A stretch of DNA of 64,000 nucleotides from Nemertoderma westbladi. Its lineage: Eukaryota; Animalia; Xenacoelomorpha. The notes beneath the pieces were generated by a model. It did not search any database. It was given only the letters and a program-made list of their open reading frames with translations, and had not been told where the DNA came from. Within the stretch, counting starts at the first letter, position 1. Each line of letters opens with the position of its first letter. Below, one piece after another: positions 1-64,000 of this stretch. The stretch spans positions 1 through 64,000 of the forward strand of contig JAUCBJ010000974.1 in the NCBI GenBank assembly GCA_032718475.1, given 5' to 3'. Both the position numbers and the translations under genes were made by a program.

Positions 1-720
1 TCAATCGAATAATACAGTAGGCTTGACCGCAAATAAATTTAAGCCCACGAATCCAGTCTCCCGGTGTTATAAACGGGTCATTTGGACGCGCATGGACTGG
101 CTTCGGCTAATGTTTTTGGTTTGTTTTGTATTAAATCTTATCATCTTACAAAAGGCAGATTATCAATAAAGACATATAAATTTCGGCAGGTTAAACTGCT
201 GAAGGTCTATAAAAGCGCGTACAATGTCTGCTGGCCAGACAGTAGTGTAGCTAATGCAATGGATGGGGCAGCCGGACTACGGCGATATTAATTTGTAATG
301 TAAATAGGAAGGCCCCTTGCCCCACAAATTCGTGTTCATAATAATTCGGGGTAGTGTAAATTTATCTGTGAATATGAAACACTGGAGGCAACATTAAGGG
401 AACTCTTTCTCTTGCTTCCTTCTCTTGTTTTTACGTACAAGGCAAGGGGGACTCCACACTAACTCCCACGGATGAACACAGTGGATGATCTCATATACAT
501 ATTATATTGTGCTGTGCGAGGGCCGTATTTCGATTTTAAATCAATTTTTGCATTACAAACAAGATTTATTAATCCTTAATAAAACCAAATAATTTGATGA
601 CCATATAGGTTTTTTGGGATGCTGATCACGAACATGATACTCAAAAATATCGTTAATATCCAACCAAAATTTCGAAGAAATCCAATTTTGGCGTTTGAAA
701 TTTTACGCTAACTTGTATTT

Positions 721-1060
721 TTCGTCCCACCAGACAAGCACCAAAAATGATTGTTGCGTTACCACAAATTATTTTTAACGAGTTGTATCGTGATCAGCGA
801 CCTTGAAAATCGGTACAGCTTCAGAATTACCAAACCCAAGGCAAAATTTAACAGTTTATAATTTTGTGCTATTTGTACTTTTCGTTCTGGGGCACCAGAA
901 TGGCACGAAGAATGGGTTTGCTTTACCAGAAATATTTGTAACTAGTTTCATCGTGATCAGCGACATCGAAAGCCCGTATACCTTCAGAATTATCAAACCA
1001 AACACAACATTTTTTAGTTTGACATTTTTTTACTTATAATATTTTGAGTTTGCAGCTATT
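721..1060. repeat. Dispersed repeat, copy 1 (diverged direct copy at ~3721-4066); probable DNA-transposon remnant
   Basis: The segment from cgtcccaccagacaagca to gagtttgcagctat recurs at 3724-4064 with scattered substitutions. The motif tcgtgatcagcgac is repeated inside it. Confidence 0.7.
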
Positions 1061-1540
1061 AGTATATAGAGTAGTAGTGTAGTATATAATCTTTTAACGC
1101 TTTTTTATATTTTATTTTACGCTTTTGCATATATCAAGCAATGAGGCGAATGTATGTACGGGAAATACAGCACATATAATGCGATGAATGGAAAAACGGC
1201 AGGCGGTGATATGAGTCGTGTTGTTAATATGACCCTCCACCCACACACTTATCAGGAGTTCGCCGAATATATAAGAAATATTTAATTACAATTTGAACTA
1301 ATTATATAATCTCGATTACTGAAAAACAAGTTAGTGTTTCAAAACAGAAAGACAAGGGTTGCACTATATGAATGGAAATATCCGGGCCCAGTTGTACTAG
1401 ACTCTCAACATCTAATTGTTACAGTGTAGTAGTTAGTAATATATTATTGTTATTACCATTATACTCAAAAATAATCTGACAGGCAACTATTTTACCAAAA
1501 ATAAACGCCCTTGTGATCCAATTAATATGAAACACGATTT

Positions 1541-2595
1541 TCCAACGGACTATATAACGGCATTTAACTCATTATATAACGACTTTCCTACTGGCTATAT
1601 AACGATATTCCAACGGACTATATAACGGCACTTAACTCATTATATAACGACTTTCCTACTGGCTATATAACGATATTCCAACGGACTATATAACGGCATT
1701 TAACTCATTATATAACGACTTTCCTACTGGCTATATAACGATATTCCAACGGGCTATATAACGGCATTTAACTCATTATATAACGACTTTCCTACTGGCT
1801 ATATAACGATATTCCAACGGGCTATATAACGGCATTTAACTCATTATATAACGACTTTCCTACTGGCTATATAACGATATTCCAACGGGCTATATAACGG
1901 CATTTAACTCATTATATAACGACTTTCCTACTGGCTATATAACGATATTCCAACGGACTATATAACGGCATTTAACTCATTATATAACGACTTTCCTACT
2001 GGCTATATAACGATATTCCAACGGACTATATAACGGCATTTAACTCATTATATAACGACTTTCCTACTGGCTATATAACGATATTCCAACGGACTATATA
2101 ACGGCACTTAACTCATTATATAACGACTTTCCTACTGGCTATATAACGATATTCCAACGGACTATATAACGGCACGTAACTCATTATAAAACGAGTTACC
2201 TACTGGCTATATAACGATATTCCAACGGACTATATAACGGCATTTAACTCATTATATAACGACTTTCCTACTGGCTATATAACGATATTCCAACGGACTA
2301 TATAACGGCATTTAACTCATTATATAACGACTTTCCTACTGGCTATATAACGATATTCCAACGGACTATATAACGGCACTTAACTCATTATATAACGACT
2401 TTTCTACTGGCTATATAACGATATTCCAACGGACTATATAACGGCACGTAACTCATTATAAAACGACTTTCCTATTGGCTATATAACGATATTCCAACGG
2501 ACTATATAACGGCACTTAACTCATTATATAACGACTTTCCTACTGGCTATATAACGATATTCCAATGGGCTACATAACGGCACTTAACTCATTAT
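1541..2595. repeat. Tandem minisatellite, 68-bp unit, ~15.5 copies
   Basis: Unit tccaacggactatataacggcatttaactcattatataacgactttcctactggctatataacgatat (starts at 1541, 1609, ...), built from three ~22-bp subunits that share tatataacg. Confidence 0.95.
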
Positions 2596-2612
2596 ATCAT
2601 TACATTGCATTA

Positions 2613-3268
2613 CGTTGCTCATTGTTGCTCGTTCTTGTACTTTATTATTGCTTGTTATTGCTCATTGTTGCTCGTTGTTGTTCGTTGTTGCTCATTGTTG
2701 CTCATTGTTGCTCGTTCTTGTACTTTATTATTGCTTGTTGTTGCTCATTGTTGCTCGTAGTTGTTCGTTGTTGCTCATTGTTGCTCGTTCTTGTACTTTA
2801 TTATTGCTTGTTATTGCTCATTGTTGCTCGTAGTTGTTCGTTGTTGCTCATTGTTGCTCGTTCTTGTACTTTATTATTGCTTGTTGTTGCTCATTGTTGC
2901 TCGTAGTTGCTCATTGTTGTTCGTTGTTGCTCATTGTTGTTCGTTGTTGCTCATTGTTGCTCGTTCTTGTACTTTATTATTGCTTGTTGTTGCTCATTGT
3001 TGCTCGTAGTTGTTCGTTGTTGCTCATTGTTGCTCGTTCTTGTACTTTATTATTGCTTGTTGTTGCTCATTGTTGCTCGTAGTTGTTCGTTGTTGCTCAT
3101 TGTTGCTCGTTCTTGTACTTTATTATTGCTTGTTGTTGCTCATTGTTGCTCGTAGTTGTTCGTTGTTGCTCATTGTTGCTCGTTCTTGTACTTTATTATT
3201 GCTTGTTATTGCTCATTGCTGCTCATTGTTGCTCATTGTTGCTCGCTGTTGGTCATTGTTGCTCGTTG
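2613..3268. repeat. TTG/CTC-rich tandem repeat, ~73-bp higher-order unit
   Basis: Repeating ttgctcattgttgctcgttcttgtactttattattgc blocks with 73-bp periodicity (2761, 2834, 2907). The overlapping ORFs are artefacts. Confidence 0.9.
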
Positions 3269-3720
3269 TGCATTTTAGCACCTACCAACTATGGGAACAG
3301 CTACGGATATAATTACGCGTGATATTTATAATTTACCTGGAGGTATCAGTCCCCCGCTGCTGCTACCACCTAAAATACAATAAATAGTAATTCTATAAAT
3401 TAAATAGAAGAGCACGAACTCTTGTTCTCTTAATCAGCCTAATATTTAGCCTTATTCGTATTTCAGATTTGCCAGGAATGGCTATGGCTAATTAATTAGC
3501 TGCGAAGGATAAATAGAACTTCGCAATGTGAGAAAGTCAATTTCAGAATTTTCAGTCAGAAAGGCATAACCTGTCATCTGATAACCATCATCTGATAAAA
3601 CATCACTTAATTCAATATTATCAATATCGGAAAATGTTTTTCCCTTATGTACTCCTATTTTACCTTTACCAATAGCAATTAATACTTTCGATACCTGGGA
3701 TATTTCTAGTATCCGTATTT

Positions 3721-4066
3721 ATCCGTCCCACCAGACAAGCAGCAAAAATGATAGTTACGTTAGCACGAATGATTTTTTACGAGTTATATCGTAGTAATCA
3801 GCGACTTTGAAAACCAGTATAGATATTTATAACCAAAGTCAAAATTTAACACTTTATAATTTTTGTGCTACTTGTAGTTTTCGTTTTGGGGCACTTGAAT
3901 GGCACCAAAATGGGATTTGCACATGCACATACCAGAAATATTTATAACTAGTGTCATCCTGTTCAGCGACATCGAAAACCCGTATACCTTCAGAATTATC
4001 AAACCAAACACAACATTTTTCAGTTTGACAATTTTTACTTATAATATTTTGAGTTTGCAGCTATAG
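3721..4066. repeat. Dispersed repeat, copy 2 (see 721-1060)
   Basis: Direct similarity to 721-1060. Confidence 0.7.
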
Positions 4067-4977
4067 AGATGCTATATATAGAGTAGACTCAAACTTTTTG
4101 GACAAAAATAAAAAAATTGACAGTGGAAAATGTCAACATTGAGAAATTGTGAAAAATCTTGTTTTATATACAGAATCATGAATATCAGATAATGGTCCCC
4201 TTAATATTAGAAATCAATTTTAACAATGACGAGCCTTGGAAAAGCTAAAACAAAGAAAACTTGCGATTCTTTGCCTGCCTCTTATGGTGGAATTTCACAA
4301 CATGGGTACGATGCAGTGGGTGAAACAAATTGACGGAAGCCATTTCAATAATTAGAAAACCGTGACAGACATCATGGTCATTTATCATGATGGTATATGA
4401 CTTCACTTGACTTTACAACACTTTTTATCAATTTAAATTATTTGACTTGATATCACTTGGTTTTATGACACTTGACTTGACATCATTGGACTCGACATTA
4501 CTTCATAATTAATGCCTTGATTGACATCACGTGACTTGATAGTAGTTTGACTTGGCGCCATACGACTTGACATACTGACTTGACATCACTTGACTTGACA
4601 AACTTGACTTGACTTGATAATACTTGTTATATTATCAGCCTGATTTGTTGATACAGCTCGTTTCCTGCTTGTTTTATCCTCTATGCAAATTTAGGATGTA
4701 GGCCTACCTTGTAGACATTTCCTGTTTCGAGATATTATTAAAATTTGACTCAAAAATCTTTGAAATTCTCATTACAGTAGTACGGCAATTCAATTACTTT
4801 AAGTAGAGGACATATTACATTTCGTTTACTCCTCCTGCGTCCTCCTCCTTTACTCTTTGCTCCAGGGAAAAAGCCATAAAATAATATTTTGTTTTATAAT
4901 TTATTCAACATTTGTCTTACACGTGAAACTTACAGGAAGTTTCCATCATATTTATAATATACTCTATCAAATTCAAA

Positions 4978-5275
4978 TACTTACCAGAACAGGCAATACA
5001 TATTTAAATACTTGCCAAAACAGGCAAGGTGTATTTATATACTTGCCAAAACAGGCAAGGTGTATTTATATACTTTCCAAAACAGGCAAGGCACATTTAC
5101 ATACTTGCCAAAACAGGCAAGGTGTATTTATATACTTGCCAAAACAGGCAAGGTGTATTTACATACTTGCCAAAACAGGCAAGGTATATTTATATACTTG
5201 CCAAAACAGGCAAGGCATACTTACATACTTGCCAAAACAGGCAAGGTATATTTATATACTTGCCAAAACAGACAA
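4978..5275. repeat. 31-bp tandem repeat, ~9.5 copies, with an internal palindrome
   Basis: cttgcc at 5011, 5042, 5104, 5135, 5166, 5197, 5228 and 5259 (variant ctttcc at 5073). Most units contain CTTGCC-AAAACA-GGCAAG. Confidence 0.92.
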
Positions 5276-6647
5276 TATATTCAGCCAAATGGAGAAGTCT
5301 TGGTTTCGTACTGTAGACTGTTATAGTCTTCGTGGTTGGAACCTCTCTGCATCGTATTAAATTGAATTAAGATAGTTTATTATTTTGTAAGTAATATTGT
5401 GGTTTATGAATAATTTCACTTTTGACCGTTAGTTACGTAATATAGTGTTTATTGAAGTTTATTTATAGTTAAGTTTTACGCAGACGGGATCCCGAGAGTG
5501 ATAATCCCGGTCCCGATGCCGGAAATCCCGCAAATTTGCGCTAACCAATTTACCTGAGTAAGACAGTAAGAGTAGGACACGAGTCAAGTTTGCCCTTATC
5601 CGAGGCGCATCCCATTGCGTTCGTGGGTCACGCATCAAATGGAGAAGTGGGCTTGGACTGGAAGATGGTGCTGGGCTGCCATAAGGCCAGACAGGATAGG
5701 AACGTCATATGCAGCAACTAGCTAATTAATCTACATCGCCTCTTCTGTACTTAACTCTATTTTATAATTTTTAACTGATATTTGTGCTGTGTGGTGGGTT
5801 TCTCTATAGTTCTCTACCTATTAATTATCAGTAAATGTTTGTCTCTTTATACTTTTAATTAATAGGGTACTACTGTATACCATTAATAGTGCCGGTGTGT
5901 CGATTTTTGTATTAAATGTTCCAGAATTTTTAGCACCACCCATGAAACTTTCTACTTTTTTATATTTTATTCATCAGGACATGATTGGAGCAAAAAAATT
6001 GTTTTCATGTATTGGGTAACATCCTTTGTTAAAGGTAATAATATTTAGTATTAAATAAATAATTAAATAGCATTTATATTAAAAGCCACCCATTTACCCG
6101 AGTAAACAATCTAATTAAAATTATAACATTATTATTACTAACGAGGTGTATTCTTAGAAGTAATACTATATTACAGAAAGGTGAAAGTTCTTCCTAATAA
6201 AATTACAGTTTAGTAAATATAAGAAATAATTGTATATTATTATTAAGAATCAGTGTATTAAGCGATATCGAAAGGGGTACATAGATTACACTTTGATTGC
6301 TTATTCCTTTATGAACAGTGTGAGACTTGATTTGATTTTGCTGGACTATATGCATGCAATATAAGCAGCCATAAATTTGTATAGCAAATTATATTTATAT
6401 TATAATTAATATATTTTAAGCAATATGCTCTTATGTCTATCACAGCATTACAATCTTCATGTTTACGAATATGGCAACGAAATTCTCGAGAACTCGAGAA
6501 ATTATTAAATTTTAAGAAAATAAGTGTAGCTCTTTGTGTACCAAAGATAAATTACGTAAATTTTTACTTCCAAGAAAGTATATTTGATCGTACCAAGGTT
6601 TATTTTGTTGTTATATGTAATGAGGATAACCATATTATTACTTATCC

Positions 6648-7098
6648 TACCCTCAAAGGCGGCACAATTCCGCCTTTAACCATTTTCGAAATTTATAAAT
6701 CTTTCATTTGAACTCCGGGGGGCACACTGCAGCCTTAATCATTTGTAACATAATTATTGGCTAAATTGAAATTAATTTGCATAAACTATGTAATTTAAAA
6801 TTAATCAAACCAACAGGAATCCCTTCAAGCAATAAATTAATTTTTCTAGACCAGTTTTTCCTGCACAACACGAATATGAACTCCATTTATCCGCCCCAAT
6901 AGTTATAAGAAAGTTATAAGAGGTTTTAAATAGAGGCGGCACCCTGTCGCCCTGGGAGTCAGGATAATATATGTAAAGGCGGCACTCTGCCGCCATGAGG
7001 GTTAGGTTATAATTATATAAAGGCGAAACACTGCTACCCTGGGGATCAGGATAATATTATATATATCTAAAGGTGGCACTTTGCTGCCATGGGGGTTA
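6648..7098. mobile_element. Degenerate TIR element remnant, possibly piggyBac-like
   Basis: accctcaaaggcggcac...ccgcc (6649) is an imperfect inverted repeat of ggcggcactctgccgccatgagggtta (~6978-7004) and of ...gccatgggggttaa (~7085-7099). The motif aggcggcac is repeated. Confidence 0.35.
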
Positions 7099-7756
7099 AG
7101 TTATAATTACAGTATTTAAAGGCGGCATTATCATTATGAACACGAGTACGTGTCGTGACAATACGTGTGATGAACTCGTACCGTGTTGGTACGCAGTGTT
7201 AAAGGCAAATAGGTCTATGATACAGTTGCTGAAGTTAATAACGTTGTAGCAGGACGATATAGCTGGTTTTCTGCTCTTGTATCTGGGTCAGTACAAAACG
7301 AAGACCAAGGACGTACAAAACTAAGAGGTAAAGTAGCGTTAGGTCCCAAAGAGCGTTAGGTCTCATTGGCATTTAAAGGAGCAGGTTAGTAAAGGAGCAG
7401 GTTACATAGTCATAGTTGGGGGAACCAAAACAATAAACGAAAGTTATCACATGTGTTTCGTACAGGTCTTAAGTTTTTGGGTCTTGTGTATTTGTTTTGT
7501 ACTCACCCTTTTGTATTCATTATTGCACGCTTGTAGCAAATTATTATTGCCAATCGCTGTTATATCTACTAATACCGTTGTGGACACCCAAGAGTCTATA
7601 GATCGGATTAGAGACCAAGTTTATTTTGCAAATTTTTTGACAATAATGCATTACGTGCTACGAGCAATGATTCAAATTTCTAATGCCCTGCTGCTTGCTG
7701 TACATTCAATATAGAAGAAATGTAGAATTCACAGCTCTGAACAAGTACATTTGTTG

Positions 7757-7962
7757 GGTGAATTCTTAGCCCGCGAGTGTTCTTAACCCGCGAGTTAGAA
7801 AAGGAGCAGGTTAGCAAAGGAGCAGGTTTCAGAGGAGTACTGGGGGAACCAAAACAATAAACGTTATTGTTTCGTGGGCTAAGAATACCCATGGGCTAAG
7901 AATGCAAGGCTAAGAATACCCACGGGCTAGGAATACTCGCATGCTAAGAATTCCTGAGACCG
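7757..7962. mobile_element. MITE-end remnant with sub-terminal repeats
   Basis: ttcttagccc/ttcttaaccc copies lie inverted relative to tandem ggctaagaat copies (7876-7950). Confidence 0.4.
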
Positions 7963-8372
7963 TACATTTACAAAGAAATTGAGCCTGGAAATTGCTTTAT
8001 CGACCACCTTATAATAAAAATATAATAAGAATAATTTCCCATTCAGCATTCATATAATTAGTTCAACAACTTATACAATTAAAAATTAGTGATATTCGAT
8101 GTTTCATTAAAAGCACTATAATATAACATCGCGATCTTAAATATTCAATTTGTTATTCCCCTCAATTATACACGATATATGATGTTTACGGACACCAAGT
8201 TGTACCTACAATCAAAGAAACTTAATATCAATAAATAACCAAAGACGAAAAAGCAATATCACACTCCCTCACATTACCCTCACATTATACACCACACCCC
8301 CTAGTGGTAGCACAGGAATTGATGTCACCACAACTTTCAAATAATCAGTCCCACTGAGAGAGAGAGAGAGAG

Positions 8373-9016
8373 TAAATGTGTTGACGCCTCGGTCTAAGTT
8401 TGTAAATGTTTTTGGGTTCGTAATATGATGACGGATATTAAGAAATATAAAATGAATGAGTTGATGATAATAAGACATAGTTTAATATTTTATAATAATA
8501 ATTGACAATCGCACTCTCATTACACTCCTAATGTATATCATAATGCTACCTAATTGATAATAATATCCTATAAAAAAGCTACGATCTTTTATACTACTAT
8601 ATTTTATTATAATATGTTTCATGTGTCTATCACAGAAAGTTATATCCAATAGGATTTCACATACTGGGTGAAAAGTAAGGAACAGAAAATGATTGAGGAT
8701 TCACATCAAACTTATAACTCTCAATAACTACAGTAAAAAACTGGCTAAATTAATCGTGCATAGAGATAATGATTCCTGTCCTAAGGTAGACTAAAAATGT
8801 TGTACAGTAAGCAGCATTACAAATGACAGGTCGTGATTGACATATTATGCATGCTGAGTCTACATGTGCTTCGTGTTTACATATCGAATAATAATAAATA
8901 AAAAACGCATCTGAAATAACATGTGCCAAGGGGCAATTCATGCATGTCTTCTAATCTCGGGAAAATATGTCAAATAATTTTGGTGTTACATGGTCACAAA
9001 CGTTCTACCGTTAACA
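8373..9016 (-). repeat. Element A 3' LTR
   Basis: Near-identical to 15106-15749. Preceded on the minus strand by the purine-rich PPT GAGGGGTGGCTA (9017-9028). Confidence 0.97.
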
Positions 9017-9028
9017 TAGCCACCCCTC

Positions 9029-12000
9029 TCAACCAGAGCCATTTTGGGCCCTTTCTAAAAGGCACAGCTTAACGGTAGGACGTATCAACGATTTGGAAGC
9101 AGCAGTACGGATTTCAACCGTGCGTACTCTGCCATCCTTTCCAGGTAGAGCTCGTACGACTCTGGCTAATGGCCAGTGTCCTCTCGGTAAGTGCCCGTCA
9201 ACTACCAGAACGAGATCGCCGATAGCAAGATTACGACGTTCCCTATTCCAAATAGCTCTCACTGTTAATGTGGGTAGGTATTCCTTTTGGAAACGGTTCC
9301 AAAAGTGGTCGGTAAGCAATTGGCATTGGCGCCAACGCTTACGTAGCAACATATCACCATCGTTGAATTCACCGGGTGATGCATTCTCATAACTTTGTCC
9401 AATAAGGAAGTGACTCGGCGACAATGCATTAAAGTCATCAATACTATCGCTGACTGGAGAAATGGGTCGCGAGTTGAGAATGGCTTCAATTTCTGTCAAC
9501 ACGGTATAGAGTGTATCATCATGGACACACTGCTTCATGATTGTGGCACGTAAAGATTGTTTCACTGTGCGCACCAAGCGTTCCCATGAACCACCAAAGT
9601 GTGGTGAAAGTGGTGGGATTCTTGTCCATGAGATATTGAGGTGCGACAGGGTGCTACGTATCGCGCCGTGATCGATGGCATTGAGGGCTTCCCGCAGCTC
9701 TCTTTCGGCGGCAATAAAGTTGGTTCCGTTATCAGAATGAATAACAGATGGATATCCCCTTCGAGATATGAAACGACGAAGTGCCATAATAAAGGCATCT
9801 GCATTTAGATTATAGGCAACTTCTAAATGAACCGCGCGAGTTGTCAAACAGGTAAATAAACATACCCAACGTTTTTCTCTGCATCTTCCTCTCTTAACTG
9901 CTATAGGTCCGAGATAATCTAGACCTGTCTCAAAAAATGCCGGTTTCAGTACTGCCAATCGACAAGAGGGTAGGTCTGCCATATACGGAGGTGCAGCCCT
10001 TGCGTTGCTTCTACGGCACACTACACACTTGTCAATAACAGAACGAACTGCGGCTTTACCTCTGGTGATCCAGACGTTTTCCCTTAATGACGCCAATACA
10101 TGATGTGGTCCTTGGTGGGCTAATTTGCTATGGGATGACCAGATCATGATCTTCGAGAGAGCATCATTATGACTCAGTATTGCTGGGTGTTTAGTAGCAA
10201 TTGGTAGATCTGAATTGCCCAGTCGTCCACCCACTCTCAGAATACCCGCTTTGTCAATAAATGGGTTGAGTGGCACAAGTGGACTATCTCTTTGTAGAGG
10301 TCGGCCTGCGTTTAATGCACTAATTTCTGCAGACCATGTCTTCTCTTGCTGCAAGCGAATGGCTAACATTCCCGCCTGATCCAATTCGGTGGCTGATGGG
10401 TCAGCCACCCCTAGTGGCATCGTCGGATGTTCCTTGCGCTGCCGGAAGCGCCGAACCCATCCTAAACATCTGGCTATGCACCCACATAATCGATTCCAAT
10501 TGGAGAATCGACTAAAGTCAATAAGTGTTGTTGTGTTACTTTCTACTATTGTAGCAGCAATAACTACAGATTTCTTAAGTTCACAGTCTTCGTTATGAAC
10601 GGGCTCTGAACTGCTTTGTGAGGGCCAGCTTGCCTCAGGTTCCCACAGGAAATCTGGCCCTTGAAACCAGCGATCTGACATGGTTGCCGATGAAAGCGAT
10701 AAACCTCGTGTCGGATCATCCGCTGGATTTTGTGAACTAGATATGTGATGCCATTGAGATACGTCACTGTGGTCATGTATCTCTGCTACGCGGTTTGCTA
10801 CGAATGGTGTGAATCTGCGAGATTCACTTCCAATGTACTGTAATGCCGTTTTAGAATCAGTCCAATAGAAACGCTGAGAAATTGGTAATTCGATCTCTGA
10901 TTGGATTAAATTCGCGACTCGAACACCCATTACACAGGCTTGGAGTTCCTTGCGAGGAACTGATATAGTGCGCAAGGGGGCTAGACGAGATTTTCCCATA
11001 ATGAGGCAGCATTTAACTTGCCCATTTTCATCAACAGCTCTGAGATATCCAGCAACTCCAAAAGCAACGTCAGAAGCATCACAAAATATATGAAGTTGGA
11101 GTGACGCAATGTATTGTTGAGAAGGAAAATAAACCCGAGGGAGTTTAATATTTTCTACGTAGGTAAGATCGTTTAACCACCTTAACCACACACTCAGTAG
11201 CTCTGTTGGTATGAGATCGTCCCATCCAACTCCTATCCGCCACAACTCTTGTATGACTAATTTAGCTGGTAATATGAACGGCGTTAATAATCCCAATGGA
11301 TCAAAAATTGAGCTAGTTATCGAAAGTATTTTTCTTTTAGTGAAATGGGAACTGTCTTTACTCGATGCGACAGTTGTGAATGAAATAACATCTTCATTCG
11401 CATCCCACTGAACACCAAGAGCACGTTGCGTGGGGAGTCCATCGCAATCTAAATTAACAATGGATCGTGTGAGTTCGGTAGAAGGTATCGAAGTAAGAAC
11501 TTCACGTGAATTACTCACGAATTTAGTAAGGCGAAATCCCCTGTTGTTCAGCATAGCAATAAGTTGGCTTAACAATTTAATTGCTACGGTGGTCGAAGTC
11601 ACAGACGTCAGTAAATCATCCGAATAAAAGTCTCGTATAACCGTAGCTACAGTTAGTGCATCAAATGAAGAAGCTTGATCGGTAGCAGCACGTCGCAATC
11701 CCGTGATTGCACATGTTTGAGAGGAAACAGCGCCAAAGATATGGCGAGTCATCTCATAAACATTTGGCGGGTCGACTCTATTGTCTCCTCGCCATAGAAA
11801 CCGCAAAGCGGGTCGGTCACTCTCTTGAACGCCCACTTGGTGATACATAGCCTCTATATCACCAATAATAGCAACTAAATGTTGACGAAATCTCAACAAA
11901 ATTCCGATAAGGCTATTCAATAAGTCAGGTCCGGTCAATAACTGATCATTTAACGATGTGCCACTGTACTTTGCAGCGGCATCGAAAACTACTCTAAGTT

Positions 12001-15000
12001 TTCCAGGCTTGTTTGGTTGGGTTACCCCATGGTGGGGTAAATACCAAGTTACTTTAGATGGAATCAGTGACTCCTCTTTTGTTAGCTTACGGGCAAACCC
12101 TTTGGATTCGTATCCATCTATTATTTCAGTATAGCGTTTAGCTAAATCATGATCTTTATCTAATTTCTTCTCAAGGGATAAAAGTCTATGAGTAGCCATG
12201 GGGGTGTTGTCTGGAAGACGTGGTGCATCACGTTTCCAGGGCAACCCCATCTCATAACGACCATCAACGAACTTGATCGTTCGTTCAATGATTTGTAAGG
12301 CTCTTGTGTCTTCGACTGATCGAGAAGCACAAGAATCATGAGTAGTACCAAATGCATCAGTACGCCAAAACATCTCGAGACGTTTGTCAAGTCTATCTGT
12401 TTCAGAAACAGTGGTCGTATAAACAACCAATTCGTCATTTTTAGACGTGGTAGTTTGAGATCTCCCTAAAAGATACCAGCCCAGTGCCGAACAGTGCGCT
12501 TGGGGTTGTCCTGATGCACCCACACGTCTTTCAGCAGTATTCAGAGCATCAGGTACATTGGCCCCAATAACTACTGCTACATCTGGTCGTTCATTGCAGG
12601 ATAAACCAAGGCCCTGCAAATAATCAAATTGACTATCATTGCTATCAAAGGCGAATGATCGGGATGGTGCATTCATTGAAGGAAGCACGTATGCTTCATC
12701 AACATAGAAAATTGTGTTATATGGATGATGCCCTGATATGGAAAAGTAAACACGCTTTCGTTTTTGGTCTCCACTTTTTCCAACCAGGCCGTTTAATTTT
12801 ATACATTTAATTTCCCCATCTAGATTGAGTGCATCAGCGATATCCTTACGTATGAAGGAGGTCTCACTGCATGCATCAAGAAGGGCATGAGTATTAAGAG
12901 TTTCACCGTTGGGAGAAATAATCTTAATAGGCACAGTAGGTAAAAACACAGATGTTTCGTTATTTGTTGTAGTATTACAGCTTACGTGCTTGGAATCTTG
13001 CCTGTGTGATTTAAAATAGTCATGCAATAGCGTGTGGTGTCGCTGATTGCAGTTAGACACATGACAAGAATGAATTGATGAACATTTAGATGCGTGATGA
13101 TTCTGTTTGAGACAGTTGGTGCAAAGAGCATTGTCTAACGCTACTTTCCCCTTATTATCGGGTGTCATGCCAATAAATTTTGAACACCTATATATTAAAT
13201 GGGATCCATTGCAAACCAAACATATATCTCTAATATGTTCTGATGTTTCATTGGGTAAGCCTTTTGATACCGTTGGTTTGAACTGAGATATGTAATTTTG
13301 CCGTGAATCTGGCTTTGTTGTTTTATTAGATTCAGTAATAACTGAAGAAGCGTAATTTGATATTAACGGCGCCGGCTGTCTGAATGGAACCGATTTTTGA
13401 ACAACATTGCCGGGGGTATTTAGATTCGGTTTAGATTTGGCATTAGATGCTGAACTCCAATCCTCTATTGGCATAACTGAAGGTTCAAAAGCAACCTTTA
13501 CTCTTTGCCTCAGCCATTCTTCAAAATGTACCAAGGTCGGTTCTTCCCTTGGTCTGATACGCTGACAAGTTTCGCACCAACGTTCTCTTAAACGAAAAGG
13601 GAGTCTATTATATGCACCGCGTAATATATCCGGCGAATATAATACACTCTCTAAACGTCCCATACGTTTTAAGGTATGCACCCCTACGGTAACGGATATT
13701 GAAAATGTTCTTAGAGCTGACTTATTGTCAGCAGGAACCATTGAGCCAGATGTTATTGAGGAGGTGAAGGCCCTCACGATTAGGCTAGGGTGTGCAAACT
13801 GCTCTTTGAGCATTTGCAGTGCAACCGCATATGCCTTCCCATCGGAACCTAAACCTTTTACCACCTCTCTAGCATCAGCACTCAAGTGGTTCAATAGTTG
13901 TGCCATGCGCCGGTTATCATCATTATAAATTTTATTATGCACATGTGTGTAAAAATTACTTATAAAGTCCGGCCATTTTAAAGGATTTCCATCAAATTTA
14001 ATAATGGTAATGGGAGGTATTCCTCGATCCTCTTCCAATCGCAATAGCGACCTCTCTAATGAAGCATTAGGGGTGATTGTATGTAGAAATGTTTCTTCGT
14101 AAGGGATTAGTCTATCCACCCAGGCATCCACAGGCTCCTGGGGTGTATGAAATTGCTTGTTAACGAAACCAGGAAAATCGCTTATTTCATCTTTGTTCTC
14201 ACTAGGAAACATTATCGGCGCGGGTTTGGGTATAAATACTGGCCGAGTAGGATCCAAAACAGGTTAATTGAATGTGGAAAGTTTAGGCCTATTAACGTTA
14301 GATGTACTCACCAAAAGCGGATTTGTGGATGTGTCCATATGGGGTGCATTATAATTCATAAGTGGTGATATTTCAGCACCCGCTGTATTTTTTCGCATTA
14401 CGGTATTGGCATGGCAATAACTAACCGATGTTGAAGTCGATGTGACAAGTTGATTTGGAAGAATTGAAGTCGGATGTTGATTTAACTCGGGTTCTTGTAT
14501 GGGTTCCTGTTGCAGGAGTACATTACCAGGTTCGGTTGATCCACGGGAAACCGGGTGGCTGGTAGAATGTACGGAGACTTCATCATCAAAGTCATGAAGT
14601 CTTGTTTCGAGGTTTTCATCATCCTCTTCAACGTCTTCTATTAGTAACTTTGCTTCCAGGGATTTCATTGCGGCTTCCTGGTCGGCTTCCAGAGTCTCAG
14701 CATTGGCCTCTACCGTCGCCTTTTCAACTCGCAGTTGGGCTCTCGCTCGAGCCTGATCCGCTGCTAGCTGGGAAAGACGTGCACTTCGTGCAGCATGTCT
14801 TGCACGTGACGTGATCGTGCATGACGAAGCCGAGTGGGTTTGATGACTCGTTCGTGTGATGTGGCTTCCTGGGGCAGAAATTCCACGAGTAATGGGAGAA
14901 TCCAGGGGTAACGATGCAGGTACGAGTTTCGGAGTAGGAACCTGTCCCGTTGAGATCCGTCTTTGAGAGGTTCGTCGCAGGGCAACTCGCCGGCTGATAC

Positions 15001-15016
15001 CGCCAGGTTCACTCAT
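9029..15016 (-). pseudogene. Element A gag-pol polyprotein (~1,995 codons) with one in-frame TAA at 14264-14266
   Basis: KFDGNP gag (DUF1759-like), three Cys/His knuckles, protease ALLDACSE, RT LRVVFDA...FYSDD, Pao RNase H LHIFCDAS...ELQA, integrase H-H-C-C, LDYLGP, SDNGTNF, WERLVR. ORFs 14264-15016 and 9029-14257 are in the same frame. Confidence 0.95.
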
Positions 15017-15086
15017 CTTGAAAGGGTGTTTCAGTAATTATTTGGGAACAAATCCCACAGAGTCATCGTAGTTAGTGGGTTGATGT

Positions 15087-15104
15087 ATCCGGTTCGAAGG
15101 ACCA
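15087..15104 (-). promoter_or_regulatory. Primer-binding site complementary to the tRNA-Tyr 3' end
   Basis: TGGTCCTTCGAACCGGAT directly after the 5' LTR, a typical BEL/Pao PBS. Confidence 0.85.
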
Positions 15105-15105
15105 A

Positions 15106-15749
15106 TAAATGTGTTGACGCGTCGGTCTAAGTTTGTAAATGTTTTTGGGTTCGTAATATGATGACGGATATTAAGAAATATAAAATGAATGAGTTGATGA
15201 TAATAAGACATGGTTTAATATTTTATAATAATAATTGACAATCGCACTCTCATTACACTCCTAATGTATATCATAATGCTACCTAATTGATAATAATATC
15301 CTATAAAAAAGCTACGATCTTTTATACTACTATATTTTATTATAATATGTTTCATGTGTCTATCACAGAAAGTTATATCCAATAGGATTTCACATACTGG
15401 GTGAAAAGTAAGGAACAGAAAATGATTGAGGATTCACATCAAACTTATAACTCTCAATAACTACAGTAAAAAACTGGCTAAATTAATCGTGCATAGAGAT
15501 AATGATTCCTGTCCTAAGGTAGACTAAAAATGTTGTACAGTAAGCAGCATTACAAATGACAGGTCGTGATTGACTTATTATGCATGCTGAGTCTACATGT
15601 GCTTCGTGTTTACATATCGAATAATAATAAATAAAAAACGCATCTGAAATAACATGTGCCAAGGGGCAATTCATGCATGTCTTCTAATCTCGGGAAAATA
15701 TGTCAAATAATTTTGGTGTTACATGGTCACAAACGTTCTACCGTTAACA
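15106..15749 (-). repeat. Element A 5' LTR
   Basis: Starts TGTTAACGG on the minus strand and matches 8373-9016. Confidence 0.97.
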
Positions 15750-15952
15750 GAGAGAGAGAGAGAGAGAGAGAGAGATGTACTATCTACTAAAAGGTACTAC
15801 AGTATATAGTGTTTTTTTACTAGATAGCTAGTATGGTATATTTTGAAATTATAAAAACATCCTGTTAACCAACAAAAAAAAACCGAAAAAACACTAGCTA
15901 CCTTAATAAAATAATATATACTAATGTTCTAGAGCACCTACGAATAACAAAA

Positions 15953-16829
15953 GGTACTAGTGTGTTATAGGTACACCCCCCCTCAAATTTTTTTTACTAG
16001 CTAGTTTTTGCTATTTCTTTTTATAAAATGTTCTAGAACATGAGATACATTTGTAAAAAAATAATAAAATGTTCTAGAACAAATATTATTTGTTCTAGAA
16101 CAAATTTTAAAAAAGTTTACAAATTTTATTTTTTGTTAGTTATGTTTTATTTGTTGTCAAGGAAATTGAATATTCTAGAATATTCGAGTTTCTACAGATA
16201 AGATTTGACTTTCGCCCAACAACTACCGGTACAGTAGCTGAGTTTCGTAGTTTCGTTGGAAGGTTCTACACAAATAGAACCCATTTTCTGCTCTGTTGGA
16301 TTTGATCAGTTAATATTACCCGCTGTCTGGTAAATAATAAATATTATACAGTATACGTATTCCAAGCATATCATTAATTTCTGAATAATGACCTCAATAC
16401 AGTGAATTTTTTTTAATTTTAATTAGCTATTAAAAAAATACTAGCTAACAGCTAACCCCCCCCCCCCCCCCCCCAAACCCATCTTGCCAGCAACGATTAA
16501 AAATTATATGAAACAAATTCTAAATAAAATTAAAAAAAAAATTTTATATTTTTTGAACTGTTCTAGAACAAAAACTATTAGTTCTAGAACTTTTGTTTTC
16601 TAGTTCTGAATAGCTAACATGTTCTAGAACATTATTAAAAAATAAAAATAGTACATTAATTTTTTTAAATTTTTTTTAAATTGTTCTAGAACAAAAAATA
16701 TTTTTTCTAGAACATATATATATATTTTTTTAATAGCTAACATGTTCTAGAACATGTTCATAAAAAGAAATAGCAAAAACTAGCTAGTAAAAAAAATTGA
16801 GGGGGGTGTACCTATAAGACACTAGTGCC
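15953..16829. mobile_element. Non-autonomous foldback/MITE with long TIRs and an 8-bp TSD (MULE/Merlin-like ends)
   Basis: GGTACTAGTGTGTTATAGGTACACCCCCC ... GGGGGGTGTACCTATAAGACACTAGTGCC. TAACAAAA at 15945-15952 and 16830-16837. Many gttctagaac palindromes. Confidence 0.9.
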
Positions 16830-17078
16830 TAACAAAAATCCCCAAAAAAATAAATATTTTGAAAATCTCAAAAAATACTAACTAATAAAAAAAACCATAT
16901 ATCACGTAATGTTCCAGAACATTCACCAATGTCAATAAAGACAACAATAACCACAATAAAATCACAAAGGTTCTTACAAATTATTGCTGTTTACATACTT
17001 TACTAAGACCGGTTATAGGCCTACAGTACATACCGGTACCGGTACTATACTAGAACACAGTGAGCTCTAGCCATAAAA

Positions 17079-19513
17079 ATGCATTCTTTGATTTTCATAT
17101 GTTTCTTTCTCAGCAACGGCGTTTTTGGCACTGTGATTGGTGAAAAACGAGTCTGTGACTCATTAGAAAGTAAATCAACTTGCGATGATGGATTGTACTG
17201 CTCTACAGATCTAAGTCACTTCGAAAATGAACCTTTTTGCATCTGCTTTGAATCCAAAGTGATGAGTGACGATGGTGACTGCATTCAATGCTCTACCGAT
17301 GTACGATGTGGTAACGGAGCACTCTGTATTAAAGGAAGTTGTCATTGTAAAGATGGTTTAGTGATAAATAAATCATCCTTGCGCAGAGGACGTTTAGGCT
17401 GCCAACTACCGAAATATGTTTCTGAATGTGGAGATGTGAGTCAGTTAACAAAGAAAGGAAAATTAAGGAGAAAATTTTGTCAGTGCAAAGATGCAACTTT
17501 GACTATGGTCTGGAACAATTACACATTATTTTGGGAATGCAAGGGACACTCGCCCTATCCAGTTGTGAGTACTACTGGCGGTAACGGTGATAAATACCTG
17601 CAATATGGCGAGGGCGGTTGTAATGAAGTTACCAGACACAAAGATGATCCAATATGTGACATTGCCAAAGGCTTAAAGTGTTTAGAAGGCATACGGTTTG
17701 AAAATACGGATTTGTTTAAGAAAATGTGCATTTGTTCTGATTCCAAAGTGAAGAATGACGATGGCCACTGCGTTAAATGCTCCGAAGATGACCTTTGTGG
17801 GAACGGAGCAGACTGTATTAATGGAAGTTGTCAATGTAGAGATGGTCTAGTGCTCGATGAAACATCTCTAGGCATTGGTACACCTTGGGTACCCATAGTT
17901 TGACCAATTTTTTCATAGGAAAACGGCTGTTATCATGAGGTTTTTTCTATAACAAATATGTGATCTTCTGACAGTAGGATGATAGCTAATAATTTTGATT
18001 TTGTGTTAGCTAGTACGGTACTTTTTTTAGCTAGTGAAAAAATTTAACTATAATTTTTCTTGTGAAAATGGCTATTATCATGAGTTTTCTTGTTCTGGAA
18101 TAAATATTTTACCTTCTGTCCGTAAGATGGTAGCTACTAGCTAGTAATTTTGATTTTGTGTTAGCTAGTAGGCCTACTTTTTATAAGATATTAAAAAAGT
18201 AAAACTTATTTAGAACATCAAACACAGCTATGTTTTGTGTGTTATAAGTTCTAGATTCAAAATACTGCAGTTTACAGTATAAGAGGTCAAATCATTTAAA
18301 ATGAAGATTTTTTTATAAGGGTTGTACAATTTAACTTTTTTTCCAAAAAAAATGTTCTAGAATAAAGTGTTCTAGAACAAAAATATTTATCAAAATTGAT
18401 ATCTAACACGTCTTCTATAACATTTATAAAAAAGGTTGAAAAAACAAGCTACTGTAGTATAAAAAATTTAAAAATACCGTTTGCCATGATTGGGGGCGTA
18501 TCTATAATTATATAAATAATTAAAAATGTGTTCTAGAACAAAACTATTTATCAAAATTGAAAGCCATCTTCTATAAAATTTATATAAAAAAATAACAAAA
18601 ACTAGCTAGTATAAAAAATCTGGTCAATGGGTACCCAAGGTGTACCAACGCCCATCGTTTAGTTGGAAAAGGAATAGGGTGTAAACAAGCCAATAACAGT
18701 GGTGAGTGTGGAGCAGATGAAAAAGAGTTCAGTATGACTACCAAAGCCCCAAAAAAGTGCGAATGCAAAGTCCAAAGTAAAATCATGACGTGGAATATGG
18801 ACAAATTATTTTGGGAATGTAAATTGAACTTGACAGCAATTGGAACAACAGAAGGCACTGATGTTGGAACAGTTCCAGGTGACCTGTATCCCAGGCAATA
18901 TGGTGAAACATGTGATGAATTGTCAAATATATGCGATTTTGATAAAGGCTTAATTTGCTACAAAGATGAAAGAGACAGATTTATTGGGGAAGAAAAGTCA
19001 AGGTGTATATGTAATAAACCGATGATTTGGACCGGATCTAAATGCAAAAAATGTAATAGTGATACAGATTGCGGAAATCATGCAACATGCATTGGTAACA
19101 CAACTTGTCACTGTAAAAAGGGAAAAGTATTTCATAAAGCTACTATTCACATTCAGCATCGAAGTTTCGGATGCAAGAATGCTGAAGATGTTTCTGAATG
19201 CGGTGATGAAAATCAATTCACATTGAGATCACAGCCATCAATGTGTGAATGCTCAAATCCATCCATGAATATGTCCTGGAACAAGTACGCATTAACTTGG
19301 CAATGCCAAGAGCCAGCTGCCTATCAAACAACCACTGTTAATGAAGAAGTAGAAGAAGAAGAAGAAGATGATGATGTGGGTGACAATGATTATTCAGAAA
19401 ATGAATTACAGGATCCTCTTGAGAAAAATCCAACAGATGATGCATTTACCATTACCAAGTTATCGGACTGCATAATTATTATTCTAGCAAACATTGTCTC
19501 CAAATACATTTAG
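17079..19513 (+). CDS. Secreted or surface Cys-rich repeat protein (~548 aa, three EB/EGF-like repeat units), interrupted by a MITE
   Basis: Hydrophobic N-terminal signal MHSLIFICFFLSNGVFG; three repeats CIC..C..C..D..CGN.A.CI..C.C..G....GC...ECG...C.C....WN...L.W.C; acidic linker and hydrophobic C-terminus. Removing 17869-18656 joins the two ORFs in frame (DETSRLVGKGIGC). Confidence 0.8.
17869..18654. mobile_element. MITE (786 bp) inside the Cys-rich gene, probable 2-bp TSD (TC)
   Basis: TIRs TAGGCATTGGTACACCTTGGGTACCCAT / ATGGGTACCCAAGGTGTACCAACGCCCA. TC at 17867-68 and 18655-56. Confidence 0.88.
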
Positions 19514-19779
19514 ATAACGTTCAATGACTATATTTTGCAACGTAATGATTAATTTTTACCGGTGCCAGTAGTGATTATTCTAAAGTAACAAAGTTTCATT
19601 AATCCGTTTAATGTTGTGTGTAGTCATTATTAAATAATTTTCAAATTATCTATAAATTATATCATACAGCTTTCTACATACAGCACTACAGCTTATCCTT
19701 AGGCTGGACGCTACATCACCTCAGTTGTAAATTTCACAAATAATGATAATGTAGACCTACTTTATACTATATTATAATA

Positions 19780-20352
19780 CTTCGAATACGTAAGGGAAAG
19801 GCATGGGCAGCCTTGAATAGGCTTTCCAGGATTTGGAAGTCACCGAGAATTAAACGGAAACTTAAGGTGCGATTATTCAGAGCACCAGTAGTTCCAGTAC
19901 TCCTCTATGGGAGTCCATGCAGGGCTCTAACTGCTGAGGACACCAAATCTCTGGATGGCACATTCACAAGAATGCTACGCCGGGTCCATTGTGTCAAGTA
20001 CAATACAAACATCTCCAACCAGACACTATATAACATTGGAGGTGTCTCATTGGTTCCCCCAAGCTTGACACTAGAACAAAATCGCCTCCGCTTTGCAGGA
20101 CATTGCTTTCGCCGTGAGGACCAGCCAGTGCATCATCTTGTACTTTGGCAGCCTCATGGAGTGAATAAGCATGGTGGACAGCCCATGACTTTCTTGAGAC
20201 GCATCGTAAAGGACACTGGCCTTGAAGATGCGGATGATCTAGCAAATGCCATGGGTGATAGGGAGTTGTGGCGGTGCAATTTTGTCGACAAGATGGCACA
20301 GCATTCTAAAAAATGCAGCTGCAATGCAGCATGCCGATCCAAGTAGTAGTAG
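19780..20352 (+). mobile_element. 5'-truncated RTE-like LINE with (TAG)n tail and 12-bp TSD
   Basis: Near-identical to the 3' end of the 29224-31192 copy. TATATTATAATA at 19768-19779 and 20353-20364. Confidence 0.92.
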
Positions 20353-20756
20353 TATATTATAATATTGTAATCATACAAGAATATAAATTTCGTTGCAATT
20401 TGTATATATTTTCTTTAAAATATCCACTATACCAGAAAAATGCAGACAATAAAGAATACAATGTCCACTTCTGCTGAAAATAAAGTGATCCAATCAATTT
20501 TCCAATAATGCGGATATTTATCGGATATTTATCGGATAATCGGATATTTATCCAAACAATGATCTAGAAATGTAATCTGTTGAATTCGCATTATTTATTT
20601 GTATACACAGTTTGTAGTATTAAAGACATACTTTAAGATTGCGCTTGTGTAATTACCATTGCAAGCTTACGAATAAAATCCTGCCATACATACATAATCG
20701 TAATGCATTCTCAATAAATTACATGACTTGAATACTCTTCTTCACAAAAACATTCA

Positions 20757-20830
20757 TGGCCAATATGGGGCTCGAACCCATGACATTCGCGTTATTAGCA
20801 CGACGCTCTAACCAACTGAGCTAGATAGCC
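20757..20830 (-). tRNA. tRNA-Ile(AAT) gene or pseudogene
   Basis: GGCTATCTAGCTCAGTTGGTTAGAGCGTCGTGCTAATAACGCGAATGTCATGGGTTCGAGCCCCATATTGGCCA. D, anticodon and T stems pair; acceptor-stem positions 6-7 mismatch; T5 terminator downstream. Confidence 0.75.
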
Positions 20831-21601
20831 TGATCGGAGGGGGGAAGAAAATTAACAACAAATGAGGAAAATGAGGGGTAAGAGAAAAGGGGAGATAAAT
20901 ATTTATTGATTAAATTAATCATTACACATTACACAAATGAACTGCAGTGAAACATTTATGTAATTAAAATAACGTACCAAAATGGCACAAATATAGATAC
21001 CGTTATACACAACTTTATATTGAAATTAGATTAGCTACTGTACACGTTCGTGGGGCCATCGCGCAGGACGAGGCTCAGTTATCAGATACAGATTAAAATT
21101 GAGCGACTGTATCACAAAATCAGGTTTTGAGAAATTTACCCACACCACCAATCAATCAAAGAAAGGGGGACAGTACGTGTTCACCCCTTTTAATCTGCAG
21201 CTCTACACCCCCGCAGAGTCTATGTTGACCAATAATGGGCAGGATTAAATTTGTACTAAATAATTATGCTGCTTTAATTAGGGGTGGGCTATTAGGCAGA
21301 GAAACAAGTTACTGTCTTCAAATTGAGAAGAGTCGTGGCTCATTTGAACCAGTTCATTGAGCTGGTCATTATGACATATTATATTGACATATTTCATGCT
21401 GAATTGAGGAATTGCTAGCATCTTGAAGTTTTCGTTCCACCGATGCGTGTTTTCTAAAATTTTCTTATCTACCGGTAGATCGGCCGCTATCCAATTGAAA
21501 TTTGTATTTGTATTTTATACTGTATTTGAAATATATAGATAAATAATGAAGATTATTGTTTGCACCCTATATATCATATCATGGTGCTGCTCTAATTTAT
21601 A

Positions 21602-24600
21602 TTAATTCAAATTAATAAAATGAAAAAAACAATGCACTGATCCCAGGCCAGTTGCTAAGTTCAAATATATTGGAGCGGCCCTTAATTTTCCAGTTACCGA
21701 CAACATTACAAGGGAGAATTTGTACATGTTGAACAGTTTGTATATCCACTTTATTTGGGTGTTTCCATCTGAAAGAGTCTGAAGGTTCTGCAGAACATCT
21801 GCATAAGTGTTCCATGTCAATCTTTCAAATTTTCATCTCATTATTTAAACCCAGACAAATTGCATCAAACCAATTGCGTCCAATTGGCTCATCCCAAATA
21901 ACAATCTTTATGTTATTTATCTGTACTTCTCCTTCTGGATCAGTATCAGGCACAGGTTGAGGAACTGCTGCATCCGAATGTAAGTCTGTATCAAGCTGGT
22001 TGATGACACTGAACAAGGCTATCAAATCTTCTTCATAGAGAATTGGGTATTCTTCATCGTTGGGTTCTTCTGGGACATTTGCGATGATTATTGCTAAGTG
22101 CGCTTTCATTTCAGTGATGGATATCTGGTTCAACTTGTAGAGTCTTGGCCTTCGTTGATAATCATTAGGGGAGGAATGTCTTCGGTATGAGATCTCAGTC
22201 CTCAATACAGTTTTTAATTGTTCATCATTGTTATTATATTTCAATATACAATTCTCGAGTTCCTCAATATAGGTAAAAGGACCACCCCAAGATTTACATC
22301 GACGTAACTGGTTGGTAGCATATTCAATAGCAGTTCTCTCTTTATTTTTTGCTTCCAGAAGTTCACGATCATCGAGAACCTGTAATTGAACAAAAAATAG
22401 AAGAATATTGGAAATGTTTTTAAGGTATAATGTACTTCATGGACATAAGATATCGGTGCTGTAGACAAGTTGGATCACACATGCATATATATATATGTAT
22501 TTCCAATGGCTAATGCAAGAAGTAATCTTAATAATAATAACACTCACCCTTGCAATATGTTTAGTGGCTCTTTCAACTCCGGTTATTGAAGATGCCTTGA
22601 ATAAAGTCATTCCATCTTTTATTCCCTTTGTGGTGAGGAGCAACGAGCAGATCTTTTGCAGAGTTTGATCAAACTGAGCAAGGTCCCGCTCTGCCTCTAA
22701 GTAGTTTACTGAAAGTCCATCTAACTCTGATGGAGATAAATCACTAAGCACTGTTGCTCTCGGCTGTCGATATGGTTCTGAGAAACCATATTCTCTACAA
22801 CGTTGAGTTTGCAGATCTTTTGCTGCTTGTTGGCAAAACAGGTTTATAAAGAGTAGAACCAGATCATTAGGCTTCTTGATGATGAATGAATAGTCAACCA
22901 TATAGTTTATGTGAGTGTCCATAAACGAGTGTACATTAACAAACGACTAATCAAATCTACTGGAAGCATATTACCACAACTCAACCACCCACATGAGAAC
23001 AGGCAGAAGGGTGTACACTGAACCTATCAAACTCGGCAAAGGAATACGGCAAGGAGGCATACTATCTGCCTGGCTCTTAAATTTCTACTTACAAGACCTC
23101 TTCGAGACCCTAGGAGAATCTGGGCTAGGACTACATCTCGGCACAGAATCTTACCCGGCCCTTGGTTACGCCGACGACCTATTGTTGCTAGCAAACCTTA
23201 AGGATGATCTCCAACAACAAATCGACATATGCACCACGTTCTTTGCCAGAAATGGCCTCATTATAAACACCAAAAAATCGCATTACGTAAGATGTACCGA
23301 TAAACAACCAAAAACAACACCAATTGAAGGTACGCAACCAAAAACAACACCAATTGAAGGCTACACCATACAAGTAGGATCAGTTTTCCTACGCGAGGAG
23401 GCCAGCTGTAAATACCTAGATTTACCACTTCCAGGTACACCGCAAACGATCAGAGACCACATAACCAAGCGCTGCTGGTTGAACGTATCAAGGATGCGAT
23501 CACGGGGCCTAACAGCCCACGACGTACCTCTACCAATCACCAAAAAAATCTGGAACACAATCTGCCTCCCGTCTATCGCATATGGTATTGCAAATTATGG
23601 ATGGCGCCTCTGTGACCCAACTATCAATAGTAATGCGAAAGGCGATGAGATCGATCATTGGTGTGGTGAACTACGTCTCAAACAACACCCTACACAATCT
23701 GTTGCGATGCGACGACCTGGAATCAATCGTCGCACACAGCAGATGTAGACTCCTGTACACCGCTGTAAACTCAGGAAACGTAAAAATTGCACACCTCCAC
23801 ACAACACTGCTTAGCCAACACCTATGCGATACCTACACAGAACCAACTTTTGTCGAGTACTCCATTGCGAGTTGGAGGAGTAACCTACCCACCCTACACA
23901 GCATCGTAACAGCCTCCTACAACATAAAACTGGTGTTCAAGGGCTCACGAAAACACTGCAAGCCCGTCCTGAGCACCAAGGACTGCTTCGAACACGTGGT
24001 ATCTCGAAAGTAACCTAAATATTCCAAACGCAAACTACTCCATAAAGAACCAATGCATACGAGACTACTACAAACTGCCGACACTCGATGCGAACAACCG
24101 AACAGGTTTCACACGGACTCACGTTCAACTCCACCACATAACAAGCACACAAATCACACGCATTTCCGATCATGACAAATACTATTTGATTTCATAATTC
24201 CCACCTCCCTATAGTCTATAATTATATTCATTTGTTTTGGTGCATACAAACAACACTTGTGCCTTCAACAACCCTGTGTGTAATAGTTACACCCGTACAC
24301 CTTATAGACACTACCATCAGACATCGTATACCCACTAATTATACAGGTAACATGTGACTACAGTGTAATGTAACCAATAGCATTGCTAATTTTAATTTTG
24401 TCGATTGTGTTCTGTTCCGTTTTTACTTGACCGACCATTTTATACAATAATAGCCGCCGGGGCCTCAAGCCGGTAATATAATTAAAAAAAAAATAGTTGC
24501 AAGCTTTTAAATCTTTATACAGTTTGGGCAGGAACTGCACCAAGTCGTTCTGTGTTGACTTTTCAACCATATTCAAAAAGGGCATTGTCACCTTCATTGT

Positions 24601-26740
24601 GAACAATGCCAAGCTTAGCAATTCTGCTTCAATCAATGGGTGCTCTACATAAAGCTTACAAGTCTGAACCAGGAAATTCTTTCGTGTAGTATTATTCAAC
24701 AACTCACGGATATCATCAAGATGGTAAATAATTGCAGCTGCTGTATATCCTAGCTTTGCAAATCTTCTTTCAGTATAGATACTGAACTTCTTTGAACGAT
24801 TACTTTGGATAAGCTGAAGATCAAATTCCTCCCACAAAGATGATTGGTGACCATCATTTGTCACAAGTTTCTGGATGGCTACTATGACAGCTAATGCAAC
24901 ACTTTTGTTTTCTGGGAGGAAGGATTTTAGTACTGGAAGCCGAGATAACAAAGCCTGCTTCAGATTCGCCTTGTTCTCGAGCTCTAAAAGAACTTTTAAG
25001 TTTCCTCGATCAAAAACCTCACATGTATGTGAAACACACAGCAATTGTAATGGTATATGATGTGTAAGCAATGTTTGTGCAACCATCTCTGCAACATTCA
25101 AATTTTTGGAGACACTGTCTGTCATTAGGGCATTCATTTTTTTCCATAGAGCTACTGCAGTTGACTCTCCTGCAATTGCCAAGCGATTAAGAACTTCAAC
25201 AAGCAGTGTTGTAATTGATTCTCTTGTTTCCCGACCCAGAGTATGCGGACGAACTCTAAATGATTTCCCATTAGATAGTTTCATTATGACTGCGGGCCAG
25301 TCTCCTTCAATTCGTCTCCTTTTTGTTGTATCAAAGTGTAGTGTGATTTTGTCACCCTCTGAAGCATCAAGAATTCCAAGAGCTGCATTTCTCTCCTCCT
25401 GAATTGCCAACAAGTGTTTTTGGTTATCAATTACTCTTATACTGGGTAGCACATTGGCATACCGCAAATAATCAGATGCTTTGCGTGGAAGCGACTTTTC
25501 GGGCTCAAGTCCAGGCTCATGATCACCTTCATTTGATCCATCATCTGCAGTCAGCTGGTATCTATGGCCAAATATAATTTCTGTTGTAGCTTGAAAAGCA
25601 CGGCGACTTTGTTCAATAGTAATGGCTGCCCTAGCACATGCAGCAGCCAAACCTGTCTTTACACTGGGAAGGAAGTTTCGAAACCCCGATCTCAACTGGA
25701 ACATGGATGGGTTCAGTACATAATCAGTTTGTGTATAGGCATTTATGGTAGGTTTACTATCACGTACTAAACCAGAACGATTGAGTGATTGGTCAAGTCT
25801 GACATTGCTCAATATGGGACTACTCAAAACTAAATCCTCTTCATCGAATTCTTCAGCTTCCATTTCAGCTGCTGCCTGCTTAGCAATAGCTTCTGCTGCA
25901 CGTTTCTCTTCATATTCTTTGTCTAACTTGTCACTCAATGCCATTCGACGGGGCCCCATCTGATCAAAATAAAATTCTCGTTCTGGTCCATCAAATTTTT
26001 CAGGATCTACATTTTTACCTAGCAGATCTAAGAGCTTTTTGTGGTCCCCTTTCCAAATTGTAAGATTTTGCCTCCTTGAACCAGTTTTCTTGCACTGAAC
26101 CTGAGTTCGATATGTTTTCAAAAATCCATCCAACTTGTATCTGATGTTCCGGATAGTCATGACTGTCCCTTCACCAAAGGCCTTTTGCCACTGGAAATTC
26201 AGAGCCTTTGCACAGTTCAATATATAATCATGCTGCTTTTGACTCCCATACGTTGGGGCATGTTCTATAATAGCCATAACACAATCTGACACCATTGGTA
26301 AATAGTCACCAAAGACAAAGAGAATCACATCCGGCATGGTTAGAATTACAAAGCAATTGATACATCCGGTTCGAGCCGGTATTCCTGTTTTAATCTTTAG
26401 GGGTATATTAGCTTTTAATATTTAATATGTAAAAATTACAAAGATAGGCCTACCTAAAGCAGTACACTAGCTATATACTTCTGTTCTACTAAACAGAAAC
26501 AGCTGAAAAGAAACAGCTGTTGAAACCGTACCATCTACACCGGGAGCCACAATGGGTTCTTAGAAATGTTACCTACACAAAGAAATTACTTAAATTACCA
26601 GCCGAGGTGGGATCTTAACAATTTCAGCTATAAAACATGATCCAGCTTTAAAAGTACTGAGAATTGGAGCATGGGACCCGTCTCTACCCCCACTAAGTCG
26701 ATAATTGCGGATGAATGAGACCAAAATGAGGTGCATAGTG
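21602..26740 (-). mobile_element. DNA transposon with a spliced DDE transposase gene (hAT-related motifs), disrupted by a LINE
   Basis: LHFDTT, LMTDS..N and C-x2-H (LCVSH) in 24495-26337; continues at 22937-22548 (N.LEAERDL motif), then past an in-frame GT-AG intron 22547-22380 (HIAR|VLDDRE...CKSWGGP). Putative end CACTATGCAC at 26740. The other end is not resolved. Confidence 0.75.
22938..24493 (+). mobile_element. 5'-truncated, frameshifted non-LTR retrotransposon (RT C-terminal half) with poly(A) tail
   Basis: GIRQGGILS and GYADDLLLL RT motifs; A-run at 24484-24493; splits the transposase ORF. Confidence 0.85.
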
Positions 26741-27986
26741 TTACTGGAAGTTTGCATTATCTCTTTCGTGGAAAAGGCATTAGTCGCAAAGAGTGTGAAA
26801 GTTAGCGGAGCGGTCTCCGGAACAGTATCCCGCCGCCTGCGCTACCCTATTGCCTAAACTATCTCTCCCAGCATGGCCTATAGTATGTGCAGTAAGGCCT
26901 ACAGTATGTCCTGCAGTCTGCCTGTGTCCTTCCGGACCGAAGTTTAATCTTCTCGAGTATTCCAAGAAATCCTCCCCGTGACTACCATATTCTCAATCGG
27001 CAGCTACGTTCTGACGGGAAGTTTCTCTTCGATCCCCTCTTCTGTCTTCATCCTTGTACCGGTACATTCTATACCCCTCTCCTGGTGTGTGGTATATCTC
27101 ACCAGGTTGTGTTTCTCCGGGGCGATGGCAATCTCCCGGTGTACGACCCCACCAGTTCTCTGTCTCCGTCTCGATTACTGACGGTTCACTGTCCGTCCTT
27201 CCCCTCCGGTTGCTCGTAGCAACGCTCCCTCGATTCTTCTCTCCTCGTCCGATTCCAGTGCAGTGTTCCTCCTCGTGAGATCTCGCTTCGACCTCCCGTA
27301 TAAATTCCACTGTTCTCCTTCCATCTTCCGACTGGGCTCGACGTTTTCTCGCTCACCCGCTCAAGGCGCCAACGTCTCTCTCTCTGCCCGGTTGGATGGC
27401 CCTGGGGATATTCGTAATCCCCCTACTATTCTCTGTCGTCGGGTGCCGCGGTTCACTTAGCTCACCGCGCGGATTATCCGCCGATGCTTGTGGGACATTC
27501 TCTGCCCCCCCCCCCCCCCCCCACCTCTCACCCGCCATCGGGAGCCACGGTTCACTCAACTCACCGCACAGATTACCCGTCGACGCTCATGGGACATTTT
27601 CTGCCCCCCCCCCCTCCTCTCGCCGCTAATCGCTTGTGGTGGGGTACCCGTAGCCAGCCCCCCCCCCCCCCCCCCCGTCCGTCACCTCTTACTTCGCCCC
27701 TACGCCCCCCTCTAGTCGACGCATTATCTCTACCCCCGCTGGATTTATTCACCCCCTCTCCTCCCTGCGCAACTGCATGGCCTTGCAGCCTCTCATTGCT
27801 GGGTTTATTCGCCCCCGCTCCCCCCTGCGCAACTGCGTGGCCTTGCAGGCTCTCATTCGCCGGCTCGCTTGTTCCCCCTACATTTGTATTAACCACACTG
27901 TTAATAATTTCGCCCTGGTTTGTTACACCGTTATTAATGATATTAATTTCTTTGGGGTTATTTATTATATTATTATTACCTAAATT

Positions 27987-28531
27987 TTTTTTTTTAAATT
28001 ACGTAATACTAATATAAGTTTAATGATTTTGTTTAGCACAGTTTGAAATCATATAGTTAAACACAAGTTGAGTAAAATTAATTAATTTATATAAATCAAA
28101 TTTATCGTCAGCTCTGAGTTTATTAAACTTTATTACTAAACGGGTTCAGAAAAAAAAAAGAGTTAAAAGGTAAAAAGAGTTGAGGGTCCATCGAATAGGT
28201 CACCCGGAGAGGGACCGCCCGTCGCCATAACAGACGCCGCGTTGCCCACTAGAATGGCCACCTGAATCCGCTGTAGGAGGAAGCGGAGTGAGCGGGGTTC
28301 GTGGGTGAACGCGTGCATTCGGGAGCCAACCTCCCGGAGGAAGGCCGCAGTCTCAGGGCCGGGGCGGCCGAGGGTCTCAAAGGCCACAGGATGGAAAATG
28401 TGGAGGCCCCGCTGCTCCAGCTCGGCGTACGTCGCGCGTTTCCTCCACTCTGCCTCCTCAGCTGTGCGCCCACCGGCGATGAGGGTCTGTTGGAGGTGGC
28501 TGGGGGCGAGGGGGTCGACTACCGTAGCGTC
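27987..28531 (-). mobile_element. 5'-truncated CRE-like non-LTR retrotransposon (RLE endonuclease C-terminus) with poly(A) and 8-bp TSD
   Basis: DATVVDPLAPSH...AE.RK..Y...PVAFETLG...LQRIQVAILVGNA. CCTAAATT at 27979-27986 and 28532-28539. Poly-T at 27985-27995. Confidence 0.8.
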
Positions 28532-29223
28532 CCTAAATTATTATTTAAATTATTTTGTTCGGCATTATTTATATTATTATTTAAATTATTTTGCACATTT
28601 AAATTAGGATTATTATTACCGGGTAAAATATTATTTCCTGCAAAAAGGGTTATCTATTACGGTACTATTAATATTAACTCCCTCTAGCGTATTATTATTA
28701 CCCCCCCCCCCGCCCGTACGGTCACACCAGTCTTGGGTCTGTCGTCCGGTACCTGTAAGTGGGGTATTAACAAAGGTTTCCATAGCCTCTGGTTCTTCGT
28801 AAATACTACCCGAACCAGCCTCGCTCTCCGATAAACCCATTTTTGCCAGCTCTAACCAGCGCTTTAGTTTCGCTTGATATTGCATTAACCCCCTCAGCCA
28901 GGTATGCATATCATCCCGCAACCGTTTACCCCCCCTTTCTCTCTCTCTATCCTCCCTCATATGCTGGTTGGCTAATTATGCCTCCCTCACCTCCCGCTCT
29001 CTACGCTTGTTCACTTCTCTCTCAATCCTCTCAGCCCTCCTCGCTTCCCGCTCTTTGCGCTCATTCACCTCCCGCTCTTTGCGCTTGCTTTACACTCTCT
29101 CCTCCCGCTCTTTGCACTAGCTTTCCATTCTCTCCTCCCACTCTTCACGCTCGTTTATCTCTATCTCCTCCCGCTCCCTATAGTTTCTTGCCACCCTCTC
29201 TGCCCTCTCCTTACACTCTCTCG

Positions 29224-31192
29224 CTACTACTAGGATCGGCATGCTGCATTGCAGCTGCATTTTTAAGAATGCTGTGCCGGCTTGTCAACAAAATTGCACC
29301 GCCACAAGTCCCTATCACCCATGACATTTGCTAGATCATCCGCATCTTTAAGGCCAGTGTCCTTTAAGATGCGTCTCAAGAAAGTCATGGGCTGTCCACC
29401 ATGCTTATTCACTCCATGAGGCTGCCAAAGTACAAGATTATGCACTGGCTGGTCCTCACTGCGAAAGCAATGTCCTGCAAAGCGGAGTCGATTTTGTTCT
29501 AGTGTCAAGCTTGGGGGAACCAATGAGACACCTCCAATGTTATATAGTGTCTGGTTGGAGATGTGTGCATTGTACTTGACACAATGAACCCGGCGTAGCA
29601 TTCTTGTGAATGTGCCATCCAGAGATTTGGTGTCCTCAGCAGTTAGAGCCCAGCATGAACTCCCGTAGAGGAGTACTGGAACTACTGCTGCTCTAAATAA
29701 TCGGACCTTAAGTTTCCGATTAATTCTCGGTGATTTCCAAATCCTGGAAAGCCTATTCAAGGCTGTCCATGCCTTTCCCTTACGTATTCGAAGGTCCTCA
29801 CCTGACTTCCGGATCCATGATCCCAGGTAACAGAAGTCGTCCACATGCTCAAGCATACCATCCTTTGAGCTTATGCTCATCCGATCAGAGACTTGCTGAG
29901 GACTTTCAAAGTTAACGGTCAGAATTTTGGTCTTTCTGGAGTTAATAAAAAGACCAACACTAGAAGCAGCATGTTCTAATGAGCTGAGGAGCCGTTGGGC
30001 TCCCTCTAATGATTCTGAGAGTACTCCTAAGTCATCAGCAAAGTCTAGATCAGTTAGGTACTTGGCAGGATTTCCTCGACTTCTGGAGCCAGTAGGTGGA
30101 GTTATCATCACCCCATCATCATTATGATGATCTAAGGACATGCGTAGAACATAGTCAACCACAATAATGACCAAGAATGGTGCAAGTGTGTCTCCTTGGA
30201 GGACGCCCCATAACACTTCAAATGGTTCTGTGTCACCGTCAATAGTAGACACAAATGTTGTCGAACCATCGTATACTGATCTGATTGCTGCAATAATTTC
30301 ATCAGGAATGCCATATAATGAAAGTATGCTGAACATACGTGAGCGAGAGACTGAATCAAAGGCCTTGAAGAAGTCAACAAAGATAACAGCCAGATGCCTG
30401 TCTTTCTTTTTTGATAATTCTTCAATTATCCTTCTAAGTGCCAAAATGGGCTCCATGGTCCCACGACCTTTACGGAACCCATTCTGATTTCCACGGAGCA
30501 GTCTCTCAATGGGATCCCTGATGCGATTTAATAGAATCCTATTGTATAGCTTTGCAGCAATCGAGATCAATGAGATTCCCCGAAAAGAACCATAGAGTGT
30601 TAGGTTGGCCTTCTTGGGAACTGGCACCAACTTATTTGTTTTCATTTCTTGTGGGACTCTTGTTGTTCGGTACATGTCTACTATGATGGGATAGATGAGC
30701 TTTAAACACTCAGGTATTTTAAAGACCTCAGGGGGAACACCATCAACTCCACTGGCACGATTGGTCTTAATGCTCTTTGCAGCAGCCTTCACTTCTGCAA
30801 AGGAGATATCGCCAATGGGAATATCTGGGAGTACAGACTCAGACACTTTTACTTCTATAAAGTTATCAGGCAATACCCTGTCATTATTGAGGAGCTTTTC
30901 AAAGTGGGCTTTCCAACCATTGAGGCGATCGGCTGGTGATTCAGCCTTAACCTTGGTGGTTGGTTGGCTTTTCCGCCCAGTAAGCAGATTGATTGATTTC
31001 CATGCCTGGGATGATTGCCTGCTGTCGTCAGCATCATTGATGGCATCAACCTGTTGGTTTATTAGCTCCTGTAGATTAACAGAGTACTGCCTGTTCAGGG
31101 ACCTAGATGCAGCCTTAACTGCATTCTTGGCCGCTGTAGTCTGTTTGAGTCGGGACTCTTTCTGCGCCTTATGAAGGTCATTTCGGCACTTC
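29224..31192 (-). mobile_element. 5'-truncated RTE-like LINE (intact RT domain, ORF 29263-30873+), (TAG)n tail
   Basis: RGISLISIAAKLYNRI, NQNGFRKGR, FVDFFKAFDSV, GVLQGDTLAP, DFADDL, YLGS. Inserted in element E gag. Confidence 0.93.
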
Positions 31193-31739
31193 TCTCTAGC
31201 AACACAGTTCGCTCATCCAACTGCCTTTCCAGTTCCTTTTGATCCAGCGCAACAATGTCTAGTTGACACGCCAGATCTATCTCTAACACCATCTTGCTTT
31301 CGCGGAGGATGTAGCGGACTTATCAGTCGCGACAGACTCCCATCGCCTCTCTGTCCTACTAATTTTCCCCCGTTTGCTGGGGTTCCTACTAACCGACGAC
31401 ACCGAATCATCGGGGTTAACCTCGGATTTGCCGTCGTATGGGTCTGCCCATCCCACTAATTTAATTCCCCTGGCATCCACTAAGTAAGGCCCTACGTACA
31501 CCACGTCGGGCTCCATCACCTCGGACCGCCACAATTCAAATAGTTCTGTGGCGACCCCCTCGCCCTCTCACTCGCTAGTTCTCCCTGTCCAAAACGGACT
31601 AAATAACGAAAATGTTTATTGGACTCACCTAGCCTCTGATATAGTTTAGGCTGGTCTACCTTTCTCCCCTCCTTAGCGTCCTTTAGTATCTTCTTCATGG
31701 TGTTGTACGCCCGTCGCAGGCGATCACTCATCCCGACGT

Positions 31740-33456
31740 GGCACGTTCCACGATAACGTCAACCAAGGGCTCATTTCTAAAAGTTAGGTATTGTTGGCTT
31801 TTGTGAACTTTTACTAGATCGAAATTTATCGCAGAATACGAATCTGAAACTATAAATCTCAAATTTATAAATTTTAGTATCGTAAATTGCTCTGGTAGCT
31901 GGTGCGTTAAAATTTAAATTTTTTTGTCAAAATTGGAGACATTTTGTTTTTTGAAAATTTGATACAATGCAATACAGTTTTGCTATTTTCAGCCTTTTTA
32001 GATGGAATATATACATTTTGGGAATGCAATGCCACGTTGTTCATGATCTAAAACAAGTTGACTGACTAATACTTTTGATTTTTGCATGAGGCAATTTGAA
32101 TGTCACGTACTTTACCAAAAATATGTATTATTTTATTTTATAAAGTCAAATTTAGCTCCAAGGGAACTAAAAGTGGAATCTACAATATTGAAGTATATTT
32201 ACATCTTTTGCGTTGAACATTTCTCGAAAATTCTGTGCTTTTGACACATTTACAATGGTAAAGTACGTGACATAAAAATATTTTTTCGTAAAGTACGTGA
32301 CATAAAAATATTTTTTCGTAAAGTACGTGACATAAAAATATTTTTTCGTAAAGTAGGTGACGGTTGTATGGACTATAACTGACCACTTAAGCAGTGCCAG
32401 CGCATCACACACTGTGAATCCTGCCCATCAGGCCACCTGCTGCTCGGCGTCTATTAGATGACGACTCTATCCACCTGCAACTGAAGCCTGCAAAACGATA
32501 TAACTTATGTCTACCAGATCAGGGTGGGGTGATATAAGTCCATTTGTTATGAACTATTGTTTCCCCAGAGACAACCAATTAAATATTATCAATAATTGCT
32601 AACGCGTGCATGGCCCATGGTTGGTTAATTAGATGACAGCAACATTTTCCCAAGGACTTAGTGGTTCTAATTAATTAGAAACGTGCCAGTACCATAGCGC
32701 GTAGCGGTAACCTCGACACAGATACAGCTAGGGCCGTAGCAACGTCATCAAGAATAAGCAATCCACCATCAGCTATACGAACTGCGACTACTGCACAATA
32801 AAAAAGACAATACATGATATCACCAGTGTGTGTAATAGCGAAACACGGACTATAATAACCGTAGGCCTACCCCTAATATTGGTTAATCAAAATTTGATTA
32901 TTATTTTCAATCACCCGGTCTTTAAAAATATGATAGAATCTGTATCTAGTTAATTTCGTTACCAAATTGGATTGTAAAAACATATTGCCGCATGGAAGCG
33001 GGGTGAAATAGATTTGGATATTCGGATGAAATCGCATGGGTCACGTACTTTACTTGGCAATGTCACGTACTTTACTTTGTTTTACATCAAATTCACTGAA
33101 TTGCGTTAGGTTTGAAATGTCGATAAAGGCTGTTTTGGAAACAGCAATATTACCTCTTGGCTGCTGTGGACTCATTTATTACCTCAAGGTGCTCAATTCG
33201 CTGGATTTTGGACTTACATTAAAAAAAATATATTTTAAAATTTCTGCGCGTCACGTACTTTACCTGCGTTTGTTTGATGATTACTAAAGCCATCTACACT
33301 AAGAAGTTTAGCTTCTATACTAAACGTGTAACAGAATACTTTGTCTCTGAGAATATCACAAGTTGATGCTCTATGAAGACTGTTGTATATATGTAATTTG
33401 CAAAAGAATGTAAAAATTGGTCTCTGACAGTCACGTACTTTACCGTGGAACGTGCC
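31740..33456. mobile_element. Non-autonomous DNA transposon (1,717 bp), 13-bp TIR, 4-bp ACGT TSD
   Basis: GGCACGTTCCACG ... CGTGGAACGTGCC. ACGT at 31736-39 and 33457-60; removal restores element E gag (EEDVGMSD). Internal tcacgtacttta/aaagtacgtgac motifs, including three 30-bp tandem copies at 32260-32362. Confidence 0.92.
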
Positions 33457-34567
33457 ACGTCCTCCTCGTTGACTCTACCTTCTCTCCTCTTCCGGCGTCG
33501 TACCGTCGGCCCCACCATCGCCGTTCTGGTGGGCCATTCGTCGCCCTCGGCCTGTGGTCGGCCGGCGACTTCGGTACTCCGAGCGCCATCGTCACCTCGC
33601 GTCGACTCCTCGTTAACTTTCTCTCCTCGTTGTCGGCCACCCTCGTTGGCGAATCCGGGGTGGCGGGCCGGAATCGTCTCGTTGCGGCCTCTCGGATCGT
33701 TTGGTTGGTGTCATCCGGGGTCCGCGTTGGCATTCTTTCTCCCTCTGATTCTCGGGGCGTCTGTTCGCTCATCTTTGGGCCTTCTGGCTTCTAACTGTTT
33801 TCCTCGGGTTGTGGTCACAGCTGTTGAGTTGTTGGAAGTTTTGACTAGTTTTGACTGTGACGGGATTGAGTCTGAGATCCCGACCGAGTAAGATTGTACG
33901 CCTCACTTGGCTGCTGGGCTGCTGAGCTAATATCTTTGGCTGAAGGCCATTGAGGAAAATAACAGAGTTTGTTTCTCAGTGTTAATAATCTCAGAAATAA
34001 CAGCACAGTCAGATGTATACAGGTATAGTAACAATAATCAATATAGCATAAATGACGACAGCAACATATGAAATGACAGTCAAAACTATGCCGGTCCGCA
34101 ACTGTCTGATTAATGAACTGACCGGTAAATCAGAAATCAGAGTAACTATATGGTTGATACATATTGGTTTCACCTCTACGCTACTGTGGCCTTTGGTACC
34201 CAATGGATGCCCTTCTATCCTTCCCCACATGCTTCCCTGCCAGCTATTGGCTTATATAATAATTGTCACTTCGCCACTCCCTGTAAGTGTTATTCCCTGG
34301 TGCTAGCCCTACTAGCTGGGTTGTCCCTCTGAGGTGGTTTGACCTCGCACCTCTCTCTGTGGCTTAGGGCGTGTGTCGCCCCCCCGAGTTGGTTATGAGG
34401 CGAGATTATTATTGGTAATCTCGCATCGCCAACTATATTGGTAAAATGACACTGGTCCCATTTTCGGTGGGTGGTGTAGGGAATTGAATCCGCTTAAAAT
34501 AATTATACTTTAACAATAGCGCTTAAGTGAGTTAAAATTTAAATTGGTTAATAAAGCGTACTTAATT

Positions 34568-37500
34568 ATTTATATAATAAAATGTATGTACATTTATTAA
34601 TAAATCTAATACTACAACTAATACCTACAACAACTAATTATTTGAATTAGCCGGCCAATAGGGCGATGAAGAGTCTGTGGCTCAAATTTGATTCCCTTTG
34701 CTTTGGTTTTGCGACGCATGACAATAATGTCAACTGCTAGCACAAGACCATTGTCGGAAATGTGGATTTTGCTGAACCGACCTGTTTGCCATTTCTTATG
34801 TGGCAAATCCTTATCCATGAGGAGTATCATTTCATTGACTTTGACATTTTCCTTCTCGGCAAACCATTTGGTGCGCACAACTGTATGGTTGGAAGGTAAT
34901 ATCTCTCGAAGTGAATGGTAAATCTTTCCGAGAGTAGCTGCATCAGTTGTCACTTGGTGCGCAAATACTCATCACCCTGCTCTGGTTTAGACACTGGCAA
35001 CATTACTACTGGCTTTTTCAGTAAAAAATGTCCAGGTGTCAGTGCTTCTAAGGATTTCGGCTCCAAAGAAATGGGCATGAGAGGTCTGTCGTTAAGATAT
35101 GCTGCTATTTCTTCTAATAGGGTGTGGAGCAATTCATCATTCAGCATCATTATTTATATAATAAAATGTATGTACATTTATTAATAAATATAATACTACA
35201 ACTAATACCTACAACAACTAATTATTTGAATTAGCCGGCCAATAGGGCGATGAAGAGTCTGTGGCTCAAATTTGATTCCCTTTGCTTTGGTTTTGCGACG
35301 CATGACAATAATGTCAACTGCTCGCACAATACCATTGTCGGAAATGTGGATTTTGCTGATCCGACCTGTTTGCCATTTATTACGTGGCAAATCCTTATCC
35401 ATGAGGAGTATCATTTCATTGACTTTGACATTTTCCTTCTCGGCAAACCATTTGGTGCGCACAACTGTATGGTTGGAAGGTAATATCTCTCGAAGTGAAT
35501 GGTAAATCTTTCCGAGAGTAGCTGCATCAGTTGTCACTTGGTGCGCAAATACTCATCACCCTGCTCTGGTTTAGACACTGGCAACATTACTACTGGCTTT
35601 TTCAGTAAAAAATGTCCAGGTGTCAGTGCTTCTAAGGATTTCGGCTCCGAAGAAATGGGCATGAGAGGTCTGTCGTTAAGATATGCTGCTATTTCTTCTA
35701 ATAGGGTGTGGAGCAATTCATCATTCAGCAGTGTCTGACAGGGTACTACATGGTGAAAGGCAGTCTTGACACTCCGGATCAGTCTCTCCCAACTGCCTCC
35801 CCACCATGGAGCATCAGCTGCATTAAATCTCCAGGAGGAAGCAGTCACCTTGAGTTGTTCCTTGAGTTGTGCCAAAGTGCGCAATCTGACGACGCAGGAA
35901 TAACAGGAAACTAGCCATTGAAAGGTCATTTACTATGTCTAAGTTTATAGCTCTACAAGTGAGACAGACAAAAATAACACACCAGCGCTTGATCATTGTG
36001 TCATTGATCATTTCACCTCAATCAGCCCAAAGAGGTCGACTCCCGTGTTGGTAAATGGGGGCTCGTAACCACTTACGTACATAGTGTCAACCGAGATGGG
36101 GGCATTTGTCAAGCGTCCACCCACTCGTATGAGTCCATCTAAAATGGTGCTTGTAAATATGTCAGGTAACAGCGTTGTCAGGGTTGTCAATAAGTTTCTT
36201 GTAATTCAGTGGGTCATCATGGGCTTGCATAAGCCTCAATACTTGTTTGTTGGTTGTTTCCAACTCCTCACCTGTGACCTTCTGTCTAATTTTTCTAACC
36301 TTATCAGCAGTCACAATTCTCTTACCATCTGAGTCGAAAAGGGGGGAAAAGAGTTTATTTCCTGGATGTTTATTTGATGGTTTTGACAAAAAATTTCCAA
36401 CTCTGTAGCTAGTGCAACGTCCTTTCTAACCGAATACTTTATATGTAAACATCTCTTCAAGTAGGTTAATGCCTTACACAGGCGATGCCAAGAACTGTAG
36501 TGGTTCAGAGCATTAATTATTAGAGGCGATAAACCTGGTTTTAGATTTGGATGGTCGTTATTGACCCAGGGTAGGGCTGAGTCACTCACCGTATTACTTT
36601 CATTTAGTAACCATCGAAGATCATTTCCTGATTCTTTATCTGAGGTACTGGTAGGCCTATAATCAGATTGATCCAGAGGTTCATCCACATCTGCGAGCTC
36701 CCCATCTGTTAACAAGACTGACATGTCCAATGGACGGAATAATTTGGACTTTATGGCATTTTTTCGAGGTCTTACAATTTCTGCACCCTTAGCAGCTCTA
36801 ATTTCTGCAGTAGAGAGTTTACGGGGCCACTCTGTTATAGGGATCATATGTTTATGGGGCCCCTTTCTTTAAAAATTCAGGCCCGCCCAACCAACAAGAG
36901 GTTGATATTAGTTCTTGGGGAGTTGCTCCTCGAGATGCGATATCGGCCGGGTTTAAGATTCCGGGGCAATGCCGCCATTGTTCTTCAGTACTTCGGCTCA
37001 AGATCTTTTTCACTCGGTTGGTTATAAACACGCTAAATTGACAGACATGATTGGTCAAATACTCGAGTACAAGTACAGCATCAGTCCAATAGTAGGTTTT
37101 CTCAATTTCATATGTGGTTTGCTCTAGAATGTTCCTAGCAATTTGGGAGGAATAAAGCACCGCATTCAACTCAGCTCAAGGAGGTGTCAACTTATTGGAA
37201 ATTAGTGCTTTCGATGCGACTAGGGAGACACGGACATCTGTAGGTGTTTGGACCCGAAAATATGCCACAATGCCGAGGCCTATATCGCTTGCATCTCCGA
37301 ATGCATGAAGTTGGTAGGAGTAGTCGGGGAGTACGTGTCCAAAGTAAGTACGGGGAATCCTCATTCTCTCGATGTCAGGCAATGCATCTTCCCACTTATA
37401 CCAACGTGCTAACAAGTCGCCGCACAAGGGGTTATCCCAGGAGTTGTTCCAACTCAACATTTCATGAACGAGTCCTCTTGCTTGAAGAATGACAGGGCTA

Positions 37501-38538
37501 ATGAACCCAATCGGATCGAAGTAACTACTGAGAATACTTAGGCAGTTGCGCTTTGTCTGCACACGTTCAGGTCTTATTTTCAACTTGAAACACATCTCAT
37601 CTGTTTCTGTTAACCATTTAAGACCCAATGTTTTAGTATCAGGTAACTCGTCCCTAACTAGGTCTAGTTCCTTATTTCCTCTCTCAACAGGGTCAATAGA
37701 TTCGAGGAACTCTCGGCTATTGCTGGTAAAGTACGGTAAATGAAATCCGCCTCTTTTCAGACAGTCAACAGTGCCATGTACAACACTGATGGCCTCTGCA
37801 ACAGTTGGGACCGACTTAAGATTATCATCCATATAAATGCCCCTTTCTATGTTCTCAATGACAGCTGGGGAGAAGTCCTTTCGATTATGATGGGCAGTGG
37901 TTCGTATAATGGACCACGCATTTGAGGGACTCGATTTAATACCAAATGTTTGTATCGCCATGCGATATTCCAGTGGCTCCTTAGACAGATCCCCATCAGG
38001 CCACCATAAGAATCGGAGGCTATTACGATCCTCAACTAAGGATTTCACCTGCAAAAACATCCCTTCTATATCAGAAGCGAAAGCAATTGAATATTGGCGC
38101 AATCTGATTAAAATACCTAACAGTTGTCGCAAGAGGTTTGGGCCTGGCATCAATTCGGTATTGAGTGATTGACCTCGGAATAGTGCTGACCCATCAAAGA
38201 CAACACATACTTGGCCGGGTTTGTCTGTTCTTTCCACATAGAGATGTGTCAAATAATATGTTCGGTCCGTGGTTTCCAGAACATTAGGGACTCTTTCAGC
38301 ATAACCATTGTCGATATATTTATTCCTCTGTGTATTATACATCTGATGAGCCATTGGGTTGGCTTTTAGGCGTTTCTTCAGTTGGGCTGCTCGCTTTACT
38401 GCTAATGTCCTATTATTATGAAACACTGGTTTACCATTCTTCCACAGGAGGCCTATCTCATACCGTCCTTCTTTTGGAAGAGATTTAGTTGTGGATTTTT
38501 GAATATGGATGGCGCGCTCCTCTTGCACAGACAGTGCC
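34568..38538 (-). pseudogene. Element B: decayed BEL/Pao pol (RT-RNase H-integrase) with a 584-bp tandem duplication of its 3' end
   Basis: YMDD RT, LHAFGDAS, YWTDA, NPADIASRG, TGVDLFG, WGGSWERLIR; many stops and frameshifts; ~34568-35150 duplicated at ~35150-35730. Confidence 0.9.
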
Positions 38539-39158
38539 TGTTAGCGTATTCAATTCCGCTAACACCCCACAAAGTAAGCCGTTAAGCAATATTGGGGGCC
38601 ACGAGGTTGGGTAACCAACCACTGTTGCCACCCCAACAAAGTGGGAAGGATAAACACACAATAGGGGTCAGGGGCCACACCCCTGACCGAGAGAGAGTAG
38701 CAGTAGTGAAGGGAAACACTCCAAAGGGCGCCAACAGGGATATTAGCCAATGGGGGGCAGGCACCACCGGCTAGGTACCGCAATAACGGCCAAACCGTGC
38801 AATGTATTTTATTAGGTATCAGTGATTCTTAGTTCAGTTATCTCATTGTGTTTGTCAGTTAGCTAGGGTAGAGCAGAGACTTCTATTACCGTCCTCGCCT
38901 ACCACCATTATCTGTACATACCGTAGTACTTCAATTGTTATCTATCCATTTTATACTATACCCATCTCAACGTTTATATTATACCTTCATACATATTACC
39001 GAACATCAGAACTCTTAACGAACCTTTTCACATACACGGCGGGGACGCGTAGGTAGAAAACTCAAACGGATAAATTGGGATCCGTAGATCCCGTCACAGT
39101 AATAGAACACCAGCTGCTACCCATATAAGCTATCGATCTAAAGACAAACTCCAAAGAG

Positions 39159-42100
39159 ATGACGCCAACACGGACCACGGACGAAGAACTAACGATCCGC
39201 GAGGCCGCGACCAGACGGTATAGGCCCACGACGCCGGACCCATCGGTAACAGGTCATCTGGCAGTTCAAGATGAGGGGGGCCGTCTGGAGCAGGAAGTCG
39301 AGTTGAGAGAAGGAGAGAGCGAGGTGGAAGGAGAAAGAGACGAGTCGACACACGTCGGTCGACGTACCGATGTCGCCGGCCAGCCACAGGCCGAGGGCGA
39401 TGGACGGCCCACCGGAACGGTGACGGTGGGGCCGCCGGTACGACGTCGGACCCGGAGAGATGGAGGAGAGGTCGGCGACGAGGACGTCGGGGTTTCTGAT
39501 CGACTTCGACGGGCCTACAACGCGACCCGGAAGCTACTTAAGGAGGCCAAGGAGGGGGCGAGGATAGATGAGGTAAAGTTGACAACAGGACTAGGTGAGT
39601 CGGATAGACATTTTTGTTATCTAATGCGCTTCGGGCAGAGAGAACTGGCCAAGGAGAGAGCGAGAGGGGTTGCCGAGGAACTGTGTGACTTATGGCGGTG
39701 TAGGGGTATGCAACCTAACGTAGTGTACATAGGGCGATACTTAGTCGATGCCCGGGGTATAAAATCAGTGGGTTGGAGGAGACCTGAGGAGGGCGAATCC
39801 GAGGTTGACCCCGAGGATTCGGTCTCGTCGGTCGGGAGGAATTCCAGTTCCGGGAGGCGGGGGAGAGTTAGTAGATCGGGAAGGTGGAGGGAATCCGTCG
39901 CAACCGATAAATCTGCTACATCCTCCGTAAAAAAAAGACGGGTGAGAGAGATAAACGCCACGTACCATCTCGACCTGATAGCGCAAGGTCAGAGAGAAGT
40001 AAATAGACGGTTAGAGGAGGGGAGAATGCTACTAGATAAGGAAATGGAACTGATTAGAGAAACCGGAGAGAGGGCCGAAAGGGCCGCGAAAAGCCTTAGG
40101 GAGTGTGAGGAAATAGCGAGGAAGGAACAAGAGGAGCGTGAGGCGAGAGAGGAAAGCGAACACAAAGAGCGTGAGGCGGAACGCAAGGAACGTGAGGCGA
40201 GAGAGAAAAGTGAACGCGAGGAGCGTGAGGCGAGAGAGAAAAGTGAACGCAAGGAGCGTGAGGCGAGAGAGGAAAATGAACGCAAAGAGCATGAGGCGGA
40301 ACGCAAGGAGCGTGAGGCGAGGCGAAGGGAGGCAGCTAGGAGAGAGGCGGAATTGGCCGACCAGAACGCACTGGAGGGTCGGGAGAGAATAGCAAGAGAG
40401 ATGCTTGAGCGAAAAGAATTGGAAAAACGCCAAAGTGAGCTTATAGAGTACAAAACTAGATGCATGCGCGAGCTGGAACTGGCGCGGTTAGGGGCGTCTG
40501 AGAGTGGGACTGGCTCGAATATTTTCCAGGAACCAAGGGCCGTGGATACATTTATTAACACCCCACTTACAGGGTCCGCACGACAGACATGAAACTGGTG
40601 TGACCGTACGGGCGGGGGGGGGGGGGGGGGGGGGGGTAATAATAATGCTATATTAGACATCGTTAATATTAATAGTACCATATTGGATAATCCTAACCAA
40701 ACCTTTATTGCAGGAAATACATTACCTAGTAGTAGTAATTTAAATTTAAATCCGAATGATTCTGATGTTAATGTAGGAAATAATTATAATATTAATGTAG
40801 TTACGCAAAATAATCCGAATAATCCAAATAATCTAAATAATAATCTGAATTCGAATTTACAAAATAATTCAAGAAACGCAATTGCGCAAAAGATACCATT
40901 TAGGATGTCGGAGACATCAGGATGCATGTTCGCGGGAACTATGCAGGAAATGGGTGATGAGAGAGCAGAGGAGCAGCTTAAGAGACTGCTCAGACAGGAT
41001 TTTGAAGGATTAAAGGAGATCGGGGTCGGGACCTCGGTGGAAGACAAACAGGCTCAACAAAGCGTGGAGGAGTCTATGAAATGCGATGAGGGGCGGTATA
41101 CCATAGGGATGGTATGGAAGCTACCAAAGCTACCATTGCCCGATAATAAAGGGATGGTGCTCACGAGGCTTCGTAAGTTGAAGCAGACACTAAAACGGAG
41201 CCCCGAGAAGAATGAGTACATCCACAGAACAATTAAGAAGTACGTCGAGAAAGGATGGGCCGTGGAGTTACCGGTCGACGAACCAAACACGGATAGGACG
41301 TATTACCTACCACTCCACGTGGCTTTAGACCCGAAGAAAGGTAAACTGCGGATGGTAGTTGACGCATCGGCAAAGACCAACGGAAAATGCTTAAACGACT
41401 ATCTACTAGAAGGTCCGAACATATACAACTCAGGGATAGAGGTCCTACTTAGATTTAGAAATGGGAAACACGCCTTCACGTGTGACATAGAAGGCATGTT
41501 CAACCAAGTCCGTGTAACGGAGGAAGATAGCGACAGTCAACGCTTCTTATGGTATAACGGCGACGAAGAACCGTCGATAATACCGACGTACAAGATGGTA
41601 GTACAGAACATGGGAGCCAAGTCGTCTTCATTTACGACGACTATGGCAGTAAGAGATACAGTGAAAGGGAAGGAGGATAGATACAGCACTAGGGCCGTCG
41701 ATATGATTCGACGCGGCTTCTACGTAGACGACGGAATGGAGTCTGGAAATACGGTTAAGGAGATACTGGACACAGGGCGCGAGGTTCGCGACATCCTAAA
41801 AGGATCCGGCTTTAACCTGACCAAATTCCAATCCAGTTCGGAGGAATTTATCAAGGCGATAGGGGACGAGAGACCAGAATCGACCATGGATAATCCCACA
41901 ACGGCCAAAGGGCAGGACATGGCGAACAAGAGGACAGAGTCTCAACAGAAGGCACTGGGAATCGTGTGGAACAGAGAGACAGATGAACTGAAGTACCAGC
42001 TGAGCCAGGAGGGCGCAGACATCCACACAAAGAGAGGCTATGTGTCATACATAGCAAGAATATACGATCCCCTAGGTCTAGCATCCCCACTATTAGTCAC

Positions 42101-44361
42101 GGGGAAACAGATACTCAAGAGAGTATACAAACTGAAGGATGAGTGGGACGTAGAGGTACCAGAGGAGATCAAGAAACAGTGGTGTAAGTGGACAGAAGGT
42201 TTGGAGAAGATGGGAACATACAACATGCCGTGAGTGTATTTCCCGGATGGGAACATGACGAATCTGGACTTACACATGTTCTCCGATGCGTCGTTGGAGG
42301 CGTACGGAGCGGCACTCTATTTAGTACAACGAGAGGGGGCTCACAAGCCCAGACTGGCCTTTAGCAAAGCGAAGTCAACGCCGCCAGATTCAGCATCAGT
42401 TCCCAAACTAGAATTGACAGCTGCCAGACTAGGAGTTAGGGCCACAGCCTACCTAGTGGATACTATTCCCAACATAGTGGAGACACACTACTGGACGGAT
42501 TCCATGGTAGTGCTTGGTTGGCTACATAACGAAAGGACGAGATACCCTATATTCGTCGCGAATAGGGTGGACGAAATAAGGGCGACCACAGAATTGGAAA
42601 GGTGGCACTACTGCCCAACGGACGAGAACCCAGCGGACTTGTTATCGAGGGGCTTGGCACGCCACACTTTCTTGAAGAAGGAAGTATTGTGGCAACACGG
42701 GCCACAGTTTCTGAGCAACAAGGAGGCCTGGCCGCAGATGAGAAAGGTGGACCCGGGCTCGGGAGAAGCAGCAGTATCAGAGGGAGAAGAGGGAGATTCA
42801 GAGGGAGAAGAGATATACTCCCAGATGGTGAGGGAGATAAGGGACGTGCAACCTAAACTAGAAGAACTGTGCGATAACCCGATGGATAAACTCCTCAGAT
42901 ACAGCTCTAGTTGGTATAAGACCAGGAAATTAGTGGCGTACTGGAGAGCCTTCGGGAATTTCCTCGCGGGAGTTGGCAAAGGCAAGAAGATCAGGACAAC
43001 CATTGATCTGGAAGGAGCGGCTAAAGCAGTCATCCGCTATGAACAACGGAAGAACTACGGCGACGAGGTGGAACACGTCGGTAAGCAACAGCATCTTCGA
43101 CGGGACAGCGAGTTAATCACGCTGTCACCACAACTTAATGATGACGGGATTCTAGTAATGAACTCTAGGGTGGGCTACAACAACAGCATCGTTGTACCGC
43201 CGAAGCCCATCATCATCCCAACAGGATCTCCAATAGTCCACCAGATTATCTGGGACTCCCACAAGTCGATATTGCACGGGGGCACCAACCGAACCCTTAC
43301 GGAGATACGGAGGACCTTTTGGGTTAAGCAGTTGAGGAAGAAGGTAAAAACGGTAGTGGGGCAGTGCCAGACCTGCCGACGAGCGAAGAAGGAGCGAGCC
43401 ACACAGGAGATGGCACCACTACCGGCGAGTAGGGTAAGACAGCACGACCCGCCATTTACGCATTGCGGGTGGACATGTTCGGGCCGATAAAGATCAAAGT
43501 GTTGCGGCACACGGAGAAACGCTACGGTATTATCTTCGTATGTAACAACATGCGGGCGGTAGAACTCGCCCAAGATGCAACCGCATCAGCATTCATTAAT
43601 GCATTAGAAAGGTTCAGAGACCGTAAAGGTGGGACGATCGCAGTAATGTACTCCGACAGCGGAACCAACTTTGTGGGAGCAGAGAACGAGATGGCAGAGG
43701 CCTTGGACATCTCGGAAGGGGAGGAAGTCAGGGCAGCCATGAGACGACGACAAGTAAAGTGGGAGAGAAGGACGCCGTATGCACCACATACACTAGGATG
43801 AGTCGAGAGACTGGTGGGCAGTTCGAAGCGTCTCATGACGAAGCTAATGTACACCCATATGGTCACAGAAGACGTCTTGAGAACAGTACTTGCGAAGTGT
43901 GAGGGTATCATTAATAGCAGACCGCTATATCCGGAGAATGATGACCCTGAATCACTAGATGTGCTGACGCCCAGCCATTTCCTAATGGAAAGGCCAGCGA
44001 CCATCGATATGCGGGGTGTAGATCCAGATGACATACACTCCCGCCAGAGTTGGAAAGTCGCTAAAGCGATAAGCGCAGAGTATTGGAGGAGGTGGGTTGA
44101 GGAATCCTACCCACGCTTCACAAAAGAAGCAAATGGAGGAAGCCGAATAGGGAGTTAAGAGAGGGAGATCTCGTAATCGTTACGGATGATACTATCATCA
44201 ACAACCAGTGGCGGTTGGCGAGAGTTGTAGGCACCTACTCCGATGAGGACGGAAGAGTCCGATCGGTAGAGGTGCGGATAGGTGGCAAGATAGGTGCGAA
44301 GGACAGAAAAACCTACAGGAGAGCTGTAGGGAAATGCTGTCTACTAGAAGGGGCACCTTAG
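39159..44361 (+). pseudogene. Element C gag-pol, with in-frame stops (40590, 42231, 43799), frameshifts and loss of capsid, knuckles and protease
   Basis: ORFs 39159-40592, 40683-42233 and 42234-43490 share a frame. The Asn-rich gag region runs directly into the pre-RT linker. Confidence 0.88.
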
Positions 44362-44469
44362 AGTGGAGTTAGAGTGTAGTTTAGTCGTCCAAGTCTTGGA
44401 CTGAGGGGGGTGGGATTGAGGGCGAGACGCCCTTCCCACACATAAAAGTAAAAAATAAAATAAATAAAA

Positions 44470-44900
44470 ATTAGAGTTAGTTAGTTAGTTAGGAGTTAGA
44501 AGGAGTTAGAAGGTACGTAGTACCTAGAGTCAGGAAACAGTTAGTTAGTTAGGAGGTACGTAGTACCGTTAGTTAGAGAGTTAGTTAGTTAGGAGGTACG
44601 TAGTACCGTTAGTTAGTAAAGAGAGTTAGTGGAGTTAGAGTAGTTAGGAGGTACGTAGTACCGTTAGTTAGTAAAGAGAGTTAGTGGAGTTAGTAGTAAG
44701 AGGGTACGTAGTACCGTTAGTTAGTGGAGTTAGAGTAGTAAGAGGGTACATAGTACCGTTAGTTAGTGGAGTTAGAGTAGTTAGAGGGTAAGTAGTACCG
44801 TTAGTCAGAGGTATTAGAGTAAGAGTTAGAGGGTACGTAGTACCGCTAGTTAGAGAGAGAGAGAGTAAGAGTTAGAGGGTACGTAGTACCGATTAGTAAT
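44470..44900 (+). repeat. C-poor tandem array with nine GGTACGTAGTACC hairpin units (two variant)
   Basis: Units at 44512, 44555, 44595, 44650, 44703, 44745, 44787, 44832 and 44878, separated by ttag/gag spacers. Confidence 0.9.
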
Positions 44901-44930
44901 AGGGGTAGAAGGGATATGTATAATATGGAT

Positions 44931-46832
44931 TGTTCGAAGAGACAGTAACAAAATACCCTGCAATATCTTACTGTAAAGTTTGTGAATCAAATCATAAATC
45001 CGACCTTCTCACCAAAACAGTAAACTCTAAGTAAGCGAATATATATTGCAGTATCGGTCTCTTATAACCGGTGAGGCAGAAAACAGTCTACGAACAGACA
45101 AACTTCGATAAAACAAAATCCCGCGCAGCGAATCCTAAAATCAGGCTGACTCACTGACGGAGTAAGGGGCTCGTATACTTTGCCGCGGTGTGATTTATAT
45201 GGTTGGGCGAGAAAGATGCTAGCTAGGTGCAGAAAGGTCTAACTAGCGGGCAAAGCACAGTATGGACAAAAATTATTTTATATATTTTGAGGTGTAAATA
45301 ATTTCTAACGCGCGTGTGTCTTGATTCTAAACAGTCAAAAGTCAGTTTTGCTCCTTCATATATATAATTACTGGGTCCGGTGTGCATTTTACAAATATTC
45401 TAATTTTGTAACTTGTAGGTCCAATACTCACGAATGATAAGGCTCCTTCCCCCTTTGTGTATTTCCAGGACTCAAATTCAGGCATAAGGTTAATACTACA
45501 CCCAGAATTCGTCAATTTTAATTTACCAGGTCCCTAATACTAAGAAGAAATGTGTTAGTTTACTACAGTAGGCGTACAGTTACTAATAGCTAGCCTGGTG
45601 TTCTTATCTAGAATTTTGGCTGCCTAGATGTGCACGGCAACTTCCTAACAGAATGTTGGCGGGGAGACGGTAGATGTTAGTATCCCTAAATAGCCTCAAT
45701 TTATTTGCGCCTAGTTGTAAACTGCCCTACCGCCTGAACGGTACAATCCCAATTCAGGTAAAACACAGTAACTCTTCTGGCCTACAAGTTCTAATGCAAT
45801 GGACACCGTTGTACTACAAACAGTCACAGACGCACCTGTACTTAGCAAGAGTTAGGCGTACAGTTTGCTGCACCCTACCAATGTGTATGCCTTGTACCGG
45901 TGTGCCTGCGTCCTATCTGTGTACTAGTATCTCTGCCTGCTCTCCCCCCGTAGGAATATGAAGGTCTACTGTGGGTTTTTTCTCTGAATTAAGACAGTAC
46001 GGTCCCTAGATGTAATTTTTAGCACACAGCGTGTCACTACCTCTACCTTCGATCTTTGGTCTTATACTTAGGTAGCAAGGCATTGAACGCTGTCTAACCT
46101 TTCAGGCGATGGGCGAATAACTCAAGAGTGATATTGTGGGTTGTCTCCTTCTACATTCCTCAGATGTTCTCGTTCATCGCTGTGGCCCGATGTCTAGCCT
46201 GCCATCCTGTCCCTCAGTTAGGTTCACCGTGGTAAAACATGATAAAAAAAAAGGGCAGATGTAACAAGTATTTCTAACTTTATTACAGAATATATACGTA
46301 AATGTAACAAGAAACTAATAGATAACTAATAAAGATTAGGATAAGCAAGAATGATTGATACACTAAGAGTGAGAGATTATTAACTAATGAACGAAATCGC
46401 ACCTTTTATAGCAAATTTGTGCTGCAATCAATCGAGAAAATTCTCGATTGTTCTATGAGTTCTAATAGGTTTTTAAAGATAACTATTGGTCCAGCGAATA
46501 TATAACTTGCACGACATTGGTTACTATCTAATAACTGCAATCCCATTGGTTAATCTACTTCGAGCAAATGCAATTTAATTTGTAGTGGTTAATTTAAATG
46601 AGTTGAAACTCTGCACAAAAAATAATTCGCACCTACTAGGATTCGAACTCAATACCTACTACATATAATTTCCAACGCTTTACCGACTGAGCTACTGAAC
46701 CACTTGAATAATCATCGTACAAATAGATATAGTAAATACAAATGAGGACTTAATGTAATCTTTATAGCAAAGTTAATTCGAACAAAATAAAATTTTCAAA
46801 ATCCACGGCATTTATGAGAATATAATTCTATA
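44931..46832 (-). repeat. Element D 3' LTR (1,902 bp)
   Basis: Matches 61713-63609. Minus-strand ends are TATAG...TCGAACA; preceded by TGGAGCGG. Confidence 0.95.
46629..46701 (-). ncRNA. tRNA-like Pol III cassette in the LTR (3' LTR copy)
   Basis: GGTTCAGTAGCTCAGTCGGTAAAGCG...GAGTTCGAATCC: A box and B box followed by T6. Acceptor and anticodon stems do not pair well. Confidence 0.6.
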
Positions 46833-47733
46833 CCGCTCCATGAAAACAGGATATTATCGTGCATAAAATATACGGTTTTCACCAATACTAATCAAATTAT
46901 GGAATACTTGGGACGTACTTACATATTTATAAATTAAATCTCAACAATAATACCTCTACATAATAATTCGATACAAAAATAATTACAAATTCAAACTTTA
47001 CGTATTTAAGGCTTTATTAAGTAAGTACAATATAAATCTAAATTAAATTCACCAAAATAAATCTATTGCATCTCAAATATTGCATAAATTCAAACAATCA
47101 CAAATACTAATACTACTTAGATATAAAACAAATTACATAAGTTCGGAATAAATCACAAGAAAGGCTCACAAGTCTTCCGTCTGCTCTTGCCTTCTATTTA
47201 ATGTAAATACAAATACTGCTTCTTTATAAAAGATAAATTGCATACTATTCGAAACAATAAATTGCGTAAGTTTGGAATGACTACAAATATAGCACTTTCT
47301 AAATATAAATCTTTACTAAATTGCATAAGTTTAGAATAATATTGCATAAGTTTAGAATAATACTGCATAAGTTTAGAATAATATAAACTCTTTTGCATCT
47401 CAAATATGAAATATAAATCTTTCAAATATAGATTCCTTCTAAATATAAAACTTTCTAAATTTCAAAATTGGAACAATACAAATACATAAGTTTAGAACAA
47501 TGTAAATTGCATAAATTTAGAATAATATAAATTGCATAAATTTAGAACAATATAAATTGCATAAATTTAGAGCAATATAAATTTTAAACAATACAAATTA
47601 CATAAACAATTCAATTTACATAAACAATTTGATTTACCTAAACAATGCATAAAACAATACATAAAACAATACATAAAACAAACAATTCATAAGAAAGGCT
47701 CACGAGTCTTCCGTCCACTCCTTCCTTCCCGCT

Positions 47734-50700
47734 TTAACGCTTAGCGGATCGAGCCCTGCCGCGTCCTCGAAAACTGCGTATCGGTGATTTAGCTCGTGAT
47801 ATGGGACTTGTGGGGCGAGCCACTGGTTTACTTTGGACGTTGGGAGATGGTACGACCATTTCCTCACATATTCGTCTCTTAGTTATCCCAAATCCTCGTC
47901 CAATCCCTCGTGACCGATCTGTTGTATCTACCGCTGGTAAAACGTCTGGGAACGCGCGAGAAGCGGACGACGCAGACCCAAGAGAAGCTTGCGCCCCCTT
48001 TTGATCAGCTGGTATATGTCCCGATCCTCCTTGCGGTTCTCTGGGAAGCGAAACCGTATCCCGAGTAATTTGAATAGTCGGTTCGTATCCCCTTCGTTCT
48101 TCAACATTGATAGTTTTCTTTAATTGTTGGCCCACTTTCTGAACCCTTATGATCCTGTGCTGTCCGTCCTCCCGAGGGTGACGTGCAGACGGCGCGACCG
48201 GAGTAGCTGGCACGTTGGTCGCCTTTAGGACCTCCTCTTCCTCGAATACGCTCGCTCGTATACGTTTATGGTAGAACGAGGCTCGGTACGCCCATGCGAC
48301 GGTTAACCAAGCTCCCTTATTTCGCTTTTCCGTTCGGAAACGATCAAATTCACCATATGTGATACGATTGACTACTTTCTGGAAGTTCCATGTATTCTTA
48401 TTGTCCGGGTGAATCTGTAACAAGTATTCGCGCACAACTCGAAATCCACTATCGTGAGGCAAATATCAACTACCTCGATTAGTTCGTCATATTGTGGCAT
48501 AGCGGAGATATATCCTTCCGACTGTGCTCTCATCGGGAATCGTCTTCTTTGTGCCGATACATGTTCGTCAGCTAAATCTTCCCAATCATCAAACAGTTTT
48601 CTCACGAGTTTTACAGATTCGTGTTCGTAAGGTATGTCTCGCAATTGACATTCAGATGCTCGATGTCCCTTTATATTGCAATATGTGCATTGAGCCATAA
48701 ATCTCCAGCAAGTATAAAATGTATGGGACCCTTGATCTCCACACCATCCACAGATTAGTTGAGTTGTAGTAATGTGCTTTCCACTGCACTTTGTCGAATG
48801 ATGTCCAGCGACGCCACATTTACCACACATCGTATTAGCAGGGTACCACACTCGCTCATATATAAGATCGCCAATGGGTCGAGCGCTTCCTCCCACACTA
48901 TAGTCATAATCGTCTGGGTCGATAGGTTGGTATGTTTCATAAGGTTGTATGCAAACTACAGCATCTGTTGCTTCTAGTTGTCGAATCTCCGTCTGAGATT
49001 TCTTCGGGAGGTTCCTTTCAATCTCAAGAAATTCCTCTAAAGGATCATCGATGGCCGTCGTTACTTCGAAATCATCACCTAAGTGACCGATAGGCGCACG
49101 CGTCTGCCGTGATTCGTCCGTAAGCTCCACGATACGTTCTCCTTCATAGGGTAACAATGTAAACATAGATGGTCTTTCGATAAGAGATCCCGCACAGCGA
49201 AGATACACGTCTCGAAATATACTAAATCCTGCTCGAGTGAAGGCATTACACTGAGCGTCGGAATTGTAGAAGGGTTCGAGAAACCGTCTAAACACATCGG
49301 TATGAATTCTCCCTTCCGCGTAGAATGTATGATCTTCTCCGAGGCAAAGTGGATGTCATTTAAGAGTCCGAGACACAATGTCGGCGACTAAGCAAACATT
49401 CACTGATGACTCTATCGCTAAATAATATTGTAGTACCGCTCTTGGAGGTGAAGTAATAGCCCAATATACGCATCCTCTCCATTTGAGCTGTGATTCAAAC
49501 TCATTTATATCTGGAGTATCACCTTCTCCATACGTTTCGATATACTTTGTTCTTTTACTTTCCTTGTAATCCCAATTAAACATCAAGTAGGAAATGTATC
49601 CAGTTCCGGTTTTCTGAGTATCATACTCACGGAAGTATCCTTGTTCTATAGACCACAGTATAAGAGGTCGAGTGTCGACGTAAGGTGTCGGTAATCGGTC
49701 GTCACTGTCCGACATGCCGGCGAAGTCGCTAATTAAGTCCTCTCTTACTCCTGATCCAATCTTTACAACAGTTTTATCTAAAATCATATTTCTCACCATC
49801 TTCGGTAACATTCTAGCATCGATATTGCAAGCCTGGTCCATTTTCTTTACTATATTAGTGATGAAATGGTGCCGCTTGGTAGTTCCTGGAGGTATAAGGC
49901 ATTCGCTTGTCGCTCCTTTATCTACTGAAAACGTGCAAAACTCCGTCTGCCGCTCTAATTTGTATAGTCTTGGAGGTTAGACTCTGCTGATGGCTGCCGC
50001 CCTCGTTATCATAAAACATGTAACCGTTTTCCTGAAACGATCTAAACGTCCTATTCCATTCGTCCAATAATTCTTCCGAAGGTTGCCAAATCTTCTCTAT
50101 GTCTTTCTCGTCCTCGAAACGAATGACTTTACCTTGCCAGTCCGCAGCGATATCTGTATCCGACTCAAAGGTTCCTGTTCCAATCCATAAGCTAATTGTT
50201 TTGGTTAAATATCCTTTCAGGTTACTCGGAGCTATATCAGCGCCAGCTCTATCCAGTTCCCTAAAGTCTTGAATATGAGGCGGAACATTATGCACGACCT
50301 TTTGCGTAATATGTCTACGTAAATCATATATCTTAACCATATCGCTTAGAACAACTGCAGGAAGAAACTCTAAGTTCGAAATGATTTCCGGATGATCCAC
50401 AATAGGTATTTCATACGTTGTATCTTGTCGAACTGGTATACTAATAGGGAAATTGAGTGTCGTACTCAATGGTTTCGTAGTTGAAGTACTATACGGTTGC
50501 ATTTCTCTTGTACTTTCCGGGGATGCAATCTGTAGTCTCTGAATAACGTTTTGAGCAAAATTTATACTCTCGAAAACTTCCGGTGTCATCTCCTTAGCTG
50601 AAGTTTGATCGTGTGACGTCCAATGGTAAGGTAGGCTCGCAAGTCTTCCGCCCCATTCTTCCATCTTACCTTTCTCGAAAGCCTTGTAGGCTCTGTATAG

Positions 50701-51225
50701 GCTAAGAGCTTCTTTCTTTTCGCGGGTTGACTGAGTCGCCTCGTCCAGCGTAAGTTCGAATACATCGGGTTCAACAACCTTAGGTGGGTAAACAACAATT
50801 TCTCCCGCCTTTGGTGCAGTCATAGCGAATGAATGATATGGATTCGATAAAGGATACCCTCCTTCCTGGTAGCGTAGTTGTTGATGGTTCGAACACCTCG
50901 CCAATATCGGTTCGGGATTTTCCTTATTCAAACGCATCGGAATCGCATTTCGTTGTTCGTGCATACAAGCACCGCATTGATAATAAAGTTTATAAACTGA
51001 AAATGCTTCCTTTGTTTCTCTATCGTCCCCTCGAGTTCGTCTGTAAAGATGCATTCCATCGAATTCATCGCGTACCGCGGGCATAGGTTCGTGCGCCTTC
51101 AGGTATTGCATAGTATGATACAAACGACTAATTTCGGTATCGGGATCTTCGCTAATATCTCCCGTATCACATAAATCGGCTCTCCTTGTATCCCCTTCGC
51201 CATTATTAGAGGTATGGTTACATGA
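47734..51225 (-). pseudogene. Element D ORF3 (~1,100-1,160 aa reconstructed): DEDDy 3'-5' exonuclease-like domain, 3 CCHC knuckles, Arg/Ser-rich tail
   Basis: ExoI FYDNEG..TIQIRAADGVLHVF (~50016-49930); ExoII LPKMVRNMILDKTVVKIGSGVREDL...YVDT; ExoIII-like YLAIE; knuckles CGKCGVAGHHSTKC, CGWCGDQGSHTFYTC, CTYCNIKGHRASEC. Frameshifts at ~49930 and ~48465; TGA at 49356. Confidence 0.72.
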
Positions 51226-53869
51226 TCATACTACTAGAGGGAATACAACAGAGTTTATTGTTAGTTGTGAGGAGATGTGAGAGTTTTCGTCTGCCCTTTT
51301 GGCTCGACAACGCTCTAACCTCCTACCCATAGCCTAAGATCTAGGGTTTCTTTAATGACACGCTGCTTCTTATCTAAAATTTTTGCCGAAATAAAAACGA
51401 ATTTGGGCTAAACTGGCTGTGAGTCTAAAATACTCACCTTTTGATCCCAAACTATTATCAGAAAATAAGCAATCAAGAATTAGTAATAAATATAGGGAAG
51501 TCTATTATTCGACGTAACTTATTGAAACAAGACCGTGTAAAATTTAATTAAAATTTAGAAAGGCTCGCGAGTCTTCCTTTTTCTTGTTTCTCTAATTTTA
51601 AGTTCCACCCGACTGTACCCTGAAATCTATTCACTGGAGAAAATTTTAAAATTTTTCAAATCCAAATGGATTGTCTAAAATTTCGAAAATGTCTCAATAT
51701 TGTGAGTTCCAAGTAGAATTCCATTTCTTATACCTACAAATCCCGCTCCTATGTGACACATAAGGGTACTACCCTCAATGTTCACATATAAAGACAATGG
51801 AATTCTACCGCTGTCTTTACTACGGTGTACAGGTACGTGGAAATCTATTTGTAAACTCCTTACTATTTACTAACATTTGTTGGAGACTTGTAATCTCCAG
51901 ACTTGTTTCGCGTCTCTTCAAGAAGTACGAGACGTTGAGTCGGTCTGTCTACTGTACGACCGTCAATTGTCCGTACAGTCACGGTTCTTGTCACTCCATC
52001 CATAGATGGATGTGTGTCTAAAATTACACCTGTTATCCAGAAGCGTCTTTTTAGATTCACTTCTGCCAACAGCACGTGATCTCCCGCTCTTAAAGTGCGA
52101 GTTTTGTTGTACCAGGTTGTTCTGGCAGAAATAGAGGGCAAATAATGATTTTGCCATATTTCCCAGAATTTGTTAGCTAATAGTTGCATGATTTTCCACG
52201 CTTTTCTACGGTAGCTATCGCATTCTATTGGAATAGAAATAGGCATTAATGTAGTCGGTGCCTGCATAAGCAGGTGTGCTGGTGTTAAAGCAAACTGGGA
52301 TTGTTTGTTATCGGGTACTAATACTATTGGTCTAGTATTTATTATTGCCTCGATTTCAACAAACAATGTTGTCAGTTGGTCGTCTGTCAAGATGTGGTTT
52401 ACTGGAATTACTTTTGCCATGGCTGTTTTTATAGATCTAATCAATCTCTCCCAGACTCCGCCTCTCCATGGACTATCTGGAGGATTAAACTTCCAAACAA
52501 TCTTGTAAGGACGTAGTTCGTTTGAGATTTGATCATGATCTAATTTCTTAAAGGCTCTAGCAATTTCATTTCGAGCACCAACAAAGTTTGTACCTTGGTC
52601 TGAGTACAAGCATTTTACTAGTCCGCGTCTAGCGATAAATCGCCGCAATGCTAGTATAAAAGCGTTGGTGGAAAGATCCATCACACGTTCAATATGAACT
52701 GCCCTACTGGACATGCATGTGAAAATCAGTCCCCAGCGTTTTACTATTATACGTACACGTTTCGTATGTATGGGACCAAAGCAGTCAATTCCAGTCTCTG
52801 TGAAGGGTGGTCTGAATGCCTGTAGTCGTGCTTGTGGAAGTTCACTCATTTCTTGGGTACTTATTCTAGAATGTACCTTCTTACAAATAATACACATACG
52901 CGTCACTGAACTTAACGCTTTACTGGGTCTAATTAATACAAATCTTGTACGTAAGTATGAAAGACAGTGGTGTCTTCCAGCGTGTTTCAGATGTAAATGT
53001 GCATCCAGTATCATTGCACGTTGTAATTCGTGATGTTGCGGTATTATTATTGGGTACCTAAAATCAGTATTAAAGTCAATGTTTTGAAGCCGAGATTTAT
53101 GACAAATTAAGCCATTATAAATTATCGGACTCCAACTCAATATTGGTGACGACTTGATTGGTTGACCTTGACTTATAGATGTGAATTCGCGTGCGAAATA
53201 TCGCAATTGGTAATGGCGAATTAATTTAATTTCACATCTGTCAATCTCAGTCAATGTGAGTCGACGTGTAAAGTCGCGTTTGCCTTTAACGTATTGTACA
53301 AAACGTACAATCCACGCTAATTTTCGGCACGCGTTGGTCCAAGAATCTGTCAAATTTACAATACGGTCGACGTAAGTATTTGTGACGTCATCAGGTAAGT
53401 CAATGGGGAATTTGGAAGGTTTTGTTTTACTAGATGGGCCCACGAGTCCGCCGGTAGGTATTCCCTTGTTGACTGTTGATCCGTCCGGGTCTACAAGTAA
53501 TTTGTCCTTCTTCGTCTTCTTACCTTGATTGTCAGTACTTTGTGTGTCGATCCCTAATGGTGGTTTTAACTCTATGGGATCACTGGGTTTCGGTAAATTT
53601 ATTTTTGTGCCGATATTAATCCCAGGTTTCACCGTAGGTTGTAAGGTTGGTATGTCTCTTGAGCGTAAAGTAACACCTGTATTTACATTAGCGTAGGTAC
53701 TACCCACATCTGTAATACATGAGGTTTCACTGTACTTATGGTTACTCAAGGGTGTCAAGTTTGGTAGTTTGTCAATAGAAGGCCGCTCCAATAGGGAAAC
53801 TGCGGCTTTACTATGTGTTGCTATGTTACTAATGTCTGGTAGAACATCTTGTGAAATGTCTGATAAAAT

Positions 53870-54035
53870 GTTTCGCGGAACATCCGGCGAAACGTCTAGT
53901 GACATGTCTGGCAAAATGTCTGGTTGACCGTCTGGTAACATGTCTGGTTGACCGTCTGGCGATACGTCTGGTTGACCGTCTGGCGATACGTCTGGTAACA
54001 TGTCTGGTTGACCGTCTGGCGATACGTCTGGTTGA
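53870..54035 (-). repeat. 12/24-bp coding repeats (QPDVSPDG) in a long RNase H-integrase linker
   Basis: cgtctggttgaccgtctggcgata repeats. Confidence 0.85.
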
Positions 54036-57000
54036 GAAAGGCTCGCAAGTCTTCCTGCCCTAACTTTGTGAGTTATATTCTTCCATTTCGCCTTTGGTTT
54101 CTTCTTAAGTTTCGCCGTTGTCTTTTTCTTTGCTTTACCTTTCTTTGGTTTTTTAATTTCGGCGTCCTTAGGAATAGTATTAGACTTGTTATCGTATAGT
54201 GGCGGCCAATGTTGTGTTGCTCTTTGTAAGAATTGTGGTCCGTGTTGCCAAAATTTCTTGTTTTCCGGTTTACAGAATTCCTCAGGCATCATTCCTCGCG
54301 ACGCAATATCAGCTGGATTTTGTGGTCCGGGACAATGTCGCCAATCTTCCTTTATTGAACGGTCTAGAATTTCTGCACGATGGTTAGCTACGAATGTCTT
54401 GAATTCAAGTGTGTCGTTGTTTATATAAAATAAAACTAACGTCGCGTCAGTCCAATAAAATATCTGTAAACTTGACTGTAATTCAGTCTGTATGAGGTTT
54501 ACAATTGTCGTTGACAGAGTTGCGGCTTGTAGCTCAGCGCGTGGTGTCGTCATATACTTAGTAGGCATTGTTTTAGCCTTAGAAGTAATGAGCGATACAT
54601 CAAACTCATCTGAGTCTACTTGTCTGCGCAAATACGCTGTCACTCCAAAGCCGTTGTCACTGGCGTCGGAAAAACAATGTAATTCTAAGTTGTCAGGAAA
54701 TGTCGTCTGTAATGGAAAGTACACCCGGGGTATGGAATAATCCTCTAGCGAAGATAATTGCGCCTCCCAAGTCTTCCATAAGTCCACTTGTTCGTTTGAG
54801 ATCGGTCCGTCCCATGTCAGTCCATCTTTCCAAATACTGCGCATATATATTCTTGCTTGCAGTATTATTGGGCTGATGAAACCTAATGGATCGAACAGTC
54901 TGCTTAGTTTCGACAAGCAAGACCTCTTTGTCAGAGAATCCCCTTCAGCGTCCAGTTTTACTTTCACTCAAAAGTTGTCTGTGTTCGGGTCCCAAAATAG
55001 TCCCAACACCTTGGTCGTCGGCAGTGGTTCGAACTCTAAGTCAATGTCCCCACCCCCACGTTCAGTCGTTTCGAATGAATTTACTAATTCGGCGCTGTTT
55101 GAGGCAAACTTAGTGAGGTTAAAACCTCCGCCTGCTAAACAGTCCCGTAATTGATGTGCTACTGTTATAGCACGTTCTACTGTGTCACAACTTTGTAATC
55201 CATCGTCTACATAAAAGTCTCGTTCTACGATCTCGATTACCTCTGGGTCATACATATGTTTCTGATCCCTAGCGGTCTGTTTTAGGGCGTACATAGTGCA
55301 GTTTGGGCTGTCTCTGGCACCGAAAACGCGAACTTGCATTTGGTAAGTCGCCGGTGGTTGACTTAAGTCTCCATCCGGGTACCAGAGGAACCTCAAACTG
55401 TCTCTGTCTCGCTCTAACGCTCGCACTTGGTGAAACATCGCTTCGACGTCACAAGTAAATGCTACTTGGCGCTGACGGAAGCGCATAATCACCCCCATGA
55501 GATAATTATTCATGTTTGGTCCGTCCATCAACTCACTGTTGAGAGACATTCCTTCAAACAGGGCCGCGCAGTCGTTAACTACGCGTACTTTATCAGGTTT
55601 GTCGGGGTGTCTCACGTAGTGATGTGGCAAATAGTATGTCTGGTCTGTCACAATCTCTGGGTTAGTCATTTTGATAGCGTATCCTTTTGTTAAATACGTC
55701 TCCATCTGGGTATTATACTGCAGATGGGCTTTCTCGTCCTTTAATAAACGTTGTCGTATTGAGTGTAAACGTCTTAAGGCTAGCGGATAGTTATTGATAA
55801 GTTTAGGGCTTTGGCTACGCCATAGCATCCCTACCTCATAATGTCCGTCTTTCGTCTGGCGGATAGTATCTTCCATGATCTTCAAAGATTGTTTCTCTTG
55901 TTCCGACATACACGGTTCATAACTACCTGGTTCGGCTGTATCTTGTTCCAACCACCTGATAGTTTTCTCTGTTAATTCCTTGTCTAGTGCGGCTTGTTCT
56001 ACTTGACAGTTCCTTAATGCGTCGTCATCGATATCGACGGGCATCGTTAATGTTATTGGTGTAGATAGACTCGCAAGCCTTCCGGCGTTATCATCTGTCG
56101 TCGATGGAACCTCTGCCTGACTCCGCTTCTTCTCAATCTCTATACTAACCTTGTGGATTGGCTGCTCTTTGTGACTTATCGTATTTGCTACACACGTCGT
56201 ACCTGTAACATTGTCGTGTTTTGTCGAACGTAGTGTAGTATAGTCTATGTCAGGTGAAAAGGAATGAATCGAAGTTGTAGTTAGTAAACTACATGTACTT
56301 TGTACATCGTCTTCCTCATCACTTATATCCAGTGTGCGCACAGGCGCTCGAGTATACCACCCTATCGGAGTTCTACAGGCGTAAGCGTTTCCCGCTACGA
56401 CTACCGATGGTCTGGTTTCCCACACTTGATGTAAGTTGAATTGGTCCGTCCCGATCAGCATTGCTACCGACCGATAATTAACAGGACATTCGGGTACACC
56501 AAGGTGTCTGAAATACTTACGGTCCTCTAAGGATTGCTCCGGCACTGGACCCAGTAGATTACTAAAGTCCTTTGTGGCCGCAAAAGTTAAATCCTTAAAG
56601 GGTAACAAAGACCTCTCCTTTTCGCTATGTTGCGATTTCGGAAGAAGAGTGTCCAAGTTTAACTTAACTCGTGTCACTGGTATTGCACGTTGTCCATGCA
56701 TACTACTTACAGTGTACTTCACGTGCTTACCTTGTCTAAGGTCCGTCACGACATCAGCTACTTTCTCATGCACGTAGCTGTGAGATGAGGCTGAATCTAG
56801 GATAGCGTAGATCCTTTTGCTCCCTTTTGTGCCAGTAATCTTAATAGGAATTACGCTGAAACCTTTTAGTTGATCAGGCGTCAGAAGAGCGATCGATGGT
56901 TGTTCGTCTCCCTCCGAGTATATGTCGTCGTCTTCAGATTCTTCACCAGAAGACCCGGATTGTTCTGGGAAGCAATCCCAAATATGTGTCACAAACGTTG

Positions 57001-58547
57001 GTGTTGTTCTTGATTCTCGTGTTGTGTAGACAGTGTTACATTTCGCTACGGCTTCCGGGTGTTCCCTAGTGAAGCGTTTTGTCGGCGTATGGCTGTCTGT
57101 GTGGAGCAGACCATCATGGTTGCGTCCACAGTAAGGACAGGTGTCCGTATTTGGGCAATCCTTGCGGACATGTCCATGTTGTGTACACCTCCAACAAGAA
57201 TCTAACGGTCTTATTTGAAGCCGTCGTTCCTCTGAGTTTAATTCACGAAACAGATGACATCTCCTCAGCTGGTGATTGGTATACCGCTTATTAAGCCGCT
57301 CGCAGTATTGGCAACCGCTAAAGTCGGCATTCAGTTGTTGCCTGGTCTGTTTGATGCCAATAGGTGCGGACAGTTTACTACCGTTAGGAAATTGTCTTGT
57401 TTCTGTTGGTGTGGCGTAAGTGGCCGTCCTTGTGGATGTCGTCGGTTGTTTTTGTCGGTTTGATGAAGGTAAGGTGATTCCTTCTGCTACGATGTGTTGG
57501 TCAGTGTAGTTAGATCGAGTCTCTACTACTGCTTCCCTGGATATTAATAGGTACACATCCTCCAGTTTCAAGAATCCACCTCTTTCCTCCCGCTGGTATT
57601 CGATTTTTCGCCACTCCCGACGAAGTCGATGATGTAGTCTTCCTATAATTTTTAATAGGACTGTGGGAGTGTTCCCATAATCGAGTTGTCCAATAGATGT
57701 TAATGTAGTGATAGCGTTTTTAATTTCGTCAGCTAATTTAAGTAAGTCGACGGGTTTTGTAATAGCCCCCCCCTTACAGAGTTCCTCTATCACTGACTTG
57801 GCCATACTAACCGTACCTCCGTAGATTGAAGTTAAGCGATCGTATGCTAACTCGAAGGCATCTGGTACACCGACAAAGGTCTCTGCCAAACGTTTGGGTT
57901 CTCCCGATAATGTTTGAAGCAGGTAATTAAACTTCTCCCTTGATGTAAAGGCGCACACAGCGATCTGAGATTCAATGTAGTCTACGAAAGTGTGCCAATG
58001 TTTGGAGCTACCGGAAAACTTAGGTGGTTGTTGCACCGGTAGTCCTTGTCTAGCTGCGAATTTAGCTATTTCCTCGGCAACGTTCAAAGTTCCGCGTCCT
58101 GGGTTGGCAATCTGGCTGATGTTCTCTCTTCTAGGCTCTTTTCTTTGATACGATGTGTTTCTCGACGGTATTGGTCTTTGCGGAACTTTAGGATTTCTAT
58201 TGTGTTCGAATTCGGAATTTCTCGAACTGTCGGTGTGAACTTCCTCCAAGCGTTAGTCGATCTGGGCCAACTTGTTGACAACTGGTCTCAGAATGTCGGC
58301 AAATTGTTGGGTACTGATCGCGTCCGTTGGTTGTAACGCCCTTTGTATTGGTGTATTTTGTGGAGGATTATCGATAAATGAATTATCTGAACGCTCACAT
58401 TTACATTCGTCGGCCGCTCCTGTTCTAAATACCTCGCGTTCCGGGTAATCCGACTCGCTTGAAGTACTACTGTCACCTGGATACAGTGGTCGACGTGCTC
58501 GTGTCCGTTGCGTCGTTCGAATTTTAACATTCCGTTTCGGAACATCG

Positions 58548-59035
58548 TCCACTGTTCTCCGTTGTTCGGTAGGCTCACAAGTCTTCCTCGAAGTCGTAGA
58601 TTGCGATGTAAACTGATTAAACGGTCGCGTGTCCACTGTTCTCCGTTGTTCGGTAGGCTCACAAGTCTTCCTCGAAGTCTTAGATTGCGATGTAAACTGA
58701 TTAAACGGTCGCGTGTCCACTGTTCTCCGTTGTTCGGTAGGCTCACAAGTCTTCCTCGAAGTCGTAGATTGCGATGTAAACTGATTAAACGGTCGCGTGT
58801 CCACTGTTCTCCGTTGTTCGGTAGGCTCACAAGTCTTCCTCGAAGTCGTAGATTGCGATGTAAACTGATTAAACGGTCGCGTGTCCACTGTTCTCCGTTG
58901 TTCGGTAGGCTCACAAGTCTTCCTCGAAGTCATAGATTGCGATGTAAACTGATTAAACGGTCGCGTGTCCACTGTTCTCCGTTGTTCGGTAGGCTCACAA
59001 GTCTTCCTCGAAGTCGTAGATTGCGATGTAAACTG
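58548..59035 (-). repeat. 84-bp coding tandem repeat (28 aa, ~5.8 copies) in gag
   Basis: Near-identical units FTSQSTTSRKTCEPTEQRRTVDTRPFNQ with period 84 (58570...58990). Confidence 0.97.
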
Positions 59036-61712
59036 AACCGGTGGTCGAGTGACAGCGTTTGAATCTAAAGGCCTTGTAGGCCTAAACGTCTTTGGGTACG
59101 TGTAGTGCGTAACGGGTTTTGGTGTCGAAGGTGGACTCACCTGTTTTGTCGTTAGTAGTGCAGGTCCGGTCAATAAACTACTACGATCGGTAATCGGTGG
59201 GTTACTTACCTGGACTTTCAGAATAGGCGACGACGTTGCTCTTGGCGGTATGAACTTGTCCGGAATAACAAACCTGTGTTCCGTCGCACCATGGATAGGA
59301 GAAATATTACTACTACCCGCAATCGAAACAGGTTCCTTAGTCGTAACTGGTGCAAACATAGGAGTTACTTGAGGGAATCTTTGACATAAGTCTTTAACTA
59401 ATTGTCTTTCTCGCCCAGGTGCCCCTACACTTCCTTCCTTCATTCGTTCCTGAATTTGGCGGTGCCTTACCTCTATCTGGTCCAAATCATGTCCGTCACG
59501 AGATCTCATCAATCGATCGCGGGCTAGAAGATCCAGATTTTCCTTGGTTTTGGCTAGTTCTCTCGCCTTCCTTTCGAGTTCGAAATGAAGTTTAACTTCT
59601 TTCTCGCGTTGTTCCGTCTGTTGTTGTTGCGCCTCGAACTCCGCTTGTCGTATAGCTGATTGAGCCTTTATTTGTCGTTTTTTCAACTCGGCTCAGGCTT
59701 CCGAAACTCGCCTTTGTTCGTCCAACTCTGCTGCTCGTCGCTCTAAATCAGCTGCTGCTGCTCGTCGCTCTAAATCAGCTGCTGCTGCTCGTCGCTCCAA
59801 CTCAGCTGCTGTCGCTCGTCGCTCCAACTCAGCTGCTGTCGCTTGTCGTTCCAACTCAGCTGCTGCTGCTTGTTGCGCTAACTCAGCTGCCGCTGTTCGC
59901 TGTACTATTTCTAACTCCAACCTTTCCATCTCAGCCACTTCCAACTCGGCTTGTTCTTGCAGATGAGAGATTCTCGCAACATTTGCAACGCGTAGTTTTT
60001 CTTCCTCTACCGCCGCTTGTACCGTTAACAGTTGAGTTTGTTCCTCAATTTCTCGTTGTTGTCTATAGTGCTGTTGTTGCTGTCTAGAAATTTCTGACGT
60101 CACTATACTTACCTCGCCAATTTCGCTGCGAATACTCACTAACGATTGGTCCAGTATTCCCGGTGCCGATTCGATTTGTACGGGTGAAGTTCCCCTCGTA
60201 TATTCCGGCACGGTTTCCAAATCGCCGACGTCTTCGCCGCACATACGTAAGTGATCCGTCAGATGTTTCAATTGTCCATCCAGTCGGTACAGTTCCTGTT
60301 CTTCCTCGGGCTGTAATAACTCGTCGGAAACCGACTCACCTAGCAACTGGTCCGCTTGTTCCTGTTGTATCTGTCTAACGGTCGTCTTAAACTGAATCAG
60401 TTTCTCTCTAGCGATCATTAATTTCTCGAGGATTCTAAACTGTGTGTCCATATCCTGTCTCTGTCTAGCTAGATCTTGTAGACCAATTAGATTATCTACA
60501 GACTTATGTACTTTACTCTGTACTCTAACCTGTAGGGTGTAGAACTCGAACCGAGACATCGGAGCGGTCAACTCGTCTAATATGCGTTGGCCTTCTCCAA
60601 TACTCCTGGTAATATGCGCCATGTATCCTCCGACGCTTCTAACCACACTTTCCTGGCTTCCTACTGAACTTACCATGTCCGTTTCTCTATGTCTAGGTTG
60701 CGGGACCGTTAGAAAATCCTCGGTCCTGCCGTCGCCTCGTACTACGGCATCCGGTACTCCCGTTGGATGTACTGGTGACGCGCACGGTGTAGGTTCGGTA
60801 GGCTCACGAGTCTTCCCCTGTGGTTCTTCCGCTTCTGACTTATCCGCGTTACATGAGTCATAGTCGGTTTGTGTATTCTTCGTATAGTCTTGTTTGTCAC
60901 TCATTTCGGTAGTTGTAAGTCAAGTAAAGTGAGTGTCAAAATATCAAACTTACCGTATTTTATTTCTAAACGGTATTAATTACAGTCATATAAAATTAGC
61001 CTACCGGCTGATTTTATAGCAGATGGATAAAATTAGCCTAGCGGCCAATTTTACAGCAAATAAACGTCACGGAATAAGTATATAATAAAATTAGCCTAGC
61101 GGCCAGTTTTATAACAAATAAATCGGATAACGATATGCGTTATCAAAAGGTAAATTAAATACAATAATACGGACTAATTCAGCAATAAACAAAGAAATCG
61201 TACGGAATGCATAAATACTTGAGACAGTGGAACCCACAATAATTTTAACTAATACGGTAATGCCTAACTTATTTATGCAACTTTTCGAACTCACCCCCTC
61301 CAATCATTCTCCAGAAAAACAGATTCCCAGATACAAACCGGACGTGAACCTTTCCGTTTCCAGCGTTGCGGACGAAGTGCGATTTTCCCAACCAAAGTTG
61401 TTGAGTTATCTATCTCCCAAACTTGCTAAACACGGTCTTGCTCTCGTTACAGTCTAGAAATGAGCTCTGAATCCTGAAAAACAAAAGAGTTAGGTTTTAC
61501 TTTTACGAAAATTTTGTACCGGTACAATATGGTATTTAAACCCTTTTAAACACCGGTATTCAATTCCAAATATTTTACACGCGGTTCAGATCAAATTTTA
61601 TTTCAAAAAATTAGCACTTAGCTAATCAAATATAAACTTTTACCTCAAAATACAAAATTTTTCAAATAACTTTAGTCCTACCGAACCGTAGTTCAGTAAA
61701 ACATATTCCTAC

Positions 61713-63609
61713 TATTCGAAGAGACAGTAACAAAATACCCTGCAATATCTTACTGTAAAGTTTGTGAATCAAATCATAAATCCGACCTTCTCACCAAAAC
61801 AGTAAACTCTAAGTAAGCGAATATATATTGCAGTATCGGTCTCTTATAACCGGTGAGGCAGAAAACAGTCTACGAACGGACAAACTTCGATAAAACAAAA
61901 TCCCGCGCAGCGAATCCTAAAATCAGGCTGACTCACTGACGGACTAAGGGGCTCGTATACTTTGCCGCGGTGTGATTTATATGGTTGGGCGAGAAAGACG
62001 CTAGCTAGGTGCAGAAAGGTCTAACTAGCGGCAAAATAAAATAATAAAATTATTTTATATATTTTGAGGTGTAAATAATTTCTAACGCGCGTGTGTCTTG
62101 ATTCTAAACAGTCAAAAGTCAGTTTTGCTCCTTCATATATATAATTACTGGGTCCGGTGTGCATTTTACAAATATTCTAATTTTGTAACTTGTAGGTCCA
62201 ATACTCACGAATGATAAGGCTCCTTCCCCCTTTGTGTATTTCCAGGACTCAAATTCAGGCATAAGGTTAATACTACACCCAGAATTCGTCAATTTTAATT
62301 TACCAGGTCCCTAATACTAAGAAGAAATGTGTTAGTTTACTACAGTAGGCGTACAGTTACTAATAGCTAGCCTGGTGTTCTTATCTAGAATTTTGGCTGC
62401 CTAGATGTGCACGGCAACTTCCTAACAGAATGTTGGCGGGGACACGGTAGATGTTAGTATCCCTAAATAGCCTCAATTTATTTGCGCCTAGTTGTAAACT
62501 GCCCTACCGCCTGAACGGTACAATCCCAATTCAGGTAAAACACAGTAACTCTTCTGGCCTACAAGTTCTAATGCAATGGACACCGTTGTACTACAAACAG
62601 TCACAGACGCACCTGTACTTAGCAAGAGTTAGGCGTACAGTTTGCTGCACCCTACCAATGTGTATGCCTTGTACCGGTGTGCCTGCGTCCTATCTGTGTA
62701 CTAGTATCTCTGCCTGCTCTCCCCCCGTAGGAATATGAAGGTCTACTGTGGGTTTTTTCTCTGAATTAAGACAGTATGGTCCCTAGATGTAATTTTTAGC
62801 ACACAGCGTGTCACTACCTCTACCTTCGATCTTTGGTCTTATACTTAGGTAGCAAGGCATTGAACGCTGTCTAACCTTTCAGGCGATGGGCGAATAACTC
62901 AAGAGTGATATTGTGGGTTGTCTCCTTCTACATTCCTCAGATGTTCTCGTTCATCGCTGTGGCCCGATGTCTAGCCTGCCATCCTGTCCCTCAGTTAGGT
63001 TCACCGTGGTAAAACATGATAAAAAAAAAGGGCAGATGTAACAAGTATTTCTAACTTTATTACAGAATATATACGTAAATGTAACAAGAAACTAATAGAT
63101 AACTAATAAAGATTAGGATAAGCAAGAATGATTGATACACTAAGAGTGAGAGATTATTAACTAATGAACGAAATCGCACCTTTTATAGCAAATTTGTGCT
63201 GCAATCAATCGAGAAAATGCTCGATTGTTCTATGAGTTCTAATAGGTTTTTAAAGATAACTATTGGTCCAGCGAATATATAACTTGCACGACATTGGTTA
63301 CTATCTAATAACTGCAATCCCATTGGTTAATCTACTTCGAGCAAATGCAATTTAATTTGTAGTGGTTAATTTAAATGAGTTGAAACTCTGCACAAAAAAT
63401 AATTCGCACCTACTAGGATTCGAACTCAATACCTACTACATATAATTTCCAACTCTTTACCGACTGAGCTACTGAACCACTTGAATAATCATCGTACAAA
63501 TAGATATAGTAAATACAAATGAGGACTTAATGTAATCTTTATAGCAAAGTTAATTCGAACAAAATAAAATTTTGAAAATCCACGGCATTTATGAGAATAT
63601 AATTCTATA
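61713..63609 (-). repeat. Element D 5' LTR (1,897 bp)
   Basis: Matches 44931-46832. Confidence 0.95.
63406..63478 (-). ncRNA. tRNA-like Pol III cassette in the LTR (5' LTR copy)
   Basis: Same as 46629-46701 with one substitution. Confidence 0.6.
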
Positions 63610-64000
63610 TGGATATTAGTTAGCAGTCAGTAGCGAGAGGGGGGCATATGAGTACAGTTGGATAGATCGTGTAGGCCACGCGACATATACTGCTGTACTG
63701 CACAGGCCCATAGAATAGGTCAGAATGTGGATTATGAAATAGAATAATCCATAAACAGTAAATAGTAGAAATAGATCAAAATAAAATAGAATAAGAATAG
63801 GGCTAAAATTTTAACAAATTATAGTAACAGTAGGAAAGAAATTCTGGAATACAATAAAAGTAACTGACAAAACTGCAAATTAGGGTACATCTAATAGCTT
63901 CAAAATTAAGTAGTAGGGATTTAGGCTATAAGGCGAAATTAGACAAGGAATAGGCCATTATCGGACCGTACAGACCATCCTAGCGGCATCACTCACTTAT

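Follow-up and report, generated by a model that had tools for sequence, protein, structure and literature searches.

What kind of signal is a 20-nucleotide motif that recurs, always in one orientation, through the coding and non-coding parts of a giant retrotransposon? The motif lies in an 18.7-kb element in the window, by which we mean the whole 64,000-nucleotide stretch of Nemertoderma westbladi DNA that was analyzed. This element is a BEL/Pao LTR retrotransposon with a genomic RNA of ~17 kb. Its paired 1.9-kb LTRs (5′ LTR, 61715..63609; 3′ LTR, 44931..46832; all features described here are on the minus strand) are 99.05% identical, and the element is flanked by the 5-bp target-site duplication ATCCA. 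A single gag-pol frame of 3013 codons (51863..60904), interrupted by three in-frame stops (59693-59695, 58253-58255 and 54968-54970), has matches to DUF1759, Peptidase_A17 (E 2e-42), Integrase_H2C2 and DUF5641, in the order PR-RT-RH-IN. Its identity to BEL polyproteins is 35-44% for most matches listed, and it is ~1000 amino acids longer than typical relatives. Gag has a zinc-knuckle region (57155..57313) with two CCHC-type patterns (zf-CCHC, E 0.019), and we spotted a third knuckle-like stretch after these by eye. We infer splicing of the element from consensus-like splice-site sequences only.

We found 15 copies of the motif in this element, which occupy 10 sites if the six copies in a gag repeat are taken as one. 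The 12 exact copies of the original prediction are all present when the pattern is read on the plus strand, and the same pattern has none on the minus strand. A predicted variant near 56066 (56064-56083) raises the number of matches with at most two mismatches to 13, compared with 0.02 expected, and 0 of 100 shuffles reached 13. The degenerate copy reported near 53435 is also real (53433-53452), and a 15th copy at 49089-49108 was not among the 14 first noticed. Within the window, the motif is indeed confined to the element: the best score outside is 12.2 bits, and the pairing is not kept there. Neither LTR has a copy, nor does the region between the 5′ LTR and the gag ATG, and no 10-mer is dispersed along a 7.4-kb standard BEL element that is also in the window. 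We rejected two candidates with chance-level scores and broken pairing (54758-54777 and 56339-56358), as well as a perfect hairpin at 52959-52978 (E 0.46, loop CCAC), which lies on an integrase motif common to 14 of 120 relatives.

The sites extend over 13.7 kb, about one per 1.5 kb, and are spaced more evenly than random (P 0.026). The copy nearest the 5′ end of the element is in the gag N-terminus (60797..60816; loop CGUG, peptide GKTREP). Six copies with UGUG loops follow (58568..59007), one in each 84-bp gag repeat (RKTCEP). A variant with a UGCG loop is in the PR-RT linker (56064..56083), and the RH-IN insertion contains both a typical copy (54036..54055, UGCG) and a second variant (53433..53452, CGUG). 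Another copy is in the pol-ORF3 spacer (51558..51577, CGCG). ORF3 (47734..51225) is in four pieces, with two frameshifts and one stop (49356-49358), and includes a copy whose loop is UGCG here and CGCG in most family contigs (50630..50649). The third variant is in the ORF3 exonuclease-knuckle linker (49089..49108, CGUG). Two copies are in the 3′ UTR, one ~20 nt past the ORF3 end (47693..47712, CGUG) and one at 47159..47178 (UGUG).

Seven of the 10 sites are coding, in two frames (GRLASL and GGLVGP versus RKTCEP, GKTREP and RQTRAP), and three are non-coding, as had been claimed. The proposed position of the pol copies in inter-domain linkers was borne out in a comparison with 40 of 120 homologues. 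All five gag-pol sites fall where these 40 standard-size relatives show 0-26% occupancy. Peptides like those encoded by the motif occur in 2 of the 120 relatives, once each and with widened patterns; these relatives have at most 44% identity, and we judge the matches to be chance. Exact-pattern scans elsewhere gave single matches only (26 metagenome, 2 viral and 9 prokaryotic loci), which we treat as chance, and tblastn of the 26 metagenome loci found no match to gag-pol or ORF3. The motif is present in other copies of the family, and in the family contigs 1 of the 20 motif letters is variable, as are 3 of 96 flank letters, which gives no contrast.

The motif might have spread neutrally, by template switching or gene conversion. 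Those in gag are tandem duplicates, and flanks are common to both 3′-UTR copies (83% identical over 48 nt). However, apart from this pair the flanks are at background identity (means of 5.9 and 5.4 of 20), and both flanks are alike in only 1 of 45 site pairs, contrary to the long shared flanks that the original prediction had associated with recent duplication. A neutral origin also accounts for neither the compensatory changes nor the kept mismatch that are described below. Alternatively, the hairpin could be a localization signal read by the host, of the I-factor ILS/Egalitarian type. There is precedent for a host adaptor that reads a retrotransposon stem-loop (PMC13186709), but Egalitarian signals have no overt sequence patterns and have U-A pairs in longer helices. 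We regard these two readings, even taken together, as very improbable.

Other origins were rejected. Protein constraint and flank duplication do not account for the array. CpG decay does not explain the YGYG loop pattern: the element is not CpG-depleted (CpG o/e 1.18), and the loop Gs are invariant while the Ys vary. Multiple internal polypurine tracts, a possibility prompted by purine-rich upstream flanks, leave the pairing unexplained. AAGACA is an NXF1-binding motif, and we rejected the likeness to it because the three variants change AAGAC.

The variants provide the main evidence that the motif is base-paired. In a profile based on sequence only, the three divergent copies are the next ranks (24.7, 20.7 and 16.1 bits), where 300 shuffles give 0, 0 and 0.01 expected matches. 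All three keep the pairing by substitutions in both pairing partners, namely A-U to G-C in the copy at 53433 (in which a U-A pair also becomes U·G), the closing U-A to G-C in the copy at 49089, and A·C to G·U in the copy at 56064, the last as originally proposed. The simulated chance of kept pairing in the three is 0.053 × 0.017 × 0.053 (product about 5e-5), or 0.163 × 0.081 × 0.165 (about 2e-3) with a transition bias. On the sense strand, pairing holds in all 60 cells for stem pairs 1, 2, 4, 5, 7 and 8, and the covariation score of 0.181, whose basis is three single events, was reached by 4 of 500 shuffles. In correction of the predicted stem of eight positions, 6 of 10 sites have no pair at the third position. 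Since the divergent copies change both partners, the base pairing appears to be under selection. Together with the two frames, the non-coding sites and the background flank identity, this supports the proposal that the signal acts at the nucleic-acid level and is base-paired, and that protein-level selection is insufficient. Rfam covariance models searched against 44900-63700 gave two chance-level matches (E 2 and 3.9), neither on the motif.

These double changes would not be expected if the motif were bound as double-stranded DNA by a factor of the element or of the host, as are the sites of VANC anti-silencing proteins in VANDAL transposons. There is nonetheless a resemblance to VANDAL21: both have a family-specific motif in the same orientation, amplified in tandem repeats, and an accessory protein (PMC5735166). 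Moreover, our motif has a CpG core and forms a quasi-palindrome. The VANC motifs differ in being dsDNA sites of 9 bp that lie mostly outside coding sequence, and the part of the paper used here reports no base-pair covariation for them (PMC5735166), while the motif in our element is mostly coding and missing from both LTRs. ORF3 has knuckles rather than a known dsDNA-binding fold. A DNA-level site is accordingly among the least probable readings.

Which strand folds is less clear. The original prediction placed the hairpin on the sense RNA. One-sided changes between G-C and G·U and between U-A and U·G keep pairing on the sense strand only, and the loop pattern also favors this strand. However, the sense hairpin is barely stable: when forced, it has +0.9 to -2.4 kcal/mol, and with 40-nt flanks its probability exceeds 0.5 at 1 of 10 sites, versus 5 of 10 for the antisense hairpin. 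At 9 of 10 sites, the antisense fold lies between -3.9 and -5.1 kcal/mol, and RNAalifold folds the antisense alignment (-3.26) but not the sense alignment. The share of standard pairs is similar (83.8% antisense, 81.3% sense). Folding programs prefer the antisense reading, so the sense RNA is a plausible but inferred working strand.

An antisense hairpin, with G·U in place of A·C and a CRCR loop, could mark antisense transcripts, e.g. precursors of piRNAs or siRNAs, to be destroyed or diverted. In addition to the stabler fold, three of its pairs have double changes (2 of 500 shuffles), and the even spacing would mark any antisense fragment longer than ~2.7 kb. By contrast, 7 of 10 sites cannot form pair 2, core pairs are lost in two variants, and the loop offers no invariant G to a knuckle. 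Folding is weak for either strand as DNA (0 to -1.7), which also weakens a version involving minus-strand cDNA. We therefore think antisense tagging distinctly unlikely.

On sense RNA, the second and fourth loop nucleotides are G at all 10 sites, with no change at any of the 20 G positions, and the Y positions are U in 11 of 20, giving four loops: UGUG (7 of 15 copies), CGUG, UGCG and CGCG. YGYG is self-complementary on the sense RNA through C-G and U·G, so two genomes could be joined in register at homologous sites. Most sites are predicted to form self-duplexes over the full 20 bp (-8 to -24 kcal/mol), and the PAL1/PAL2 switch of Ty1 converts a labile stem-loop into an intermolecular duplex (PMC9503155). 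Yet by duplex energy the UGUG loop is only 93rd and 134th among 256 loops, antisense duplexes are about equally stable, and GGCC, CCGG and GCGC, which are strong palindromic loops too, never occur. A role in dimer linkage thus seems improbable.

Our preferred, though tentative, explanation, to which we give somewhat less than an even chance, is that the hairpins are multivalent tags by which the element recognizes its own RNA for RNP assembly and packaging, and predicted ligands of zinc knuckles. The 15 copies would fold on the genomic sense RNA into small hairpins with YGYG loops. The A·C or G·U pair, two pairs below the loop and wobble-shaped in both forms (C·A+ is isosteric with G·U; PMC5769748), would be the specificity mark. 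CCHC knuckles of the element, either in the Gag NC or the triple knuckle of ORF3, could dock on loop G2 and G4 and thereby stabilize an otherwise weak hairpin. Binding at many points might then achieve recognition and assembly of the ~17-kb RNA, with packaging or condensation as the outcome.

Retroviral NC hairpins offer a close parallel. HIV NC knuckles contact G2 and G4 of the GGAG (SL3) and GGUG (SL2) tetraloops of HIV-1 (PMC7599994), and RSV NC binds the UGCG tetraloop of microPsi SL-C (PMC5035970), which is one of the four loops in our element. There is also counter-evidence from RSV, where changing UGCG to GAGA left Gag specificity undiminished and changing GC to UU left packaging undiminished (PMC5035970). 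The retroviral hairpins are single and located in the 5′ leader, whereas the array has 10 sites and none in the leader. Four of the 10 sites are within or after ORF3 and would therefore also be on a spliced ORF3 mRNA, unlike classical psi signals, which are restricted to the 5′ leader or unspliced RNA.

The array resembles the multiple dispersed packaging signals of ssRNA viruses such as MS2, parechovirus and the HBV pregenome (PMC6281560), i.e. many short stem-loops with a common loop motif across coding and non-coding RNA. In contrast to these, our array is in an LTR retrotransposon, almost the whole 20-mer is fixed rather than the loop alone, a wobble-shaped mismatch is kept, and binding is a prediction. 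Our literature searches found neither such an array nor cis signals in BEL/Pao elements. For few model LTR retrotransposons is it known how the RNA is selected and compacted, with signals near the RNA ends in the account of Ty1 (PMC9503155), and this applies especially to giant elements. A nearly fixed 20-nt tag running through coding linkers is a precise candidate ligand for two candidate knuckle domains. Such a tag would extend packaging-signal-mediated assembly to retroelements and offer a first candidate substrate for the DEDDy-type ORF3 proteins.

ORF3 appears to combine a DEDDy-like 3′-5′ exonuclease (49410..50016), whose domain is split by a frameshift, with three CCHC-type knuckles (48648..48827; pattern, and zf-CCHC with E 0.018). 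The exonuclease identity is only a lead. We found no exonuclease match for it in Pfam, PHROGs, NCBIfam or PDB. An ORF3 homolog, P0124 (E 2.2e-05 library-wide; 24% identity over 467 columns), has PF01612 clusters as its top Atlas matches (score 0.87, 158 shared features), with structure rows below the bar. The AF2 model of P0124 has a pLDDT of 34, too low for use. Among proteins of 306-977 amino acids we found no further homologs of P0124, and no viral locus matched it. Bdelloid Juno and Vesta LTR elements similarly have an extra ORF past pol with an exonuclease-like (DEDDy) domain, for which roles in RNA 3′-end processing or silencing were proposed (PMC5408684). Ours differs in being BEL/Pao and in joining this domain to three knuckles. 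The words "stem-loop" and "hairpin" have 0 occurrences in that paper (PMC5408684).

ORF3 could read the same sense-RNA tags for a step other than packaging, such as export, stabilization, or degradation of untagged RNA with tagged self RNA spared. The giant element has both the motif and ORF3, and the standard BEL of the window has neither. Tags are also within ORF3 and the 3′ UTR, the layout of exonuclease plus knuckles recurs in P0124 and in the top Atlas cluster, and the bdelloid proteins lend the idea a precedent. Against this, the exonuclease is a lead only, and a single element cannot separate ORF3 from large size. We consider this reading rather unlikely. A more elaborate and somewhat less likely version is self/non-self tagging of transposon RNA: ORF3 would read a hairpin barcode every ~1.5 kb, and the element could thereby spare and gather its own RNA while destroying untagged RNA or antisense piRNA precursors. 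Because each strand has one wobble, the barcode would be readable in its A·C form on sense RNA or in its G·U form on antisense RNA. If true, such tagging would be an RNA-level counterpart of VANC anti-silencing. By eye, P0124 has all of what we take to be the DEDDy motif set (DxE, D and YxxxD), and the ORF3 of the window has DxE, D and, as its last motif, YxxxE.

Exact copies of the stem-loop motif occur 12 times on one strand and never on the other, and 13 matches with at most two mismatches were observed, compared with 0.02 expected. These counts bear out the original prediction of a 13-copy array in a single orientation. A weight matrix built from seven exact sites, without structural information, next ranks 56064–56083 (24.7 bits), 49089–49108 (20.7 bits) and 53433–53452 (16.1 bits). 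The numbers expected at these scores are 0, 0 and 0.01, respectively (300 shuffles). The first and last correspond to the variant and degenerate copies that had been proposed, while 49089–49108 is an additional copy. With reverse-strand readings of the motif sites themselves excluded, the highest remaining score outside the element is 12.2 bits, and inside it 8.2 and 7.6 bits; these hits, unpaired and at chance level, were dropped. A covariance model recovers the same 15 copies, with nothing new below E 0.46, and the total is thus 15 copies at 10 sites. We did not count a perfect 8-bp hairpin at 52959–52978 (−7.1 kcal/mol) inside the integrase zinc finger, which has the outer arms of the motif but the loop CCAC.

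All copies lie in a BEL/Pao LTR retrotransposon of 18.7 kb on the minus strand (~44931–63609), with 1.9-kb LTRs that are 99.05% identical to each other and a 5-bp target-site duplication. Its gag-pol, which contains BEL domains, spans 3013 codons in a single frame interrupted by three stops, ~1000 residues more than the 1945 aa that 40 relatives average. A 640-nt spacer follows, and then the extra ORF region, ORF3, in four pieces. Every one of the 30 bins across 46900–58500 has matching Logan contigs from organism A. Given that these contigs number in the thousands and are 80–100% identical, the giant element represents a multi-copy, diversified family. A standard BEL/Pao element at 8373–15749 (7.4 kb; 644-bp LTRs, 99.5% identical) lacks the motif.

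The motif is a real, selected, base-paired array. In the sense reading, all 60 cells of pairs 1, 2, 4, 5, 7 and 8 are paired, and each of the three variant copies alters both partners of one pair. In simulations with an equal number of random changes, the joint probability of keeping the structure is ~5e-5 to 2e-3. The covariation evidence amounts to three events, and its shuffle control takes no account of relatedness. An 8-position stem with an A·C mismatch had been proposed. The mismatch stands, as nine sites have A·C at pair 6 and the tenth has G·U, but the full stem does not, as pair 3 is paired at only 4 of 10 sites. Because C·A+ and G·U are isosteric, according to excerpts of PMC5769748, pair 6 looks like a conserved wobble shape.

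We infer both the strand and the function of the array. The sense hairpin has an energy of +0.9 to −2.4 kcal/mol, or −2.4 to −6.5 kcal/mol with the wobble scored as G·U. In a 40-nt context, its probability exceeds 0.5 at 1 of 10 sites and that of the antisense hairpin at 5 of 10. RNAalifold folds the antisense alignment, but not the sense alignment. These results would fit an antisense tag, which we regard as unlikely. Read on the antisense strand, the motif loses pair 2 at 7 of 10 sites, and core pairs are broken in two variants. Read as sense RNA, the stem survives in every variant: the invariant G2 finds C or U as its partner, and U8 finds A or G. The sense RNA is probably the working strand.

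The motif sites span two reading frames and three non-coding places, which excludes protein constraint as their cause, as had been claimed. The proposed location in inter-domain linkers also holds: all five gag-pol sites fall at positions with 0–26% occupancy in relatives (40 of 120 homologues aligned), at a P of only ~0.03 because 49% of the protein is low-identity. Flank duplication is rejected as a cause based on mean flank identities between sites of 5.9 and 5.4 of 20. An identity of 10/20 on a side is reached by 4 of 45 site pairs, and on both sides solely by the two 3′-UTR copies. That the array is a host localisation signal, or arose by neutral spread (cf. parts of PMC13186709), is very improbable. 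Intervals between sites are more regular than chance would give, with a CV of 0.53 (P 0.026) and a largest gap of 2714 nt (P 0.06). The 20 nt upstream of each motif on the sense strand are purine-rich (mean 13.8/20 versus 10.9 in the background, P 5e-5), a post hoc observation in which two sites are related.

The giant element has a CpG o/e of 1.18, and loop changes across sites comprise 11 C/U and no G/A, a pattern not expected from symmetric methyl-C decay. That the motif is a VANC-like DNA site (cf. sections of PMC5735166) is a reading to which we give very little credence. Dimer linkage by the motif is quite unlikely; for duplex energy, the UGUG loop comes no higher than 93rd and 134th among 256 loops.

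Within the family, the sole in-motif difference at 50630–50649 in four runs is the first loop Y, which is C in 96–100% of depth. The flanks of this site are equally quiet (3/96 variable), and therefore the family data show no contrast between motif and flank. The surrounding ORF3 stretch, 50585–50700, has 4 variable places in 116 letters in the family contigs, versus ~1500 listed differences in 11.6 kb; this low variability may be an effect of the short stretch compared. One contig of the Logan run X2 differs in 11 of 59 letters, aligns to the motif end and then diverges from the window. Among the joints listed, the best-fitting contig ends point to UGCG as the loop of the spacer site in some family copies. 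X2 contigs also join a motif copy to ~47063 (depths 8036 and 1799), where the element in the window has none. The best-fitting ends among the joints listed imply that other family members have an extra copy near this position, or a rearranged 3′ UTR. In the 120 distant relatives, traces of motif-coded peptides are at chance level only.

We tentatively propose, by analogy, that the weak sense-RNA hairpins are read by knuckles of the element, encoded in Gag (57155–57313) or as three knuckles in ORF3 (48648–48827). The knuckles would stabilise the hairpins on reading them, and reading at many points would lead to self-recognition and compaction of the unusually long RNA. Such an array would work like dispersed packaging signals (excerpts of PMC6281560), a class to which it may belong. 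According to portions of PMC7599994, the two knuckles of HIV NC accommodate G2 and G4 of the GGAG and GGUG tetraloops. Weak pairing is also noted there for the first site that this NC binds with high affinity. For RSV NC, which binds UGCG, mutation weakens binding 10,000-fold, although changes to the RSV loop reduced neither Gag specificity nor packaging (both from passages of PMC5035970).

ORF3-driven export, stability or protection has a modest chance of being the function instead. Among 1.84 billion representatives, ORF3 has one informative homologue, P0124 (E 2.2e-05), with which it shares an N-terminal domain and knuckles; the other match is a plant knuckle protein. In the Atlas, P0124 adjoins clusters that combine an exonuclease (PF01612) with CCHC (0.87, rated by the tool as a lead only), while profile and PDB searches of ORF3 and P0124 found no exonuclease. 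DEDDy ORF3s of unknown function are described for bdelloid LTR elements in parts of PMC5408684. P0124, at 24% identity, has RRTCKP in its exonuclease–knuckle linker (~residues 377–386), near the RKTCEP reading of the motif; this likeness, seen at the protein level, may be a coincidence.

The motif has no match in Rfam. In a full-text collection with few subscription journals, we found no account of retrotransposon RNA carrying dispersed or repeated hairpins and, judged by title, no work on BEL signals in the literature on Belpaoviridae cis-acting RNA. None of the papers retrieved on BEL elements, an extra ORF and an exonuclease contains the term "BEL Pao" in its main text, and the excerpts of a giant-transposon review (PMC6431247) describe no such array. 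The hairpin array in a BEL/Pao element is without counterpart in the literature searched and resembles known dispersed signals.

The LTRs of the giant element start at TA, not TG (61690–61716 and 46832), and a tRNA primer site is not obvious downstream of the 5′ LTR. By eye, both LTRs contain a tRNA-like stretch (~46630–46705 and ~63405–63480) that ARAGORN does not call; a tRNA-Ile(AAT) gene lies elsewhere in the window (20757–20830, minus strand). A splice-donor-like site occurs at ~60950, 50 nt upstream of the gag ATG, and acceptor-like sites occur in the 5′ UTR (~61474) and immediately upstream of ORF3 (~51233), which suggests a possible spliced ORF3 mRNA. Tandem repeats have 12-bp units at 53840–54035, directly after the motif copy at 54036–54055, 27-bp units in gag (59700–59916) and 40–55-bp units adjoining the 3′ LTR (44480–44912). 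Satellites with 68-bp and 10-bp units occupy 1398–3270.

Follow-up and report, generated by a model that had tools for sequence, protein, structure and literature searches.

The window, that is the whole 64,000-nt stretch of Nemertoderma westbladi DNA that was analysed, carries on its minus strand an 18.7-kb BEL/Pao LTR retrotransposon (about 44931-63609) bounded by a 5' LTR at 61715-63609 and a 3' LTR at 44931-46832, both minus. Compared with each other, the two LTRs are 99.05% identical over 1,900 nt, with 13 mismatches and 3 gap openings. Both begin with TA, not TG, and end with CA. The element is flanked by a 5-bp TSD, TGGAT, to which no strand is assigned (left copy 44926-44930, right copy 63610-63614), and its insertion site is the LTR-like end of another BEL element (ORFs of this host BEL were found). 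Gag and Pol are encoded in one minus-strand reading frame (51863-60919) with in-frame stops at 59693, 58253 and 54968. The Pfam matches of this frame are DUF1759 (E 2.7e-11), Peptidase_A17 (E 2.2e-42) and DUF5641 (E 5e-21), which we take to be marks of BEL/Pao elements, and the domains are ordered as Gag (DUF1759, knuckles) followed by Pol with the Pao peptidase A17 region and the DUF5641 integrase end.

The gap between the pol stop (51863) and the 3' LTR is filled by four minus-strand ORF pieces (51225-49918, 49976-49356, 49355-48372 and 48465-47734) summing to ~1,153 aa, which can be read as four consecutive parts of one protein, all on the minus strand. Part 1 (49898-51225) opens with ~370 aa of no known family, in which a C-x2-C-x-H ... 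C-x2-H set is found, and runs into a predicted Exo I motif and QI strand; it is interrupted by an in-frame stop at 49918-49920 and by a frameshift near 49897. Since this first frameshift lies ~20 nt downstream of the stop, the latter is a separate in-frame break. Part 2 (49359-49895) holds the predicted Exo II and Exo III of a WRN/EXD-type DEDDy domain and terminates at a TGA (49356-49358). This codon coincides exactly with the predicted end of the exonuclease domain. Part 3 (48461-49355) consists of an acidic linker and three CCHC zinc knuckles, with a second frameshift near 48460, and part 4 (47734-48459) is a basic low-complexity tail, RS/RG-rich at its end. The likely start codon is an ATG at 51201-51203 (minus strand), which in this copy is out of frame with the first piece; contigs of other copies retain the surroundings of the ATG yet deviate from this copy over 51176-51230, and a further, fifth lesion near the start (51176-51230) is therefore likely. 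The breaks of this copy thus amount to two stops and two frameshifts, plus the disturbed start. A sequence-only reading of this region had joined ORF pieces between the pol stop and the 3' LTR into ~1,100+ aa by way of two frameshifts and one TGA; the pieces, the length and both frameshifts stand, and the single TGA does not, the stop at 49918-49920 being a second one. Upstream of the ATG, an intron can be predicted from the sequence at 51234-51437 (minus strand), with a GTGAGT donor, a CTAAC branch-like site, a pyrimidine tract and an AG acceptor, and such an intron would fit a separate spliced message for the accessory ORF.

Contigs from four public runs, covering three samples and three studies, were used to establish how this region relates to the rest of the element and to its family. 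From the integrase to the LTR, 30/30 bins were covered by contigs in 4/4 runs, and the junction between the spacer and the ORF was bridged by contigs in two runs; linkage was obtained by tiling of contigs, none of which spans the whole stretch singly. One contig of 1,887 nt covers 49474-51175 with 137 differences and one gap. The two frameshifts and the first stop of the present copy are not general in these data: the first frameshift is absent from all bridging contigs listed, in 3/3 runs, the second is lacking in 100%, 81% and 34% of the depth that bridges it, one figure for each of three runs, and at 49918-49920 the entire depth of 4/4 runs departs from the stop. The codon-position GC of the accessory ORF resembles that of pol. 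A separate transposon insertion was rejected, as the region has no termini of its own, the element has a single LTR pair and one 5-bp TSD, and the region is present across the family; the longest inverted match around the accessory ORF is 12 nt. These results support the conclusion that the accessory ORF belongs to the BEL/Pao element and is present across its family, in agreement with what the sequence-only reading had supposed on both counts. The ORF is a real third gene of a multi-copy BEL/Pao family, decayed in the copy that the window holds.

It was also of interest to establish whether the differences between copies bear the mark of coding constraint. The 51 listed differences that fall inside the ORF were classed; they derive from 40 of 517 and 40 of 262 rows chosen by the tool, and rows outside the ORF, one in a stop codon, one at a frameshift and one upstream of the ATG were left out. 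Among these listed differences, 32/51 are synonymous against ~29% expected under neutrality, and 30/51 fall on the third codon position (p 1.7e-4), the shifted frames giving 7 and 14 of the same 51. The bias is strongest in the exonuclease stretch, where 10/12 listed differences are synonymous; this stretch overlaps piece 1, which gives 9/12, and the knuckle piece (part 3) gives 14/21. No bias was observed in the tail (part 4), with 4/12 listed differences synonymous, or in an integrase control of 8 listed sites (2/8 on the third position, 3/8 synonymous). Chance ORFs were rejected, the synonymous bias being confined to the proposed frames. This bias is good evidence of coding constraint and is distinct from a dN/dS estimate. 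With 32/51 listed differences synonymous where ~29% are expected, the accessory ORF is very likely a selected gene of the family.

The motifs by which the sequence-only reading had recognised the protein were all located, namely FYDNEG (50016), the QI strand as TIQI (49968), the LP motif as LPKM (49808), KIGSGVRED (49763), the Y-x3-E motif as YLAIE (49424), the RS/RG tail and three knuckles at 48827-48786 (C-x2-C-x4-H-x4-C), 48752-48708 (x5 spacing) and 48689-48648 (x4 spacing). The zf-CCHC score of the knuckle piece in Pfam is 15.5 bits, below the cut-off of 20.8. The pieces show no evident membrane segment, their 19-residue Kyte-Doolittle means peaking at 1.39, and no viral glycoprotein was matched by the accessory ORF pieces in Pfam. 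An env identity, already dismissed in the earlier reading, was consequently rejected. Going by the functions of these domains, a protein that combines three CCHC knuckles and an RS/RG tail with an exonuclease fold would be built for holding RNA.

The assignment of the domain to the DEDDy family is carried by comparisons of distant similarity. In the ESM Atlas, 25/30 hits of piece 2 are annotated as PF01612, with a top score of 0.93 and a recognition value of 2,756; the hit has 169 shared features, slightly below the Atlas mark of 170. An EXD-like profile was also built from 78 bacterial proteins retrieved with a short Exo III pattern, and its hhalign alignment with piece 2 scored 29.5 (E 3.4e-4, probability 38%, 75 columns), a score that 0/100 shuffles reached (maximum 22.4). 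This alignment starts at the LP motif, takes in Exo II and stops at the K that follows the gL helix, at 15% identity; with the Exo I part alone, the score was matched or beaten by 8/100 shuffles. A gapped profile with self-chosen penalties gave a z of 4.5 with 0/300 shuffles as high, and in hmmsearch with the EXD-like profile part 2 ranked second of 627 window pieces (E 0.17), below an unrelated piece. The catalytic set predicted by spacing consists of D 50010 and E 50004 (Exo I), D 49739 (Exo II) and Y 49424 with E 49412 (Exo III), and reads D-E-D-E plus Y in one copy, the Exo III acid being E where the canonical residue is D; the positions of Exo I and Exo III, which lie beyond the significant hhalign alignment, were assigned by visual inspection. 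The DEDDy-like motifs are in the expected order, and two different methods indicate the same family.

Searches of curated profiles and of homologues, on the other side, were blank. PF01612 was matched in Pfam neither by the four pieces (E up to 1) nor by two read-throughs of the domain (E up to 10), no exonuclease family was returned by PHROGs and NCBIfam, sequence searches of the PDB gave chance matches only, and plasmid tblastn gave zero matches. Relatives in protein collections numbered 0/272 and 0/5,593 candidates and 0 among 1.84 billion representatives, and in metagenome contigs none of 66 pattern matches was confirmed. Because these collections are mostly microbial, the blank homologue searches carry little weight on novelty. 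A single-sequence structure model of part 2 reached a pLDDT of 31. Taken together, the accessory protein very probably contains a WRN/EXD-type DEDDy exonuclease fold. The earlier reading had called this motif set established and had proposed PF01612 and zf-CCHC in Pfam among its checks; PF01612 came back negative and zf-CCHC below its cut-off, and the DEDDy assignment is retained as likely on the strength of the ESM Atlas, hhalign and gapped-profile results. Compared with PF01612 proteins in general (WRN/EXD2/Mut-7/Egalitarian), the order of Exo I, the QI strand, LP..l..ll.D..v.KvG, the Exo II D, vD and the Exo III Y is alike; the 15% identity to the EXD-like profile, the long insertions, the E at Exo III and a similarity under Pfam detection set the present domain apart.

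Genes of this kind have been described in other retrotransposons. The rotifer precedent that the sequence-only reading had mentioned is real: according to Rodriguez et al. 2017 (PMC5408684), the ORF3s of Juno, Vesta and the Athena/Terminon elements of bdelloid rotifers are of DEDDy type, have a DEED motif and have roles that are conjectural, an account repeated in PMC6431247. As far as the text of the former paper goes, the rotifer ORF3s are like the present ORF in being DEDDy-type, in the env position, without membrane segment and with a supposed spliced message. They differ in their carriers, Juno/Vesta and Penelope-like elements there and BEL/Pao here, and in their motif, DEED against the predicted D-E-D-E; going by the descriptions in the same portion of PMC5408684, the ~1,150-aa protein found here is also set apart by its N-terminal region, three knuckles and basic tail. 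The rotifer Juno/Vesta/Athena proteins were not returned by any protein-collection search. Within BEL/Pao, the extra ORFs described in the sections of PMC13524379 that were accessible are fusogen-like, with an F-like protein in Drosophila Roo and chuvirus-like glycoproteins in mosquitoes. They belong to the same lineage and likewise stand beside gag-pol, but they are membrane glycoproteins, whereas hydropathy in the accessory ORF here does not exceed 1.39. An exonuclease ORF in a BEL/Pao element, and with it the combination of a likely DEDDy fold with knuckles and tail, was not found described in the openly accessible journal literature that was searched. A selected version fused to RNA-gripping knuckles in BEL/Pao would mean that capture of the DEDDy fold recurs in another LTR lineage.

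A second feature of the element is a repeated 17-nt motif, GGAAGACTYGYGAGCCT, the 3' UTR copy of which lies at 47162-47178. Other copies start at 47712, 50649, 51577, 54055, 56083 and 60816, six are found in an array in gag (59007-58587), and a copy with 3 mismatches lies at 49108. With 2 mismatches or fewer allowed, there are 13 matches against a chance mean of 0.07, all of them on the minus strand, which is the sense strand of the element, and inside the element, with none in the other 45 kb. Counting the gag array once and adding the copy at 49108, the motif occupies nine sites spaced 0.5-3 kb apart in gag, pol, the accessory ORF and both spacers, in differing reading frames. As it spans different frames as well as non-coding spacers, the constraint is on the nucleic acid. 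A hairpin of 8 pairs, closed by a YGYG loop and containing an A-C mismatch, is predicted, with energies of -4 to -7 kcal/mol; it is weak and not always the lowest-energy fold. Its stem cells are 82% paired, with one double change and G-C/G-U switches. Covariation was not above shuffles (the same score was obtained in 53 and 56 of 500), and Rfam gave 0 matches within 44000-64000. The sequence-level evidence indicates that GGAAGACTYGYGAGCCT is a real repeated signal, for which a stem-loop-like form is a candidate structure.

Two known systems suggest how such a protein and such a motif could work together. In the available part of a study of Drosophila Egalitarian (10.1101/2025.08.03.668247), its DEDDy domain is reported to bind bulged stem-loops, including the signal of the I-factor retrotransposon, with the catalytic residues being dispensable. 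The likeness to the situation proposed here lies in a DEDDy domain reading RNA stem-loops with bulges, a retrotransposon signal among them; Egalitarian, by contrast, is a host gene and a dynein adaptor for which that part of the study gives no zinc knuckles, whereas here the protein is element-encoded and its binding putative. The signals of Egalitarian, as given in the same text, measure 40-65 nt, and the motif found here, at 17 nt, is much shorter. The other system is CERV, which is made from a spliced mRNA of Cer1 in C. elegans and exports the Cer1 genomic RNA (PMC10309623, in its available part). CERV resembles the present case as an accessory protein of an LTR element with a spliced message, acting on the genomic RNA of that element; that portion of the text describes no exonuclease domain for it, and its role is demonstrated by experiment where the one proposed here is conjectural.

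The reading tentatively favoured is that the third gene of this BEL/Pao family codes for a protein that stays inside the cell and joins three zinc knuckles and a basic tail to a likely DEDDy fold of the WRN/EXD type; this protein would be expressed from the predicted spliced message, would bind the element's own RNA in trans, possibly at the repeated stem-loop-like motif, and would help the bound RNA toward processing, protection or delivery. This reading starts from the position of the gene within one LTR pair, its presence across the family, the synonymous bias, the knuckles and the strand-specific motif, all of which were observed. The fold, the D-E-D-E/Y site and expression from a spliced message are predicted, and action in trans on the element RNA is modelled on Egalitarian and CERV. 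As a whole mechanism, a factor that acts in trans on the RNA of its own element, and for which the motif would be a candidate site, is quite possible and is proposed with less than even confidence. Protein and motif are linked by sharing one element and by nothing else; the strand-specific repeated motif would be a candidate target for such an ORF. RNA processing, silencing suppression and transport, the roles advanced by the earlier reading, are three that the sequence does not separate. A stronger version, in which the family would have built its own Egalitarian- or Rev-like system, a DEDDy-plus-knuckle protein reading a nine-site stem-loop and steering export, localisation or escape from silencing, is considered unlikely.

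A somewhat unlikely alternative to the trans-acting factor is that the protein acts as a 3'-5' exonuclease against host silencing, its knuckles holding small RNAs or their precursors and its DEDDy site trimming them, the motif being unrelated. Such an activity is consistent with acidic residues at all four predicted catalytic positions, plus the tyrosine, with the synonymous bias being strongest precisely in the exonuclease stretch, and with the abundance of the family's contigs in all three samples; a mut-7-like role was also raised for the rotifer DEDDy ORF3s in the accessible part of Rodriguez et al. (PMC5408684). However, the Exo III acid in this copy is E and not D, and Egalitarian, according to the available text of 10.1101/2025.08.03.668247, retains all five residues and yet acts as a binder.

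Decidedly unlikely, although supported by the motif itself, is a role in replication inside the particle, whereby a WRN-like exonuclease would trim or proofread RNA or cDNA ends in reverse transcription of the unusually long, ~17-kb genome, with the knuckles as an additional nucleocapsid and RNA-RNA pairing sites provided by the self-complementary motif. All variants of the motif core are indeed self-complementary, with 85.6% pairing in that register, each of the nine changes in its CG pairs turns C into T, so that G-U pairing is preserved, and its sites are distributed at the 0.5-3 kb spacing given above; 3'-end processing is moreover the first role proposed for the rotifer genes in the available part of PMC5408684. 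Against this role, such a gene is absent from most BEL elements, including the two others in the window, both of which lack it, and an RS/RG tail with a separate predicted message would better suit a nuclear regulator.

Also improbable, finally, is the notion that the coding gene is real but its exonuclease likeness due to chance, or that it is a hitch-hiking host fragment without role for the element, for although the curated-profile and homologue searches were all blank, the single-sequence model was unusable and 2-3 frameshifts occur in the 3.5 kb of the accessory ORF against none in the 9 kb of gag-pol, two different methods agree on the family with the motifs in correct order, the divergence between copies is biased to synonymous sites and the frameshifts are not shared by the family at large.

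In the accessory ORF, the broken third gene of the BEL/Pao element lying between the integrase and the 3' LTR, the in-frame TGA at 49356-49358, with a C as the next base, lies exactly where the exonuclease domain is predicted to end. Read-through at this codon is possible, provided that the stop is common to other family copies, the related copies of the element seen in contigs of four public sequencing runs. The N-terminal part of the ORF also carries a C-x2-C-x-H ... C-x2-H set (50976-50880, minus strand) which may bind zinc. Sequencing-run joints revealed internal deletions of the accessory region in some family copies (in one of the runs, a joint leaves out 48307-51260, for instance), and therefore family copies without the accessory gene exist.

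A quasi-palindromic motif of 17 nt occurs at nine independent sites in the element (spanning 47162-60816, minus strand), at all of them on the element's sense strand, and its copies are in differing frames, the encoded peptides being GRLASL, RKTCEP and GKTREP. Tandem arrays that keep the reading frame lengthen the polyprotein: gag contains two, with repeat units of 84 nt (58463-59062) and 27 nt (59701-59916), and a third, with 12-nt units, separates RNase H from integrase (53843-54035). Several motif copies were observed to border local tandem-repeat expansions, namely the 84-nt array of gag, the 12-nt array of pol and the AT-rich 3' UTR.

Both LTRs begin with TA and not TG (46832 and 63609), the CA end is present in the 3' LTR and absent from the 5' LTR (61700-61715), and the sequence next to the 5' LTR in that interval shows no clear TGG primer-binding site.

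Three further BEL/Pao-like elements were located in the window at 8373-15405, 34565-38540 and 39129-44900, the last of which was the target of the accessory-ORF element's insertion, in its repeat-rich LTR-like end. The elements at 8373-15405 and 39129-44900 both lack an ORF between integrase and LTR.

Elsewhere, two plus-strand ORFs for a secreted-looking cysteine-rich repeat protein (17064-19513), probably a host gene, are adjoined by an element of about 880 bp with terminal inverted repeats (15952-16830). The minus strand additionally holds a 687-aa transposase-like ORF (24358-26421) and a 649-aa non-LTR reverse-transcriptase ORF (29263-31212), of which a partial, inverted copy lies at 19780-20349.
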